64,000 bases of DNA from Candidatus Obscuribacteraceae bacterium (GCA_044226015.1 JBGAHS010000002.1:1075435-1139434); one strand, 5' to 3'. Shown: positions 1 to 64,000, counted from the first letter of the stretch. Notes: a model not told the origin generated them from the letters alone. Program-made: numbers and translations.

Positions 1-2384
1 CGAACATGAGAACAGAAAACCTCCTCATGCAATCACAATCACTCGCGCAAGAGTTGCAAGCACAGCAACAAGAATTGACAGAAACAAACAAGCGACTGGA
101 ACAACAGGCAAAAACACTGAAAGCATCAGAAGATTTGCTTACAAAACAACAACAAGAACTCCAACAAACAAACGACGAGTTGCAGGACAAAGCACAACTG
201 CTTGCCCTACAAAACGCGGAAGTGGAAAAGAAGAACAGCGAAATCGAGCAAGCAAGACTTTCACTGGAAGAAAAGGCGGAGCAGCTTGCTCTCACTTCGA
301 AGTATAAGTCGGAGTTTTTGGCAAACATGTCGCATGAGTTGCGCACGCCACTGAACTCTCTCTTGATTCTCTCAAAATTGCTGACGGACAACTCCGATGG
401 CAATCTAACGACAAAGCAAGTAGAGTTTGCAAAAACGATTCACGACTCAGGCTCAGACCTGCTGGCACTCATCAACGACATTCTCGACCTGTCCAAGATT
501 GAGTCTGGAACAATCTCCATTGATGTTGGCGAGTTTCACATCTCAGACCTCACCGAAGGTCTTGAGCGCATCTTCCGTCAGGTGGCAGAGTCAAAGGGAC
601 TTGATTTCAACATCCAGGTGGATCCATCAACGCCTCGCGTGATAACCACCGATTCGAAGAGACTGCAACAAGTTCTGAAAAACCTACTTTCAAACGCCTT
701 CAAGTTCACTGAGCAGGGTGGCGTAACTCTAGAAATTAAGCCGACCACAGTCGGTTGGGACCCAAGCCGAGGCACCTTAAATCGGGCACAGACGGTTCTC
801 TCATTCTCGGTTCGTGACACCGGCATTGGCATTGCTCAAGAAAAGCAGAAGATCATCTTCGAAGCATTCCAACAAGCTGACGGAAGCACAAGCCGCAAAT
901 ATGGTGGCACCGGACTCGGGCTACCTATCAGTCGCGAAATCTCCAGCCTGCTTGGCGGCGAAATTCGCGTATCGAGTGCACCGAGCGAAGGCAGTACCTT
1001 CACCCTTTTCATGCCGGCAGACTATGTAGAGCCCACTGTGAAACCGCATGTTTTCAGCGCGCCAGTATCAGAATTCCGATTTAAGGAAGGCATCGTAGTC
1101 GATTCAAGTGCTAGCCCGAGCAACGATTCTTCTCTGCTTATTGAAACCGCTATGGCAGACGATCGGGGCAGCCTGCAAGAGAATGATCGTGTTCTGCTAA
1201 TTGTAGAAGACGACTTACATTTTGCGCGCCTGCTTCTAGATGAAGCCCGCGAGCACGGCTTCAAGGGCATCGTAGCTGCCACAGGTGAATCAGGTCTAGC
1301 CCTGGCGACTAGGTTTGGACCAGATGCGATAACACTCGACCTGCGCCTGCCAGACATGGATGGTTGGGCTGTGCTTGACCGTTTAAAACACGATACCAAA
1401 ACACGGCACATACCAGTGCATGTTATCTCGGCAGCAGACTCACAACCGCACCGTGCCTTTTCTCAAGGTGGCATCGGTTATGTCGAAAAGCCGGTCACGA
1501 AAGAGGCTCTGGGTGACGCGTTGAATGGAATCAAGGACTTCATTGAGAAACCAACTAAGACACTACTAGTTATAGATGCCGATGACGAACAGAGACACAA
1601 CATACTGGAACTCTTGAATGAATCAGACATTCAAGTACATGCGGTTAGCTCTGGAGAAGAAGCGTTGCAGCGACTTTCTTCACGTCAGTTTGACTGCGTG
1701 GTCGTAAATCCTCAGTTGCCGGACATGGAACTGAGTGACCTCATTAACAAGATGGAGCATGACTTGAAGATTCAAAAGCTTCCGATGATCATCTACAAAT
1801 CTAAAGACATGGAAGATGAAGAAGAGGGCAATGGTAAGAAAGAAACTGAACTCTTACGCAAATTTAGAGAAGCAGTCATTGTCCGAGAAGCTCAATCACC
1901 CGATCATCTTCTGGATGAAACAGCGCTATTCCTTCACCGTGTAGCAACGAAGCTACCAGACGTAAAACGCAAGATGCTCGAACATGCTCATGCGCAAGAT
2001 ACTATTCTTGCCGGCAGAAAGATTCTTGTAGTTGATGACGATGTTCGAAACATCTTTGCGTTAACGAGCATTCTTGAAACACAGCAAATGACCGTACTCT
2101 ATGCACAAAATGGACATGAGGCTCTCAGTGTCCTGGAGAGCAATCCTGACATTGAGATCGTGCTTATGGACGTAATGATGCCTGATATGGATGGTTATGA
2201 AACGACCAGACGTGTGAGGCTGATGCCCGAGTTCAGAAATCTACCAATCATTGCACTAACAGCAAAAGCGATGAAAGGCGATAGAGAAAAATGCATCGAA
2301 GCCGGTGCTTCAGATTACATCGCGAAGCCTGTACACACAGAGCAACTTAAGTCGCTGCTACGCGTCTGGTTGTATGACCAATAA
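1..2384 (+). CDS. Hybrid sensor histidine kinase (coiled coil-HisKA-HATPase-3x receiver), probably 5'-truncated by the window edge
   Basis: H-box [15 protein letters not shown]-box [15 protein letters not shown] boxes DTGIGI and GGTGLGL; three REC-like domains; no sensor domain in the window, so it likely starts upstream. Confidence 0.93.
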
Positions 2385-2469
2385 GCACAAGAAGGTTTAG
2401 CAAGTACATCTCTGCTCGCGGAGTGTACTCGCTAAAATAGGTAGAAGGAAGGAATCACGGAGCCTCTCA

Positions 2470-4653
2470 ATGTCAACAGAGCAAGTAAAAATCTTGATTG
2501 TTGATGACCAGCCAGAAAATATTCTGGCCCTGGAGTCCGTTTTGGTGGACCTTGGCGAACAGCTAATCTCAGCATCATCTGGACGAGAAGCACTAAAGCA
2601 TCTGCTCGACCACGAGTTTGCCATTATCTTGATGGACTTAAAGATGCCAGGCATGACCGGCTTTGAGACAGCAGAGTTAATTCGGTCTCGCCAGAAATGC
2701 AGATACACTCCGATAATATTCCTTACTGCAGCATACACTGAAGATGTCCATGAATCAGAGGGATATGCCCTCGGGGCCGTCGACTTCATCACTAAACCGT
2801 TCGTCCCTGAAATTCTGAAATCAAAGGTCACAGTTTTTGTCGACCTCTACAAAAAGACACAAGAGATAAAAAAGCAAACCGACCTCATTACTCTTATCGA
2901 ACGCAAGCGATTGCAGGAAGCAAGAACGCGACTCGATGCTGAGCGTCAATTGATGCAAGAAGAACTGCTGCGTAAAGAAGCAGAGAGAGCATTGCTACTT
3001 GAACGCAGCTTGCAGCTTCAAAAATCAGAACAATTAAAAACTGAATTTTTGGCAAACATGAGTCACGAAATAAGAACGCCAATGCATGGCATTGTCGGTT
3101 TTATCGAACTCCTGACGCGCACCGAATTGAACGACGAGCAGAGGCAATATGCAGATTTCATAGCGCAATCAGCAAACTCCTTGCTGACTTTGATTAACGA
3201 CATTCTGGATCTTTCAAAAGTAGAAGCTGGCAAACTCGATTTAGAAACAGTCGAATTCGATCTGCGATCAGTCGTAGAAGGCACCGCTACACTCGTTGCA
3301 GAGTCGGTTAGAGAAAAGAATCTCAGCTTAATGACTTTCATCGACCCTGACATTCCAGCAGTGCTGCAAGGTGACCCTGGTCGCTTGCGACAGATTTTGA
3401 TGAACCTGATTAGCAATGCTGTGAAGTTTACAGACGAAGGAGAAGTCGTGATTCGCTGCCAGAAAGGAGATACTCCAGACGGCTCGAGACCAAACTCCCA
3501 AAACATCTATTTCAGTGTGAGCGACACAGGCATTGGAATTGCAAAACATCACCTTCCGCATCTGTTTAAGCCCTTTTCTCAAGCAGATGGCTCCACCACG
3601 CGCAAGTATGGTGGCACTGGACTGGGACTGTCCATTTCTAAACGCCTTATAGAATTGATGGGAGGCGATATAGGCGTTAACTCCGAGCCAGGAAAAGGCT
3701 CAACCTTCTGGTTTAAAATCACACTTCCAATTGCTACGTCCATAACTGCGACTCCTCCACTGCGAGACAACAGCCATCGACGAGTTCTTGTAATTGACGA
3801 TCATGCAAGTGCCAGGCGTATCATGCAGACATACTTGCAATCATGGGGAATGTCTTGTGACGTCGCAATAAACGGACAAGACGGACTTGAGCTGATGAGA
3901 ACTAGCGTTACAGAAAATAAGCCTTACGACATTGTCATCACTGACCTTGTTCTGCCAGGAATGGACGGTTTCAAATTGCGCGAGCAGATGGAGCAAGACC
4001 CTAACCTGCAAAAGATGAAAACACTTTTGATCACAGGCTACGATCTGAAGGATAGAGGAAAATCAGCATTAGCAGCTGGGTTCAGCGCTTACCTGACCAA
4101 GCCTCTTGAACAATCACGTTTGTTCAACGCCATAGTGCACATACTGACAGCAAGTGAAAATCCTGAAGAGGAGACAAACGCAGCTGAGAATCTCCTGGAA
4201 AAGAAAGAATCTTCCACTGAAACATCAATAATTCTCCTTGCGGAAGACAACCCAGTTAATCAGAAAGTAGCCACGCTTCAATTAAGTCAGCTTGGTTTCA
4301 AGTGTCATACCACCAGCAATGGAAGAGAGGCAGCTGAAGAATTCGAGCGGAATGGAAATTACGCTTTGATATTCATGGATTGCCAGATGCCCGAGATGGA
4401 TGGGTTCCAGGCAACAAAAGCCATACGCGACCTTGAGGTGCTACGCGGCACACACATTCCTATTGTAGGGCTCACAGCTTACGCAATGGAGGGTGATCGA
4501 GACAAGTGTATTGCAGCAGGAATGGATGACTATGTCAGTAAGCCATCGTCATTCGATAAATTAGCCACAGTTCTAAAAAAATGGCTCCCGGTGCATGCGG
4601 ATGCAATTACCGAGAGACAAAAACTTCTACCAAAACAGCGTTCTACAAAGTAA
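2470..4653 (+). CDS. Hybrid histidine kinase/response regulator (REC-HisKA-HATPase-REC-REC)
   Basis: [11 protein letters not shown]-terminal [30 protein letters not shown]-terminal [10 protein letters not shown]...[10 protein letters not shown]. Confidence 0.95.
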
Positions 4654-4731
4654 CAAGCAACCAAGTCTAAATCACAGCGATTGGGATCTTCACTATTTTG
4701 AGTACTAAAGACCCCTATCGCAAGATTCTAC

Positions 4732-5235
4732 TTAACCTATATCTCGTTGCCCACCTTGACCAAACATGGGAAACCACACAAATGAGTTGGTAGTACCCTG
4801 GCGCAATCTGTTCAGAGTTTTGTATGCGCGAGATGATACATAGGGATTATCGTCTTCGCAGAGTTTACTTAGAACAGTGAGTGGCAGATTGTGATTTTCT
4901 GCAAGACTGTATCTCACGTCCACAGCCTCATCACCAGCCAGAAGTAAAAGGACTCTAGCAGGGGTATTTGGATTTTCAGTCAATGCAATTCGAACATCGA
5001 CACATTGATGCCTGGCGAGATCTTCCAGGGTTTCAACATTCGTGTTAGCGTTCTCAGCCACTCTAGCTACGATGTCGTAGCAATCATGGCGAGAAAGCCT
5101 CTTCAAGCACCACGGTTTGGCTTCGGGGTGCGATGCCAAACGCATCTTCGCCAAAATAACCTTTGGTACTCCTCCAACTTCTTGTCCGTTCTCATCGTGT
5201 GAAAAGAAGCGGTCAAAAATTTTCTTTAGCTCCAT
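4732..5235 (-). CDS. HEAT/LRV (leucine-rich repeat variant)-like repeat protein
   Basis: Repeats of VRxxxAENPNTP/LxxLxxD; start moved to ATG 5235 behind an AGGAGG RBS. Confidence 0.7.
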   Translation of the reverse strand: MELKKIFDRFFSHDENGQEVGGVPKVILAKMRLASHPEAKPWCLKRLSRHDCYDIVARVAENANTNVETLEDLARHQCVDVRIALTENPNTPARVLLLLAGDEAVDVRYSLAENHNLPLTVLSKLCEDDNPYVSSRAYKTLNRLRQGTTNSFVWFPMFGQGGQRDIG

Positions 5236-5765
5236 TGTTTCCTCCTGATTCTGCTTCGCTTCTCGTAGAGAAGGACGAAACATAATTCAATCAGCTAAAT
5301 TATTTATTCTAACACTGGTCTTGAAAAACGGCACCACATACGACACTACGTTTTTCGTCCCAAGTTTGAAGGTAGACGCAGGGCGAATAGGCATGTTCCC
5401 GCAAAATCGTATGCATTTTCAACTTTCCATAAAGAATTGCAGCCGAAAGAAAGCAATTGAAAATTCTTATTTATTGCATGGCTGCGAAGGATAGTCCCTT
5501 GACCGTCAAACGCTTACAAAATAGTTGGATGGTCCGAACCCTTAATTCGATATAGTGCGAAGTGTCGCTACAAATAGATGAGTTAGTCCTTAATTTGAGT
5601 CGGGCACTAAAGCATTTAATCTGCGTCTCATGCGAAGTCAGAATAATTGAGCACTAAAAAAGAAGGAACTGCAACCAGGCTGTATATTACAGTTGAGCGA
5701 ATTCTCGTAAGTTGTAGGCTTTGAAGTGCATAGAGTGTCCAGGACGGGCACGCGGAGGAATAACT

Positions 5766-6308
5766 ATGGCACATGCGATAACAGCGATTCTATCTGGTCA
5801 AGAGCAACCCATTAGAGTTGCGGATGCTTTGAGACAAGCTGGATTCACCAGAGACGAAATTTCAATTCTTCTTCCTGATGACTTCGGCGCACAAGAGCTT
5901 GGGTTTGAACGAAAAACCAAGGCAATTGAAGGGCTAGTCCTCGGTGGCATAATGGGAGCGTTATTCGGAGTAGTTTTGGGGCTGTGCATGGTGCATTTCA
6001 ACCTACAGGCTCCTGGCTTCGAAGCAATCTACATGAGCACGCCCGGCAACGCCGCGCTAACTATGGCTATTCTATGTGGCGCGATAACCGCCGTACTTTG
6101 CGGCGTCATTGGTCTGAGTATTCCAGAATACATTGTCCGCAAGTACGACAGACGCACCAGAGTCGGTGGCTCTCTCCTTTCGGTTCATGTCGATAATTTA
6201 GCTGAACGCCGAATAGCTGAAAAAATCCTCCACATGGAAGGTGCACAAGACATCAAATTTACTGATGAGGAAAAAAATCCTCACAAGCCAATGCAATTGG
6301 CTCGATAA
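5766..6308 (+). CDS. Membrane protein, general-stress (YflT/DUF3341-like) family
   Basis: ADALRQAGF..EISIL N-terminus, Gly-rich TM hairpin, G..LLSVHVD...AEKIL..EGA C-terminus; GGAGGA RBS before ATG 5766. Confidence 0.7.
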   Translation: MAHAITAILSGQEQPIRVADALRQAGFTRDEISILLPDDFGAQELGFERKTKAIEGLVLGGIMGALFGVVLGLCMVHFNLQAPGFEAIYMSTPGNAALTMAILCGAITAVLCGVIGLSIPEYIVRKYDRRTRVGGSLLSVHVDNLAERRIAEKILHMEGAQDIKFTDEEKNPHKPMQLAR

Positions 6309-6325
6309 CTCCCTAATATCTAAAC

Positions 6326-6353
6326 ACGAATCCGGCTAATAAGCCGGATTCGT
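6326..6353 (+). terminator. Hairpin after stop codon (probable terminator)
   Basis: ACGAATCCGGCT-AATA-AGCCGGATTCGT, 12-bp perfect stem. Confidence 0.65.
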
Positions 6354-6440
6354 TGCACGTTTTGAAACTGCGAAAAAATTCCTGGTCTAGGGCAAACTAG
6401 TATTAGTTGCAACTCTAAATTCACGGTTAGGAGTAGCTAA

Positions 6441-8639
6441 GTGACACAATCCAAACAACGCTATGAGTTGGTGGATACGAGTTATGAAGTCGACACTCGT
6501 CCACTATGTTCTGGCATGCCTTTCGTTTTGACGGATGCAGCCCATCCACGAATGGTGCTAAAAAATGGCAGCCATTTCCTTGTAATGGACGAGATGGCTC
6601 AAATGCCAGCGTGCAACAGCTTAGGCTATGGATATTATCGCTTCGACACCCGCCATCTCAGCCAATGGGAAATGTACTTGAACGACGTGCCCCTTTCCTT
6701 GCTGTCGAGTGATCTGCAACATGGTTATTCAGGACGTTTCTTGTACACGAATCCACAACTGGATGGAATGTCACAGCAAAAAATTACAGTGGAAAGACAA
6801 ATCGTGGTGGGTGATTTGCTCTGGGAAAATATTCGACTAGAAAACTTCGGTGGCAAACCATACGATCTGGAACTTTCATTCCGCTTTCAATCAGACTTCG
6901 CGGACATGTTTGAAGTTCGAGGATTGAATCGCGGTGAACGCGGGCATCGCATGCTGCCGTCGAGCAAAGCAGACAATTCAGCGATATTTCTTGCTTACAG
7001 AGGACTTGATGGAGTTCTTCTTGAAACGATTATAGAATTTTTCGGAATGAAGCCACATGAAATTCGTGACGGCGTAGCCAAGTTCAAAATGCAGCTTCCC
7101 CTTAGAGGTCAAATTGAGTTTGGTTTTTGCATCGTGACCAAAATGGGTGGGCACACGATAGGCCAGATTGATTCCGAAGTTTCATTTCATAAGGCAAAGA
7201 CTTCTACAGACGATCACTACAAACAATGGCGCCGAAATACAGTACAGATAGACACCGCTAACGAGTTGTTCAACGTCTCGCTCGGTCGCTCCATCGATGA
7301 CTACTATATATTGAGGCAACCTACTCCCAAAGGTTATGGGCTAGCAGCTGGATTGCCCTGGTATGCAGCAGTGTTTGGCAGGGATAGCGCAATCGCAGCG
7401 CTGCAAGCTGTACCTTTCATGCCGGCGTTAGCCAGAGAGAGCATTGAAGTTTTAGCTGCTTATCAGGGACAAAAAAGCGATGTCTACAAGGTAGAAGAAG
7501 AGGGCAAGATAATGCACGAGCTTCGCCTGGGAGAGCTAGCTAGAACTGGTCAAATTCCTCATGCGCCCTATTACGGAACGGTGGATGCGACCCAGCTATG
7601 GCTGATGTTATTTTGTGAGTACTTCAACTGGACGGGCGACCAGGCGTTCGCAACAGAACTATGGCCAGCGGTGAAAGCTGCCCTTGCATTTCTCGACCGA
7701 GCTGCTGATGAGGGTGATGGCTATATCTTCTATCACCCCAGCCCTAATGGACTAATCAATCAGGGATGGAAAGACTCTGACGATTCCATTATGCATATGG
7801 ATGGAACGCTAGCCGAAGCACCAATTGCGGTGGCAGAAGCGCAAGCCTACCTATACTCTGCAAAACTTCAACTCTCACGTGTTGCTGAAAAACTCGGGCA
7901 TCATCAACTGGCAAACAAACTTACAAATGAAGCGGCTATTCTGAAAGACATGTTCCAGAAAGATTTCTGGATGACTACCGAACGATTTATCTGTATCGCA
8001 CTGGACAAACAAAGGCATCAGGTCGGAGCCATTAGCTCGAATGCAGGACACGCTTTATGGGCTGAAATACTCGATGAGGACAAAGCACATTCAGTTGCAG
8101 ACCGTCTGATGAAACCAGATATGCACTCTGGTTGGGGCATTCGAACCTTATCTGATAACATAGTTGCGTTCAATCCCGTCAGCTATCACAACGGCTCTGT
8201 CTGGCCGCACGACAATGCGATAATCGCCGAAGGCATGCGAAAACTGGGACGCATAGACGACATGCTCAAGATCATGTATGGCATTGTGGAAGTTTCCATG
8301 ACGGACAATGAGCATCGCTTACCTGAAGTATTTTGCGGTTTTGAACGAGTTGGCTCACTAAAACCAGTTGAGTACCCTGTTTCTTGTTCGCCTCAAGCCT
8401 GGGCAGCCGGCAGTATTCTGCACATGATTAAGTCTTGCCTGAATTTTCAACCAGATGCGCAAAACAAGTGTTTAAAGATAGTCGACCCAGCCCTTCCAGA
8501 ATGGATCGGAAATATTTCCATTCGCGGATTGCGTGTGGGAAATGCCACACTGGACATAGGATTTGAATCGCATATGGGAAGTACTTTTGCAAAGATCCTC
8601 CGAAAATCTGGAACTCTCAAGGTAGTGATTGAAAACTAG
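6441..8639 (+). CDS. Amylo-alpha-1,6-glucosidase / glycogen debranching family protein
   Basis: AAGLPWY..VFGRDS, YYGTVDAT, NQGWKDS, YHNGSVWPHDN, RLPEVFCG, CSPQAWAAG motifs. Confidence 0.9.
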   Translation: MTQSKQRYELVDTSYEVDTRPLCSGMPFVLTDAAHPRMVLKNGSHFLVMDEMAQMPACNSLGYGYYRFDTRHLSQWEMYLNDVPLSLLSSDLQHGYSGRFLYTNPQLDGMSQQKITVERQIVVGDLLWENIRLENFGGKPYDLELSFRFQSDFADMFEVRGLNRGERGHRMLPSSKADNSAIFLAYRGLDGVLLETIIEFFGMKPHEIRDGVAKFKMQLPLRGQIEFGFCIVTKMGGHTIGQIDSEVSFHKAKTSTDDHYKQWRRNTVQIDTANELFNVSLGRSIDDYYILRQPTPKGYGLAAGLPWYAAVFGRDSAIAALQAVPFMPALARESIEVLAAYQGQKSDVYKVEEEGKIMHELRLGELARTGQIPHAPYYGTVDATQLWLMLFCEYFNWTGDQAFATELWPAVKAALAFLDRAADEGDGYIFYHPSPNGLINQGWKDSDDSIMHMDGTLAEAPIAVAEAQAYLYSAKLQLSRVAEKLGHHQLANKLTNEAAILKDMFQKDFWMTTERFICIALDKQRHQVGAISSNAGHALWAEILDEDKAHSVADRLMKPDMHSGWGIRTLSDNIVAFNPVSYHNGSVWPHDNAIIAEGMRKLGRIDDMLKIMYGIVEVSMTDNEHRLPEVFCGFERVGSLKPVEYPVSCSPQAWAAGSILHMIKSCLNFQPDAQNKCLKIVDPALPEWIGNISIRGLRVGNATLDIGFESHMGSTFAKILRKSGTLKVVIEN

Positions 8640-8690
8640 ATTTTGATAGCAACTCTCAATTCAGAAAAAAAAAACAAGGAGCATAGAAAC

Positions 8691-9764
8691 ATGCGTATAG
8701 CGCAATTGGCACCCCTGGCAGAAAGCGTTCCCCCGAAGGGTTATGGCGGCACAGAATTGGTCATCAACCTATTGACAGAGGGATTGATTGAAGCCGGGCA
8801 CGATGTCACACTATTTGCATCCGGCGACTCGGAGACTTCAGCCGAATTAGTTTCAATTACGGATCGAGCGCTTCGTCTCGACAGCTCAATTCCAACGCGC
8901 CGCTGGTCGGCCTATTCGTTGAAACAACTGATAGAGTTTGAGCGAAGGCACAAAGAATTCGATATTGTGCATAGCCATATGGGATATGAGTCGTTTGACC
9001 TCTTACAGAGAATTAGCTGTCCAAGCTTGCTTACAAATCACAATCCGGTTCGCGATTACTGCGCGCCTTTGTATTTCGCTAACTCCAATCTAAACTATGT
9101 AGCTATTAGTAATGCCTATAAAAGATTGAATTATCCTGAAAAAATAAATTACGTTGCCACCATTCATAATGGCATCGACATCGAGCGCCACACTTTTGAT
9201 AGCTCTAAAGAGCGCAGCTATTTGTTGTTCATTGGCAGAATTTGCAAAGACAAAGGAACAGCCGACGCAATTGAAATTGCTAAAAGATTGAGCTTACCTC
9301 TAAAAATTGCCGGCAAAGTTGACGAAGCAGATAGAGACTACTTTAACGAACTCGTTGAGCCTTTGCTGGACCCGCCGAATATTGAGTACATCGGAGAAGT
9401 AAATTTCGAGCAAAAGAATGAACTCTATCAACAAGCTATTGCAGTAATCTACCCGATAGCTTTCGAGGAACCATTTGGATTGGTCATTGCAGAATCTATC
9501 GCTATGGGAGCGCCAGTTGTTGCACTTGAAAGAGGCTCTGTTTCCGAGCTAATCATTGACGGTAAAACTGGTGTCGTAGGAAAAACAGTTGACGAACTCG
9601 TATCAAAATTCGACGCCATCAAGAAGATATCGGCAGAAGAGTGTCGGGATTATGCAAAAAAGAATTTCTCCAAAGAGAAAATGGTGAACGATTACATCAA
9701 GCTCTATGAGAGACTGTCTAAGGAACAAAATGCGCTCCGCGCCTCAGCCGCCGGAGCACGTTGA
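8691..9764 (+). CDS. Glycosyltransferase family 4 protein
   Basis: MRIAQLAP..VPPKGYGGTE, IHNGID, EEPFGLVIAES; AAGGAG RBS before ATG 8691. Confidence 0.93.
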   Translation: MRIAQLAPLAESVPPKGYGGTELVINLLTEGLIEAGHDVTLFASGDSETSAELVSITDRALRLDSSIPTRRWSAYSLKQLIEFERRHKEFDIVHSHMGYESFDLLQRISCPSLLTNHNPVRDYCAPLYFANSNLNYVAISNAYKRLNYPEKINYVATIHNGIDIERHTFDSSKERSYLLFIGRICKDKGTADAIEIAKRLSLPLKIAGKVDEADRDYFNELVEPLLDPPNIEYIGEVNFEQKNELYQQAIAVIYPIAFEEPFGLVIAESIAMGAPVVALERGSVSELIIDGKTGVVGKTVDELVSKFDAIKKISAEECRDYAKKNFSKEKMVNDYIKLYERLSKEQNALRASAAGAR

Positions 9765-9998
9765 TCGCTTCCGGGACAAAGCCAAAAAGCTTGTAGAGTG
9801 CGCGCCTTGCTCCATTGGCGCGCACTCTATTCAACAGATGCTTGGATCGCCAATTTGAAATAATTCCCTGCAAATTTCAAAAAACATTCCACCAGAGCCC
9901 CCAACCTCCTCAGGTCAGTCTTAAGCTGTGGTGGAATATTTTTCTTGCTAGTCGGAACAGAAATGAGGGACTATTCCGGTCTGGCACAAGTATTAAAA

Positions 9999-10181
9999 CT
10001 ACGCTACATTTCTATCATCATGTTTGAATGGCGGTCGACCATTTCTTCGTTCAGTAAGTTCAGCATCTTCAATGGTGTGAATCAATTCTTTCATTTGGAC
10101 TGCCAGGATTCGCTTGATGTCTAACCAGAGTTCGCTCACATCTACTTGCGTATACTCGTCTTCGCATCTCAATTCATTCAT
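9999..10181 (-). CDS. Small hypothetical protein (60 aa)
   Basis: Strong GAGGAGG RBS just upstream of the ATG; no family recognised. Confidence 0.55.
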   Translation of the reverse strand: MNELRCEDEYTQVDVSELWLDIKRILAVQMKELIHTIEDAELTERRNGRPPFKHDDRNVA

Positions 10182-10327
10182 CGGTCCTCCTCAGCAGGCG
10201 GCACATTTGTACTTACCTGTTTCCCTCATCTTCTTCCGGAATTTTGCTTATTCCGAATACGACCTAATAGACAACTGATCGATATAAATGTTCCTGCATG
10301 ATCCGAATGTGCTTCCGGATCAATACT

Positions 10328-10759
10328 CTACTCTTCTTTCTGTCGTTTATGAGGTCCTGTTGTATTCAAATCAACCATGCGGTGTACGCTCCGCATGAGA
10401 GCAGCCACAGCGCCCGTAGAGCTGAACACCGTGGTATCAACAACTGCTACTCCACCATTGCGAAGAACATTAGACTCTGCTCGCAGAGGACCGACAGGGT
10501 CGTTTGTCAACAAATTGACGCTAAGTTGAATCGAATAAGGGAAACGTTTGCCTGCCATCGCCTCTGGTATCACTTCTCCGCCATGAATAGCAGCCGATGC
10601 AACCTCATCTGCAAGAGTAACAATTGCACCGGCATGATAGACTCCCGTAGGTTGTTTTACCATGTCTGAGAGTGGCAGCTCGCCGCAAGCATAATTTTCG
10701 CGAACTTCGTTCATATGCCCACCAAGAGCGGTAAGCATGGTCCATTCATATTTAGGCAT
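10328..10759 (-). CDS. PaaI-family hotdog-fold thioesterase
   Basis: QPTGVYHAGAIVTLADE motif, SIQLSVNLL strand. Confidence 0.85.
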   Translation of the reverse strand: MPKYEWTMLTALGGHMNEVRENYACGELPLSDMVKQPTGVYHAGAIVTLADEVASAAIHGGEVIPEAMAGKRFPYSIQLSVNLLTNDPVGPLRAESNVLRNGGVAVVDTTVFSSTGAVAALMRSVHRMVDLNTTGPHKRQKEE

Positions 10760-10771
10760 TTTTCCCTCGAA

Positions 10772-11746
10772 CTATTTTGGTTGTTTTTCGGTGGACTCTT
10801 TTGAGTCAATTGATGCTTTAGGATGTGTAGAGAAAAAATTCCAACATTCCTGGCTTGCATCAAGACCATTGAAAGCCTTATCAGTATACAGAATGGAATT
10901 CTTTCCTGAAGGCCATGTGTGACGCACGCCTTTCATGGTTATAACCTTTACTTCAGACTTGTTCTTTCCCGAAAACACTTCTGTCTTCAGGCTTTCCGTC
11001 TCATTAAGCTCACTGGAATCTGTGCACTCATCAGCTTTCTTCCAAAATTTGACAGCATACGAAACCGGTTCACGATTAACAGGATAACCCCAACGAGCCC
11101 ACTTACCTGTTCCACCATTATAGGGAACATGACGGTCATCTGTGCCATGGATTATTTGCACCGAAACCGGAACTTTTGGCTCGCGTTCTTTGCCACTCAT
11201 TGCACCGCCAACACAGGTGACTGCAGCAATTTTGTCTGAAAGCTCACAGGCGAGGCGAAAACAAAACATCGCACCGTTAGAGTATCCGCAAGCAAATATC
11301 CTCTTTTTGTCGATCGAATACAGTTCACTCAGCTTATCTATCATTGCTGAAACGAATTCTACGTCGTTTACCTTATTATTACTGGCAAAGCCGCAGCAAT
11401 CGATGGCGTTCCACCACAAATATTTTCGAACGAACATGCCGCTGCCATAGGGATAGACAGCGATGAAACCATTCTTTTTAGCCAGCTCATCCATACCGGT
11501 GAGACGACGAATCACTTCTCCGTTTTCCATGGCTCCATGAAAAACGAAAACCAGTGGAATCTCCTTTTTATCCTTCAACTCTGGAGGAACATAAACATGA
11601 AATATTCGGCGCATCTTCTTTACGCGAATAATCAGTTCCTTCACAGTTTTTTTCTCAGGCTTTACTTTGTCTGCACTGGCGTATGCAGCGCAGACGAAGC
11701 TTTGGCAAAAAAGCAGACCTATCGCCAGGCTTGAAAGGACCCTCAA
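10772..11746 (-). CDS. Secreted PHB-depolymerase/LpqC-family esterase
   Basis: Signal peptide; FVFHGA, WNAIDCC, GYSNGA nucleophile elbow, IIHGTDD, HTWP. Confidence 0.88.
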   Translation of the reverse strand: MRVLSSLAIGLLFCQSFVCAAYASADKVKPEKKTVKELIIRVKKMRRIFHVYVPPELKDKKEIPLVFVFHGAMENGEVIRRLTGMDELAKKNGFIAVYPYGSGMFVRKYLWWNAIDCCGFASNNKVNDVEFVSAMIDKLSELYSIDKKRIFACGYSNGAMFCFRLACELSDKIAAVTCVGGAMSGKEREPKVPVSVQIIHGTDDRHVPYNGGTGKWARWGYPVNREPVSYAVKFWKKADECTDSSELNETESLKTEVFSGKNKSEVKVITMKGVRHTWPSGKNSILYTDKAFNGLDASQECWNFFSTHPKASIDSKESTEKQPK

Positions 11747-14700
11747 CCAGCGGCCTCCACACTCTGCGCCACCGATTTGCTTCTACTCAAATAGCCAGCG
11801 ATTACCAGTGGAAGTAAGAACAGCGACAGCATAATAAACATATCGGTGCCAAAAACATTTCTAGTAAATTTGTATAGAGGCAAAAGAGCAAGTCCCATGG
11901 AATTCAAAGCACCTACAAGAAAGTAAGCTACTGGATTATTTCTAGCGCACTTTTTGATCCAGAAATAGACCAGCACAGCTTCTAAAATTCCCACGCATGC
12001 TTCTATAGCAAAATCCTGCCAGTGCTTTGCCGAACTGCTGAAAGCGATCGTACAGATCGCCGAGACGATGAAATAGTTGCGAAAATTTCGGAAGTACTTA
12101 AGGAAGAACCCAATTGCAGCAGGAGCTAAGCACAGTGAGGCAATTCCAAGTGTTATAGCGCTTATCAATTCAGCAAGTGACGGCGAAAGATAATGAGTGC
12201 TGTCCACAAGGCTGTCTAATTGCTGCAACACTACAGATGGAGATAGCATCCCCTGAAGGTAACCCGATATCGTAGAAATGGATACTAACCCGAGGATCCA
12301 GGCGTAAGCAGAATACACTCCGTCGACCCAAAACTGACGCGCTTCCTTCAGACGATCTGCAGTTGGCTGCACGCAACTATGCCATATGCTCGCTAGAGTA
12401 ACGCCCGGACACAAAATTCTGAAGGCGCAATGGCTGACGGCAAATATAACGCTGTAAATGGCACCGTAGGAAATAGCGGCAACCAGCGCTTTAATTCCCA
12501 ATTTGAGCAAGAACGACGAGAACGGAACATCTGTGTCATAACCAATCAGATTGTATTGCAATTCATTCGCCTGACTTATCAAAGTCAACATCGCAACAAA
12601 TGAGCCCACGATTATTGAGGCGCGCCAGTGAATCGAGGTTGACTTGACCACACCATACGCCCAAATAATTGCAGCGATGCCAAACAAACCCAGGATAAGC
12701 TGCGCGACGATACTCACTACAACATCTTTTGTAGTTTTCTTTTCGCGCTCGAATCTCCATTTGTCCGGGATATCCCAAGTGACGTGAGGGAAGGAAACCA
12801 TATCTCCCACCGTGTCCACACTAATTTTCAAGCGAGCATCACCCATCTTGAAAGCTGGCACCACATACGACACAGTATTATCGTTTCGTTTTTCTCGATT
12901 CTGCTCTACTACCGATTCAAACTGCAGTGGTTGGAATTCAGGGCGATATCGCTTGAGAAAATCCTCTGTTAGTTTCTTTGCTTCATCCGAAGTAATTCGT
13001 TTTCCAGGAGCGTCCTCGTCCTCTACAACTTGCATGGACACAGGGCGACCTTCGGAGGTTACCGCGACATCATACTCACGATGCTGGTGCGGCTTGAAAA
13101 ATCTGACCCACCATAGCAAGGGGATACGTGCTGCCTTCATTATCGCTTCTGTTTTTTTGAACCCCTCTTTCTCAAAACCGTATTGAACTTCATCATCATC
13201 AAAGTTCACGTTGAGAACTGCACTCACTGTCCAGTCGCCTTCAGCAACGCCGCGATCCCTCATAAAATTGCGAGCGACTTCTTCAACCTTTGCTTTTGAG
13301 ACTGTCATTCTTGCCCATGTCCCAATTTTTCGGGGATGGACAAAAAACAATACCATTGACGATAAGACGCACAGCATCAGCAAGCCAACCTTCAGCTGCT
13401 TGCCAAGCGAAGAGTAGGACAGGTGCCGCTCTGGGATGGGCTCACCAGGTTCATCCTGATGTGGATTCTTCAAATTCTCATTTAGAAGCGGCTCTGTAGG
13501 TTGCTCCTCTCCCTTCTTAGACCGTTTTGCCAACCCCACGGCAAGTAAAGCAAACGGGGGTGTGCAGGCTAGGAGCCCGCTAAATGCCAACCATAAGTTT
13601 GTAGAGAATAGCATCGGAGTGATGCCGAGAAATGCATCATAAATAAAATGCGCAATGATACCAGCCATGACACCATAGCGTTTCATCATATAGCCATAGA
13701 ATAAACCAACAATTGTAAGTTCAACACCACGAGCATAGGGCGGCTCTTGGGGGTAATCGCTATGCATAAACGCCCAGCCAGCCGCTTGCACGAAGTTTGC
13801 TATCCAGAAATTCTTGAAGACGCGCTGAGCCAGACAAAAACAAAGCACGCGGTAGAGTAGTTCCTCGCTTACGGATGCATTGACACCAACAACAAAGGAC
13901 GAAAAAGCTGGAGAAAAGCTACTCATAGTAGCGACATCGCGCACTTCGAGTGGTGACCACATTCCCATCTTGGAACCCAGCAAATAGAATGCGGCGACGT
14001 ACCCGATATGCACTCCAAAAACGCAGATGCCTGCTATGACAGTCTCGAGGATGGACCTATTACTTGCAAATTTGAACTTGAGGAAATGTTCACCCGCAAC
14101 AGCTTTTGGAAAGTGATTTCTGTAGACAGCTTCAATTCCTCCAACCAGAGCTACTGATGAGAATGCTGCAAGTGCCGCAGCTAGCAGCGAGGACACTAGT
14201 TTGCTAAGCAAATAGCTGTGCAAACTCTCGGTGGTGCTGTACGACTGAATAATGGAGGGCCAGTTATTCCAATAATCCAGAATCTCGATAGAGAACGAAA
14301 CTGCGGCTGCTATAGCAACGAGACGCCAGCGAACACGCTTTGTTGAAAGTGCCCATACGAAGGAGAAGAACATTGCTGCTCCAACAATGGCAAAGAGTAC
14401 GGAAGAAATCTGCTTTAGTAGGTCATTGTACGAGCGCATGTTTGCGAACTTGTGCTCAAAATCTTCGGGTACATGCAAGGAGCAATCGTAAGAAGTAATC
14501 ATGTTGCCCGAGACAGTTACGGTAGTTCTGAGTTTTCCGCCTTTAAAATCCTGGTTTTCGTCTTCCCAAGTAAAAGAGTGGTCGACTCTATTTTGCTGTT
14601 TAACAGAACCTTGTTTTATTAGCTTGATACCGTCTGCCAGTTCAATCTTCGGGACAGAATCTTGTCCGTTGCCGCTTTTCCTGGCTGTGGATTCGCCATT

Positions 14701-15768
14701 CTGGGGCGAGCTATTTTGACTTGCACTGAGCACTGGGCTGGTCGCAGCTTCTGCTCCGGGGGAGTCAAATTTGTGCGTCTCTGGAAGGTTCGGATGCGAC
14801 TCAGGAAGTTTCGAATGCGCATCCCGATCCGAATGAGCATTAGCAGGAGGACTGTTTGCTGCTAGGGCTTTCTCTTGTGACGACCTGGATGATGCCGTTG
14901 CCTGGTTCTTACCTTCGGCAGCCCCTGGCGGATTTGCTACTGGCGTCTTTTCTGCTTGCGCTTTCTCTTGCGGTGAATTGGACAACGCCGTCGCCCGCTC
15001 CTTATCTTCTGGAGCCTTTAATGTGTTTACTTCTGGCGTCTTCTCTGCTGGCGCTTTCTCTTGCGGTGAATTGGACGACGCCGTCGCCCGCTCCTTATCT
15101 TCTGGAGCCTTTAATGTGTTTACTTCTGGCGTTTTTGTTGCAGGCGCTTTCTCTTGCGGTGAATTGGACGACGCGGTCGCCTGCTCCTTATCTTCTGGAG
15201 CCTTTGATGAAATAGCTGGAGGCTTTTCTTGCGATGAACTTACCTGATTCGGCAGTTTTTTATATAACTTCTTGCCAGCTTTCTCCTCCACGAAACGAAG
15301 TGCCAAGACTTGAGCTTCTTCTTGAGACAAAGTAGGAAGTTTTGCTTCCTTTTCAATGTCATGATTAAGGGCTACCAGCTTACCTTCGGGATCCTGACAT
15401 ACCTGAAATTCCTCTTCCTCTGATGGGCGGCAAAATCGGGTATACCAGTAAAATGCATTTATTTTGGAATGCATGAGTTCATTTGCTTCGCGCATACTGT
15501 ACTCACGTTCCAAAAAAGTAGTGACCTCATTTCGATCACCAAATGTTGTCGAATCAATGCAATTCTGTGTTGAATAGCCCAGATCAGCGCAAATCTTGCG
15601 AGCCTTCGCAACGATCTCCTTCTGGGTTACTTTCAGATCTAGTGAGGCCGCAGGAAATACATCATCATATTTAGTGAAGAAAAAAGTGAGTCCCAAAACT
15701 CCCATTACAAGGAATACAAAAAGGGTACCTTGTATGGGCTTCCACTTAGAACTTTCGCTGTCGTCCAA
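11743..15768 (-). CDS. Large membrane protein with CPBP (CAAX/Abi) intramembrane metalloprotease domain
   Basis: SEELLYR, WAFMH, AHFIYD motifs; two extracytoplasmic domains each followed by a TM bundle. Confidence 0.85.
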   Translation of the reverse strand: MDDSESSKWKPIQGTLFVFLVMGVLGLTFFFTKYDDVFPAASLDLKVTQKEIVAKARKICADLGYSTQNCIDSTTFGDRNEVTTFLEREYSMREANELMHSKINAFYWYTRFCRPSEEEEFQVCQDPEGKLVALNHDIEKEAKLPTLSQEEAQVLALRFVEEKAGKKLYKKLPNQVSSSQEKPPAISSKAPEDKEQATASSNSPQEKAPATKTPEVNTLKAPEDKERATASSNSPQEKAPAEKTPEVNTLKAPEDKERATALSNSPQEKAQAEKTPVANPPGAAEGKNQATASSRSSQEKALAANSPPANAHSDRDAHSKLPESHPNLPETHKFDSPGAEAATSPVLSASQNSSPQNGESTARKSGNGQDSVPKIELADGIKLIKQGSVKQQNRVDHSFTWEDENQDFKGGKLRTTVTVSGNMITSYDCSLHVPEDFEHKFANMRSYNDLLKQISSVLFAIVGAAMFFSFVWALSTKRVRWRLVAIAAAVSFSIEILDYWNNWPSIIQSYSTTESLHSYLLSKLVSSLLAAALAAFSSVALVGGIEAVYRNHFPKAVAGEHFLKFKFASNRSILETVIAGICVFGVHIGYVAAFYLLGSKMGMWSPLEVRDVATMSSFSPAFSSFVVGVNASVSEELLYRVLCFCLAQRVFKNFWIANFVQAAGWAFMHSDYPQEPPYARGVELTIVGLFYGYMMKRYGVMAGIIAHFIYDAFLGITPMLFSTNLWLAFSGLLACTPPFALLAVGLAKRSKKGEEQPTEPLLNENLKNPHQDEPGEPIPERHLSYSSLGKQLKVGLLMLCVLSSMVLFFVHPRKIGTWARMTVSKAKVEEVARNFMRDRGVAEGDWTVSAVLNVNFDDDEVQYGFEKEGFKKTEAIMKAARIPLLWWVRFFKPHQHREYDVAVTSEGRPVSMQVVEDEDAPGKRITSDEAKKLTEDFLKRYRPEFQPLQFESVVEQNREKRNDNTVSYVVPAFKMGDARLKISVDTVGDMVSFPHVTWDIPDKWRFEREKKTTKDVVVSIVAQLILGLFGIAAIIWAYGVVKSTSIHWRASIIVGSFVAMLTLISQANELQYNLIGYDTDVPFSSFLLKLGIKALVAAISYGAIYSVIFAVSHCAFRILCPGVTLASIWHSCVQPTADRLKEARQFWVDGVYSAYAWILGLVSISTISGYLQGMLSPSVVLQQLDSLVDSTHYLSPSLAELISAITLGIASLCLAPAAIGFFLKYFRNFRNYFIVSAICTIAFSSSAKHWQDFAIEACVGILEAVLVYFWIKKCARNNPVAYFLVGALNSMGLALLPLYKFTRNVFGTDMFIMLSLFLLPLVIAGYLSRSKSVAQSVEAAG
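14870..15240 (-). repeat. 93-bp (31-aa) coding tandem repeat inside the CPBP protein
   Basis: KAPEDKERATASSNSPQEKAPAEKTPEVNTL-like unit, about 3.5 copies. Confidence 0.9.
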
Positions 15769-16026
15769 ATCCCGCGCCTTTTATGAACTTGCAAACATTG
15801 ATCATAACGGAAAACAGAGCAATCCGCCGCTTTCAAAACGCCTCTTTGCTTGATTTCTACACGATTTATTTCTGCAAATGAAAGTCATCAAGTATCTCCT
15901 CAAAAACCCAACTAAAAATTTCTGCAAGCAAGTGCAATGAGCAAGGACACTTTAAAGACAACTGAAGGACAAGTTAGGAATACCGCGTCGATATTCTGTT
16001 CTCATAAACAAACGGGAGACGCAATC

Positions 16027-16230
16027 ATGTTAATCGACGCATTCAAACCACAACACATCGCTTTCAACCGCCAACAAACGGCAGCAGAAGCGCCGGTCAA
16101 TCAGGAGCCAAGCAGTTTTTTGCCAAACGTGCGTAACAAGCGCATGCACAACGAATACAACACCCTACTGCAATCACCCCGCCGCTATGACCAATCGTGG
16201 GTCGAAAACACAATGAAAAATTTCAAATAG
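16027..16230 (+). CDS. Small hypothetical protein (67 aa)
   Basis: GGGAG RBS before ATG 16027; no family recognised. Confidence 0.5.
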   Translation: MLIDAFKPQHIAFNRQQTAAEAPVNQEPSSFLPNVRNKRMHNEYNTLLQSPRRYDQSWVENTMKNFK

Positions 16231-16513
16231 TCGTCCAGGGTTTTCAAATCTTTTTCAGAAACTCAAAATAAACTAGTTCTCACAAGGCGATACAAACCAG
16301 TCGCCGACTGAGTCGATAAGAAAACATCGAGTTTCAATCGCTCAGCTGCAGGGATAATCCCCACCCGCACTCTCTCCAACAACGACTTTGCGGCTCACTC
16401 CAACTCTCTCCGAGTCGCCTCAGTCATGGGCTTTCCTGCAGTGTAATCATGGACTAATCGCCGGCTCACTTTCATCCAAAACTCTCTCTATGAGCCGGCG
16501 AATAAGTCCACAG

Positions 16514-16780
16514 TTTTCTCGACTACATTCTCTACCCAACAAAGGACGAATCGCCGACTCTCTCTCCCACTCTCCCCTGTCGGAGCCTTAGTCCTACCCT
16601 TTTCTCGACTACATTCTCTACCCAACAAAGGACGAATCGCCGACTTCTCTCTCTCCCACTCTCCCCTGTCGGCGCCTTAGTCCTACCCTTTTCTCGACTA
16701 CATTCTCTACCCAACAAAGGACGAATCGCCGACTCTCTCTCTCCCACTCTCCCCTGTCGGCGCCTCAGTCTTACCCCTTT
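16514..16780. repeat. Tandem repeat, 3 x 86-89 bp, pyrimidine-rich
   Basis: Units start at 16514, 16600 and 16689 (TTTTCTCGACTACATTCTCTACCCAACAAAGGACG...). Confidence 0.95.
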
Positions 16781-16799
16781 TAATTTGATGGCTGGAAAC

Positions 16800-16837
16800 A
16801 AAATGGTCGGTGCCTTTTCTAAAGCACCGACCATTTT
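16800..16837. terminator. Probable bidirectional intrinsic terminator
   Basis: AAAATGGTCGGTGC-loop-GCACCGACCATTTT between convergent genes. Confidence 0.75.
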
Positions 16838-16888
16838 CAGAATCGAATTAAAAATCCTGTTTCTAAGAAGCCGGATTACTCAGTTAGC

Positions 16889-17570
16889 TGCGCGCCACTA
16901 AAAACTCGAAATTTGATCGATATCGATGCAATCTGCAAAATTTGCTGGGCTTGGAGCCATGAAAATCTTCGTGGTTGGCAAGCACGAGGAAAATCTGCGC
17001 AATCTACACACCACTAAAAACTCGAATTTAGATCGATATCGATGTAATCCGGAGAATTTACTGGGCTTGGAGCCATGAAAGTCTTCGCAGTTGGCAAGCA
17101 CGAAAAATATCTGCGTACTCTGCGCGCCACTAAAAACTCGAAATTTGATCGATATCGATGTAATCCGGAGAATTTGCTGGGCTTGGAGCCATGAAAATCT
17201 TCGCGGTTAGCAAGCACGAAAAATATCTGCGTACTCTGCGCGCCACTGAAAACTCGAAATTTGATCGATATCGATGCAATCTGCAAAATTTGCTGGGCTT
17301 GGAGCCATGAAAATCTTCGTGGTTGGCAAGCACGAGGAATATCTACGTACTCGGCGCGCCACTAAAAACTCGAAATTTGATCGATATCGATGCAATCCGC
17401 AAAATTTGCTGGGCTTGGAGCCATGAAACTCTTCGTGGTTGGCAAGCACGAGGAATATCTACGTGCTCGGCGCGCCACTAAAAACTCGAAATTTGATCGA
17501 TATCGATGCAATCTGCAAAATTTGCTGGGCTTGGAGCCATGAAAATCTTCGCGGTTAGCAAACACGAAAA
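16889..17570. repeat. Tandem repeat, ~6 x 116 bp, each unit with a GATCGATATCGATG near-palindrome
   Basis: CCACT[A/G]AAAACTCGAA at 16895, 17011, 17127, 17243, 17359, 17475. Confidence 0.97.
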
Positions 17571-17616
17571 ATCTTCCTTTTATTAAAGGAAAACAGAATG
17601 CGCTTCAACACTTCAA

Positions 17617-19512
17617 CTAAGTACCCGCGACTGACGCGTGCTTCAATCGTTCGGCACGGCGACGAGCTTCGATGTAGACATAAAGCACGGAAATATCAGC
17701 AGGGCTGACACCACCGATGCGCGAGGCTTGACCAAGCGTCTCAGGACGCAATTTTTGAAGTTTTTCTCGAGATTCTTTCGACAAATTTTCCATGGCAGAG
17801 TAATTGAAATCGCTCGGCATTGCAACGTTATCGAGCTTCTCTGTGCTGGCAACGTGAGCCTTTTGCCGCTCAATGTAGCCTTCATATTTGACTTCGGTTT
17901 CTAGTTCCAACTTCCACAAAAACCCTTTGCCATCTTCCTTAGGACAGGCATTAGCAAGAGCTTCATAAGGCACTTTGGGACGACGCAACAGCTCTTCCAA
18001 CGTCGCGGACTGCTTCAATTGCTCGTCAAATGGGGACAGAACGTCGTTCCATTCAGGGCATGGATGAACGCGTTTAGCACGGAAACGCAAGCGCTCTTCT
18101 TTTATTTCGTCTTGTTTTCTATTGAAGACTTCCCAGCGTTCATCATCGACCATTCCGATCTCACGAGCCAAAGGAGTAAGCCTATAATCAGCGTTGTCTT
18201 GACGTAGCAACAGTCGATATTCAGATCGCGAAGTCATCATTCTGTAAGGCTCTTTAAGCTCTTTACTGACGAGATCATCAACAAGTGTGCCAGTGTAACT
18301 AGAGACACGGCTCAAGGTGAACGGTTCTTTTGCTTTGACAAATAGTGCAGCGTTGATACCAGCCATGATGCCCTGAGCAGCGGCTTCTTCATACCCGCTA
18401 GTGCCTAAAATCTGACCACCAGCAAAGAATCCCGGCAGGTCTTTCGCCATTAATGCATGTGTAAATTGGGTTGCAGGCAAACAATCATACTCGACAGCGT
18501 AAGCTGGACGGACCATCGTTGCATTCTCCAAGCCTGGCAACGAATGCACCATCTCGTGCTGCACAGCCATCGGAAGACTTGTTGAAAATCCTTGCAAGTA
18601 GACCTCGTATGTAGACCGCCCCTCAGGCTCAAGGAAGAGAGAATGGCTCTCCTTATCCGCAAACCGAACTATCTTGTCTTCAATAGAGGGGCAATATCGT
18701 GGACCGATTGCATCAATCATGCCAGAGTACATCGGCGATTCATGCAAGTTTGCACGAATGAGATCGTGGGTTTTATCTGTTGTACGAGTCTGGTGGCAGG
18801 GCAATTGATCACGGACTGGTCCGTTTCGCAAAAAAGAGAACCAATCGTGAGGTTCATCGCCCGGAACTACATCAAGGTTCGTGTAATCAATAGTTCTTCC
18901 ATCGATTCTGGGTGGAGTGCCGGTCTTCAATCGTCCCAAATCAAACCCAAGAGCTTTCAGGCAACCAGAGAGCCCTAAAGCAGGAAACTCACCAGCCCGC
19001 CCGGCTGGCATGGTCTCTTTACCGATCCATATCGTACCTTCGAGGAAAGTACCTGCAGTCAAAACCACAGCGGGTGCGTAAATACGATCACCAAACGCAA
19101 GCTCAACGCCACGTATTCTGCCGTTTTCAACGAGAATAGACTTAACCATTCCCTGGCGCAAAGTCACGTTCGGAAGCGACTCCATGAAATTCTTCATCCA
19201 AATGGAATATTCTCGCTTGTCTGATTGTGCACGCAATGATTGAACGGCGGGTCCGCGGCTCATGTTTAATGTGCGCATTTGCAAATAAGTTGCATCAGCA
19301 GCAATCCCCATGATGCCACCCATCGCATCAACTTCTTTGACCAGCTGCGACTTTCCAGGACCACCCACGGCAGGATTACACGGCATGGCTCCGATCGTGT
19401 CAATATTGACTGCAAGCATCAATGTCCGGCAACCAAGCCTGCTGGCGGCATTTGCAGCTTCACAGCCCGCATGTCCACCACCTATTACAATGACATCAAA
19501 ATCTAAACTCAT
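17617..19512 (-). CDS. mnmG: tRNA uridine-5-carboxymethylaminomethyl(34) synthesis enzyme MnmG (GidA)
   Basis: VIVIGGGHAGCEAA, CNPAVGG, RLKTGTPPR, GPRYCPSIEDK, GTSGYEEAAAQG, TSRSEYRL; start at MSLDFDV. Confidence 0.98.
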   Translation of the reverse strand: MSLDFDVIVIGGGHAGCEAANAASRLGCRTLMLAVNIDTIGAMPCNPAVGGPGKSQLVKEVDAMGGIMGIAADATYLQMRTLNMSRGPAVQSLRAQSDKREYSIWMKNFMESLPNVTLRQGMVKSILVENGRIRGVELAFGDRIYAPAVVLTAGTFLEGTIWIGKETMPAGRAGEFPALGLSGCLKALGFDLGRLKTGTPPRIDGRTIDYTNLDVVPGDEPHDWFSFLRNGPVRDQLPCHQTRTTDKTHDLIRANLHESPMYSGMIDAIGPRYCPSIEDKIVRFADKESHSLFLEPEGRSTYEVYLQGFSTSLPMAVQHEMVHSLPGLENATMVRPAYAVEYDCLPATQFTHALMAKDLPGFFAGGQILGTSGYEEAAAQGIMAGINAALFVKAKEPFTLSRVSSYTGTLVDDLVSKELKEPYRMMTSRSEYRLLLRQDNADYRLTPLAREIGMVDDERWEVFNRKQDEIKEERLRFRAKRVHPCPEWNDVLSPFDEQLKQSATLEELLRRPKVPYEALANACPKEDGKGFLWKLELETEVKYEGYIERQKAHVASTEKLDNVAMPSDFNYSAMENLSKESREKLQKLRPETLGQASRIGGVSPADISVLYVYIEARRRAERLKHASVAGT

Positions 19513-19700
19513 GGCTCTGTCGTCTATGCCAGGGGAAAATGGGAGAAAGAGGATAATACCAAACTTCCTCTTGATAAAGCAAAGATCGACGCCATCAATG
19601 CTTAGCATTTGACGCTTTAAAGCGATCTTTGTTACAACATAGTTAGGCATAATCTGCCATCATTAACTAAGTTACAGCATTCAGGAGCGAACAAATCGAA

Positions 19701-20555
19701 GTGCGGCTAAGAGGTTCGAGTTTTAGGTGGAACTCAATGGCATGTCTTGCGCTGTGTGCAGCAGGGTCTCTATTCTGGACATCTGCTAACAGCACTGAGG
19801 CGCTCGAAAAACTCGAAAAACCCAATCAATCCGAACAGAATGGAAAGCACTCGTGTTGCCAGGGAATGAAGATCGCTCTTGAGCAAGCTAAGGACAAAAC
19901 TCCAGCAAAAGAATCAAAAAAAGGAAAAAAAGAAAAACAATCTACAACAGCTAAGGATGCGCCAAAGGATCCAAAAGAATCAAAGCCTGCAGAAACTACA
20001 GCAATTGATCGCAAGCCTGTTTTAGACCCATCACAATTTGCGGGATTAGCTGCTTTTGGATACGCGTCGGCGAAAGCCGCCCCAGAAGTCATGGAAAAAC
20101 TATTTTGCTATTGTGGCTGTGACCTTACAGACAGCCATACATCACTGCTAGATTGCTTTACCTCAGCTCATGGTGTGGACTGTCACATCTGTCAGGAGGA
20201 GGCTGTGCTTGCTCTTAAAATGCACAAAGATGGCACTCCAATAAAACAGATTCAGCAAGAAATTGATGAACGATATTCGGACAAGTATCCGTTCGAAGAG
20301 CAAACACCGGCTTACAAGAAATATAAGTCGACAAGACTGTGGACCAGTTCTGGCACCGCGGGTGACACTACCGCTGCCAGCACAACAGCAGCCAGCACGG
20401 ATAAAGCAACACAAAAAGAAGCCGCAGGACCAGCTGGTCCCGATGGACCCGACGAAAAATGCGAGAAAAAGCCGCCCAAACTTAAGCCTGGAAAGACAGT
20501 AGGCAAGTGTTGTGGAGCTGGGCACGATCACAACGATAAGTCCAAGAAAAAATAG
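19701..20555 (+). CDS. PCYCGC-motif exported protein with extra Cys pairs
   Basis: Signal-like N-terminus; FCYCGC...SLLDCF..HG..CHIC..EA. Confidence 0.8.
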   Translation: MRLRGSSFRWNSMACLALCAAGSLFWTSANSTEALEKLEKPNQSEQNGKHSCCQGMKIALEQAKDKTPAKESKKGKKEKQSTTAKDAPKDPKESKPAETTAIDRKPVLDPSQFAGLAAFGYASAKAAPEVMEKLFCYCGCDLTDSHTSLLDCFTSAHGVDCHICQEEAVLALKMHKDGTPIKQIQQEIDERYSDKYPFEEQTPAYKKYKSTRLWTSSGTAGDTTAASTTAASTDKATQKEAAGPAGPDGPDEKCEKKPPKLKPGKTVGKCCGAGHDHNDKSKKK

Positions 20556-20687
20556 TAGAGAAAATCTTCCACAAGTTCCATCAACGAACATGGCATGCCA
20601 AGCACTTAGCGCCGACATGAGCGAAAAGCACCTTGGCATCACCCGCTATTTGACAGCCCCTGAGCCTGGGAAGCTAATGGATTTTCG

Positions 20688-20785
20688 GAATTTGATCGAT
20701 ATCGATCAAATTCTGTGTTTTGCGAGCCCGCAAACCCAGTAAATTTTCGAATTCCGATCGATATCGATCAAATTCTGCGTTTTGG
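20688..20785. repeat. Dispersed palindromic element (two GATCGATATCGATC cores 62 bp apart)
   Basis: 26-bp perfect palindrome GAATTTGATCGATATCGATCAAATTC at 20688-20713; second core at 20756. Confidence 0.92.
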
Positions 20786-21266
20786 AAGCGCTCCAGCTCA
20801 GCATTTATCAGTCACACAAATCCAGCTACAACGCATCGAGATTTTTTTCAAGCAAGCGCAAAGTGACAAGCAGAAAGTACCAACTTCGCCCACTAAAGCC
20901 AAAGCAGTAAAGAGGCAAAATCTTTCGCCTCCTCACGCAGGATTTAAGATATCGCCCATCCGCCTGAACAATATTTAAGAGCTATATCCATAAACCAAAC
21001 AGAAAAGAAACAGCAGATACCGAAAACAAAGCAGCTCCCTACATTCACGGACTCCAGGAGGCAAAAAAGAGAAGCCCGTTTTCACACCTGACAACGCCCA
21101 AACCGCGCCGGAAGATTGTCTTTACCATGCAAAATGCGCTTGTCATCGTTTCCAAGTACCATTTTTTAAGAAACCTGATTGCGAAATTCCCGTCCTTCAG
21201 CTAGTGACAAGAGTTTTTTTCTTGCTAAAATTGGTTAACCTTAATTCAATAGAAAAGAGGATGCGA

Positions 21267-21686
21267 ATGGAAAAGGTAGTACACACTGCTGAGACCCAGC
21301 GCGCCTGGACGATTGTTTGCGATGACAAATGTCCCGTCGTTGATTTTTTGTCTCGCCTGATCAGATCATGCGACAAAGCTGGATTTTTTACTTTTGTTGG
21401 TCGTGAAAACGCCGATGAATATTCGCGTTCGCTTATGCGAGAACTCGTCAGCACTCCCTGGAGTCTTCTATTGATAGATGACGAAGGCAAGCGCTTCGAA
21501 GGTCCAGCGGCGATACCATTCATTCTTAAGCACCTACCATCCGGTCGTCTAGCTTGCGTGCTCTATCTCATTCCGGGCACAATGTGGCTGACCCGCAAGC
21601 TTTACATGTCGGTTTCCCGTAATCGCAGAAAAATTGCAACTCTTGCAGTTTCATCAAAGCAAGAGAAGGGTCAAAACGCTGCCTGA
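21267..21686 (+). CDS. DCC1/DUF393-like thiol-disulfide oxidoreductase family protein
   Basis: IVCDDKCP, D..G.FTFV, SLLLID.EG.RFEG..AI, LY..VSRNR; start uncertain. Confidence 0.72.
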   Translation: MEKVVHTAETQRAWTIVCDDKCPVVDFLSRLIRSCDKAGFFTFVGRENADEYSRSLMRELVSTPWSLLLIDDEGKRFEGPAAIPFILKHLPSGRLACVLYLIPGTMWLTRKLYMSVSRNRRKIATLAVSSKQEKGQNAA

Positions 21687-22792
21687 TGACCGGCACGGAA
21701 CCGGTACAAATCAGAAAGATTATCCACATTGATATGGATGCATTTTTTGCATCGGTAGAACAGCGCGACGAGCCTTCCTACCGAGGAAAGCCTGTTGTCG
21801 TCGGGGGCTCACCCGACAAACGAGGAGTTGTTGCAGCTGCTAGTTATGAGGCAAGAAAGTTTGGCATTCATTCAGCGATGCCATCGCGTTCTGCCCTTCA
21901 ACGTTGCCCTCAGCTCATTTTTGTGCGACCCAGATTTGAAATCTACAAATCAGTTTCAAATCAAATACGAGAAATTTTTCTTGAGTATACGGATTTGATG
22001 GAACCTCTATCTCTCGATGAAGCCTATCTCGATGTGAGCAACAACAAAAAAGAAATGCCGTCCGCGACTTTGATAGCCAAAGAAATCAAACAAAAGATCT
22101 TCCAGCAGACTGAATTAACAGCATCCGCCGGAGTATCAATAAACAAATTTCTAGCCAAAACAGCATCGGGAATGCGCAAGCCAAACGGACTCTTTCTTAT
22201 CACTCCAGATAAAGCAGAATCATTCGTCGAAACCTTGAAAATAGAAGACTTTTACGGCATTGGAAAGGTCACCGCAGAGAAAATGAAATCGCTAGGAATA
22301 TTCACCGGCGCAGACCTCAAACGCTGGTCGGAAAACGACCTGATTCAAAAATTCGGGAAGGTCGGTCACTTCTATTACCAAATTGCACGCGGTCGTGACG
22401 AGAGACCCGTTGAGCCAAATCGCATATCGAAATCGATTGGCGCGGAGGAGAGCTTTGCCCAAGACCTTTCAACAAGAGAGGAAATGCTTGAAGCGCTCAA
22501 AGAAATCGCCGAAACAGTAAACAGACGATTGGAAAAGAATCAAACCGCTGGCAGAACTGTAACGCTCAAGGTCAAGTACGCTGACTACAAGCAGATTACA
22601 CGCAGCCGCACGCTTGCAGAGTCAATTAATGACGTAGAGAGTCTTTGGACAGTAGCCGTAAGCTTATTAGAATCAAGTGAGGTCGACAAGAAAAATGTCC
22701 GACTTTTGGGTATATCATTGTCCAACTTGGACTCAGAACGCGAAGAAAGCGAGTTCAAGCAACTGAGTATCGAACTGGAGCAAGCCACTTGA
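21686..22792 (+). CDS. dinB: DNA polymerase IV
   Basis: IIHIDMDAFFASVEQRD, SYEARKFG, SLDEAYLD, NKFLAK. Confidence 0.97.
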   Translation: MTGTEPVQIRKIIHIDMDAFFASVEQRDEPSYRGKPVVVGGSPDKRGVVAAASYEARKFGIHSAMPSRSALQRCPQLIFVRPRFEIYKSVSNQIREIFLEYTDLMEPLSLDEAYLDVSNNKKEMPSATLIAKEIKQKIFQQTELTASAGVSINKFLAKTASGMRKPNGLFLITPDKAESFVETLKIEDFYGIGKVTAEKMKSLGIFTGADLKRWSENDLIQKFGKVGHFYYQIARGRDERPVEPNRISKSIGAEESFAQDLSTREEMLEALKEIAETVNRRLEKNQTAGRTVTLKVKYADYKQITRSRTLAESINDVESLWTVAVSLLESSEVDKKNVRLLGISLSNLDSEREESEFKQLSIELEQAT

Positions 22793-23628
22793 CCATCAAA
22801 ACCAAGCCCACATCAACACACCAAATACGGTGCCTAGTTGAGTTAACAACGGCAATACTTATTTGTGTGGCGCTGCCGGCATATGGACAACAGGGGATGC
22901 TGAAGGGCTCGGCACAATATTCTGCCAATTCTGGAGCAATAGATCCCCTTCTCTGGCCAGGTAATACACTGGACAAAGATGCAGCCAGAGCAATGCTTCG
23001 AGACCCTTCACTGGAGTCGGCAATATGGGCTCCAATACCCACCTGGGAAGCCGGAGATTGGACAAGCAACCAAGCAGTAAACACTCGTGCTATTAAGTAC
23101 GTAAACGGAATGCCAATGGACATACAGCCTCTCGGAGTTCACACCTCCATGGGCAAATTCAACAAGGGTTATTTGAAAGACGCCAGAGGAACAGTTTGGC
23201 ACCTATTTAACTCCGATTATTGGACCGAAACGGTATTGGATGATTGCACACTTGTCTCATACATTGTATTTTGTAGCCCAAATGGCAGCCCAGATTATCC
23301 CGACTTTTATGCCGAATCTGTAGACTTCAAAGTAACAAAACCGAGCAACCAGATTTTGTCAGTTAGAAAAGCAAAATCATGGACCAAGTACTCAAATCTT
23401 GCCGATGGCACTATTAAAGAAGATTCGCTTCGAACAAATTTCGACCAATCCGGACAGGCAACAGTGACTAGCATAAACACAGCGCTGGCAAAACGAACGG
23501 CACCATTCTCTTCATACGAAAAAAGTTTCTCCAACAATCCAAAAATCATAAAGAGCTTTTCCGACTATCTAAAAGCACACGGGTTAGAGGCGCTGCTTCC
23601 TAAACAACCTACTACAACCGCAAAGTAA
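22789..23628 (+). CDS. Hypothetical exported protein
   Basis: Long ORF with hydrophobic signal-like segment; TTG start overlaps the dinB stop. Confidence 0.65.
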   Translation: MTIKTKPTSTHQIRCLVELTTAILICVALPAYGQQGMLKGSAQYSANSGAIDPLLWPGNTLDKDAARAMLRDPSLESAIWAPIPTWEAGDWTSNQAVNTRAIKYVNGMPMDIQPLGVHTSMGKFNKGYLKDARGTVWHLFNSDYWTETVLDDCTLVSYIVFCSPNGSPDYPDFYAESVDFKVTKPSNQILSVRKAKSWTKYSNLADGTIKEDSLRTNFDQSGQATVTSINTALAKRTAPFSSYEKSFSNNPKIIKSFSDYLKAHGLEALLPKQPTTTAK

Positions 23629-23825
23629 CGGCACATACGCGCGGCTCCAAAATCATCGACTTCAACCACAATGCAATAGCACACACCAACAATACGCCTC
23701 GGCTACAACCGAAAACAACGGCACACGAATAATTCGCGCGGCTCCAAAACCATCGGCTTCAACCGCAAAACAACGGCACACGTATAATACGCGCGGCTCC
23801 AAAATCATCGGCTTCAACCGCAAAA
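23615..23825. repeat. Degenerate ~55-bp tandem repeat starting in the last codons of the upstream gene
   Basis: CAACCGCAAAACAACGGCACAC...CGCGCGGCTCCAAAATCATCGGCTT-like units at ~23615, 23706, 23760. Confidence 0.85.
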
Positions 23826-23883
23826 TATCCTGGCGCAAGAAGTCAGCGCAGAGCCGCCCCTAAAGTATACATCACCGAAATCA

Positions 23884-24290
23884 ACATGGGGACTATGACA
23901 CAGCACGACGTGGGGACTATGACACAGCACGACGTGGGGCCACGGCACAAACACGGGACTATGACACAACACGACATGGGGACTATGACACGGCACGACA
24001 TGGGGACTATGACACGGCACGACATGGGGACTATGACACGGCACGACATGGGGACTATGACACAGCACGACATGGGGACCACTACACAGCACGACATGGG
24101 GACCACTACACAGCACGACATGGGGACCACGGCACAAACAAGGGACCACAACACAACACTCCATGGCACCACGGCACAAACACGGGACCACAACACAACA
24201 CTCCATGGCACCACGGCACAAACACGGGACCACAACACAACACTACATGGCACCACGACACAAACACGGGACCACAACACAGCGGCACGA
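23884..24290. repeat. Compound tandem repeat: 24-bp units grading into 42-bp units
   Basis: ATGGGGACTATGACACGGCACGAC-like unit x~10, then CATGGCACCACGGCACAAACACGGGACCACAACACAACACTC-like unit x~3.5. Confidence 0.95.
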
Positions 24291-24318
24291 GATGGACTAA
24301 AACATCTAAGTTACCAAA

Positions 24319-27300
24319 CTATTCGAAATTAGCCCAGTCATCACCGAGATGCAGAGTCACTTTGCCATTCCGATCTATGTGCTCCCAAGAACCATCTGGA
24401 TGATAAATCGAATTGCTGCCATCTCGAGCATCCTGTTTCAAAATATCGCCCTTCTCATTCTTAAACCAGGTAATTCCATCTTCGGGAGTCTGTCCTTCGT
24501 ATGCTTGCCACTTCTTTTGCGATTCTTTGTAATCCAAGATGTTAGAGAGCTTCCGGTTAAGCTCTGTCATTCGATGAGGACGCAAAGGCTTGTCGCCAGC
24601 AACAACTTCCTTTGGCTTAGCCGCGGCTTTCTCAGGCGCAGCCACTTTAGTCTCAATTCCAGCTTTGCTGCGGTATGTCCGATTTCCCCTCGCATCCTCT
24701 AGCACACACGTCCCATCGGGATAGTGTATCTCCTTTCGTTTATTAGGATACTGAATTTGGAAGGTGCCGTCGGCAAATTGTGTTTCAGCATACCCATCTT
24801 TCCTGGTAGCTACAATGTCGCCCTTGTCCGTAACATCCAGCTCTCCATCCATAACATCTTGCTTGCGTCCCTTCTCATCAAAGAAGATCCAGCCGCCCGT
24901 CTCAGCGGCATTGCGCTTCCACTTGCCACCATCTATGGTGATTTCAACCAACACATTTGCTGAATTGTACTTCACAGTAGTGGCTGATCCATCCGGGTAT
25001 TTGTAGGTAAAAACCCGCTCAGCAGAAACAATCTTCTTTATAGCGCCAGTTCCAGGTCGGTGCTTTCTGTCGTACTCGTCCTTAGGAGGAGTTATCATTG
25101 CCTGCGAATGGATACCACCTGCTTCACTATCTGATGGAGTTTCCCAGGGGTTGTACGCAAGTGGCGAGAGTCCCTTACCACTCCTCGAACCTATCGCATT
25201 GTTCAAACCGAGACTCGCGGCCGCAGTAATTGGCGGTCCTGAAGCTGCATTTCCAGTGTGAGCAGGCGCAGCCACCGACGGCTTGCTCTCCTGTCGAGCC
25301 GTATGCGCTGACGAATCCGGCACCGCAGATGGTGACTGCCCCATAACAGGATCTACCGAAGGATTATCCCCAGCGGTACCAAGGCGGGCTTTGGCCGATG
25401 CCGCAAACTTGACCTTCACATCCTTATTATCAACCTTGTTTTCAACGGGCTTTGGTTCCGCCGCTTTCATCTTTATTGGTCCTGGAACCTGGAAAGGAGG
25501 AGACTGAGTCCTCGACGCGGAAGCGATCTCCTTGTGTTCTACAGCACCCATCATGCGAGTCTGCGTAGTCTTCTTGCGAGCCGGCGCCGAACCAGGTTGA
25601 ATGGCACGACTTTGCTGCAAACTCGACACCGAAGGCGCAACCGCTGGTGGAGTCACTTTCGGAGGAACAATCTTAGGCAAGTCAGCCTTGGGCGCGGGCG
25701 CTCGCTGCTCTGCTGCGTCCGGAACACCGAGGACAGAACGAGCCGCTGCGCTAATCGGATCCGCACTACGGTTTCCAGGACTCAGGAAGGATTGATGCGG
25801 AGACGGAGCCAGAATCTCCGGCGTGGGTGCCTTAGCCGCCTCCCCCCGTAGTGGTAAGGGAGGTGGTATCGCGCTTGATCTTACTGAAACAGCCGAACTC
25901 GACTTAGGCTCCAGCTTTGGGGCTACCTTTTGGGCTTCCAGCTCAGCTTGCGCAGCTGGTTTCGGCTCAATATTTGGAGCTTCCACCTTTGCTTGCACAA
26001 CTGGCTTCGGCATGATCCCTGGAGCTTCCACCTTTGCCTGTACAACTGGCTTCGGCATGATCCCTGGAGCTTCCATCTTTGCCTGTACAACTGGCTTCGG
26101 CATGATCCCTGGAGCTTCCACTTTTGCCTGTACAGCCGGTTTCGGCTCGATCCCTTGAGCTTCCACCTTTGCCTGTACAGCCGGTTTCGGCTCGATCCCT
26201 TGAGCTTCCACCTTTGCTTGCACAGCCGGTTTCGGCTCGATCCCTTGAGCTTCCGACTTAGCCTGTACAGCTGGTTTCGGCTCGATCCCTTGAGCTTCCA
26301 CCTTTGCTTGCACAGCCGGTTTCGGCTCGATCCCTTGAGCTTCCGACTTAGCCTGTACAGCTGGTTTCGGCATGATCCCTGGCGCTTCCGACTTAGCCTG
26401 TACAGCCGGCTTCGGCTCGATCCCTGGAGCTTCCGACTTAGCCTGTACAGCTGGTTTCGGCATGATCCCTGGCGCTTCCACCTTTGCCTGTACAGCTGGT
26501 TTCGGCATGATCCCCGGAGCTTCCCCCTCTGCCTGTACTACTGGTTTCGGCATGATCCCCGGAGCTTCCCCCTCTGCCTGTACTACTGGTTTCGGCATGA
26601 TCCCCGGAGCCTCAGGCTTTGCTTGCACAGCTGGTTTCGACATGCTCCCTGGAGCCTCAGACTTAGCCTGTACTTCGGTCTCTGGCTCGGCAACAGATGC
26701 GTGCTCATTCGGTTGGATTTCAGTCTTCGACTCCGAACTGCGAGCAATTACTGAATGCGACTCAACCTTCAACTCCTCAGCTTTCATGCGCGTTACAGAG
26801 TGAGGTGCAGATGTTCCAGGTGCATGACGCTCACCAGAACTCTTCAAATGTTCAGCAGATTGAGCAGGCTTGGCAGAGCCACCCCAGAATCTGCCACCTC
26901 GCTTCTGCGGCAAAGCGTGTGAACTGACTTCCGGACTGGTGCCAGACCAGAACCTTCCAAGCATCTGTACGGCAGCGGCTCCCTCGTCATGCGATACACT
27001 CCCGCCCTGAGCAGACGTTGCATCACCATGGGAGTTGAATGCGCCGGTTGCGTTGTTGGCATTCGATGCGACAGAGGAATGAATCGCGCTACCACTCGCA
27101 GAAAGTGGCTGCGAAACACCCTGAGGGTCACCAGCAGTAGCAGCGCCAGAAGGAGACAAAAACTTTTCAGAAGGTCCTGGAATTTTAATAGGATTCACTT
27201 CTTGCTCAAGTTGCGACTCTCGCCTAAATTGCTCAACCAAGTCCTGGATGCGTGCCTCAACCGGATTGATATTCTCAGCTTGATTATTGGTACCAGATGC

Positions 27301-28953
27301 TCTGCTCACTTGACCCAATAGTTCTTGTTCTGCGCGAGACAACTGAGCAGCCTCGGTGGCTCCCATTGCGGCTTCCCACTGGGTAAATATGCCTTTTGAG
27401 AAATCGTCTGTCGTAAAGGTACCCGAACTGATTTTCTCTTCAAGCAGTTTCTGCCTTGCTAGCTCAGGGTCGTATGGAGGTTGCTGTATTGAACTGAGTT
27501 GTGCATTAGACTCGCCTTCCTGCACCTCCTCCCGCGGCAGTTCATGCTCAGAGGTGCTCTTCCTCCTTGCCGCCATACGCTCAGCAATTTTTGCTTTCGG
27601 CCACTTACTTTGTGATTTAGACAATTTAGGACCCTGCGCCTGACTGGGGCGATCGTTGTCATTCATATATTTTTGCTCAACATGCGCCGTTGGCTGCGAA
27701 GCAAACGACTTATCCGATATCTCCGCTTGCACTACCTGCATACTCTTCTCTGTTGAATCAGATGGGAGATGCAGGGTAACTGCCTCCTCTTCTTCACCGT
27801 TTTCATCTGCAGCCGAACTCTGAGGAAGAAAAATTTCTTCCTCAAGCACTTCCTCATCTTCATCAATTGCGTTCGCAGAAGCTTGATCAGCAGACGATTC
27901 GTCGTCGCTCGCCAAATCGTAAGACGTTGAAGCATCCTCATCGGGCTGCTCAAAGGTCGACTCTCCGGAAGTCACAAACCCAGAATCAGAATACTCATCA
28001 GTAATCTCCTCAGCGGGTCCATCAATAGGCTCCGCAAGCGCATCAGTAGGCTCGACAGCACAATCTTCAAGCATAGACGCACCTTGCTCTTCATCAGTTT
28101 CATCCGAATAGCTGTCCGTAAAAAAGGGATCCGCCGCGTGCGAGCTTGCATAATCGTGTGCCCCAGGCGAGCTCGCATGATCCGACACTGCATGCGATAC
28201 CATCGCACCAGCCACCTGCTCATTAACTTCTTCGAATTCGTCAGCAGATGCGCCATTCACAAATTCAGTGGAATTCACATTTTCTGCTGGCTCGCTGTAA
28301 CTTCCAGCGGCAGACCCACCATAACTTTTGTCCGTAGACTCCACATAACTTTCGTCGGCAGACTCGCTGTAACTTTCAGACCCAGCACAAGTTTCTTCGG
28401 CAGGCTCGCTATTGTTTTCTTCTGCTACAGAATGCTCTAAAGCTTCCATGCTTTCAGGCTCGTAGTCCTGCTCGGAATGCTGATAACGAACAGCAGCTGT
28501 GTCCTGTGAATCAAACGCCTCATCAGAATCAACAGGATCGTTTTCTTCAAACTCTTCGTTTTCCCCAATATCTTCAGCTACGGACTCAACATGGGACGAT
28601 GCAGGGTCCATGGAATGAGCCATGCGGAGAATCTCCGCAGTGGATGGCAGCGGCTTCGTCGCCGGGCGTGGAGCGGCATCTGAAGGCTCTGGTGCATTAG
28701 CGAGAGCTTTCAACATTTCCGGGTCTATACGCTTTATCAGCTTACTTTCTTTTGCTTTCTTTTTCTTCTTCTTTTTCCCGAAGATTTCAGGCTGAGGACC
28801 GAGATATTGCATGGTCGCCTTGTCTCTCATTCCAGCTTTCCTGGACTCGAGATAATCTTTTTCAACTCTTGCAAGGTCTTTCTTTAGAGAATTGGCTTCA
28901 GCTCGTGCCCAGTCGCCATCCTTGTCGCCAGACTCATCATCATCGTCACTCAT
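24319..28953 (-). CDS. Giant low-complexity protein (acidic N-half, 15-aa repeats, C-terminal YPDG beta-hairpin region)
   Basis: 1544-aa ORF with AAAGG upstream; function unknown. Confidence 0.8.
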   Translation of the reverse strand: MSDDDDESGDKDGDWARAEANSLKKDLARVEKDYLESRKAGMRDKATMQYLGPQPEIFGKKKKKKKAKESKLIKRIDPEMLKALANAPEPSDAAPRPATKPLPSTAEILRMAHSMDPASSHVESVAEDIGENEEFEENDPVDSDEAFDSQDTAAVRYQHSEQDYEPESMEALEHSVAEENNSEPAEETCAGSESYSESADESYVESTDKSYGGSAAGSYSEPAENVNSTEFVNGASADEFEEVNEQVAGAMVSHAVSDHASSPGAHDYASSHAADPFFTDSYSDETDEEQGASMLEDCAVEPTDALAEPIDGPAEEITDEYSDSGFVTSGESTFEQPDEDASTSYDLASDDESSADQASANAIDEDEEVLEEEIFLPQSSAADENGEEEEAVTLHLPSDSTEKSMQVVQAEISDKSFASQPTAHVEQKYMNDNDRPSQAQGPKLSKSQSKWPKAKIAERMAARRKSTSEHELPREEVQEGESNAQLSSIQQPPYDPELARQKLLEEKISSGTFTTDDFSKGIFTQWEAAMGATEAAQLSRAEQELLGQVSRASGTNNQAENINPVEARIQDLVEQFRRESQLEQEVNPIKIPGPSEKFLSPSGAATAGDPQGVSQPLSASGSAIHSSVASNANNATGAFNSHGDATSAQGGSVSHDEGAAAVQMLGRFWSGTSPEVSSHALPQKRGGRFWGGSAKPAQSAEHLKSSGERHAPGTSAPHSVTRMKAEELKVESHSVIARSSESKTEIQPNEHASVAEPETEVQAKSEAPGSMSKPAVQAKPEAPGIMPKPVVQAEGEAPGIMPKPVVQAEGEAPGIMPKPAVQAKVEAPGIMPKPAVQAKSEAPGIEPKPAVQAKSEAPGIMPKPAVQAKSEAQGIEPKPAVQAKVEAQGIEPKPAVQAKSEAQGIEPKPAVQAKVEAQGIEPKPAVQAKVEAQGIEPKPAVQAKVEAPGIMPKPVVQAKMEAPGIMPKPVVQAKVEAPGIMPKPVVQAKVEAPNIEPKPAAQAELEAQKVAPKLEPKSSSAVSVRSSAIPPPLPLRGEAAKAPTPEILAPSPHQSFLSPGNRSADPISAAARSVLGVPDAAEQRAPAPKADLPKIVPPKVTPPAVAPSVSSLQQSRAIQPGSAPARKKTTQTRMMGAVEHKEIASASRTQSPPFQVPGPIKMKAAEPKPVENKVDNKDVKVKFAASAKARLGTAGDNPSVDPVMGQSPSAVPDSSAHTARQESKPSVAAPAHTGNAASGPPITAAASLGLNNAIGSRSGKGLSPLAYNPWETPSDSEAGGIHSQAMITPPKDEYDRKHRPGTGAIKKIVSAERVFTYKYPDGSATTVKYNSANVLVEITIDGGKWKRNAAETGGWIFFDEKGRKQDVMDGELDVTDKGDIVATRKDGYAETQFADGTFQIQYPNKRKEIHYPDGTCVLEDARGNRTYRSKAGIETKVAAPEKAAAKPKEVVAGDKPLRPHRMTELNRKLSNILDYKESQKKWQAYEGQTPEDGITWFKNEKGDILKQDARDGSNSIYHPDGSWEHIDRNGKVTLHLGDDWANFE
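25920..26685 (-). repeat. 45-bp (15-aa) coding repeat PKPAVQAKxEAxGI[M/E], ~17 copies
   Basis: Visible in both DNA and translation. Confidence 0.95.
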
Positions 28954-29045
28954 CAGAGTTCCTTTCTCAGCTTTGTTGCATCAACAAAACAGCCCCAAAA
29001 GAATAGGACCAAATTATATTAATTGTGCCCGATTCCTTCAAATTG

Positions 29046-30278
29046 TCACAACGCTCTCGGGCTTGTTGACGACCGAAGAGCCTCCAAAGTACTCAAGATG
29101 CGGTCAAAATCAGAACCGGAAAGCCAGTGGCTGTTGGTGATTGAGAAGCTTCGGCTCGCAAAATCCCGGGCAGCCGGAACGGCGGCATCTGGCACGAATT
29201 TACGCAAATATTCGTAATCAGGCAGAGCCGAAAGAAACAGCCTTGTCACTCCTAAGCCGGAAGCCCAGAGCTTATCCATGATTTGGTCCCGCTGCTGCTG
29301 GTTTTCCGCCAAAAGCATGATAAATGGCCAGGCCCCCTCACAATCAGGCTCCTCTCGCAGCACTTCCAATCCAGCAATCTGGGAAAACATAGATATTCGA
29401 GCCAAAGCACGCTTTCTATTGTCACTTACAAACTCAGGCAAGCGTTTTAACAAACTGGCACCCGCTTTTTTTCGAAAATTACCGAATGCATAGCTGGGAA
29501 TTTCCATCTCAAAATGTTCGCCCACAGCCTCAAGGAGGTCGCCTTCTGAAAGTGCTTTGCGCAGTGGAGCACCGTAAACAAGCTCTAATCCTGATGGATT
29601 GTACAAAGCAGCCAAGCCCAGAAACTGCACGCAGCGCAGCAATTCTAGCCCAGCACGCTTAGGTACGCGCTCAGCAATGACACGCCTGACCTGCTGACGC
29701 AGTTCTGCGTCGCGAACACACAAGAGCCCGCCGTCATAAAGAGACAATCCCTTCCCGATGGCAAAACTAAAAATAGACATGTCGCCATCACAGCTGAGTG
29801 CTTTGCCATTGCGCTTCGCTCCCAGCGCCTGAGCCGCATCCTCTATGACAAAAGCACCTATTGCACGAGCGATTCTCTTCTCCTCACTAATGTCATAAGC
29901 CAGTCCAGCTAAGTACGTTGGAACAATCGCCGCTACCTGATCATCTGAGACCGCTTCGAGTTTATGAATGTCCATTCTGAAACCATTCGAAGCCACGTCG
30001 CAAAGAACCAAATCTACATCGGCTTGCCTGGCAGCAATCGCAAGCAAGGGACAGGTGTAGGCTGGAACAATGATTTTGCGGCGACCGCTTATTTTCTTTA
30101 CGGACTCGAACGCGATCGCCAGGCTTAAAGTACCGGAACTTAAAACATCTATTTCCGGCACCCCTAAAAGCCCAGCAAGCTCACGGTCAAAAGCTTCTGA
30201 GTCGCCTGAAACTCCGCACAAACAATCAGTGAAATTGATTGGCAAACCGGCTGTCGGTGGAATCTCCCTCCAGCTCAT
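29046..30278 (-). CDS. DegT/DnrJ/EryC1/StrS-family PLP aminotransferase
   Basis: SSGT..L, VPAYTC, VIEDAAQALG, FSFAIGKGL (PLP lysine). Confidence 0.9.
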   Translation of the reverse strand: MSWREIPPTAGLPINFTDCLCGVSGDSEAFDRELAGLLGVPEIDVLSSGTLSLAIAFESVKKISGRRKIIVPAYTCPLLAIAARQADVDLVLCDVASNGFRMDIHKLEAVSDDQVAAIVPTYLAGLAYDISEEKRIARAIGAFVIEDAAQALGAKRNGKALSCDGDMSIFSFAIGKGLSLYDGGLLCVRDAELRQQVRRVIAERVPKRAGLELLRCVQFLGLAALYNPSGLELVYGAPLRKALSEGDLLEAVGEHFEMEIPSYAFGNFRKKAGASLLKRLPEFVSDNRKRALARISMFSQIAGLEVLREEPDCEGAWPFIMLLAENQQQRDQIMDKLWASGLGVTRLFLSALPDYEYLRKFVPDAAVPAARDFASRSFSITNSHWLSGSDFDRILSTLEALRSSTSPRAL

Positions 30279-30281
30279 AGA

Positions 30282-31445
30282 CTATTTTTCTTGCTTCTCC
30301 ATCCAGTTTGAATCTGATTCAAACAGATGTTTAAACGGAGTAAGAATTGCTCGCAAAATAGGATTGCGAATAAACACTGCGTGACGGGTCATAGTAAAGC
30401 TGGCACCAAGAGAGGCTTTTACAGCAGGGTCTGTCCAGCCCGCAATGTAGCAGGTCAAATTATTCTTGATTGCATACTCAAGATTGTAGAACCAGCTTAA
30501 AAAATAGAGATTGGCATCGCGAGCATCAGGATAAACAAAGCCGACATACTTGTCTATCAATCGATTATCATGCACAAAACAGATGTTGTAGCCTATGAAC
30601 CTGCCATCGACCTCGTAGCAAAACACCCTGCCACCACCTGCAGTGCTTTGCAGAACACCTTTGAAGAATTCTTTTGAAAGCACATCAAAGTGTATTTCGC
30701 TCTGCTGATAAACGTTCTCATACATTTTATAAATGGTGCCCAGAAAGTCCTCGTCAAAGAACTCAGGTGCCCCACAGTCGAGAACTCTGACTTTAACATG
30801 CGCACTATCTTTCAGTTTTTTGCGAAATTCTTTGCGCCGACTTTTCGAAAGACGCGCCATGAACTCATCAATTGACGAGAAATTTATGGGTACAAAAGCC
30901 AGCGCTTGACCCTCGACAAGAAGAAAGCCAGCATTCGCACATTCTTCAATTAAAAGATTTGCTTTTTCATTTTCAAGCGAATTTAACAGCGGCGAATTTT
31001 GAGGAATATCTTTAACGATTAGCAGCTGGGCGCCGCGCTTTCTCATTTCCTGCAGCAGATTAGCGATAACAGATTTGTAGTTTGCGCAATCGGGATAAGT
31101 GGAGTACTCGGTCGCTGTAGTTCCAACAAAAACGCTGGGATAAACAAGAAAGCGTTTCAGAAAGGGGAAACGACCGACCGCATCTTTCAATTGCTTGGCG
31201 TCATCATCAAGCGTCGTAAGTAAATCAAAAGCCGCCCTAAAAGCCGGTGTCGCCACCGCCGTGCCTGAGTTCACTTCGAAAGCATCAAAATCTATTGGTG
31301 GATTCTTCAAAAAGGTATCAATCAAATAAGCAGGCTCCAAGACGTTCAGAAGCCCCTCAACTGTTTTCTGAGAGCGCGCATCAGCCATACAAGCAAATGC
31401 TTGTTTGCCTGAGAACTTCTTGTCCTGGGCCAGTTCCGTAGTCAT
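30282..31445 (-). CDS. GNAT/FemAB-like acyltransferase
   Basis: FSSIDEFMARLSKSRRKEFRKK, DKYVGF, LYFLSW, GWTDPAVKASLGA; operonic with the aminotransferase. Confidence 0.8.
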   Translation of the reverse strand: MTTELAQDKKFSGKQAFACMADARSQKTVEGLLNVLEPAYLIDTFLKNPPIDFDAFEVNSGTAVATPAFRAAFDLLTTLDDDAKQLKDAVGRFPFLKRFLVYPSVFVGTTATEYSTYPDCANYKSVIANLLQEMRKRGAQLLIVKDIPQNSPLLNSLENEKANLLIEECANAGFLLVEGQALAFVPINFSSIDEFMARLSKSRRKEFRKKLKDSAHVKVRVLDCGAPEFFDEDFLGTIYKMYENVYQQSEIHFDVLSKEFFKGVLQSTAGGGRVFCYEVDGRFIGYNICFVHDNRLIDKYVGFVYPDARDANLYFLSWFYNLEYAIKNNLTCYIAGWTDPAVKASLGASFTMTRHAVFIRNPILRAILTPFKHLFESDSNWMEKQEK

Positions 31446-31664
31446 AACCTTCTCCAGACCGGCATTCTAACACTCAACGACTGCGGACACTCTAGCTAGA
31501 GTTAAGAAGCCCCGAATCCCGGAGTACAAAGGCGTTTGCATGTTTGAGCCGTCTTCCAATTTGCTTGATTGAAATGTGCCAAAAGCTACAGCAGGCTCAA
31601 GAGATGATGGTTTTCTCAGATACAGAGCGTATCAGCGGACAGCTATTTCGGTTCCACTGCTTTC

Positions 31665-31936
31665 TGGATCCGCTCTTATCGAGATCCAATGTTATGGGGA
31701 TACAACGTCCGGATCATGTGTTACGGGGATCCGATCTTATCGGGATCCGATACCAGTTCGGATCCAATTTTATCGGGCTCCACTACCATCCGCGCTCCGA
31801 TCTTATCGGGACCCGATACCAGTCCGGATCCAATTTTATCGAGCTCCACTACCATCCGCGCTCCGATCTTATCGGGACCCGATACCAGTCCGGATCCGAT
31901 CTTATCGGGATCCGATACCATCCGCGCTCCAATACC
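31665..31936. repeat. GATC-rich tandem repeat, 33-bp subunits in a 66-bp period
   Basis: TCCGATCTTATCGGGA at 31730, 31796, 31862, 31895. Confidence 0.92.
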
Positions 31937-32047
31937 ATCTTGGGATTCACTGCCACCTCCGATTCACTACCATCCCAAATCAATTGGGAATCCGCAACGA
32001 AAGAGATACTGGATCCGGAACACTCTTAGCTCCGGAGCACCCTCGGA

Positions 32048-33070
32048 TCAGGAGCCCCAGATCAACAGCTTTTCCTCAAGCAATGCTGCAATAGTGTCTT
32101 TTGCTTCTTGCCACTTAAGTGTCAACGCTAGACTATTATTCTTAGAGCAGCGAGCTTCATCCAGCAAGGGGAAGAAGCTTGCGTCTTCACGTATCCATGC
32201 TTCTTTTCCATTTTCGTTTCTCTGGTGGTTCAAAGTCTTCGAATTGTGCAGGTTATCGAATTGAACCAGGGCTCTGCCGAAAGGCAGATTCGCAAGAATG
32301 CTCAGGGACTCTTCGATTGCAGAAAAGGACAACTTTGATTTCGTCATCAAAGACCACGAAACAAGAAAATTGAGACCACGGAGTAGATCGTAGAAATAAA
32401 AACGCGGAAAAGTTAGCTTTAACCAATTGTTATCGATAACATCCGAACTGGATCTGGAGCGGAACAGCTTTCTTTCTATGAGGTAGTTAGCTCCTCGTTC
32501 AAGAAAAACAATTTCGTCTTTATTCCATTGCTCGTTGCGAGAATTTAGCACAGCTTCCAGAGCTGGCAAGGTTGAGACCACCGAACTCTTTTGAAAAGAC
32601 TTTGTATACGCAGCCTCATCGCAGTTCAAACCGCCGTCTGCTAATTGATACCTCATGTACCAATTCCTGATCCAGGGCAAGCGACCTTCGACATCCACAC
32701 CCGCACTATGAAGAACCTGTTCAATAGAACCGAGGGCGCAGTGGCACATGATGTGCCGCGAGCCATCCTTGCCTGGGGGAATTTCGCTCTCCAAAAAAGG
32801 AAAAAACTTGAGATAGTGAGAATCAATCACCCTGGTCATCTGGTCTAGAAAAACCGGCGGGATTCTTTTTGCTTCGCCTAGCTCAAAGAGCAAGACTGAA
32901 TGCCACCACGGGCTGTTCCACTTCGGCCAGTAGGGATCTAGCTGAATGGACTCGATCGCTTCTGCGCTAGACAAATATGCGATGCTGCCAGCAATATTTT
33001 CCTCACTCAGCTGCGGTATGTTTGCATCATTTTTTTCGTCAAGCAGCTCCCGAAGCTCAGCTTTTTCCAA
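32048..33070 (-). CDS. Prenyltransferase/squalene-cyclase-repeat-like hypothetical protein
   Basis: QLADGGLNC, ERGANYL..RKLF, FPRFYFYDLLRGL; AAGGAG RBS before TTG. Confidence 0.65.
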   Translation of the reverse strand: MEKAELRELLDEKNDANIPQLSEENIAGSIAYLSSAEAIESIQLDPYWPKWNSPWWHSVLLFELGEAKRIPPVFLDQMTRVIDSHYLKFFPFLESEIPPGKDGSRHIMCHCALGSIEQVLHSAGVDVEGRLPWIRNWYMRYQLADGGLNCDEAAYTKSFQKSSVVSTLPALEAVLNSRNEQWNKDEIVFLERGANYLIERKLFRSRSSSDVIDNNWLKLTFPRFYFYDLLRGLNFLVSWSLMTKSKLSFSAIEESLSILANLPFGRALVQFDNLHNSKTLNHQRNENGKEAWIREDASFFPLLDEARCSKNNSLALTLKWQEAKDTIAALLEEKLLIWGS

Positions 33071-33110
33071 GATCTTCTCCTTTCAGGTTGAGACTGATTG
33101 ATTCGGTTTA

Positions 33111-34490
33111 CTATTGGAATTTCACAACAGTCAAAGCGGAGACGAGCTTATCAAGCCTTGCACCACGGGAACCTTTGATCAAAACACAAGTATCTGAATC
33201 AAGCCTACTGCTAAGTTCGTGTTCCGCGACATGCATATCCTGGCAATGGACAACTTCAAATGACGCAGTATGAGCGCCCTCATACACATGCCTTGCCAAA
33301 CTACCAACCGTTAACAGCAAGTTGATCTTACTCGTCTTCAACCATTCACCTAACTCTCTCAAAAGGGCAGGTCCCTGGTCACCGAGTTCAAGCAAATCAC
33401 CAACAACCACAATTTTGCGCGCCTGGGGATAAGCCGAAATTTCGCCCAGGGCCGCAACTGCGGCTCTTACAGATTCTGGATTTGCGTTGTATGTTTCATC
33501 TATGACGAGGGCACCAGATTCGGTGCGCAACTTATTTCCTCTTCCGAGTACCGCCTTGAATTGCTTCAAGCCATCTGCTATCTCTCCGTCACTCAACCCC
33601 AGTTCTCTGGCAGCAATGATTGCGCACCAGGCATCGGAGATCAACGGCAAACCATGAGCCCTGACTTCGAAAACCTGCTCCGCATCATTGAGTTTAAACC
33701 TGGTAAATTCAGTATCAGCACCTAAAATTTCGACATTATGCGCATCAAAAACATGCATTTTTCCAGAAAACACAGATTTAGCTTGCTTAACGAGATGCGC
33801 ATCATTGCTGCCTAGAATTGCCACCCCTCGCTCGGGTTTCAGATGTTGTAACAACTCGCATTTTGCCTTTGCTATGTTTTCTTTGCTTCCGAGAAGTTCT
33901 ATGTGCGCCGTACCAGCATTTGTAATTATGCCTATGTCAGCAAGAGAGCATTTCGCTAACTGCTCAATTTGCCCAAGTCCTCGCATTGCCATCTCAATGA
34001 CGGCTACTTGTGTATCATCAGGCATTGAAAGCAAAGTCTTAGGAACGCCAAACTCGTTGTTTTCGTTTTTTGCCGAAAAATGGCACCTGCGGCTATGTGA
34101 GAATATGGCTGCAGCCATCTCTTTCGTTGTGGTCTTGCCGGAAGAGCCGGTGATACCGAGCACTTTTGGACCTATCCTCTTTCGCCAATTACGCGCCAAT
34201 GCATGATAAGCCTCAAGCGTATCCTCCACTGCAATGAGCGGAAATTGCTGACTACCGATAGGATAGTTTGGACGCTCCACTACTATGGCTCCTGCGGCGC
34301 CAGCAGAAAATGCATCACCCAAAAAGTCGTGCCCATCGAATTTGTCACCAGCAAATGCGATATACCAATCGCCCTCGGCGACAAGCCTGGTGTCACTGAC
34401 CAGAGGTCCAACCAGGTCAGACATAAGTCCAGAAGCAAGCCGCCCTTTGCAAACGTGCATAATTTCTTCGCCACTAAAAACGGCTGTCAT
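33111..34490 (-). CDS. murF: UDP-N-acetylmuramoyl-tripeptide--D-alanyl-D-alanine ligase
   Basis: FDGHDF, GITGSSGKTTTKE, NNEFGVP, IEMAM, DETYNANPES, GDLLELG, KGSRG. Confidence 0.95.
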   Translation of the reverse strand: MTAVFSGEEIMHVCKGRLASGLMSDLVGPLVSDTRLVAEGDWYIAFAGDKFDGHDFLGDAFSAGAAGAIVVERPNYPIGSQQFPLIAVEDTLEAYHALARNWRKRIGPKVLGITGSSGKTTTKEMAAAIFSHSRRCHFSAKNENNEFGVPKTLLSMPDDTQVAVIEMAMRGLGQIEQLAKCSLADIGIITNAGTAHIELLGSKENIAKAKCELLQHLKPERGVAILGSNDAHLVKQAKSVFSGKMHVFDAHNVEILGADTEFTRFKLNDAEQVFEVRAHGLPLISDAWCAIIAARELGLSDGEIADGLKQFKAVLGRGNKLRTESGALVIDETYNANPESVRAAVAALGEISAYPQARKIVVVGDLLELGDQGPALLRELGEWLKTSKINLLLTVGSLARHVYEGAHTASFEVVHCQDMHVAEHELSSRLDSDTCVLIKGSRGARLDKLVSALTVVKFQ

Positions 34491-34541
34491 TGCGTTTCTC
34501 CAAAATATCAGCCAATATTGTAGCCTCTTGGCCTAGAACAC

Positions 34542-34569
34542 AAAAAGACGGGGTCAAAATAACCCCGTC
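34542..34569 (-). terminator. Intrinsic terminator
   Basis: GACGGGGT/ACCCCGTC stem followed by a U5 tract on the minus strand. Confidence 0.7.
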
Positions 34570-34609
34570 GAACTCATTTCTCAATGCGCGCCTCAATGCG
34601 CGCCAATTG

Positions 34610-34768
34610 CTATTTCTTTTCTTCTGGCGGAGCGGGAAACTTCTGCTCTTCTTTCGGTTGAATCTTATTTTCTTGGGTCGTTTTCATACGAACGTTAAGC
34701 TCTTTGGTGAGCATTCTGTTCGCAAAGTTGCTGCGCGTGACTCTCTGTTCGGATGCTGTCTCGGACAT
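34610..34768 (-). CDS. Unannotated 52-aa small protein
   Basis: GGAGG RBS, ATG 34768, MSETASEQRVTRSNFANRMLTKELNVRMKTTQENKIQPKEEQKFPAPPEEKK, TAG, then a terminator. Confidence 0.7.
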   Translation of the reverse strand: MSETASEQRVTRSNFANRMLTKELNVRMKTTQENKIQPKEEQKFPAPPEEKK

Positions 34769-35059
34769 ATTTACCTCCAATAAGCCAGTCGCTAAGCAAC
34801 CGCTCGACCCATTTCGCGTTATAACGCCAGAGTGATCTTAGGCGAAGAGACCCTTATTGGCAACCCTAAACCCGCCTGTTTAAGCGTAATTAACCGGACC
34901 CATGCTCAAGTCGACAGATATGCAAACCATATGCAAATCTCGAAATACTGGCGTCGCAGTTAGTGTCCTCAATTCTTGAAGTAATGAAGAGCTTTACTTA
35001 TTAGAAGGCATTGATGACAAGCATCTATAATTCAAAAAATACAACTGAGGTTTACTCGG

Positions 35060-36079
35060 ATGTCGGAATCTTATATGACTAGCACGCAGCTTTCACAGAA
35101 AGCCCGGGAATTATTGCGCCTGGATCTTCCCGGAAACAAGCTCTGGACAGAGCGCAGGCATCTACTAGACACTAAAGACTTGAAACCCGAAGAACTCGAC
35201 GCAGTGCTTGAGGCGGCATCATTATGCAAAGAAATGACGCTGAACGGGGAGGGTCCACAGCCAATTCTTAGCACTAAAACAGTCGCCAATCTGTTTTATG
35301 AAAACTCAACAAGAACAAGAAGCAGCTTTGAGCTAGCTGCGAAGAGGCTGGGAGCCACTGTAATAAACGTAGATATAGCCTCGTCATCAGTAGCTAAGGG
35401 CGAAACCATTATTGACACCGGCAGAACTTTAACTGCAATGTCTGTTGATTGCCTCGTGCAGCGCCATCAAGCATCAGGTTCAGCGCTACAGATTACTAGA
35501 GAATTTGGCGATCAAGTACATGTAATTAACGCTGGTGATGGATGGAATGCGCACCCAACACAGGCATTGCTCGATTATTTCACCATGTGGGAAATAAAAG
35601 GACATATGAAAGGGCGCAAGATTGCCATCGTCGGTGATATCACTCATAGCCGCGTAGCGCGTTCAAATATTTGGCTATTAAAGACGATGGGAGCCGATGT
35701 TCACATCGCTGGTCCACCGACATTGTTGCCACCGAAACTCGAAAAGCTTGGTGTTTCATTCCATACGGGTCTTGAGCCAGCTATCAAAGACGCTGATTTT
35801 GTCATGGTCTTACGTTTACAACTGGAACGTCAACAGCAAGGTTTGATTCCTAGCATCGGCGAATACAAGCGACTTTACAGACTAGATCATGAGCGTGTCG
35901 CTCTAGCACAGCCGGATGCCAAAGTCTTCCATCCTGGACCAATGAACAGAGACATCGAAATTTCTCATGCTCTTGCTGATGATATGGAGCGTTCACTGGT
36001 GCGCACCCAGGTGGCTAACGGTGTGGCAGTTCGAATGGCAGTTTTGTATCTTCTTCTTGCAAACGGGAATCGGAAATAA
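35060..36079 (+). CDS. pyrB: Aspartate carbamoyltransferase catalytic subunit
   Basis: FYENSTRTRSSFE, INAGDG..AHPTQALLD, HSRVARSN, HPGPMNR. Confidence 0.97.
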   Translation: MSESYMTSTQLSQKARELLRLDLPGNKLWTERRHLLDTKDLKPEELDAVLEAASLCKEMTLNGEGPQPILSTKTVANLFYENSTRTRSSFELAAKRLGATVINVDIASSSVAKGETIIDTGRTLTAMSVDCLVQRHQASGSALQITREFGDQVHVINAGDGWNAHPTQALLDYFTMWEIKGHMKGRKIAIVGDITHSRVARSNIWLLKTMGADVHIAGPPTLLPPKLEKLGVSFHTGLEPAIKDADFVMVLRLQLERQQQGLIPSIGEYKRLYRLDHERVALAQPDAKVFHPGPMNRDIEISHALADDMERSLVRTQVANGVAVRMAVLYLLLANGNRK

Positions 36080-36081
36080 CC

Positions 36082-37389
36082 ATGAGCGAAAACATACTAA
36101 TAAAAAACGGTCTTCTGATTGATCCTCTTACACAAACGGAATCGAAGGGAGACCTGAGAATTCGCAATGGAAAGATCGCTGAACGCGGCGACAACTTGAA
36201 AGAACAAGAAGACGAGAGAATTGTTGACGCAGCTCGTTGCTGGGTAGCTCCTGGACTTATAGATATGCACACGCATATGAGGGATCTCGGACAGAAAGAT
36301 AAGGAGGATCTCGGCACTGGAACCAAAGCTGCCGCTGCTGGTGGTTTCACTACAGTGGTTGCGATGGCTAATACCGAGCCGGTGCTCGATAGCGGAACCA
36401 CATTCTCTCTCTACTTACAAAAGATCGCTCGATCTGCTGTCATCGAAGTGCTTCCAGTTGCTGCCGTTACACGCGGTTTGCAGGGACAGGAACTTACCAA
36501 TATGGTCGAGTTGTCGGATCTCGGTGCAGTTGCCTTCTCCGATGACGGCAAACCCATTCAAAATTTGATTGTTCTTCGCCGAGCACTAGAGTATGTCAAA
36601 TTAACTGGCAAAACCATAATCAGCCATGCTGAAGATCTAGACCTGGCAGAAGGCGGAGCGATGCATGAGGGTCACCTATCAACAAGCATGGGTGTTCAGG
36701 GCATCACATATGCTTCAGAAACAGTAGCAGTGGCTAGAGAGTTGGAGATCGTTCGCTTGACGAAGAGCCCTTATCACTTCACTCACATATCGTGCGCCCC
36801 CTCTGTTGAGATGATTAGAAGAGCGCAGTCCGAGGGGCTGCCAGTCACTGCCGATGTGACACCACATCACATCGCCCTGACAGTAGATTTACTTCAGAAC
36901 TACGATACAAACCTGAAAATGAATCCTCCTCTTCGCACATTTGATGATCAGGAGAAGCTGATTGATGGCATAAAGGACGGCACCATAACTGCCATCGCAA
37001 CTGACCACGCACCCCATACGAGCCTTGAAAAATCACGGCCTTTACCAGATGCACCTTTCGGCATTACAGGTCTTGAAACTGCATTCAGCATTATTTGCGC
37101 ATCATTGCTCGAAACCAATCACATCACACGGCTCAAGCTGTACGAACTTCTTACCACTGGCCCAGCAAGAATATTGAATCTGCCAATGCCATCTTTAGCT
37201 GTGGGCGCAAGAGCGAACATCTGCATTGTTGACCCAGATAAGAAGTGGGTCTACAACGCTAAGCGAGGACAATCACGTTCATCGAACTCGCCGTGGCATC
37301 AACAGGAACTCAAAGGCAAAAACATCTGCACCATATTTGATGGCAAGGTTGTTTACCAATTGAGCAATGAGCTGAGCAACGCAAAATAA
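36082..37389 (+). CDS. pyrC: Dihydroorotase
   Basis: PGLIDMHTHMRD, AAAGGFT, KMNPPLR, IATDHAPH. Confidence 0.96.
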   Translation: MSENILIKNGLLIDPLTQTESKGDLRIRNGKIAERGDNLKEQEDERIVDAARCWVAPGLIDMHTHMRDLGQKDKEDLGTGTKAAAAGGFTTVVAMANTEPVLDSGTTFSLYLQKIARSAVIEVLPVAAVTRGLQGQELTNMVELSDLGAVAFSDDGKPIQNLIVLRRALEYVKLTGKTIISHAEDLDLAEGGAMHEGHLSTSMGVQGITYASETVAVARELEIVRLTKSPYHFTHISCAPSVEMIRRAQSEGLPVTADVTPHHIALTVDLLQNYDTNLKMNPPLRTFDDQEKLIDGIKDGTITAIATDHAPHTSLEKSRPLPDAPFGITGLETAFSIICASLLETNHITRLKLYELLTTGPARILNLPMPSLAVGARANICIVDPDKKWVYNAKRGQSRSSNSPWHQQELKGKNICTIFDGKVVYQLSNELSNAK

Positions 37390-37403
37390 TGACACCGTTC
37401 AGA

Positions 37404-37434
37404 AAAGGCACTCTCCAGAACTGGAGAGTGCTTT
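37404..37434. terminator. Probable bidirectional terminator
   Basis: GCACTCTCCAG-AA-CTGGAGAGTGC flanked by A and T tracts between convergent genes. Confidence 0.75.
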
Positions 37435-37483
37435 GGATTCATCTGATTCAGTTCAATGATCTTCTACTTGGGTACTGACTAGT

Positions 37484-38563
37484 TTAGTTGCCGAACTTCT
37501 TCTCAAGAAGACCAGGAGCGATTTTCTCTATTCTTCGAAGATCGTCAGCCACTCTCTCATCAGAACTCATCTTGTTACGATCTTTTCCAGCACTTGCCGA
37601 GCTGTTTTCAGCGTGAGGAATCTTAGGCGCACCTGGTCCTTCGCTATGGGGTCCGTCACCACCTTTGCCGCCACCGCCGCCGCCCTGACCTTCCATGCGG
37701 CCGAATGAAACGCCCTGATTTCCGCGAGTCACAGAGCGGAAGCCTTCTGCATCGAAGGATACTTCAGCTCCGTCCTTGAAGCTTACAGTTGTTACACCAT
37801 CTCTATCGGTCACTACCTTTTTAACGTTGTCACCTTTGATAGTGTTGGATCCGTCCGGGTTGAGAGTTATGCGATCTCCATCGGGAGTGAATAACGATTC
37901 TTTTCCATCTTCACGAACAATGTGGTCGCCGGTGGGCAACTCTTCAACTCCATCCTTGATTTCTTCGGAGCTTTCCGCATGACTTTGCGCGCTCATGTCG
38001 CCAATCTTGTCCGAAATTTCTTGATTCTTCAGCTCATTCCCAATTTTGCCGAGACTATCCGCCTTAGGATTCAGCGCATCCTGAAGTTTGTCGGTTTTTC
38101 CAGCTGCTTCAGAATTTTCCTTATCCAAGCGATTTGTTTTTGCATCGTCTGGCATCTTATTTACTTGACCATGATGAAATTCATGTTGCTGCGTGACTGG
38201 GTCAACTTCTGCACCGTTCTTGTTGCGTTCTTGATCTTTCGAAGAATTGTCCTTATCGGACTTAGCATTATTCTCGCCAGTACCTTTCTTCAGGTCTTCG
38301 TGTTCCTTAGAAGACTTTCCTTCCTCTCCCTGCTTACGCTTCTCGACCTGCTTGTCCTTATCGTCACCAAGCTCGAGCTTAGGTAGACCTGAATCTTTGT
38401 CACTCTTGCTATTGTTGGTCAATGAATCGCTGATAGCTCCTACTTTGGCTCCAGCTGCACCAAAAACTTCTTCTCTGAACTTATCTCCACTCTCTGCAGC
38501 GCCGCCTTTATCGTTCGATTCGACGTTCTCAACCTTCTGTTTGTTCAAGTTATCATCTGCCAT
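37484..38563 (-). CDS. Hypothetical protein, paralogue 1 with the shared 'ELPTGD' beta-rich domain
   Basis: VEELPTGDHIVREDGKESLFTPDGDRITLNPDGS..IKG.. domain; GGAGGG RBS. Confidence 0.85.
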   Translation of the reverse strand: MADDNLNKQKVENVESNDKGGAAESGDKFREEVFGAAGAKVGAISDSLTNNSKSDKDSGLPKLELGDDKDKQVEKRKQGEEGKSSKEHEDLKKGTGENNAKSDKDNSSKDQERNKNGAEVDPVTQQHEFHHGQVNKMPDDAKTNRLDKENSEAAGKTDKLQDALNPKADSLGKIGNELKNQEISDKIGDMSAQSHAESSEEIKDGVEELPTGDHIVREDGKESLFTPDGDRITLNPDGSNTIKGDNVKKVVTDRDGVTTVSFKDGAEVSFDAEGFRSVTRGNQGVSFGRMEGQGGGGGGKGGDGPHSEGPGAPKIPHAENSSASAGKDRNKMSSDERVADDLRRIEKIAPGLLEKKFGN

Positions 38564-38823
38564 CTGAGCAACCCTCCCTGCAACCGTACAGCCTCTCCGG
38601 CGAAAGAGAAGCGTCCCAAAAACCAGTTAGTAAAAGCCTTCCTAAAGCAATCCAATGATAGAAGTATGCAAAACTTAAACGGAATTTATTACGGTTTTTC
38701 CCACCTACCTGATCTGTTCATCTATGCATCAGGGTTTGCATCATTTTGCATAACGGATCACACAATTATGCAGCTTGAACGAAAAAGCACAAAGAGTTAT
38801 AAACTAGACCCCTCTCTGGAGCA

Positions 38824-40263
38824 ATGATGAAAACTAGATTTCAGCTGCTCGTTCTAAGCTTCACACCTATTCTGCTCTTGCAGCAGAACGCATGCTGGGG
38901 ACAAATTTCAAGCAAAGCTCCAAATAAAGTAGTGAAGAAAGCAATGAAAGCAACTCCGCACAATATAGTAGGGACCTGGTCGGGCACTCTGGTTCTCCCA
39001 AACTCGTTAACTATGCCACTCGTTTTTCGATTTGCCGAACTCAAAGGTGTTTACTCAGGTAGTCTCGAAAGCCCTAGCCAGAGTTCGCAACAAATCGATT
39101 TTGATTCAGTGGGGCAGGATGAGAATGGAAACATACACGCGAAAATTGCAAAGTTACTCGCGGAGTTCTCAGGGCACCTGGAAGAAGATGGCAAAGTTCT
39201 AAAAGGCACCTGGACTCAGAATGGACAATCAATGCCAGCTAGTTTCAAATCAGTTGGCGAGTACAGTGCAAAAAAGCATGCGCAGGAACCGATTCCTCCA
39301 TTTCCTTACAGCTCTGAGGATATCAGCTTCAAGAGTGGCGACCATCAAATTTCCGGGACAATCACTTTCCCGCGTGGTGCGAGTAATTCACCTGCCATCG
39401 TACTGATTCACGGCAGTGGACCTCACGACCGCGATGAAAACATATTGGGTCACAAACCATTTCTAGTATTAGCTGATCACCTCACGAAAAATGGCATTGC
39501 TGTTCTTCGATATGACAAACGAGGTTGCAAGAAATCTACTGGGAATTATTCAAGTGCTACCAGCGCAGACTTTGCAGATGATGCTGTCGCCGCAGTGGAA
39601 TTTCTGAAAACACGTTCTGAGATAGACCAAAAACACATTGGACTTCTTGGACACAGTGAGGGTGGAGTCATTGCTCCTATGGTGGCAAACAGGATGCCAA
39701 ACGACATAAGCTTTGTGGTTTTGATGGCGGGGTCGGCGCTAACAGGCGAGAAAATACTACTAGGGCAGGTCCGCGCGTTATCAGCGAACCCAACTGATGC
39801 CACAAAAGAGCTGACACTCGCAAGCAAAACCTATGAAATCCTAAAAGCCGAGCCAAATAACGATAAAGCTATGGACAAGATTCTCTTGATGCGAAAGGAA
39901 ATTGGAAAGGATGATTCAAAGAATTTGGCGGATGTAAAACGCGATCTAGCCGCGCTAACCAGCCCATGGTACCGCTATTTCATCAGCTACGATCCCAGCG
40001 TCGAACTTTCAAAGTTGAAGTCTCCCGTTCTTGCCATAAATGGTGACAAAGACAAGCAGGTGCTGGCTGATGAGAATCTGGCACGAATCAAGGAATGTCT
40101 GCAGTCAGCAGGCAATACCAAAGTGAGAATTGAAAAGATTCCCAATACAAATCATCTGATGCAAACATGCGCCACAGGTATGCCACAGGAATATTCCGCA
40201 ACAGATGAAACGATATCACCTGCGGTGCTGAAGCTGATCAGCGATTGGATAAAAGCGCAGTAA
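38824..40263 (+). CDS. Secreted alpha/beta hydrolase (S9/S15-like peptidase or esterase)
   Basis: Signal peptide; HGSGPHDRDE, RYDKRG, GHSEGG, GDKDKQV, NHLMQ. Confidence 0.88.
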   Translation: MMKTRFQLLVLSFTPILLLQQNACWGQISSKAPNKVVKKAMKATPHNIVGTWSGTLVLPNSLTMPLVFRFAELKGVYSGSLESPSQSSQQIDFDSVGQDENGNIHAKIAKLLAEFSGHLEEDGKVLKGTWTQNGQSMPASFKSVGEYSAKKHAQEPIPPFPYSSEDISFKSGDHQISGTITFPRGASNSPAIVLIHGSGPHDRDENILGHKPFLVLADHLTKNGIAVLRYDKRGCKKSTGNYSSATSADFADDAVAAVEFLKTRSEIDQKHIGLLGHSEGGVIAPMVANRMPNDISFVVLMAGSALTGEKILLGQVRALSANPTDATKELTLASKTYEILKAEPNNDKAMDKILLMRKEIGKDDSKNLADVKRDLAALTSPWYRYFISYDPSVELSKLKSPVLAINGDKDKQVLADENLARIKECLQSAGNTKVRIEKIPNTNHLMQTCATGMPQEYSATDETISPAVLKLISDWIKAQ

Positions 40264-40311
40264 GAGCAGCACAATTCTCTGGATTGCTCAGGTAATCATG
40301 CTGAATGCCTG

Positions 40312-40343
40312 CTTGCACTGCCACTGGAAAGTGGCAGTGCAAG
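40312..40343. terminator. 14-bp hairpin with GGAA loop between convergent genes
   Basis: CTTGCACTGCCACT-GGAA-AGTGGCAGTGCAAG. Confidence 0.65.
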
Positions 40344-40458
40344 ATCAAAGGAATCGGATGCAGGCGACTGAACTCATCTCCATCGTTTCTGAGTTCAATC
40401 GCTTAGATACGCTTGGGTAATGCTAACGCGAATCTACGAGAGCGCCAACTCTATATCG

Positions 40459-41880
40459 TCAGAGTGGTTTGTGTGGCAAGCGAGGGTCCTTCAAAAGGTA
40501 ACCGTGCATTACTTTGCCATTCAGAAAGAAAACGGCTTCGTTGCCCTTTCTAATTGACTGAAAGCCATTCTTTCCAAAGGTCACTTTTTCTCCATCTCCC
40601 AAAGTTATTGTAGTGACACCATCCTTAGTGGTAGCGACAGACTTCACGTCACCTTTCACAGTATAGGTTCCGTCCTCTTTTAGCGAGATTAGATCGCCAT
40701 TTCCTGTAAGAAGGCGTTGTTCACCATCAAGTCGATCGAGCAAATCACCTGTCGGCAGCTCCTCAGGCTCACCTTCCTCGAATCTGGGTTTCGGTTCAAT
40801 TCCACCTTCACCAATCCTCTCTGTGATTGGTGGGAATGGAAATGGACGCGGCTCGATGCCGCCTTCTCCTACAGCAAGAGTTATTGGAGGTCGAGGTTCG
40901 ATGCCACCTTCACCTACCATTTCGGTGATAGGCGGTCGCGGTTCGATGCCGCCCTCTCCCACAGCGAGAGTTATTGGAGGTCGAGGATCTCTGCCACCTT
41001 CTCCCACCATTTCGGTGATAGGCGGTCGTGGTTCGATGCCGCCCTCTCCCACAGCAAGGGTTATTGGAGGACGAGGATCCCTGCCACCTTCACCTACCAT
41101 TTCGGTGATAGGTGGTCGTGGTTCGCTAAAAGGCGGTTTGAGAATGGGACCGGCTTCCTCAGCAGCATTAGTCGTCGTTGGCGGTTTGAGAATGGGACCG
41201 GCTTCTTCAGCAGCATTGGTCGTCGTTGGCGGTTTGAGAATGGGACCGGCTTCCTCAGCAACATTGGTCGTCGTTGGCGGTTTGAGAATGGGACCGGCTT
41301 CTTCTCTGAAATTTGTTGGGTCCTTGAGAATCCGTCCGGCTTCTTCTACCAGATTCGATGTCTCTGGTGGCTTTGATCCTGTTCCAGCCTCATCTCTTAG
41401 GTTCGATGTCTCTGGTGCCTTCGTTCCTGAGCCAGACTCATCTCTTAGGTTCGATGTCTCCGGTGCCTTTGTTCCTGTTCCAGACTCATCTCTCAAGTTC
41501 GATGTCTCCGGTGCCTTTTCCCCTGTGCCACCTTCTCCTCGCAAATTAGAGGTTGGAGGGGTAAACGGATACCGGCCGGTCGTACCGTCCTCTCCAACCA
41601 TTTTACTAGTTGGACCGTGATGCTGGTCACCACCCGGCTTAGAACCAGTTCCCTCCTCGCCTTTCATTTTCGTTAGTGCACGTTCCCCATCATTATGTTC
41701 ATCGTTTTTTTGCACACTGCTGTAAGTTCGTCGCTCAGCTAAATCTGCGATGAACAAATTCTGCCTGTCTCTTGTGACCTCATCATGAAAGCTGTTGTAC
41801 GCGCGATCTCGATTCGAGGATTCAGCGTTGCCAACGTCTTTTTGTTGGATATCCTCATGCGGTCTTACTTGCTCAACCAT
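40459..41880 (-). CDS. Putative multicore graspetide (plesiocin-type) precursor fused to the ELPTGD domain (paralogue 2)
   Basis: GAGGAG RBS before ATG 41880; LFIADL motif; 18 [T/S]xxxxExG repeats; ATP-grasp ligase 1.3 kb upstream on the same strand. Confidence 0.8.
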   Translation of the reverse strand: MVEQVRPHEDIQQKDVGNAESSNRDRAYNSFHDEVTRDRQNLFIADLAERRTYSSVQKNDEHNDGERALTKMKGEEGTGSKPGGDQHHGPTSKMVGEDGTTGRYPFTPPTSNLRGEGGTGEKAPETSNLRDESGTGTKAPETSNLRDESGSGTKAPETSNLRDEAGTGSKPPETSNLVEEAGRILKDPTNFREEAGPILKPPTTTNVAEEAGPILKPPTTTNAAEEAGPILKPPTTTNAAEEAGPILKPPFSEPRPPITEMVGEGGRDPRPPITLAVGEGGIEPRPPITEMVGEGGRDPRPPITLAVGEGGIEPRPPITEMVGEGGIEPRPPITLAVGEGGIEPRPFPFPPITERIGEGGIEPKPRFEEGEPEELPTGDLLDRLDGEQRLLTGNGDLISLKEDGTYTVKGDVKSVATTKDGVTTITLGDGEKVTFGKNGFQSIRKGNEAVFFLNGKVMHGYLLKDPRLPHKPL

Positions 41881-42199
41881 GTTATTTCTCCTCATAAACA
41901 GCCAAAAACAGAAGCCGCAAAGCCTCAAATACCCTTACCTACACTTACTAAATTCGGACGCACCTTTCGGTGCATTTACTACCATACTGATCAACAACGA
42001 CTGAGACCACGTAACTTACAGCAAAAGACTTACGCGCTTCCGCAAAGCTGTATGCGTGGTATCACATAAGCACCACTCATTAAACGCGCTTAGCAAACGC
42101 AGTTGCCAAACGCAATTGCCAAATGCAAGCGCTCCTCGCCAGAAATGTGATCCTCACGAGGATACGCTCATATTTTCTGAGATAGATCTGCTTCGATCT

Positions 42200-42937
42200 T
42201 TACTCTACTTTTGGAGCTGATGGCGCAGTATGAGCATCACCCTTTGTCCCACCAGATTTCTTCGAACCTTCTGAGTAAGAGCCTTTGCCACCACCTCCAG
42301 CACTGCCACCGCCATATTCGCCCCAACTTTCAGAATAGGATCCACCAGTGCCGCCACCGCCACCACCGCCAATACGACCGTTCTTTTCATCGAGCTTAAA
42401 CTTGGGCAAAGAGGATTTCTCAAGGCTGATTATATGCGCAGTATGACCATCTCTGCTAACGCTTGAGATGCCATCTTTAGTGAAGGAGACCTTCGCTCCG
42501 TCATTGAAGGTAACCGTGGTCCTTCCGTCTTTGTCTTTGTCTATCGCCTTCACATTTCCTTTTATAGAATAGGTGCCATCTGGTTCCAGCAGAACCCGGT
42601 CACCTTTTTCGGTGTAAAGTGATTGTCTATCACCCTCAGTAATGAGAGTGTCACCGGTAGCGAGCTTTCGCATGCCGTCGCCAGTGACTATCAAAGCAGA
42701 GCTTTCTAGGCGTTTAGTATTCTTCACTTCATTCATCACATCAAACGCAGAGCGCTTCATGTCTTGATTCTCTGGCGATTGATTTTCTTTTTTATTCTCT
42801 ACAGATCTGGGTTGACGTTGATCCAACTCCCTGTAAAGTTCATCTATCAGCCGCGAACTAGCGCTTTGCGAAGAATCATTTGTAGAGTTTGCATTCTTCG
42901 TGTTTTCGATATCATTCTTTTCAATTTGATCTGCCAT
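42200..42937 (-). CDS. Hypothetical protein, paralogue 3 with ELPTGD-like domain and Gly-rich tail
   Basis: RKLATGDTLITEGDRQSLYTEKGDRVLLEPDGTYSIKG; AAGGAG RBS before ATG 42937. Confidence 0.85.
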   Translation of the reverse strand: MADQIEKNDIENTKNANSTNDSSQSASSRLIDELYRELDQRQPRSVENKKENQSPENQDMKRSAFDVMNEVKNTKRLESSALIVTGDGMRKLATGDTLITEGDRQSLYTEKGDRVLLEPDGTYSIKGNVKAIDKDKDGRTTVTFNDGAKVSFTKDGISSVSRDGHTAHIISLEKSSLPKFKLDEKNGRIGGGGGGGTGGSYSESWGEYGGGSAGGGGKGSYSEGSKKSGGTKGDAHTAPSAPKVE

Positions 42938-43215
42938 GGCTTGCCGCTCCTTCCTTGAGGACTCGCAACATCCTAGAGCGGATATGCGAAGTCTTAGACA
43001 GCCAGCCGTTTCAAACACCGATCTCCAAAATTATGAAAGAAAGAAGCTCTACAATCTATACGCGAGTTCGCAAAATTGATTGCGTAAAAGCGCTAAGTAT
43101 ATTCGCCAGGTAAATTTACTCAGGTATTTCGCCAAGAAAATTCGGAAACAAGTTTCTCTGAAGCCGATTTTCTCTTGCGCCCCATTATCTTGTCCAGGAT
43201 TCGTGCAAAGTCAGG

Positions 43216-44154
43216 TTAGCCTTCGATCAAGAATCTTGCCAATTCGCGATCAATCGGAAAACCACTCCGCATCTGGAATCCTATAAACATAGGTGATGGA
43301 TTGCATTCAAGAAGAACATACTCACCATTACTAAATTTGACGTCAACACCGCTGAAGACCATGCCACATATTGATGCAGCCTTGACGCACATTTCTTTTA
43401 CATGCTCAGGAACGTCGACCACTTTGAGTTCGCCTTCGTTTCCACGATAGTCCAGTGCGTCTGATTCTATTTCAATTGCGCAAAGGCATTTACCGTTTAG
43501 AACCCAGACACGAATATCGGCACCCGCATGCAGTTTTTGAAACAGTACAGGAGCACTGCTCAGCATCTTCAATCTTTCTTTCCCCAGGTCTTCATCTCTC
43601 AAGAGCTTGCAAGATGCACCACCTGCAACAGGCTTGTAGATCACATCGCCATGTTCTTTTTTGAATTCCAGCAATTCTTCTGGATTATTGGTCACTAGCG
43701 TAGCGGGAACTTTGATGCCAGCTCTCATAAGCATCACTAATTGATGAGGCTTCAAGAAATGGAGATGAAAACACTCCACTGGATTCACAACACGTTCAGC
43801 TTGAAACGCAACGGCGCGCATCCATGATCCAAGTAAAGATTGTCGCTCACGTTCGGCTACGTATGCGCTATACCAACTTTTCATGCTGGGCAGAAGTCCC
43901 GCATCAATTTGCTCTTGCAAATCATAAGGAGGTTCGCTGTAATAAACCGTTCTGTTATAAAAGGCATTGATACCATCAAGGTTTTTGCCATTGTAAATCG
44001 GAACTTGATCCCGCAAGCTGAACGAAGTCTTGTCTGGAAAATTCAACGTGTCAATTACAACAGCTTCCGCTCCGAGTTCTTCCACTACAGACTTCATGTG
44101 TTCCGTGTGCTGCTCACCGGCTCCGCCTACAATTCCTACTTTTGAAGACCTCAT
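43216..44154 (-). CDS. ATP-grasp ligase (RimK superfamily), probable graspetide macrocyclase (PsnB/MvdD-like)
   Basis: VVNP, KPHQL, G..VPATLVTNNP, VIYKP, LFQ, DIRV, DYR, LECNP; GGAGG RBS before ATG 44154. Confidence 0.88.
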   Translation of the reverse strand: MRSSKVGIVGGAGEQHTEHMKSVVEELGAEAVVIDTLNFPDKTSFSLRDQVPIYNGKNLDGINAFYNRTVYYSEPPYDLQEQIDAGLLPSMKSWYSAYVAERERQSLLGSWMRAVAFQAERVVNPVECFHLHFLKPHQLVMLMRAGIKVPATLVTNNPEELLEFKKEHGDVIYKPVAGGASCKLLRDEDLGKERLKMLSSAPVLFQKLHAGADIRVWVLNGKCLCAIEIESDALDYRGNEGELKVVDVPEHVKEMCVKAASICGMVFSGVDVKFSNGEYVLLECNPSPMFIGFQMRSGFPIDRELARFLIEG

Positions 44155-44297
44155 CCAGACCACCCTCCGAAACTTGCCCGACTATATTTTTCCCAATCTG
44201 CTCGAGACTGAAGTCACCAGCCCATATCCGCTACTCAATACTTAACTACACCTGTTGCGAATTCCAATCGACTTCAATCCATCCGTTCAGTTTCTTC

Positions 44298-45476
44298 CTA
44301 TTTTGAATCCAAATAGGGTAAGAGGTTCTTCAATCGCTCAGGCAAGTGGTTTCGCTGATCATCTTTAGGGCTTCCGTTGGGAAGGTCCAGGCGATGCTCC
44401 CATTTACTTGGGGGAAGCTCTCGCTTCTCTATCTTGGGTGATTGCGAGCCGTTTTCCATGAGATCGTGAAGTCGTTTGTTGGATCGCAGGAATTCCACGG
44501 TCTTACCGTTTTTCGAGATGCTCTGAATGCCGCTGGAATCGAAATTGATCTGACTGCCATCAGCAAAAGTCACTTTGCTTGAACCGTCCTTGGCTGTTGA
44601 TACTTCTCTAACATCTCCCTTGACACTGTAGGTTCCGTCCTTGTTTATCGTCAGCTGATTTCCGCTCGGAGTGAAAATAGTTTGGGCACCGTCCTTGGTG
44701 ACGAGATAATCACCTGTAGATAGTTTTTCAACACCATCTTTCAGCGGAGGGAAAACATAGTCGATTCTGTGACTTAAGCGGTCACCGATGCTTCCGGCAC
44801 GATCGTCAAAGCGGCCTTGCTGGTCAGACTCGAATCTTTTACTTGGCGAGGACGAATCCTTGCTGTCAGAACTTTGATCAACCGGCGTCGGCCGAAGTAT
44901 TTTGTCAGACACAGTATCTTCAAAGCGAAGCGGCTTGTCGAGCACCGCAGGACGCGGTTCATGGACCTGCTTAGCTGGCGATTCAGAATTGCGGTCCTCT
45001 TGCTCTGGCTTTCCGGGTCCACAAATTATTACTGAATAGCGTTCTCCTCCTAGAATCGCCTGCCTGCCGTCAGATGAGCTAGCAGGCGTATTGGGATTAC
45101 GCTCGTCCCTATCTTTTGGTCCACAAACAATTAATGGGTCCCCTGCTATCGCCGCTTTCGAGGTGTCAAGCAAGCCAGCCGGCACATTGAGATTCCGCCC
45201 GTCTTTTAGTTTTGCTGAAGACGCGGAATCTCCTGCTACAGGAATTAAACCGGCTCCATACACACCGTTTTCCTTATTAGGAGATGATACCAAAGCCTCC
45301 TTTCCGTTTTGAATCAAGGGATTTGCTAAGCCATAAAGGATTTCTGCATGCCCTTCGGACAAGATCTTGCCTCTCGACCTCTCAGCATTCACTTCGTTCA
45401 TTAGTACATCAACAGCGCCCCCAGAGCTTGAACTGTTCTGTTCAGCGTTGTCGTTTTGTTTTGATCTATCTGTCAT
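44298..45476 (-). CDS. Hypothetical protein, paralogue 4 with ELPTGD-like domain
   Basis: VEKLSTGDYLVTKDGAQTIFTPSGNQLTINKDGTYSVKGDV; GGAGG RBS before ATG 45476. Confidence 0.85.
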   Translation of the reverse strand: MTDRSKQNDNAEQNSSSSGGAVDVLMNEVNAERSRGKILSEGHAEILYGLANPLIQNGKEALVSSPNKENGVYGAGLIPVAGDSASSAKLKDGRNLNVPAGLLDTSKAAIAGDPLIVCGPKDRDERNPNTPASSSDGRQAILGGERYSVIICGPGKPEQEDRNSESPAKQVHEPRPAVLDKPLRFEDTVSDKILRPTPVDQSSDSKDSSSPSKRFESDQQGRFDDRAGSIGDRLSHRIDYVFPPLKDGVEKLSTGDYLVTKDGAQTIFTPSGNQLTINKDGTYSVKGDVREVSTAKDGSSKVTFADGSQINFDSSGIQSISKNGKTVEFLRSNKRLHDLMENGSQSPKIEKRELPPSKWEHRLDLPNGSPKDDQRNHLPERLKNLLPYLDSK

Positions 45477-45751
45477 GTCCTGGTCCTCCAATCAAACGGA
45501 TACTCGATCCATTATTCTTTTCAAACCAGCCTTGAATCACCCGATTCATGCATAACACATACCTAGAATAGTGCTTGAGAATAAATGCGATAAGTATGTG
45601 CAAACGCGCCGACATAGACAGACCGATTCTGCATTCAATTTGCAAGTTTCCGCAACGACTTGAGTGCGCTTGTTGACGTAGCGGATTTGCTTTCACACTG
45701 CAATCAGGTACCACTCTTTCCTATCAGTATTTTCCTTTTTGTTCATCAGGA

Positions 45752-46319
45752 TTGTTCTGCTTTTATCGATTCTCTGATGATCAGTACATCTGCTCTTGCT
45801 GTTCTCGCATAGCCTTCTTGTTTCTTTGCTTTGCTTTGTTCTTATCGATTCTCTGATGATCAGTACATCTGCTCTTGCGGTTTTCGCATCGCCTTCTTGT
45901 TTCTTCACTTTGCTTTGTTCAGCTCTTATCGATTCTCTGATGATAGGTACATCTGCTCTTGCGGTTTTCGCATAGCCTTCTTGTTTCTTTGCTTTGCTTT
46001 GTTCTGCTCGTGTCGATTCTCTGATGATCGGTACATCTGCTCTTGCGGTTTCGCATCGCCTTCTTGTTTCTTTGCTTTGCTTTGTTCAGCTCTTATCGAT
46101 TCTCTGATGATCGGTACATCTGCTCTTGCGGTTTTCGCATAGCCTTCTTGTTTCTTTGCTTTGTTCAGCTCTTATCGATTCTCTGATCATCAGTACATCT
46201 GCTCTTGCGGTTTTCGCATCGCCTTCTTGTTTCTTTGCTTTGCTTTGTTCTGCTCGTGTCGATTCTCTGATGATCGGTACATCTGCTCTTGCGGTTTTCG
46301 CATTGCCTTCTTGTTTCTT
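45752..46319. repeat. T-rich tandem repeat, 7 x 79-84 bp
   Basis: [A/G]TCGATTCTCTGAT at 45765, 45844, 45928, 46012, 46095, 46174, 46258. Confidence 0.96.
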
Positions 46320-46372
46320 CCTTATTGCAACTTTCAGTCACGTGACTTATCGGAATGTGATGGAACCTTGGA

Positions 46373-46897
46373 ATGGTCAAACTGTCTATGATCTATGTCC
46401 AAAATGATAGTAAAATGGTGCTTGTCGAATTCGAACCGAATCCAAGCAAGATGACACTTCTGTCTGTTATAAAAACCCAACTCAGGCATCAGGAAATAAA
46501 TCTAGTGATGTTTTTGGCTGGTTTGGCGTTGTTCAGGATTCCGCTGCAGCATTATTTTACGCTAGCGCGATACCAGCATTATGGAATTTGTCTGGCCGTA
46601 TGGGCGATGGGATTCGTCTTCCAAGTTATTTGGTCATGGAAGAGCCTCACGAAGCTCGGGCGAGCATCCCTTTTGAGCACCGGAATCTATCTTGCTGCAT
46701 TTGCTCTCGTTTTCTACTACAGTCCCTGGCTTGATACCCGAATGGCTGTTCAAACCGAAGAACAGGATATTCAGCGCATCTGCTATGCAACAATTGGGGC
46801 TCTGTTTGGTGGCTTCACAGTTCTTCTATGGCTCTTCTGGCTGTTCGAGCGCAAAGACTCTGAACGAACACAAACACCAAAGGAGAAAGAAAACTGA
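46373..46897 (+). CDS. Four-TM membrane protein (start uncertain)
   Basis: Four hydrophobic segments; stop overlaps the start of the next gene. Confidence 0.7.
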   Translation: MVKLSMIYVQNDSKMVLVEFEPNPSKMTLLSVIKTQLRHQEINLVMFLAGLALFRIPLQHYFTLARYQHYGICLAVWAMGFVFQVIWSWKSLTKLGRASLLSTGIYLAAFALVFYYSPWLDTRMAVQTEEQDIQRICYATIGALFGGFTVLLWLFWLFERKDSERTQTPKEKEN

Positions 46898-47385
46898 AGT
46901 CACTAGTTTTACTTGTAGGAATTCCTGGTTCAGGCAAAAGCACACTGGCGAAACGCTTGATTGATAAGGGCTATGCAGTCCTAAACGCGGATTCAATTCG
47001 GCACGAATTGTGGGGCGACGCTGCTGATCAGAAAGATCAAAGTAAGGTTTTTGAAATCTTCTTTGAGCGCATGAACGCACTTATGGATGCCAATTCCGAC
47101 ATCGTTGTAGATAACATAAACACAAACCCCCGACATAGAAGCGAGATTATCGACCGCGCGAAAGCGAAGGGCTATACCGACATCCAACTTTGGGTTCTGG
47201 ATGTGCCGCTGGAAACTTGCCTGCAACGGAACCGCGACCGCGACCGAACTGTTCCAGAAGATATTGTTAGCAAGATGCACAACACTCTGAACACTACCGG
47301 TCGGCCAAAGAGGCATGAAGGACGAGTGATAATTGTGCGCCCAGGAAAGGAACCGTTTGACTTCAGATTCTTTGCAATGAAGTAG
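46894..47385 (+). CDS. AAA_33/polynucleotide-kinase-like P-loop kinase, CTG start
   Basis: In-frame extension gives (M)KSLVLLVGIPGSGKSTLAKRL; also DSIRHEL, VVDNIN, CLQRNRDRDRTVP. Confidence 0.88.
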   Translation: MKSLVLLVGIPGSGKSTLAKRLIDKGYAVLNADSIRHELWGDAADQKDQSKVFEIFFERMNALMDANSDIVVDNINTNPRHRSEIIDRAKAKGYTDIQLWVLDVPLETCLQRNRDRDRTVPEDIVSKMHNTLNTTGRPKRHEGRVIIVRPGKEPFDFRFFAMK

Positions 47386-47511
47386 ATCGGTGCACTCTTT
47401 CGCTATTCTTTGTTCCGAAAATATTTCTTTGTGGCTGCTTCAAACTTTTTGACTGAGTCCTACATTCGGCTGCGAATGCCCGCCGCTGCCTAATTTTGTG
47501 ACATCTATTGA

Positions 47512-47745
47512 TTAAGCAACTCGACCAAAAAGCATTCTTAATTCGGAAACTGGATCGAGGTCTTCTTCAGCTTCAATCCTTTCATCCGATACGTTACCTG
47601 GAACAGAATCAGGGTCGAACAACTCTAGATCAGGCAATGCTGCGACAGTTCCGAACAGATTCTTGAGCTCTTTAACTTCGCTATCAGCACGACCAGTTAC
47701 GAACTCCATCGAAAACTTTTCTCTAACACTTACTTTGGATGACAT
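47512..47745 (-). CDS. Small hypothetical protein (77 aa)
   Basis: Internally repeated V.EL..LFG.VA motif. Confidence 0.5.
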   Translation of the reverse strand: MSSKVSVREKFSMEFVTGRADSEVKELKNLFGTVAALPDLELFDPDSVPGNVSDERIEAEEDLDPVSELRMLFGRVA

Positions 47746-47809
47746 TTTTGTGAACCCCAGAAAAGCCCCTTCTCATGATTAAAGAATATTCAGGCTAGCT
47801 GACATAAAC

Positions 47810-48775
47810 GTGACCAACTTGGAAAAACCCGAGAAATGTCCAAAAATCATGATGGTTGAGGTTAAATTCCCAGAAACGAGAAAGTTGAATACTTCCGATA
47901 AATTGAAAGCCCCGGCTTGGTTCACCCTAGCCATGGTTGCGGGTGCTATTGAACCGATAGTGGCAAAGTTCGCGTTTCGAGATGGGGCGACAGCGCTGCA
48001 GCTCGTCGTGCTCAAAAACTGTCTTGGCGGGCTGTTTGTTCTAGTTTTCTTGCTCGGCAAACATAAAAATCTGCGAGATTTGAAACTTGTTAGGTCACTT
48101 CTTTTACCAGCATTGCTACTATTCGGAACCAACACGTTAACACTGCTTGCGCTTCAGAGTATTTCGGTCGTTTTGCTAATCACTATCGTCAGTTCTGTTC
48201 CGGCTATAGTGGCGCTGATAAACAGCACGCTGGGCAGAGACAGGCTAGGACTCAGGTTTTGGATAGGCTTCGCGCTTTGCTTCGTGGGAATCATTTTCAC
48301 TCTGGACTTTCGAGATGCTGCGCTGAGCTGGATCGGAGTGGTTTTTGTCTTCCTAGCTGCAATGACATCAAGTATTTACCGTGTCCGGATGGAGATTCTG
48401 TGCGAGGAGTTTGAGCCGAAACTTATTGCAGCCGGCACATTTTTCTTGCAGGGGCTTTTAACACTTACGCTTGTTCCCTTCACCCCACCCCTTTCATGGA
48501 CTACTCTGGGCTTCGGGGCGTGGATAGGAATAATTGCGGCAGTAGCCAATATTGCCTTTGTTGCAGCGCTCAATCTGGTGGGTTCGACGCGGATTTCGGT
48601 GCTGACTATGATTCAACGTCCATTGTTAGTCATCTTTGCCGCGGTAACTCTTCATGAGTCAATCAACGCCATTCAAGGTCTTGGAATTGTGATGACTATG
48701 ATCGGAATTCACCTCGCCCAGGTCAGCCGGACTCAAACCGAACAACGGAGGTTGCCAGCAGGAGGCGAGGCTTAA
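47810..48775 (+). CDS. DMT/EamA-family transporter
   Basis: About 10 TM helices with a two-repeat EamA pattern. Confidence 0.85.
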   Translation: MTNLEKPEKCPKIMMVEVKFPETRKLNTSDKLKAPAWFTLAMVAGAIEPIVAKFAFRDGATALQLVVLKNCLGGLFVLVFLLGKHKNLRDLKLVRSLLLPALLLFGTNTLTLLALQSISVVLLITIVSSVPAIVALINSTLGRDRLGLRFWIGFALCFVGIIFTLDFRDAALSWIGVVFVFLAAMTSSIYRVRMEILCEEFEPKLIAAGTFFLQGLLTLTLVPFTPPLSWTTLGFGAWIGIIAAVANIAFVAALNLVGSTRISVLTMIQRPLLVIFAAVTLHESINAIQGLGIVMTMIGIHLAQVSRTQTEQRRLPAGGEA

Positions 48776-48792
48776 ACGCCCCTAGATTGGCC

Positions 48793-48888
48793 GAATTTGA
48801 TCGATATCGACCAAATTCCGTGTTTTGTGAGTCCCGAAACCCGGTAAATTAACCTCATTTGATCGATATCGATCAAATTTCGTGTTTG
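48793..48888. repeat. Dispersed palindromic element (cores at 48799 and 48861)
   Basis: Homologous, including the spacer, to 20688-20785. Confidence 0.92.
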
Positions 48889-48922
48889 CAGGTTCCTACG
48901 CACAATAAATTTGACAAGCCAG

Positions 48923-48946
48923 AAAGGCAAGCATTAATGCTTGCCT
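48923..48946 (-). terminator. Probable rpsR terminator
   Basis: AGGCAAGCATTAATGCTTGCCT perfect palindrome with a short A tract on the left. Confidence 0.6.
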
Positions 48947-48976
48947 GCTAATTCTTGCAACTTTGTGCTGACTAAA

Positions 48977-49231
48977 CTAAATCGAACCAGCGAACGGCAG
49001 AATTCCTAGCGCTCTAGCTCTCTTGATAGCAAGAGTAATGGCACGCTGATTTTTGGCGTTACAGCCGGTAATGCGACGTGGCAATACTTTGCCGTTCTCA
49101 GTAATGAACTTGCGCAGGAGATTCACATCCTTGTAATCGATGTAATCAATTTTGTTAGCAACGATCGGGTCCAACTTTCTTTTGCGTGGACCGTTATCTG
49201 CGTAATCTCTCGATCGTTTTTGGGGTTTCAT
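48977..49231 (-). CDS. rpsR: 30S ribosomal protein S18
   Basis: [26 protein letters not shown]...[13 protein letters not shown]. Confidence 0.98.
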
Positions 49232-49628
49232 CCCTTATCTCCTTGTGTGACTCAAACACGAGCTCCAGCTAGAAAAGCTGGAATCGGAATCGCAGCCGAT
49301 ATATGGCTGACCGCACTCGCGATATAACCAGGTGGACATTGTAGCAGCAAGAGCCTCACTGCCATTCATGAACTTGAAGCAAAGTTGCAGGTGATCCCAA
49401 TCGATTAGCAAGTTTTTATGGTCTTAGTTTCTTACAAAGACTACCGAAATTAGAACCTCAGAAACGACAGAAAATTGTCATGTGTTGGAGACCCATTCGG
49501 AATTAAGGGTCCAACTCGTATTTTCCGCACTGCGGAATTCCGCACACTCTATTACCATCAATTAATACTTCGGACTGTCCACCGAAAGTGTCCCGCGTTG
49601 TTTTTGTTTCAGGGAGAAACAGCCAATA

Positions 49629-52600
49629 ATGGGTGGAGACAAACTTACCAGCAAGCCAACAGACCAAGCGCCTTTGCCAGAGCAGGGCTCAAAACTGAGT
49701 CTTCACTTTGATGCATCTGGTGCTCCCCAAACGCGCTCAGCCGAAACCAGTACTGAAAAGAGTCCTTTCAAAACCATCGATAAACAGGGCGACAACTCGA
49801 ACTCAACAAATCAGATTGAATCGTATTTAGCTCTGCAAGAAAGAGCTCGCGCACCATACGAGGTTCCAAAAAACCTTCAGGAAGGTCAGAAAAACATTGC
49901 TCGGGATAGAGAAGCCACAAACACAGCTGGAATCCCGAAAGAACGCACAATTACTACTCAAACCGGCGAACAGATTAAAGGCATCAAAGTTGTTGATGAC
50001 GTAACGAAGGAACACCGCTTCATAGCGGCCGATAAAGACGGCAAGTTTAACCAGTATCAAATTCAAGAGAATGGCAAAAAACTGCAGCCGCTCGATACAT
50101 CCGGCAAACCAGTAGGCGATGCAATTATGACCAACAAAGCAAAGCCTATGGAAGGTTCACGCAATACAGCAGAAGAAGCGGCTAAAGCCATGGATGGCAA
50201 TGGCAAGCGTCATGAGTTACCCGAGTGGGCAAGCAAACGAGATGGCGAAAAGGGGCGCGGCGAGAACAAGGAATCCGCTGACAAAGGCAATTCAACTGCG
50301 AAATCGCAAGACGGACTAAAGACAGATCCAGCAAAATCTGATGCGCCAAAAATAGATTCACCTAAAGGCGAAAACAAAACAAATCCAGACTCCACCTCAA
50401 CCGAAAATCCGAAGCCTAGACAAGAGTGGAACCGAGACAAAGATGGCGATGGCAAGCCCGATAGCCGCCCTATTCGCGACCGTGATGGCGATGGCAAACC
50501 AGACTTTCGCCCTATCCGCGACCGCGATGGCGATGGAAAACCAGATTTCCGCCCCGGGAAAGACCGCGATGGCGAAAACAAGCTCGACGCAAGCAAGAAA
50601 GATGCAGGTAACAAGGACGCGCCTAAAGATCAAAGCAAAGACAATCCAAAACCTGATTCAACAGATCCGCGCGGAACTCGCGGAGAGATCGACAATACGC
50701 GCTTTGGTAAACCAATTCAGCCAGACGCAGGCGAAAAACCAGGACAGTTCCAACAACCAAAGCAAGCACAGGATTGGCAGAAGCCAGACCTGGGAAATCG
50801 TCCCAACCGAAATGAATTCAACAATCAAACTAATCCGCAAAAACCAGATGGTCCAATTCCAGCTTCAAATAGGAATTTCGAAAATTCAAATTCGCGAGCG
50901 GACGGAAGACCTGAGAATCCTAACCTGAGACCAGACGGAAGACCCGATTTCAACGGACGCCCTGACAGAGGCGACTTGCAGAATAGAGATTTTCCCGGAC
51001 GACGTGATTTTTCTGGACGTGATGACGTGCCAGGGCGCAGAGAACTTGGAGCACGCGAAGACCTAGCAGGAAAGTTTGACCTGAAAGGACGAGTCGATAT
51101 GAACTCCCGCACCGATTTTGCTGCCGCGCGTACTGAATTGGCAAATTTGAATGGCGCCAAAGGAGAGCCCAATCTTCGAGCTGGACGAGATATCCCTGGT
51201 GATCTACGAGCAGATGGCGGAATGCGAGCCCTAGACAGAGCTCTAACAGCGGACATTATGAGCCGAAGCAACGGACATGACCTTTCCGGACGCGACCTTA
51301 TCGGTCGCGAACTGGCAGGTAAAGACTTTGCAGGGCGAGGGCTGGACGGTAGATCTTTGAGTCAGATACTTGATGGTCAGAGACTCAGTTTAAAAGACAA
51401 CACGATGCAGACATTCAGGTCTAATGCCGATCTGCTCACGAATTTGAACCGAAGCCTGGGCGGATCCCAGCTGGACTCCCTTTCAAAACCGGGCGGACGT
51501 TCCGGAATTGATGGAGAGCACGCGGGACTCAGCGCAAGAGGACTTGACGGGAAGCTCGCCGACGGCAGACTTTCAGAAAGCAAACTGGACGCTAAAGAAC
51601 TTGGTAAATCAAGCAGTATGCTTCAAAACGCTATGTCCGAATTGAGCGGAAAAATGCTCGCCACCAAGCTACTCGATATGACGCAAAAACTTGAAATCGG
51701 CAAAATACCGAATCAGGAGCAAACAAACAACGCCATCCGTGAGATGTCCAGGATTCAACGAAACGAAATGGGTACAGCCCAGGACCTTCTCTCTTCTATC
51801 CAGAAAAATCTTTCGCAAAAGAACAACGAGATTGCTTCAAATTCGAATAACAATAACAGCTTTATCGCAAAGAACCTGGAAATTGGTCAGCAACAAGCAT
51901 TGCGCAGCCGCGAACAGGAAAATAATAAGGAACAGAAAACGGAAACCATCACAAAGAACGTTGACAGCATCGCTAATAAATCCCAACAAAACCAACAGAA
52001 TCAAATTCTGACCGCGAAAAATGCTGAGTCTACGAGCCAAAGCCAGACGCAGAAACAAGAACAAACCAGAACTGGTCGCGATGCTGAAGAGCAAACGAAT
52101 CAAAACGCAAAGAACTTCCAAGCAAATCAGAACCTGGTTCAAGCCGAGAAGACTCAAGACAGCAAGCAAGATTCAATTACAAACAAAAACCAAGATAACA
52201 AGCTAGATGACAAAAAACATCTCGAGGACGACAAGAAAACGAAGCAAGACCTTCGAGACGACAGCAAGCAAGACCAGATGGCTGGACTGATTGCAGCAGC
52301 AAAGCTGAAAGAACTAAAAGACAAAGAAAAAGGTAAAGAAAAGGAAGACATAAAAGACAAGAGCAAGCAAGATCCCAAACAAAAAACTCGCTTGAAATAT
52401 CGGGTGAAGAAAAACGATACTCTGGCGCTGATAGCCGAGAAGTTCCTAGGCAATTCGGCACATGCCGCATCCATTTTCCATATCAACAGAACACTCATTC
52501 CAGTCACCACCTATAGTGGCAAGTCCTTCGCTAACCCGCAAGTTGACTCGATGATCTGGATTCCAACAGACGATGATATCGAAATATTCAAGAACTCAGG

Positions 52601-53114
52601 TGTCTTGAAAAACTACGCGGAGATCTCCTTTGCAGGTGTCACTTACGCATCGGCAGAAGATGAATTAGCAGCACGCTTCGGTCAGCGCTGGTTCGGACCG
52701 TCGGATGAGGAGAAGAGAATTAGCCGCGCAAACTTCTCTGATTCTGATAGACAGATTCGCCGAACCAACATAGAAAACCAGCTTGGCGATTTTAACCCGA
52801 GCAATAAAGAATTGGACGGACGCATCCGTTACACCGTACGTCTTGGCGAAACTTTGAAGAGCATCGCTCTAAAGCACCCGCTGTTAAAAGATGTAGAAAT
52901 GTGGAAACTCATTGCTCGAGTAAATAACCTGAGCGAAGAAACAGACGAGAAAGGGTGTCCGCTAGCTTCACTTAAGCGTGGAACAAGCATTGTGCTTCCA
53001 ACACATGAGGAAGCGGAAAATTTCAGAGCCAGCAAGCCTGTGCGCAAACCGAGTTCTGAACAAATGATGCCAGTTCTGCCAATTTCAGAGATCAGCGCGA
53101 TCATGCAAGGCTAG
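49629..53114 (+). CDS. Giant low-complexity protein with two C-terminal LysM-like domains
   Basis: YRVKKNDTLALIAEKFLG and YTVRLGETLKSIALK; DRDGDGKPD repeats; Q/N/K/D-rich linkers. Confidence 0.85.
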   Translation: MGGDKLTSKPTDQAPLPEQGSKLSLHFDASGAPQTRSAETSTEKSPFKTIDKQGDNSNSTNQIESYLALQERARAPYEVPKNLQEGQKNIARDREATNTAGIPKERTITTQTGEQIKGIKVVDDVTKEHRFIAADKDGKFNQYQIQENGKKLQPLDTSGKPVGDAIMTNKAKPMEGSRNTAEEAAKAMDGNGKRHELPEWASKRDGEKGRGENKESADKGNSTAKSQDGLKTDPAKSDAPKIDSPKGENKTNPDSTSTENPKPRQEWNRDKDGDGKPDSRPIRDRDGDGKPDFRPIRDRDGDGKPDFRPGKDRDGENKLDASKKDAGNKDAPKDQSKDNPKPDSTDPRGTRGEIDNTRFGKPIQPDAGEKPGQFQQPKQAQDWQKPDLGNRPNRNEFNNQTNPQKPDGPIPASNRNFENSNSRADGRPENPNLRPDGRPDFNGRPDRGDLQNRDFPGRRDFSGRDDVPGRRELGAREDLAGKFDLKGRVDMNSRTDFAAARTELANLNGAKGEPNLRAGRDIPGDLRADGGMRALDRALTADIMSRSNGHDLSGRDLIGRELAGKDFAGRGLDGRSLSQILDGQRLSLKDNTMQTFRSNADLLTNLNRSLGGSQLDSLSKPGGRSGIDGEHAGLSARGLDGKLADGRLSESKLDAKELGKSSSMLQNAMSELSGKMLATKLLDMTQKLEIGKIPNQEQTNNAIREMSRIQRNEMGTAQDLLSSIQKNLSQKNNEIASNSNNNNSFIAKNLEIGQQQALRSREQENNKEQKTETITKNVDSIANKSQQNQQNQILTAKNAESTSQSQTQKQEQTRTGRDAEEQTNQNAKNFQANQNLVQAEKTQDSKQDSITNKNQDNKLDDKKHLEDDKKTKQDLRDDSKQDQMAGLIAAAKLKELKDKEKGKEKEDIKDKSKQDPKQKTRLKYRVKKNDTLALIAEKFLGNSAHAASIFHINRTLIPVTTYSGKSFANPQVDSMIWIPTDDDIEIFKNSGVLKNYAEISFAGVTYASAEDELAARFGQRWFGPSDEEKRISRANFSDSDRQIRRTNIENQLGDFNPSNKELDGRIRYTVRLGETLKSIALKHPLLKDVEMWKLIARVNNLSEETDEKGCPLASLKRGTSIVLPTHEEAENFRASKPVRKPSSEQMMPVLPISEISAIMQG

Positions 53115-53136
53115 AGCAAGATATTAACAAAGCTGG

Positions 53137-53207
53137 GATGGGCGCCGTGTCCTGCGCGGCTGATGGGCGCCGTGTCCTGCGCGGCTGATGGGCGCCGTGT
53201 CCTGCGC
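53137..53207. repeat. 25-bp tandem repeat x~2.8
   Basis: GATGGGCGCCGTGTCCTGCGCGGCT at 53137, 53162, 53187. Confidence 0.93.
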
Positions 53208-53478
53208 TGAGATACGCGCGATGTACTGCGTCATCGACCGCCATTAGCTCAGCCCGAGTAATATTTGCGGTGTCATCCTGAACGGTTAGACATTGACCAC
53301 CACCACTCCTAAGAAATCCGCTTCAGGACTGGCTTTCACGAAACCTTCATATCAAAAAATCCCAATATCATTAGTAGTTTCAACATATTCAAAATGACAA
53401 GGGGCTCATAACATTGATTCATAGGTTGACAAGCAATCCCCATGCTTTTCACTCTATCTGGGTGGTGAGGTTGATAAA

Positions 53479-53676
53479 ATGGCTAACGCTTTGGATATAG
53501 CGCTTTTTGGCGCTTTCATTGTTCTGACGATTGCACTAATCTGCTTCCGTCGTTTTCATCATTACGAAACCTTCGTCAAATCAGACGAACTAGGTCCTTC
53601 AGCATGGGGGCTGTATTCTGCCCCTTCCGAAAAGACGGCAGTGGCGAACACTCCGCATTCACGTAAGCGTCGATAA
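53479..53676 (+). CDS. Small single-TM protein
   Basis: GAGG RBS, N-terminal hydrophobic helix. Confidence 0.5.
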   Translation: MANALDIALFGAFIVLTIALICFRRFHHYETFVKSDELGPSAWGLYSAPSEKTAVANTPHSRKRR

Positions 53677-53741
53677 AATTGCTGTTAAGCTCATGAGAGC
53701 AGTGTCCCATTTCGAACAAAATTGGGTGTACACTTGAATGC

Positions 53742-54131
53742 ATGGCAATTAATGGCGAATCAAAAGACAAACTGAAGAGCCGACTGGCGCGAGCCATCGG
53801 TCACCTTAACGCTGTGTATCGCATGGTAGATGAGGAAAAATATTGCATTGATGTTTTGCATCAGCTGAAAGCTGTTCAGGCGGCGCTGGATAAAACATCA
53901 GAGGTAATTCTAAAACAACATCTTCAGACCTGTGTAGTGGAAGCTATCCAAGGGCAGGATTCAGCTCGAGTAATTGAAGAGCTGATGCAAGTCTTCAAAC
54001 ATGCCCCTACGCTTTATGCAGAGCAGGATTCTGGAATTGAATTGGTCAATCTCACGACAGCAGCCGCCTCAGTCAAACCAGTAGCTACCAAGACTTCTGA
54101 TGATAAGCAATCAGGTGGTTGCTGCCACTAA
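53742..54131 (+). CDS. CsoR/RcnR-family metal-sensing repressor
   Basis: RLARAIGHL, YCIDVLHQLKAV, HLQTCV (C-H-C ligands); C-terminal GGCCH. Confidence 0.9.
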   Translation: MAINGESKDKLKSRLARAIGHLNAVYRMVDEEKYCIDVLHQLKAVQAALDKTSEVILKQHLQTCVVEAIQGQDSARVIEELMQVFKHAPTLYAEQDSGIELVNLTTAAASVKPVATKTSDDKQSGGCCH

Positions 54132-54262
54132 AGTACTTATGGCTTGCATTTTCACAACCGTCGCCTGTCTGCTGAAAGGCTGCAGTTGTGACATGACCGG
54201 TAAGTTTTACGCTCTAAAAGCCTTTCAGGCGCCCGAACAATCCTGAATTAAGAATGCACTTA

Positions 54263-55066
54263 CTAGTGGCTCAACCTTTGTAGAGTGGCAGCCAAGCTGC
54301 TAACTGGCTGAAACTGCGATGAAAGAGCTGATTCTGCGCTTGTTCTCATCGAAAACTGACCGGCTGGTGACCACATAAACGCGGGAGGTGAAGGTTGAGT
54401 GCGTACAGCAAAATCACTTATTGAAACGCCACCGAAACCATGCCTTTCAGGAATGACCGACGCTTTTACGGCTGGATCAAGCAACCCCTTTGAATTGATT
54501 CCTTCACGACTTACTGAGGCGCCGGTGTAACGATCGAGCCTCAAGGTCAGGTCACTGCCTACCTGAAGTTCGGCACGGCCTGCGTCAATCTTTACTGCAG
54601 TGCTAAATGGGGCTGGAAGATAATCCCCATTCCTTACTCTAATTCCATTTGCTTCCACTTTTAGCAGGTCATTTTCTATTCGCATTGTTAGGGTGTTACC
54701 CTGTCCAACCTTCATTGTCACTGAGTCCATTTGAGCGGCGACTGATTTGCCGTCGGGAACGGCTAAATTGATTGATTTGCCGGTGGTTCGCATTGCAGCA
54801 CCATCGGAAAAAGCAAATCCCAGTTCAGGAAGTCCTGCGCTGCTCCGTGAAAGCATGGAGATTCCAGAATCTGCATTTCCTGAAAATTTAGCGAACGCAT
54901 CCTTGCCGCCCAGTTCCGCAAGATTTGCAAAACCTCCGCCGACCGCCATGCGTTCTCCTGTTAATCCAACAGCCTCAGACAGTGCCTTAGCTGCACCTGG
55001 CATTAGCGATTCCAACTCATGAGCACCCGCTTGAGCTGCGGCCAGCAAAACTCGTTCTCCACCCAT
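54263..55066 (-). CDS. Hypothetical protein
   Basis: Long ORF; GGAG upstream of ATG 55066. Confidence 0.65.
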   Translation of the reverse strand: MGGERVLLAAAQAGAHELESLMPGAAKALSEAVGLTGERMAVGGGFANLAELGGKDAFAKFSGNADSGISMLSRSSAGLPELGFAFSDGAAMRTTGKSINLAVPDGKSVAAQMDSVTMKVGQGNTLTMRIENDLLKVEANGIRVRNGDYLPAPFSTAVKIDAGRAELQVGSDLTLRLDRYTGASVSREGINSKGLLDPAVKASVIPERHGFGGVSISDFAVRTQPSPPAFMWSPAGQFSMRTSAESALSSQFQPVSSLAATLQRLSH

Positions 55067-55177
55067 CCTGTACACTCCAACCAAACCACAAGAGAATCGT
55101 AAAATATTAAGAATCTATAACCAATGTTGAATTGAACAGGTTATTTCTGAACTTCAAAGCAACGCGAAATAACCGAA

Positions 55178-55386
55178 GTTTGATCGATATCGATCAAATT
55201 TCGGCTTTTTGGGAGGGTTCGGAGAGAATTTAGCAGCCTTGGACAGCCACCCTTTTCAACGGGCTGCTGTTTGCATGAAAGACGAAACATGAAACTTGGT
55301 TTTTGATCGATATCGATCAAAATTGCAAGATTTAGGGGCTCTCGGGCATCAAGAAACACGAAATTTGATCGATATCGATCAAATTC
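55178..55386. repeat. Cluster of three GATCGATATCGATC palindromes (55182, 55305, 55367)
   Basis: The 55305-55380 pair is a reverse-complement homologue of the 20.7 and 48.8 kb elements. Confidence 0.92.
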
Positions 55387-55446
55387 GAGCAATCCACAGG
55401 CGTCTGCGATTCTCTTTCTTCTGCTTGGTGCAACTCGACTCTAATC

Positions 55447-55632
55447 TCAAAAGCCAGCAACAAGAATCCATATGAATACAACCATTACAACAAAGCCGAA
55501 AAGCAAAACAAGAAATCCGAGCAATGCCCATTTTTTCAAGAAATCGCCAAACTTCTTTTTGAGCGTGTTCCAGATCATCTTAAAAAGAGCTTCTAAAAAG
55601 CGTTTGATAATTGCCAGCATTTGAAGTCCCAT
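55447..55632 (-). CDS. Small membrane protein
   Basis: Basic amphipathic N-terminus plus C-terminal TM helix. Confidence 0.55.
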   Translation of the reverse strand: MGLQMLAIIKRFLEALFKMIWNTLKKKFGDFLKKWALLGFLVLLFGFVVMVVFIWILVAGF

Positions 55633-55778
55633 CGAATCCAGTTAGGTTTTGAACCAGGAACAGAGTAAGGCGCTACCAAACAAACTCTCTGCCTAAATCA
55701 ATCATATTTCTACGTCCACAAATTAATCAATAGGCAAAAGCCTGATCTCCAGACAAATAGAGTGGAAGGTACATATGT

Positions 55779-55990
55779 ATATTGTGGTGCAGCGTATCCA
55801 AGTTTTGCTGGAACGGCAGGCGAGTTTGACAGAGAGGATCCCGCAAAGAAACGGTTTCATCGTGTGATCAGAGAGAGAGAGTTTGTATGTGGTCAGCAGG
55901 CTTTTGGTTGCCAAAAGCCTGCAAAAATCTCTGCAAATCGATTCCACATGATATTTCAGGTCGCCTATTCGACCGCAGAGCTGCGAAGAC
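55779..55990 (+). pseudogene. Decayed fragment of the IS1595-derived gene at 61701-62738
   Basis: YCGAAYPSFAGT...FHRVIR...KISANRFHMIFQVAYSTA vs YCGAEYPSFVGTVFHRVLR...KISANRFHLIFQVAYSTA; DNA alignable with indels. Confidence 0.88.
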
Positions 55991-55993
55991 GCC

Positions 55994-56605
55994 TCATGGA
56001 CCATTCGAAACAGCCAGATTATATGCTTTCAGCAACTCCAATACCTGGGTTCTGGTTGCATCTTCCGAGCCGGAATTATCAATCACGTGAGAAGAGCGCC
56101 TCATCTTTTCCGCTTGAGGATACTGCGCCCTTAGTCGCTTATCCACCTCTTCATCATTGATTCCATCGCGAGCCTTCAAACGACTACGCACAACATCATC
56201 GGAAGCTATCACGGTCCAAATCTCATCGTATCGTTTTTCTACCCCCGCCTCAAATAGAAGGGGGACCAGAACCGCGACAATTGTCTCCCCGGACAACTCC
56301 TCTATCTGTCGATTACACTCTTGAACTATCGCGGGATGAATTATGCCATTTAGGTCAGACAAGGCGTCCTTGTCGTCGAACACGATTTTTGCAAGTGCTT
56401 TGCGATCAATCTGATCTTGATTGTCAAAAACAGCGTTGCCAAATCTTTTTCTGACAGCATCCTTCACTTTTCTGTCGTTCTTTTGAAGAGCATGCGCAAT
56501 ATGATCTGTGTCCAACACCGGCACACCGAGCTCGTGCAAAATTTTGCCTACTAGAGATTTACCTGATGCAATAGTACCAGTGATACCTACAATCTTTGCT
56601 TTCAC
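55994..56605 (-). CDS. coaE: Dephospho-CoA kinase
   Basis: VGITGTIASGKS, IDRKALAKIVF, IIHP, VPLLFE, VIDNSG. Confidence 0.95.
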   Translation of the reverse strand: MKAKIVGITGTIASGKSLVGKILHELGVPVLDTDHIAHALQKNDRKVKDAVRKRFGNAVFDNQDQIDRKALAKIVFDDKDALSDLNGIIHPAIVQECNRQIEELSGETIVAVLVPLLFEAGVEKRYDEIWTVIASDDVVRSRLKARDGINDEEVDKRLRAQYPQAEKMRRSSHVIDNSGSEDATRTQVLELLKAYNLAVSNGP

Positions 56606-56610
56606 CGCTA

Positions 56611-58791
56611 TTACGCACCTGCCGCACTAAGTTGGCGAGCTGAGCCCTGAAGTTCTTCATACTCCCCGAAGACCCTGAGAAGCTCTGCCACTGACCACGC
56701 TTGAGCGATGCAACCGTGAGCCTTATGCGGAGGGTCTCCATCAAAAATCTCGGATATAGTACCCAAGCCTGCTTCGAAAAGTAAATGATGATGCAGCAAA
56801 AGCGCTAGCTGCGCGTTTATGTACCTAACGTTGTCCTCGTTTTCACCCTGTACATTCATTCGCGCATCAATCCACTGTCCCAAAAGCCATGTCCAGACAG
56901 TGCCTTGATGATAGGTCATGTCTCGATCATACTGATTGGATGAGCGCTTCCCTGTGCCGTATTTCGATTTGTATTTAGCATCTTTCGGAGAAAGCGAACG
57001 TATTCCCAACGGGGTGAGCAATTCGGCTTCGACTGTCTTCAAAATAGATTCTTTTTGCTCCTCTGAAAGGAGATCCTTTTGCAGGCTGAGTGCCAGTATT
57101 TGATTGGGTCTAACACTGTCATCAAAGCTGCCATCTATATTTATGACATCGTACAAGCACTTGCGTTCAGCATTCCAGAATTGCTGGAAGCCTGATTTAG
57201 TGCGCTCAGCAAGTTCATCGTATTGTGTGGAGTCTTGTCCAAGCGAAGACTTAAACAGCGAGAGTGTTCGCAGAAAAGAATACCAGAGAGCATTGACTTC
57301 GACAGCTTTTCCTTGGCGTGGTGTAACAACAAGCCCATCGACTTTCGCATCCATCCAGGTCAGCTGCGCACCATCTGCGCCACCACTCAACAGCCCATCT
57401 TCTTCGTCAACCTTGATGTTGAATCGAGTCCCTTTCAAGTGATGGTCAACCACAGACTCCATGGCTGGTAAGGCCAACTTGACAAACTCACCGTCTCTGC
57501 TAGCAAGAAGATATTTCTTCAGCGCCCACGACCACCAGAGAGTTGCGTCAAGAGTGTTGTATTGCGGCTCAGCACCCTGATCGGGAAAATTATTTGGTAA
57601 CATCCCCTCACTTAGGTAACTTTGGAATGTGCTTAAAATGGAACGCGCTTCGCTTAGTCTTCCCGTGGTCAGGGTCAGTCCCGGCAAACTAATCATTGCA
57701 TCTCTGCCCCAGTCAGTGAACCAATGATAGCCAGCAATAATGGACTGCGAGTCCGTAGTTTGGCGTTGAACAATAAAATTGTCTGCTGCTAAAACCAATC
57801 GCTTCACTGCAGGGTGTGATGGCGAGCCCGCTTGCGCCAAAAGTCCCTCTCGGTGACGGACCAGCTCACGTAATGCCTCTTCTAATGTAAGCAACTCTTC
57901 CATTGGCTCGAGCGATGCGGTGAGAAGAATAGAATCGCCATCTGTCAAATTTAATTGCAAATAACCAGCGTGAAAAGCATCCTCGCGATCTGGCAAGCCG
58001 CGCTCCAATTCTCTTGGATAAAAGTAACCATCGTACCAGTTTGCGTCCGGAACCCACTTCCCGGCAGCGAAATTGATAAACAACTCTTGTGCACCTTCAT
58101 AAGCTCTTATGCAAACGGAGTTTTGATCGTGCTCTTGTTGAAATCGCCATTCACGACTTCCGTGCGTTTCAGAATGGAAGTCTCGGAAATTCGTAATCAC
58201 GTGCAGGTCAAGCTGCTGTCCGGTGGCGCCTGGCTGAGCTGCGCCTTGTTGAGTTGCGCCTGGCTGAGCTGCTCCCGGTTGAGCTGCTCCCGGTTGAGCG
58301 CCTCCTGGTTGAGATGCTCCTGGTTGAGATGCTCCTTCATTTTGTTTGCTATGCCAGGAATATCCAACATATGAATGTTGCTTGCCAGGTAACATAAAGA
58401 CCAATTTGATCAGGTAGCCAGCCTCTAACTCATAAACCCAGTGAGGACATGGATAAATGGAAAAAGCCACGATCTTCTCGTAACCCCTTGGATTAACCAC
58501 GTCTGGCGTCCATAGATTGGTCGAAATGTTTTCTCCGCCCAAATGTTCATCTATCCGAGAGAGCAATAAAGTGCGCTTTGTTGGCGGTTCAAGTGCGGCA
58601 ACGAATAGACCATGATAGCGCCTAGAGTTAGCACCGGACATAGATCCTGATCCAAAAGAACCCAGCCCGTTTGTAACTAACCACTCTCTTCTGTCATCGG
58701 GATCGATGGATTTCGGGTCATAAAAAGGTCTTTCAAAGGCGAAGTCAGCGCCGAGCTTCTCCGCGAACCATAAATCCAGATCAAAACTCAT
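56611..58791 (-). CDS. Glycogen debranching enzyme (GDE_N + amylo-alpha-1,6-glucosidase)
   Basis: REWLVTNGLG, IAGYHWFTDWGRD, LTWMDAK, RPNQI, YHQGTVW, QAWSVAE; ~8 x QPGAx insert at ~58222-58336. Confidence 0.93.
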   Translation of the reverse strand: MSFDLDLWFAEKLGADFAFERPFYDPKSIDPDDRREWLVTNGLGSFGSGSMSGANSRRYHGLFVAALEPPTKRTLLLSRIDEHLGGENISTNLWTPDVVNPRGYEKIVAFSIYPCPHWVYELEAGYLIKLVFMLPGKQHSYVGYSWHSKQNEGASQPGASQPGGAQPGAAQPGAAQPGATQQGAAQPGATGQQLDLHVITNFRDFHSETHGSREWRFQQEHDQNSVCIRAYEGAQELFINFAAGKWVPDANWYDGYFYPRELERGLPDREDAFHAGYLQLNLTDGDSILLTASLEPMEELLTLEEALRELVRHREGLLAQAGSPSHPAVKRLVLAADNFIVQRQTTDSQSIIAGYHWFTDWGRDAMISLPGLTLTTGRLSEARSILSTFQSYLSEGMLPNNFPDQGAEPQYNTLDATLWWSWALKKYLLASRDGEFVKLALPAMESVVDHHLKGTRFNIKVDEEDGLLSGGADGAQLTWMDAKVDGLVVTPRQGKAVEVNALWYSFLRTLSLFKSSLGQDSTQYDELAERTKSGFQQFWNAERKCLYDVINIDGSFDDSVRPNQILALSLQKDLLSEEQKESILKTVEAELLTPLGIRSLSPKDAKYKSKYGTGKRSSNQYDRDMTYHQGTVWTWLLGQWIDARMNVQGENEDNVRYINAQLALLLHHHLLFEAGLGTISEIFDGDPPHKAHGCIAQAWSVAELLRVFGEYEELQGSARQLSAAGA

Positions 58792-58917
58792 CGCTCATTT
58801 CTCCAAAACTGAAAGGATCTTTCCCGATCTTGGCGGATTTTTTCGCCAAAACTGGAAAATTCACCAACAAATTATTCTTGAATTAAGACTTGCCGACCAT
58901 CCCTGAAATTACGCACT

Positions 58918-60024
58918 CTAAACGCCATTTTTCCAAAATTTCGGTAGCCGCGCTCGCATCTTTTCGACGTCTAATTGGGGTTCTTGCTCTAGTATCTTTC
59001 CAACAGCGACAACGATTTCAGGTAGTCGAAAACTAATCTGGTCGCCTCCAGTTAAAAGCACCTCTGGCTTGTAGCCCACTAATTCTTGCAGAGCGCTGTA
59101 GAACGAGGCGCGAAGACCGACAGTAAGTACTTGAGGAAAGCAAGCAGGTTCCGGCAGCAATTCTGGCGAAACCCAATTTTCCAATCTTGCGTCCTCCGCC
59201 CATAAATCAACGCTTAAGCCGTTATCGGTCCTTATACCGCCTTTAGACTTCCGTGCGATCTCTATCTCTACTTTGCCTCCACCGGTAATACTGAATTTTA
59301 GCTGTTGACTGTTGTTCCACATATTTGGTGGAACCTCCGAAGAATCTGAAAACCAGACAACTTCACCATTCAATCTGGCTTCTAAGATCCAGTCGGGCTT
59401 CTTCACAAACGTTTGCCCGAGCCCAAACCAACAGTTATATTCGCACCAACCATCCTGTCTCGCGTAAAAAGTTTTCCTTTCTCCGTCAAGCAAATTTACC
59501 TTGCCATGCACTGCTCTGCTGTCTCCGTACCCAGCTGCCGCGACAAGAACATGACCTGGCTTTCCAGTACCTGTCCAGTTGCCAATCTGCATGGATTCCC
59601 AGCCGGTGCCGTCCATTGCATGCCGGTAGCCTCCAAAAGAACAGTTTCCGACAGAAACCATCCCTAACGATTCAGCAAGTTGGGCTGCCCAGGCATAACC
59701 TTCACTCCAACCAGGACGCACTATTCTTCCTTGGTCCCAAAGTGTCTTGCAAACCTCAAAATTCTCAAAGGCCTTGAGTAAAATCACTTTTGCGTTTGGC
59801 TCAAAGCGCAACAAGCGTGTCAAAACTTCTGTCCCATGACCCATTGGATCTCCCGCAAATCGCTCTAGCTGCTTTGCGGAGAGATAATCATTTCTTGACT
59901 CGACTTGAAACTTACAGTTTTTCTCGGTTAGGTCCCAAGCTCCGAGAACCTGTGTGCTGACACGTTTCAAGACTTCGCGTGTAAAGCCGCTATCGATGAT
60001 AATGAAGGCGCAAGTTTTTTTCAC
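58918..60024 (-). CDS. Divergent S8 subtilase-like protein
   Basis: IIIDSG (Asp), GHGT (His), NCSFG, AAAGYG, QISFRLP (Ser region). Confidence 0.7.
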   Translation of the reverse strand: MKKTCAFIIIDSGFTREVLKRVSTQVLGAWDLTEKNCKFQVESRNDYLSAKQLERFAGDPMGHGTEVLTRLLRFEPNAKVILLKAFENFEVCKTLWDQGRIVRPGWSEGYAWAAQLAESLGMVSVGNCSFGGYRHAMDGTGWESMQIGNWTGTGKPGHVLVAAAGYGDSRAVHGKVNLLDGERKTFYARQDGWCEYNCWFGLGQTFVKKPDWILEARLNGEVVWFSDSSEVPPNMWNNSQQLKFSITGGGKVEIEIARKSKGGIRTDNGLSVDLWAEDARLENWVSPELLPEPACFPQVLTVGLRASFYSALQELVGYKPEVLLTGGDQISFRLPEIVVAVGKILEQEPQLDVEKMRARLPKFWKNGV

Positions 60025-60117
60025 CTAGACTCAGACTCCTGGACGCAGCTCTGAGCTTCAATTTTACGTGGTTTCTTTAGTCAAGCGATAACATTATTCG
60101 GGTCAATTTTTGAAACT

Positions 60118-61176
60118 ATGCTCGTGGATATCCGTTGTGTAGCATCTAAAGTGCTATCATCTTGCCATTCTGCACCTCTGGAAAAATCAGTGGAAAACGA
60201 AACACTAAGTCTCTTGACTCCTCCTCCGCAAGATCTGCTCATAAACTGGCTTGCTGAAATGTATGGAAAAAGGGTCGAAATAGAGAAACGGCAGGTTCTA
60301 CGGCACCGCGATCTTTCGTTTGTTGAGCGCTTATGGGTTCACGATGCTTTTCCTAAAACACTGATCTACAAAGTAGTATTACCACCGTGGGATATCGAAC
60401 AAGACCTGCACGAGCACATTCTGATTCCTGGGGTTTCAAACTCCGCGCGCCTTTATTTAGCCGGCAACCACTTGAATCAAACAGCTATGTTGATGGAAGA
60501 CCTGGGAGAGCAAGAACTCGTAGCAAGTTTGGAGACCAACACAGATTTACCTAACCGTGTGGGCACCGAGTTGGCAAAGTTACATCGAGCATTTACTTAT
60601 CGCATACAGGAGGTCCAGGGAACAGGAGTTCTTCGCAACCTGCTGCCGGCGGACTTCAAAAACCTTCTCTTGCAAATGAAGCAGGAACTCTACAATTGGG
60701 CAATCATCGATTCAGCCCAAGAAAAATTATTAGATGAAATCGGCTCGATGCTCAGCGAAAGGCTTGCCGACGAACCAGTTTCTCTCGTGCATGGCGATTT
60801 ATATGCAGAGAATATGTTATTCGACGGACAACACCTCTGGATCATTGACTGGTCCTGGTTCACAAAAATAAGCACACCAATTCTAGATCTTGCAACTTTG
60901 ACTATGGATCACTTTAAGAACGGAGCACTTCGTGAAAAAAGCGCAGAGGTTCTCGAGGCTTATTGTGCAGAATACAGCCGGCCGCTGGAAGAAACAAAAG
61001 AAAAACTGCCCTATGCTGAGCTACTTAGCCGAGTGCTGTTTCTTGAATGGCTAATCGAACGACGCAGACGTGGCATCATGGGTACTACTGTCGGACCTGT
61101 GGAGATAGTAATAGCAAGCGTGCTGGCTGAATTAAATCTGCGATTCCAGACTTGCGCAAAATTGGCTCCTCCGTAA
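60118..61176 (+). CDS. Aminoglycoside phosphotransferase/choline-kinase-like protein (start uncertain)
   Basis: LMEDLG, LAKLH, HGDLYAEN, IIDW. Confidence 0.85.
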   Translation: MLVDIRCVASKVLSSCHSAPLEKSVENETLSLLTPPPQDLLINWLAEMYGKRVEIEKRQVLRHRDLSFVERLWVHDAFPKTLIYKVVLPPWDIEQDLHEHILIPGVSNSARLYLAGNHLNQTAMLMEDLGEQELVASLETNTDLPNRVGTELAKLHRAFTYRIQEVQGTGVLRNLLPADFKNLLLQMKQELYNWAIIDSAQEKLLDEIGSMLSERLADEPVSLVHGDLYAENMLFDGQHLWIIDWSWFTKISTPILDLATLTMDHFKNGALREKSAEVLEAYCAEYSRPLEETKEKLPYAELLSRVLFLEWLIERRRRGIMGTTVGPVEIVIASVLAELNLRFQTCAKLAPP

Positions 61177-61180
61177 ACAC

Positions 61181-61233
61181 AATTTTGATCGATATCGACC
61201 AAATAACGCGTTTTAAATCGATATCGATCAAAT
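61181..61233. repeat. Pair of imperfect GATCGATATCGATC palindromes right after a stop codon
   Basis: Cores at 61187 (GATCGATATCGACC) and 61216 (AATCGATATCGATC). Confidence 0.88.
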
Positions 61234-61700
61234 CGAACATTTGTTTGTGGCGATTCAAATCGACTCAAGACCAATAGTCCCCGACCTCTCGTGAGGAGGA
61301 GGACATCGCAACTACGGACTCATCGGAATAGGACTGCAAAGAACTAGCGCAGAATCTATAAGGCTGCAAAAAATAATCCTTCTGCTCTACTTTCGCAAAA
61401 CAGAAAAAGGTATTCGATGTGGTGACTTACAATGGTGCCACTTTGGAAATAGGGATGTTGTTATATCTGTCCTAACAATACGATCTGTCCTAACAATCGT
61501 TCTGTAGCGGCGATACATTGCTCACAGAGTCCGAGCCTGCGCCCCGAAACCAAGCAATGACAATGATGTACAGAGAAGACAAGATGCTCCTAACAGCCTG
61601 CAAAAAGGTGATGACACCATAAGGTACTGCACTGACTTTTCGAAAAAAACAAGTCAAAATCATCGGTAAGATCGCAAGAGAAAAACAGCTACATATTCAA

Positions 61701-62738
61701 CTAAGCGGCGTCTACCGCCGGAATTCGAACTCTAGCTGGCGAAGAATAGCCCTGTAACACAGCAGGAGTCGGCATCTCAAAACGCGCTACCTTGCTCCAG
61801 AAGCCTATTGTCTCACTCTCTTCTCGCAGTGAGTTCCAATACCAAGCCAAATACAGCTGAAGGTACTTTCTACTGATGCGCTGCCAAGTTTTTTTACATT
61901 CAGCAATGAATCCAGCAATAACTGCCATTGCTGCGACGGAGTTCCAAACTCGTTTCTCTGCCTGATTTATGAGCTTGTATGAATTTCCCTGGTTTGACTC
62001 CACAAGTCCCTTAAATTGGAGGCTCGTGATAGTCATCACTAAGTCGGAAAAATCAAATTTAGTCTTTTCGATGAGTTCGTCAATTGTCTGGAATGCGATC
62101 TCCGAAAGCTGTTCCAACACTGCCTTCTCACCAGGCAACAAATCAGTATTAGCACTTCCATCTAAACTCTGGGAATCCGGATAATTATGATCATGTTGCT
62201 GGTCACAATGCGGCTCGCAAAAATCGAAACAATCAGGGAAAATTCGGTCAAACGGTAACTGTTCTGCGCTCGGATGAGCATTCGCCGGTGTCTCGGAACT
62301 TCTTCTGCAGAACAATTCCAAAAATACTTGTGAAAAAGCTTCCGGCACTCCAACCATTTCGCCATCTAGAAACAAACCTACCGTCTTCTTAATACGATCT
62401 GCAGTCGAATAGGCGACCTGAAATATCAGGTGGAATCGATTTGCAGAGATTTTCACTCGCTTTTGAGCATACCAAAAGCCTGCGAACCACTCTCTCACTC
62501 TGAGCACACGATGAAACACCGTTCCAACAAAACTTGGATACTCTGCACCACAATAGGTACATTCATAGTGCCTGGGATCCGCTGTTTCGACGAAGTCATT
62601 TTGTTCGCAACGACTGCATTCTTGCCAATTTACTTTTGATGCCTCAATCAGCACTTTGAAGCATGAATCTTCATCCGGAAATTGTTCGTTAAAAAGCGGC
62701 AACAGTGCAAGAATTTCGCATTCTTCTTTATCACTCAT
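61701..62738 (-). CDS. IS1595-transposase-derived protein (Zn ribbon-HTH-winged helix-IS1595 C-terminus), no DDE core visible
   Basis: FPDEDSC..CSRC..YECTYC..GTVF; ISA..F..IFQVAYSTA; ISRKYLQLYL; central DprA-WH-like segment. Confidence 0.72.
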   Translation of the reverse strand: MSDKEECEILALLPLFNEQFPDEDSCFKVLIEASKVNWQECSRCEQNDFVETADPRHYECTYCGAEYPSFVGTVFHRVLRVREWFAGFWYAQKRVKISANRFHLIFQVAYSTADRIKKTVGLFLDGEMVGVPEAFSQVFLELFCRRSSETPANAHPSAEQLPFDRIFPDCFDFCEPHCDQQHDHNYPDSQSLDGSANTDLLPGEKAVLEQLSEIAFQTIDELIEKTKFDFSDLVMTITSLQFKGLVESNQGNSYKLINQAEKRVWNSVAAMAVIAGFIAECKKTWQRISRKYLQLYLAWYWNSLREESETIGFWSKVARFEMPTPAVLQGYSSPARVRIPAVDAA

Positions 62739-62990
62739 GGAATTTCACCTCTCACGAAGGGGCTAATCCTATAACGTTGAGAATGCGAAAATAGTTCAAA
62801 AAATGGAGATAAAAAGAGCAATCAAAGCAGTCGATTTAACGTGATTGTCAAGCCCCCGAAGCGGTTTTGAGGTTTTTCTGATAACAGCTTCTTGTATGTT
62901 GAGAAACCAAATTTAGACTTTTTGAAAAGAACTTTTTAGATAGAAGTGAATAGAATTTTGGGCACGGCAAAATCGTGCGCAACGGCAACC

Positions 62991-63448
62991 GCATTCAGTC
63001 AATCGTGCACGCAGCCAGATTGCGCGGCACAATGATTCACACAGGACACAGAGCAATCGGATTTGGATAGCTATTTGCATTCAGTCAATCGCGCACGCAG
63101 CCAGATTGCGCGGCACAATGATTCACACAGGACACAGAGCAATCGGATTTGGATAGCTATTTGCATTCAGTCAATCGCGCACGCAGCCAGATTGCGCGGC
63201 ACAATGATTCACACAGGACACAGAGCAATCGGATTTGGATAGCTATTTGCATTCAGTCAATCGCGCACGCAGCCAGATTGCGCGGCACAATGATTCACAC
63301 AGCACACAGAGCAATCGGATTTGGACAGATCATCTGCACTCAGTCATGCTCGCAATGCAATCGGATTTGGACAGATCATCTGCACTCAGTCATGCTCGCA
63401 ATGCAATCGGATTTGGACAGATCATCTGCACTCAGTCATGCTCGCAAT
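62991..63448. repeat. Compound tandem repeat: ~4 x 86 bp then 3 x 46 bp
   Basis: GCATTCAGTCAATCG at 62991, 63077, 63163, 63249; GCAATCGGATTTGGACAG at 63311, 63357, 63403. Confidence 0.96.
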
Positions 63449-63721
63449 ATGAATCAACCTAAGTTAAGCTAGATTTGCACGCGGCTACTGAACCCGTCGG
63501 ATTCGCACGGATTCGCGACAGTTACCCGCATGCGAAAATTCCCTTGTGAGCGACAGAAAACGTGATTCAGCAGCTTCTCTTTTCTTCTGCGCAAGCGTTG
63601 CTTCATTCAGATTTTGCGTGGAAGCCGCTGCACCAAGAAAGCATTCACCTGTTCATGCTACAAGCTAGAGAATAGTAGGTCCAATTTAATAAGAAGATTA
63701 GGCGAAATACTTGTTCTTCCG

Positions 63722-64000
63722 CTAAAATTTCCAATAAGGAGCATTTGTAAGTCGTTCAAATCCATCCGCAGTTACCACGAGATCGTCTTCTATACGGACG
63801 CCTCCGAAGCCCTCGATGTAGATCCCTGGCTCATCGGTAACAACCATACCTTCCTGAAATGGATCATTCAAATAATCATAGGGATCATGCGCCACCAACC
63901 CCAGACTGTGCCCCAGCCCATGGGAGAAGTATTTTCCATAGCCACATGATTCTATGTAATCACGCGCAACTCTATCAAATTCTGTGTACATGATTCCCGG
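63722..64000 (-). CDS. Xaa-Pro aminopeptidase (M24 family), C-terminal part only
   Basis: [35 protein letters not shown]; gene begins beyond the window. Confidence 0.93.

Follow-up and report, generated by a model that had tools for sequence, protein, structure and literature searches.

Among the described systems, PsnA2/PsnB from Plesiocystis pacifica (group 2/2a; PDB 7DRM) is closest to the locus reported here. Both have a single ATP-grasp enzyme with the leader pocket, Arg72, Arg101, Arg213 and a D(F/Y)R loop, an LFIxDL leader, and tandem 8-residue cores with Thr..Glu pairs and Pro/Gly linkers. PsnA2, however, contains four cores as compared to 18 in our precursor, where 14 cores lack the canonical outer pair and Ser often replaces Thr, and only in our precursor do the 41 residues before the leader motif match a lineage-wide tag and does a folded C-terminal domain follow the cores. 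Plesiocin inhibits elastase and chymotrypsin (PMC10125368), and its potency increases with ring number (PMC13097080). Losing either Thr or Glu slows the rates of PsnB more than 4-fold (bioRxiv 10.1101/2021.03.09.434688). RcpA/RcpB from Rheinheimera (group 2) likewise has mixed cores on one precursor, and RcpB has been shown to form a single ring (Thr10-Glu15), to use a short TTxxxED register and to close one ring on VTxxxxED (PMC11626197); the three cores, the GG site and the leader-cutting C39-ABC transporter of the RcpA system were not found here. In group 1, AMdnA (PMC5934393) and chryseoviridin CdnA3 (PMC10125368) resemble our precursor in that one leader serves several cores and single and double esters occur per chain, but leader and core are different and the ligases distant. 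Long group 2 precursors have also been predicted (Ca. Thiodiazotropha, Moorena, Okeania, Alteromonas), and the accessible part of the PMC13097080 supplement includes 18 varied cores in 225 aa, 14 or more cores preceded by some 110 aa of N-terminal sequence, ITLAIGEG-type single cores and Obscuribacterales rows, one of them in group 2. Unlike the array described below, those long arrays are mostly canonical TTxxxxEE, and among 143 of the group 2 rows the longest precursor has 292 aa and no C-terminal domain is discernible by eye.

The window, i.e. the whole stretch of 64,000 nucleotides from a Candidatus Obscuribacteraceae bacterium that was analysed (all positions count from its first letter), encodes on the minus strand a 312-aa PsnB-like ATP-grasp macrocyclase (43216..44154), assigned by PDB match, profile match and key residues, and a 473-aa precursor of about 50.5 kDa composed of tag, leader motif, 18 cores and beta domain (40459..41880), with GAGGAG preceding its ATG. 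Both ORFs lie where an earlier note, made from the sequence alone, had located them. The 1.3-kb distance given there is correct (1335 bases), but the gap also contains a co-oriented 245-aa ORF (42200..42937) that had been overlooked. Locus ORFs and family scans confirm that no ABC exporter is encoded next to the two genes. An EstD-like alpha/beta hydrolase with a hydrophobic N-terminus (38824..40263, plus strand) is convergent with the precursor gene and is probably no part of the graspetide system; none was seen beside the ligase in loci L010-L013, where ORF starts were inspected. Promoter and terminator scans of the locus gave counts at chance level (10 vs 9.8 expected and 10 vs 9.3). One contig from an independent study spans 37400-40931 and links the last three cores with the C-terminal domain, and a second one (41275-45600) links leader, middle gene and ligase; as 40931-41275 is covered by short pieces only, the exact count of 18 cores has no independent bridging.

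The ligase belongs to the plesiocin type (group 2), as the earlier note had proposed. Its top match in the PDB is 7DRM (E 7.8e-51), with RimK entries at 1.3e-7 to 1.9e-7, and a profile search gave 2.2e-65 for PsnB, followed by 1.6e-15 for the next entry, 3e-12 for RimK and 2.6e-8 for the LysX type; 7DRM is taken to be PsnB, since its numbering, minus a 20-residue tag, fits every residue named in the PsnB paper. When the 16 functional residues listed there (bioRxiv 10.1101/2021.03.09.434688) were mapped by hand on the 7DRM alignment, 14 were kept, 11 being identical (R72, R101, Y171, K172, R192, L196, V201, F203, R213, D233 and R235; PsnB numbering) and three conservatively replaced (R181K, I193L, F234Y), and two were changed (T180C, R195M). 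The catalytic residues of graspetide ligases are thus present as R68, R215 and D235-Y236-R237 (Arg72, Arg213 and the D(F/W)R loop of PsnB), with the Tyr of the DYR loop being found in 102 of 120 homologues. Arg101 and much of the leader pocket, which are specific for group 2a (same preprint), correspond to R102, Y173, L195, L198, V203, F205, R194 and K183, including two conservative changes. The group 1 ligases of the MdnB/C and CdnC types are distant (E 4.6e-7 to 4.6e-6). Scores remain below the NCBIfam cut-offs of the RiPP maturases (TIGR04184, 41.3 of 475 bits; TIGR04185, 56.1 of 425; TIGR04187, the best, 82.7 of 350) as well as of RimK/LysX (TIGR00768, 66.7 vs 143.4 bits; TIGR02144, 45.7 vs 275.6). 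In a quick tree of homologues that contained neither PsnB nor RimK and served as context only, P0001 and P0002 are sisters within a 16-member clade.

An amino-acid ligase of the RimK/LysX type to which the repeat protein is unrelated would be compatible with a Pfam RimK match above cut-off, an E-value of 2e-18 for TIGR00768 and the gene that separates ligase and precursor. PsnB is closer by more than 40 orders of magnitude, though, its leader pocket and core-binding arginines are kept, and HMM and sequence comparisons do not group the ligase with RimK or LysX. Given scores below the RimK/LysX cut-offs of NCBIfam and the far stronger PsnB E-values we reject this reading, which we consider extremely improbable. 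Moreover, the orthologous ligases accompany leader-plus-core proteins: of 107 related genomes six have the ligase, and these six also have a precursor-like gene (kin, and hence not independent), and the ligase gene is the only one of its kind found in its genome. Judged from sequence, the ligase would thus very probably modify the 473-aa protein. In a scan of metagenome contigs the alignment yielded five loci and the single protein none.

The leader motif LFIADL (aa 42-47; 41740..41757, minus strand), found at the expected place, is the counterpart of LFIEDL in PsnA2 and retains the Phe and Asp that bind PsnB (bioRxiv 10.1101/2021.03.09.434688). Its LFI is invariant across six aligned precursors; the exact hexamer is absent from the accessible portion of the PMC13097080 table, where LFISDL, LFISEL and LFIKEL are present. 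All 18 8-mers previously listed exist (aa 69-359; 40804..41676, minus strand), spaced 14-23 residues and separated by Pro-rich linkers. The 12 types are LTKMKGEE, TSKMVGED, TSNLRGEG, TSNLRDES (twice), TSNLRDEA, TSNLVEEA, PTNFREEA, TTTNVAEE, TTTNAAEE (twice), ITEMVGEG and ITLAVGEG (three times each) and ITERIGEG. None of 5000 shuffles of the region reached 18 matches to the core-like pattern (mean 2.2, maximum 8), and the precursor ORF has 21 matches, overlaps counted, in a span of 300 aa, as compared to seven in the ORF that ranks next in the genome. An inner pair, i.e. Thr/Ser at position 2 and Glu at position 7, occurs in 18/18 cores, so that an inner ring can be predicted on each. The outer pair of canonical TTxxxxEE is found in four cores, one as TS..ED, with the other 14 keeping the inner pair only; four further cores suit the known short bicyclic register. 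Two-ring residues are therefore present in eight cores, which narrows the claim that most cores are monocyclic to 10/18, and 18 to 26 esters are possible on the array. Position 3 is Asn in six cores, Glu in four, Thr and Leu in three each and Lys in two, and alternates strictly between Glu and Leu in cores 12-18. Leader and inner pairs mark the protein as a plesiocin-type (group 2) precursor.

Canonical core arrays, with the leaders LFIEDL, LFISEL, LFIKEL or LFIDEL, are found in relatives, with ligases that are 72-75% identical, and the second precursors of relatives are located far from the ligase. The precursors of G059 and G062 contain 18-19 mostly single-ring cores and no beta domain; the domain is thus dispensable for the array. 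With the core region as query, 9 of 107 genomes gave matches at E<=0.01, G059 and G069 being real precursors. L054 and L055 were rejected as precursors as they are unrelated low-complexity proteins. One might argue that the system is decaying, i.e. that most cores have diverged from TTxxxxEE and no longer become modified, leaving an ordinary member of the beta-domain family: only 4/18 cores are canonical, PsnB turns over efficiently only with the complete motif, and the G069 ligase has lost R68, the aromatic residue of the DYR loop and N285, which shows that ligases of this clade do decay or diverge. Yet the ligase studied here is intact, and no core departs from the pattern at positions 2 and 7, whether Thr or a Ser of either codon family is used. 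The single-pair pattern also persists in P0121, G059 and G062, and RcpB makes single rings (PMC11626197). In addition, pN/pS between repeat copies is about 0.2 (0.19-0.24 in three repeat groups, pairs not being independent), i.e. synonymous change exceeds amino-acid change, which indicates purifying selection on the repeats. We thus regard decay as very unlikely.

The array is followed by an all-beta domain (aa 373-455; 40516..40764, minus strand) with ten strands in the AlphaFold model (pLDDT 90.4). It belongs to an unnamed family of 297 clusters (E<=0.001) that is expanded in this lineage. While cores do sit inside a full-size protein with a C-terminal domain, the domain is not the precursor's own, as had been assumed, since three local paralogs on the same strand carry it: the 245-aa protein between ligase and precursor (beta domain 42410-42673), a 392-aa protein upstream of the ligase (44298..45476; domain 44469-44732) and a 359-aa protein downstream of the precursor (37484..38563; domain 37685-37948). 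All three share the N-terminal motif and have no cores, and the first also lacks the leader motif. Neither the precursor nor the paralogs match a Pfam or NCBIfam family at cut-off. Foldseek with the domain model gave no match at E<=0.001, the ESM Atlas no usable match with either domain or whole protein and was uninformative, and the best VIA structural match has a Z of 6.8 (rmsd 3.4, 53/97 residues); the top fold-search rows, i.e. phage spike gp138, TCP10 and polo-box, cover about half of the domain model. Among 150 domain matches only one other protein, P0121, combines domain, leader and cores; its domain is 73% identical, the whole protein 44%. P0121 and P0002 appear to share a contig.

This architecture allows for a classic RiPP in which unlinked proteases would cut the array into small cyclic peptides and the domain would be a recombination by-product from a neighbouring paralog. 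The precursor gene is indeed one of four domain genes arranged in tandem, the fusion is seen in two close relatives only, domain-less precursor homologues are in the majority, and the genome encodes 13 M4 proteases and a stand-alone C39 peptidase. On the other hand, the fused domain keeps the invariant residues of its family and its identity to P0121, the cores being reshuffled, the linkers are Pro-rich, and there is no double-glycine-type site, as no GG, GA, GS, AG or SG occurs between leader and first core (aa 42-69). We consider processing into small peptides unlikely. A missing GG site does not bar group 2 membership, since only about half of the known precursors have one (PMC8939145), and the three C39 matches in the genome (ORFs of 243, 2322 and 2886 aa) do not appear to be transporter-sized. 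The full-size product envisaged in the earlier note is plausible, there being neither a GG-type site nor an adjacent exporter, and the folded tail domain together with an N-terminal tag shared with lysozymes and proteases points to export as a whole rather than cutting. That the product is kept largely whole is moderately probable.

The tag itself, aa 1-41 (41758..41880, minus strand), is a candidate export signal recognized by an HMM built on 123 N-termini of the family, all taken from other genomes. The precursor reaches 11.8 bits, as did none of 1000 shuffles, and ranks 16 of 5665 ORFs. At 8 bits or more there are 49 of 5665 N-termini, with six mid-protein and four shuffled controls. The motif is common to the precursor, its beta-domain paralogs and the lysozymes and M4 proteases of the genome: three of the four GH25 lysozymes reach at least 9 bits, whereas only 4 of 13 M4 proteases reach 6.5 bits or more, and among 35 high scorers hand-picked from the top 70, 18 have a Pfam match, 11 of these being proteases or glycan hydrolases. 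Of eight precursors, only three exceed 10 bits, and four do not get beyond 3 bits. A shared N-terminus is not necessarily an export signal; we lean slightly towards this role. No Sec or Tat signal peptide is apparent in the precursor, with a top 11-residue hydropathy of 0.16 in aa 1-60 and visual inspection revealing no RRxFL-like motif; in other phyla, group 2 precursors (P0278, P0281-P0284) have, likewise by eye, twin-arginine-like N-termini. Flagellar/type III, type VI, contractile-sheath and WXG100 genes were not found in the 92% complete genome. A VirB4-like machine is encoded in 106 of the 107 genomes of the order; the gene of G000 has two in-frame stops, which we take as an assembly fault because contigs of two runs carry other letters there. 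We speculate, with considerable doubt, that Obscuribacterales use this undescribed tag to send out a large and mixed cargo, comprising lysozymes, M4 proteases and the beta-domain family, possibly by the VirB4-like machine, and that this RiPP was recruited into the route and is delivered uncut, as a 50-kDa protein bearing as many as 26 ester cross-links, twelve kinds of inhibitory loops and its own folded domain. If so, RiPP chemistry would serve here as post-translational modification of a secreted effector protein. The shared tag would offer a direct handle on the export of signal-peptide-less proteins in an uncultured, widespread lineage.

Taken together, the reading we put forward, with about even confidence, is that a group 2 graspetide array was grafted onto a protein family whose members are likely exported, and that the product is kept whole, exported and probably a many-headed serine-protease inhibitor. 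The PsnB-like ligase would likely bind LFIADL of the neighbouring protein, and each of the 18 repeats is predicted to receive a Thr/Ser-to-Glu ester ring from it. By analogy to PsnB and RcpB, ATP-dependent activation of a Glu carboxylate held by Arg215 would be followed by attack of the Thr/Ser five residues upstream, and a second ring may form on up to eight cores, amounting to 18-26 water losses. The genomic context suggests that the gene originated by fusion of a leader-plus-cores array with a member of the family with tag, disordered middle and beta domain, the ring array replacing the disordered middle and the protein leaving the cell by the tag-reading route. Position 3, to judge from the variant name Psn-LLLR, may be the protease-contact residue, and its variation would, as extrapolated from plesiocin, address different proteases. 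Against this reading stand the 10/18 cores without a second pair and the 13/18 with Asn, Thr or Glu at position 3, where plesiocin has Leu; protease inhibition as the main job falls just short of an even chance.

Instead, the esters might stiffen and protease-proof a stalk between tag and beta domain, with the rings not inhibiting anything. Paralogs L017, L023, P0180 and P0186 have unmodified low-complexity or repeat stretches at the array position, and most cores have an atypical third residue and one possible ring. According to PMC13097080, corallotide from Corallococcus exercitus (group 15) is similarly protein-sized (22 kDa), full-length and collagen-like, with a folded domain and five tandem single rings; no activity was found for it, including no growth inhibition in a small panel. 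It differs in its Lys-Asp lactams with hydroxylation, five repeats, N-terminal helical domain, other ligase group and extra enzymes. A spacer, however, would need neither 12 core types nor the strict Glu/Leu alternation, relatives have domain-less arrays, and the characterised group 2 products are protease inhibitors, rendering a purely structural job rather unlikely.

If the inhibitor reading holds, one enzyme would place 18-26 rings over 290 residues of a full-size protein. This would probe the reach of a single leader in guiding an ATP-grasp ligase, and multivalent protease inhibitors could be built on a natural scaffold whose cores include Ser-containing and single-ring ones. A published group 2 table (PMC13097080) already lists an 18-core precursor, cores with a single ring and domains fused at the N-terminus. 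The cores are as many and varied as the earlier note had stated, but calling them unusual was overstated, and domain fusion is no novelty either. Known chemistry with precedents for many cores and for domain fusion makes the locus a variant rather than a new class. A literature search, which covered few subscription papers, found no paper on an Obscuribacterales graspetide, this C-terminal domain or the tag. Precursors of this kind are overlooked by size filters, one survey being limited to 150 aa or less (PMC8939145).

The ligase (312 aa, 43216-44154, minus) and the precursor (473 aa, 40459-41880, minus) lie where the earlier note had placed them; an ORF of 245 aa between the two genes (42200-42937) had been overlooked there. 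The plesiocin-type ligase postulated in that note stood up to comparison with RimK: the enzyme is PsnB-like, with 7DRM as best solved relative (E 7.8e-51) versus about 1e-7 for RimK entries, and a profile built from 19 close homologues yields 2.2e-65 versus 1.6e-15 for the next entry. 7DRM is annotated only as an ATP-grasp protein, and its numbering minus 20 agrees with that of all residues the PsnB paper names. By hand mapping, 11 of the 16 residues named there are identical in the ligase, three conservatively exchanged and two different; Arg213, the DFR loop (as DYR), the leader pocket and Arg101, described as specific to group 2a (bioRxiv 10.1101/2021.03.09.434688), are retained. The ligase scores below every NCBIfam cut-off, its gene is the sole one of its kind found in the source genome, and those close homologues that bear names are from Candidatus Obscuribacterales. 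A RimK-type ligase, the alternative on which these comparisons bear, is extremely improbable.

The precursor carries the leader LFIADL at aa 42-47 and 18 cores at aa 69-359. None of 5000 shuffles reaches 18 matches to the core-like pattern (mean 2.2, maximum 8), and in the 8.2-Mb genome the precursor has 21 matches versus seven for the next ORF. Position 2 is Thr/Ser and position 7 Glu in all 18 cores, the two residues of the inner ring, which PsnB closes first (bioRxiv 10.1101/2021.03.09.434688). The outer pair is present in four cores, and four others (TSNLRDES twice, TSNLRDEA, TSNLVEEA) match the short register known from RcpA, where Thr26-Glu30 and Thr25-Asp31 were mapped (PMC11626197); thus, single rings are predicted for 10 of the 18 cores, and 18-26 esters may form in the precursor. 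A single ring on VTxxxxED was also mapped in the RcpA work (PMC11626197), whereas PsnB substrate variants without one Thr or Glu show a more than 4-fold slower turnover, which counts against single-ring cores (bioRxiv 10.1101/2021.03.09.434688). Judged by every sequence feature assessed, save the canonical cores (4/18), the system is of group 2. We propose that the ligase most likely docks on LFIADL, would use ATP to activate Glu7 of each core and esterify it to Thr/Ser2, and would move along the array in the manner of AMdnC, which works along its multicore substrate (PMC5934393). That the ligase esterifies the precursor cores is, as a prediction on its own, highly probable.

Differences between the repeat copies are mainly silent, with pN/pS values of 0.24, 0.19 and 0.23 in three groups, the pairs not being independent. 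The system is real and probably functional, and a decaying one, the reading to which these ratios speak, is very unlikely. The link between the final three cores and the C-terminal domain is also present on a contig of an independent study, so the fusion is no assembly fault; for the middle of the array, coverage consists of short pieces only.

Six of the 107 genomes of the order contain the ligase and the same six match the precursor query, although these kin are not independent. In G065, G016, G059 and G062 precursors of 250-300 aa or more are located near the ligase. Their cores are largely canonical and a domain was not seen; the genes of G065 and G059 are interrupted by gaps and the G016 frame stops early. 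G059 and G062, with one ligase found in each, contain a second, distant precursor on a separate contig (L053:1342-2433 and L063:7644-8759, respectively) with about 18 mostly single-ring cores (18-19 pattern matches, nearly all without the outer pair) and no domain, and it is this type that the window array resembles. Each is followed by an uncharacterised protein of 281-284 aa with a similar polar N-terminus. In the G069 ligase (L013:7966-8907), three conserved positions are altered (R68P, DYR to DDR, N285S); of the two distant precursors in G069 (L064:6548-7846, L052:1336-2046), one has cores of TTxAYPES type and differs in its C-terminal region, the other has at least 16 ITEKKGEE-type repeats. 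The ligases on metagenome contigs L046-L049 are accompanied by canonical arrays with 12-14 matches at most, the leader beginning at residue 6 in both complete N-termini. On L049 (401-2485) a 694-aa radical SAM/SPASM:PsnB-like ATP-grasp fusion has plesiocin-type cores upstream; on L002 the radical SAM/SPASM gene is separate and located near the ligase, and no precursor was seen. A membrane-type protein of 306-312 aa without Pfam match lies downstream of the ligase on L002 and L046-L049, followed on L002 and L046-L048 by an SPFH-like gene.

The C-terminal domain is modelled by AlphaFold as all-beta with ten strands (pLDDT 90.4, pTM 0.81), and structure comparison of this model yielded no clear match. 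The source genome has six copies, four of them consecutive in the window, and the domain occurs in 13/107 genomes of the order; in the protein library it is represented by 297 clusters. In family members, a polar N-terminus bearing a short, conserved motif is followed by a middle region of disordered or repetitive sequence, then by the domain and finally by a short tail. A reading of the array as a protease-proof stalk is somewhat unlikely. Only one protein, P0121, has leader and cores among the best 150 domain matches, and it alone has the domain among the 17 matches to the precursor profile. Its 12 cores differ in sequence, yet its domain is 73% identical to that of the precursor, and its gene probably adjoins that of P0002, a ligase 88% identical to the window ligase. 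By these comparisons, the fusion is recent and narrow, and retained in two relatives.

An HMM of the N-terminal motif, built from 123 N-termini of the beta-domain family in other genomes, gives 11.8 bits for the first 50 residues of the precursor and 19.4 bits for P0121 (0/1000 shuffles reach either), and the precursor ranks 16th of 5665 ORFs. Genome-wide, 49 N-termini reach at least 8 bits versus six and four in two controls. Of 35 high scorers hand-picked from the top 70, 17 have no Pfam match and 11 are proteases or glycan hydrolases (four M4, three GH25, GH73 below the cut-off, DPBB, GH14, S51); good scores are found for 3/4 GH25 but just 4/13 M4 proteins, and just 3/8 precursors exceed 10 bits. 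About 50 proteins of the source genome, many of them proteases or cell-wall hydrolases, combine a polar N-terminus and the short motif with no hydrophobic signal where checked, e.g. L066, L070, L076 and L098 (M4), L080, L081 and L083 (GH25), and L075, L095 and L099. The motif is a probable export tag, and as such a candidate export signal of Obscuribacterales, undescribed so far; that it serves as such a signal and the protein is exported without being cut is possible, if doubtful. Neither a hydrophobic signal nor a double-glycine site was found in the precursor, and release of the array as peptides, with the domain as a passenger, is rather unlikely. Two open frames of the source genome (G000), 2322 and 2886 aa long, contain C39 peptidase-like domains at G000:C11:93911-94207 and G000:C2:20392-20739.

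Searches of the source genome for FlhA, VipB, sheath and WXG100 genes found none. Eight ATPases of the pilus type are present, as are two VirB4-like genes, one of the latter conserved in 106/107 genomes; in Vampirovibrio, a related predator, type IV secretion has been suggested (PMC4451040). A small operon (L106, G000:C1:182380-187476; also L108 and L110) comprises the gene of a VirB4/TraC-like ATPase together with three small genes. Across the order this ATPase, present in 106/107 genomes, is mostly 70-90% identical, unlike a mobile element, and the source-genome copy has two in-frame stops absent from other contigs. Group 2 precursors from other phyla have, by eye, twin-arginine-like N-termini, suggesting that such arrays are repeatedly exported whole. 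Multi-core plesiocin-type proteins with N-termini of this kind and no LFI leader (P0278, P0280-P0284; two named Stieleria) are possible Tat-exported graspetides.

Once modified, the product would most likely retain tag and domain and exit the cell via the route of the tag. Plesiocin inhibits elastase and chymotrypsin, and its Leu-to-Arg variant gains trypsin (PMC10125368); by analogy, the varied third core residue may direct the rings to different proteases. The whole chain, i.e. ring closure, an uncut tagged product, export and protease targeting, is in our view about as probable as its contrary.

In the part of the PMC13097080 supplement covered, Obscuribacterales rows are present, as are group 2 precursors with 18 varied cores, with at least 14 cores preceded by about 110 aa of N-terminal sequence, and with single ITLAIGEG-type cores; the leader and core strings of the window precursor were not found there. 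Among 143 rows, the longest group 2 precursor has 292 aa and, by eye, none has a C-terminal domain, in contrast to the 473 aa and the domain found here. Corallotide, a characterised 22-kDa full-length graspetide from the same work, has a domain and five single rings. Candidate precursors were restricted to 150 aa in the survey PMC8939145, and multivalent and protein cyclisation has been engineered with another ligase (PMC12291112). We found no literature on this beta domain, this tag or any Obscuribacterales graspetide, the PMC13097080 table being covered in part. New is the grafting of a mostly single-ring array into a protein family that is lineage-specific and probably exported.

Interposed in the paralog row, the gene of an EstD-type serine hydrolase with a signal-peptide-like N-terminus (38824-40263) is oriented convergently to the precursor; that an esterase adjoins an ester-forming system may be chance. 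Tandem DNA repeats with periods of 24/42, 33/66 and 84 bases (23884-24281, 31727-31930 and 45752-46319, respectively) have open frames on several strands. An acidic protein of 1544 aa (24319-28953) contains a 45-base repeat in 16 copies (25953-26673), and beta-hairpin-like motifs abound in its C-terminal region; a protein of 1161 aa (49629-53114) combines a polar N-terminus and short repeats with C-terminal LysM domains.
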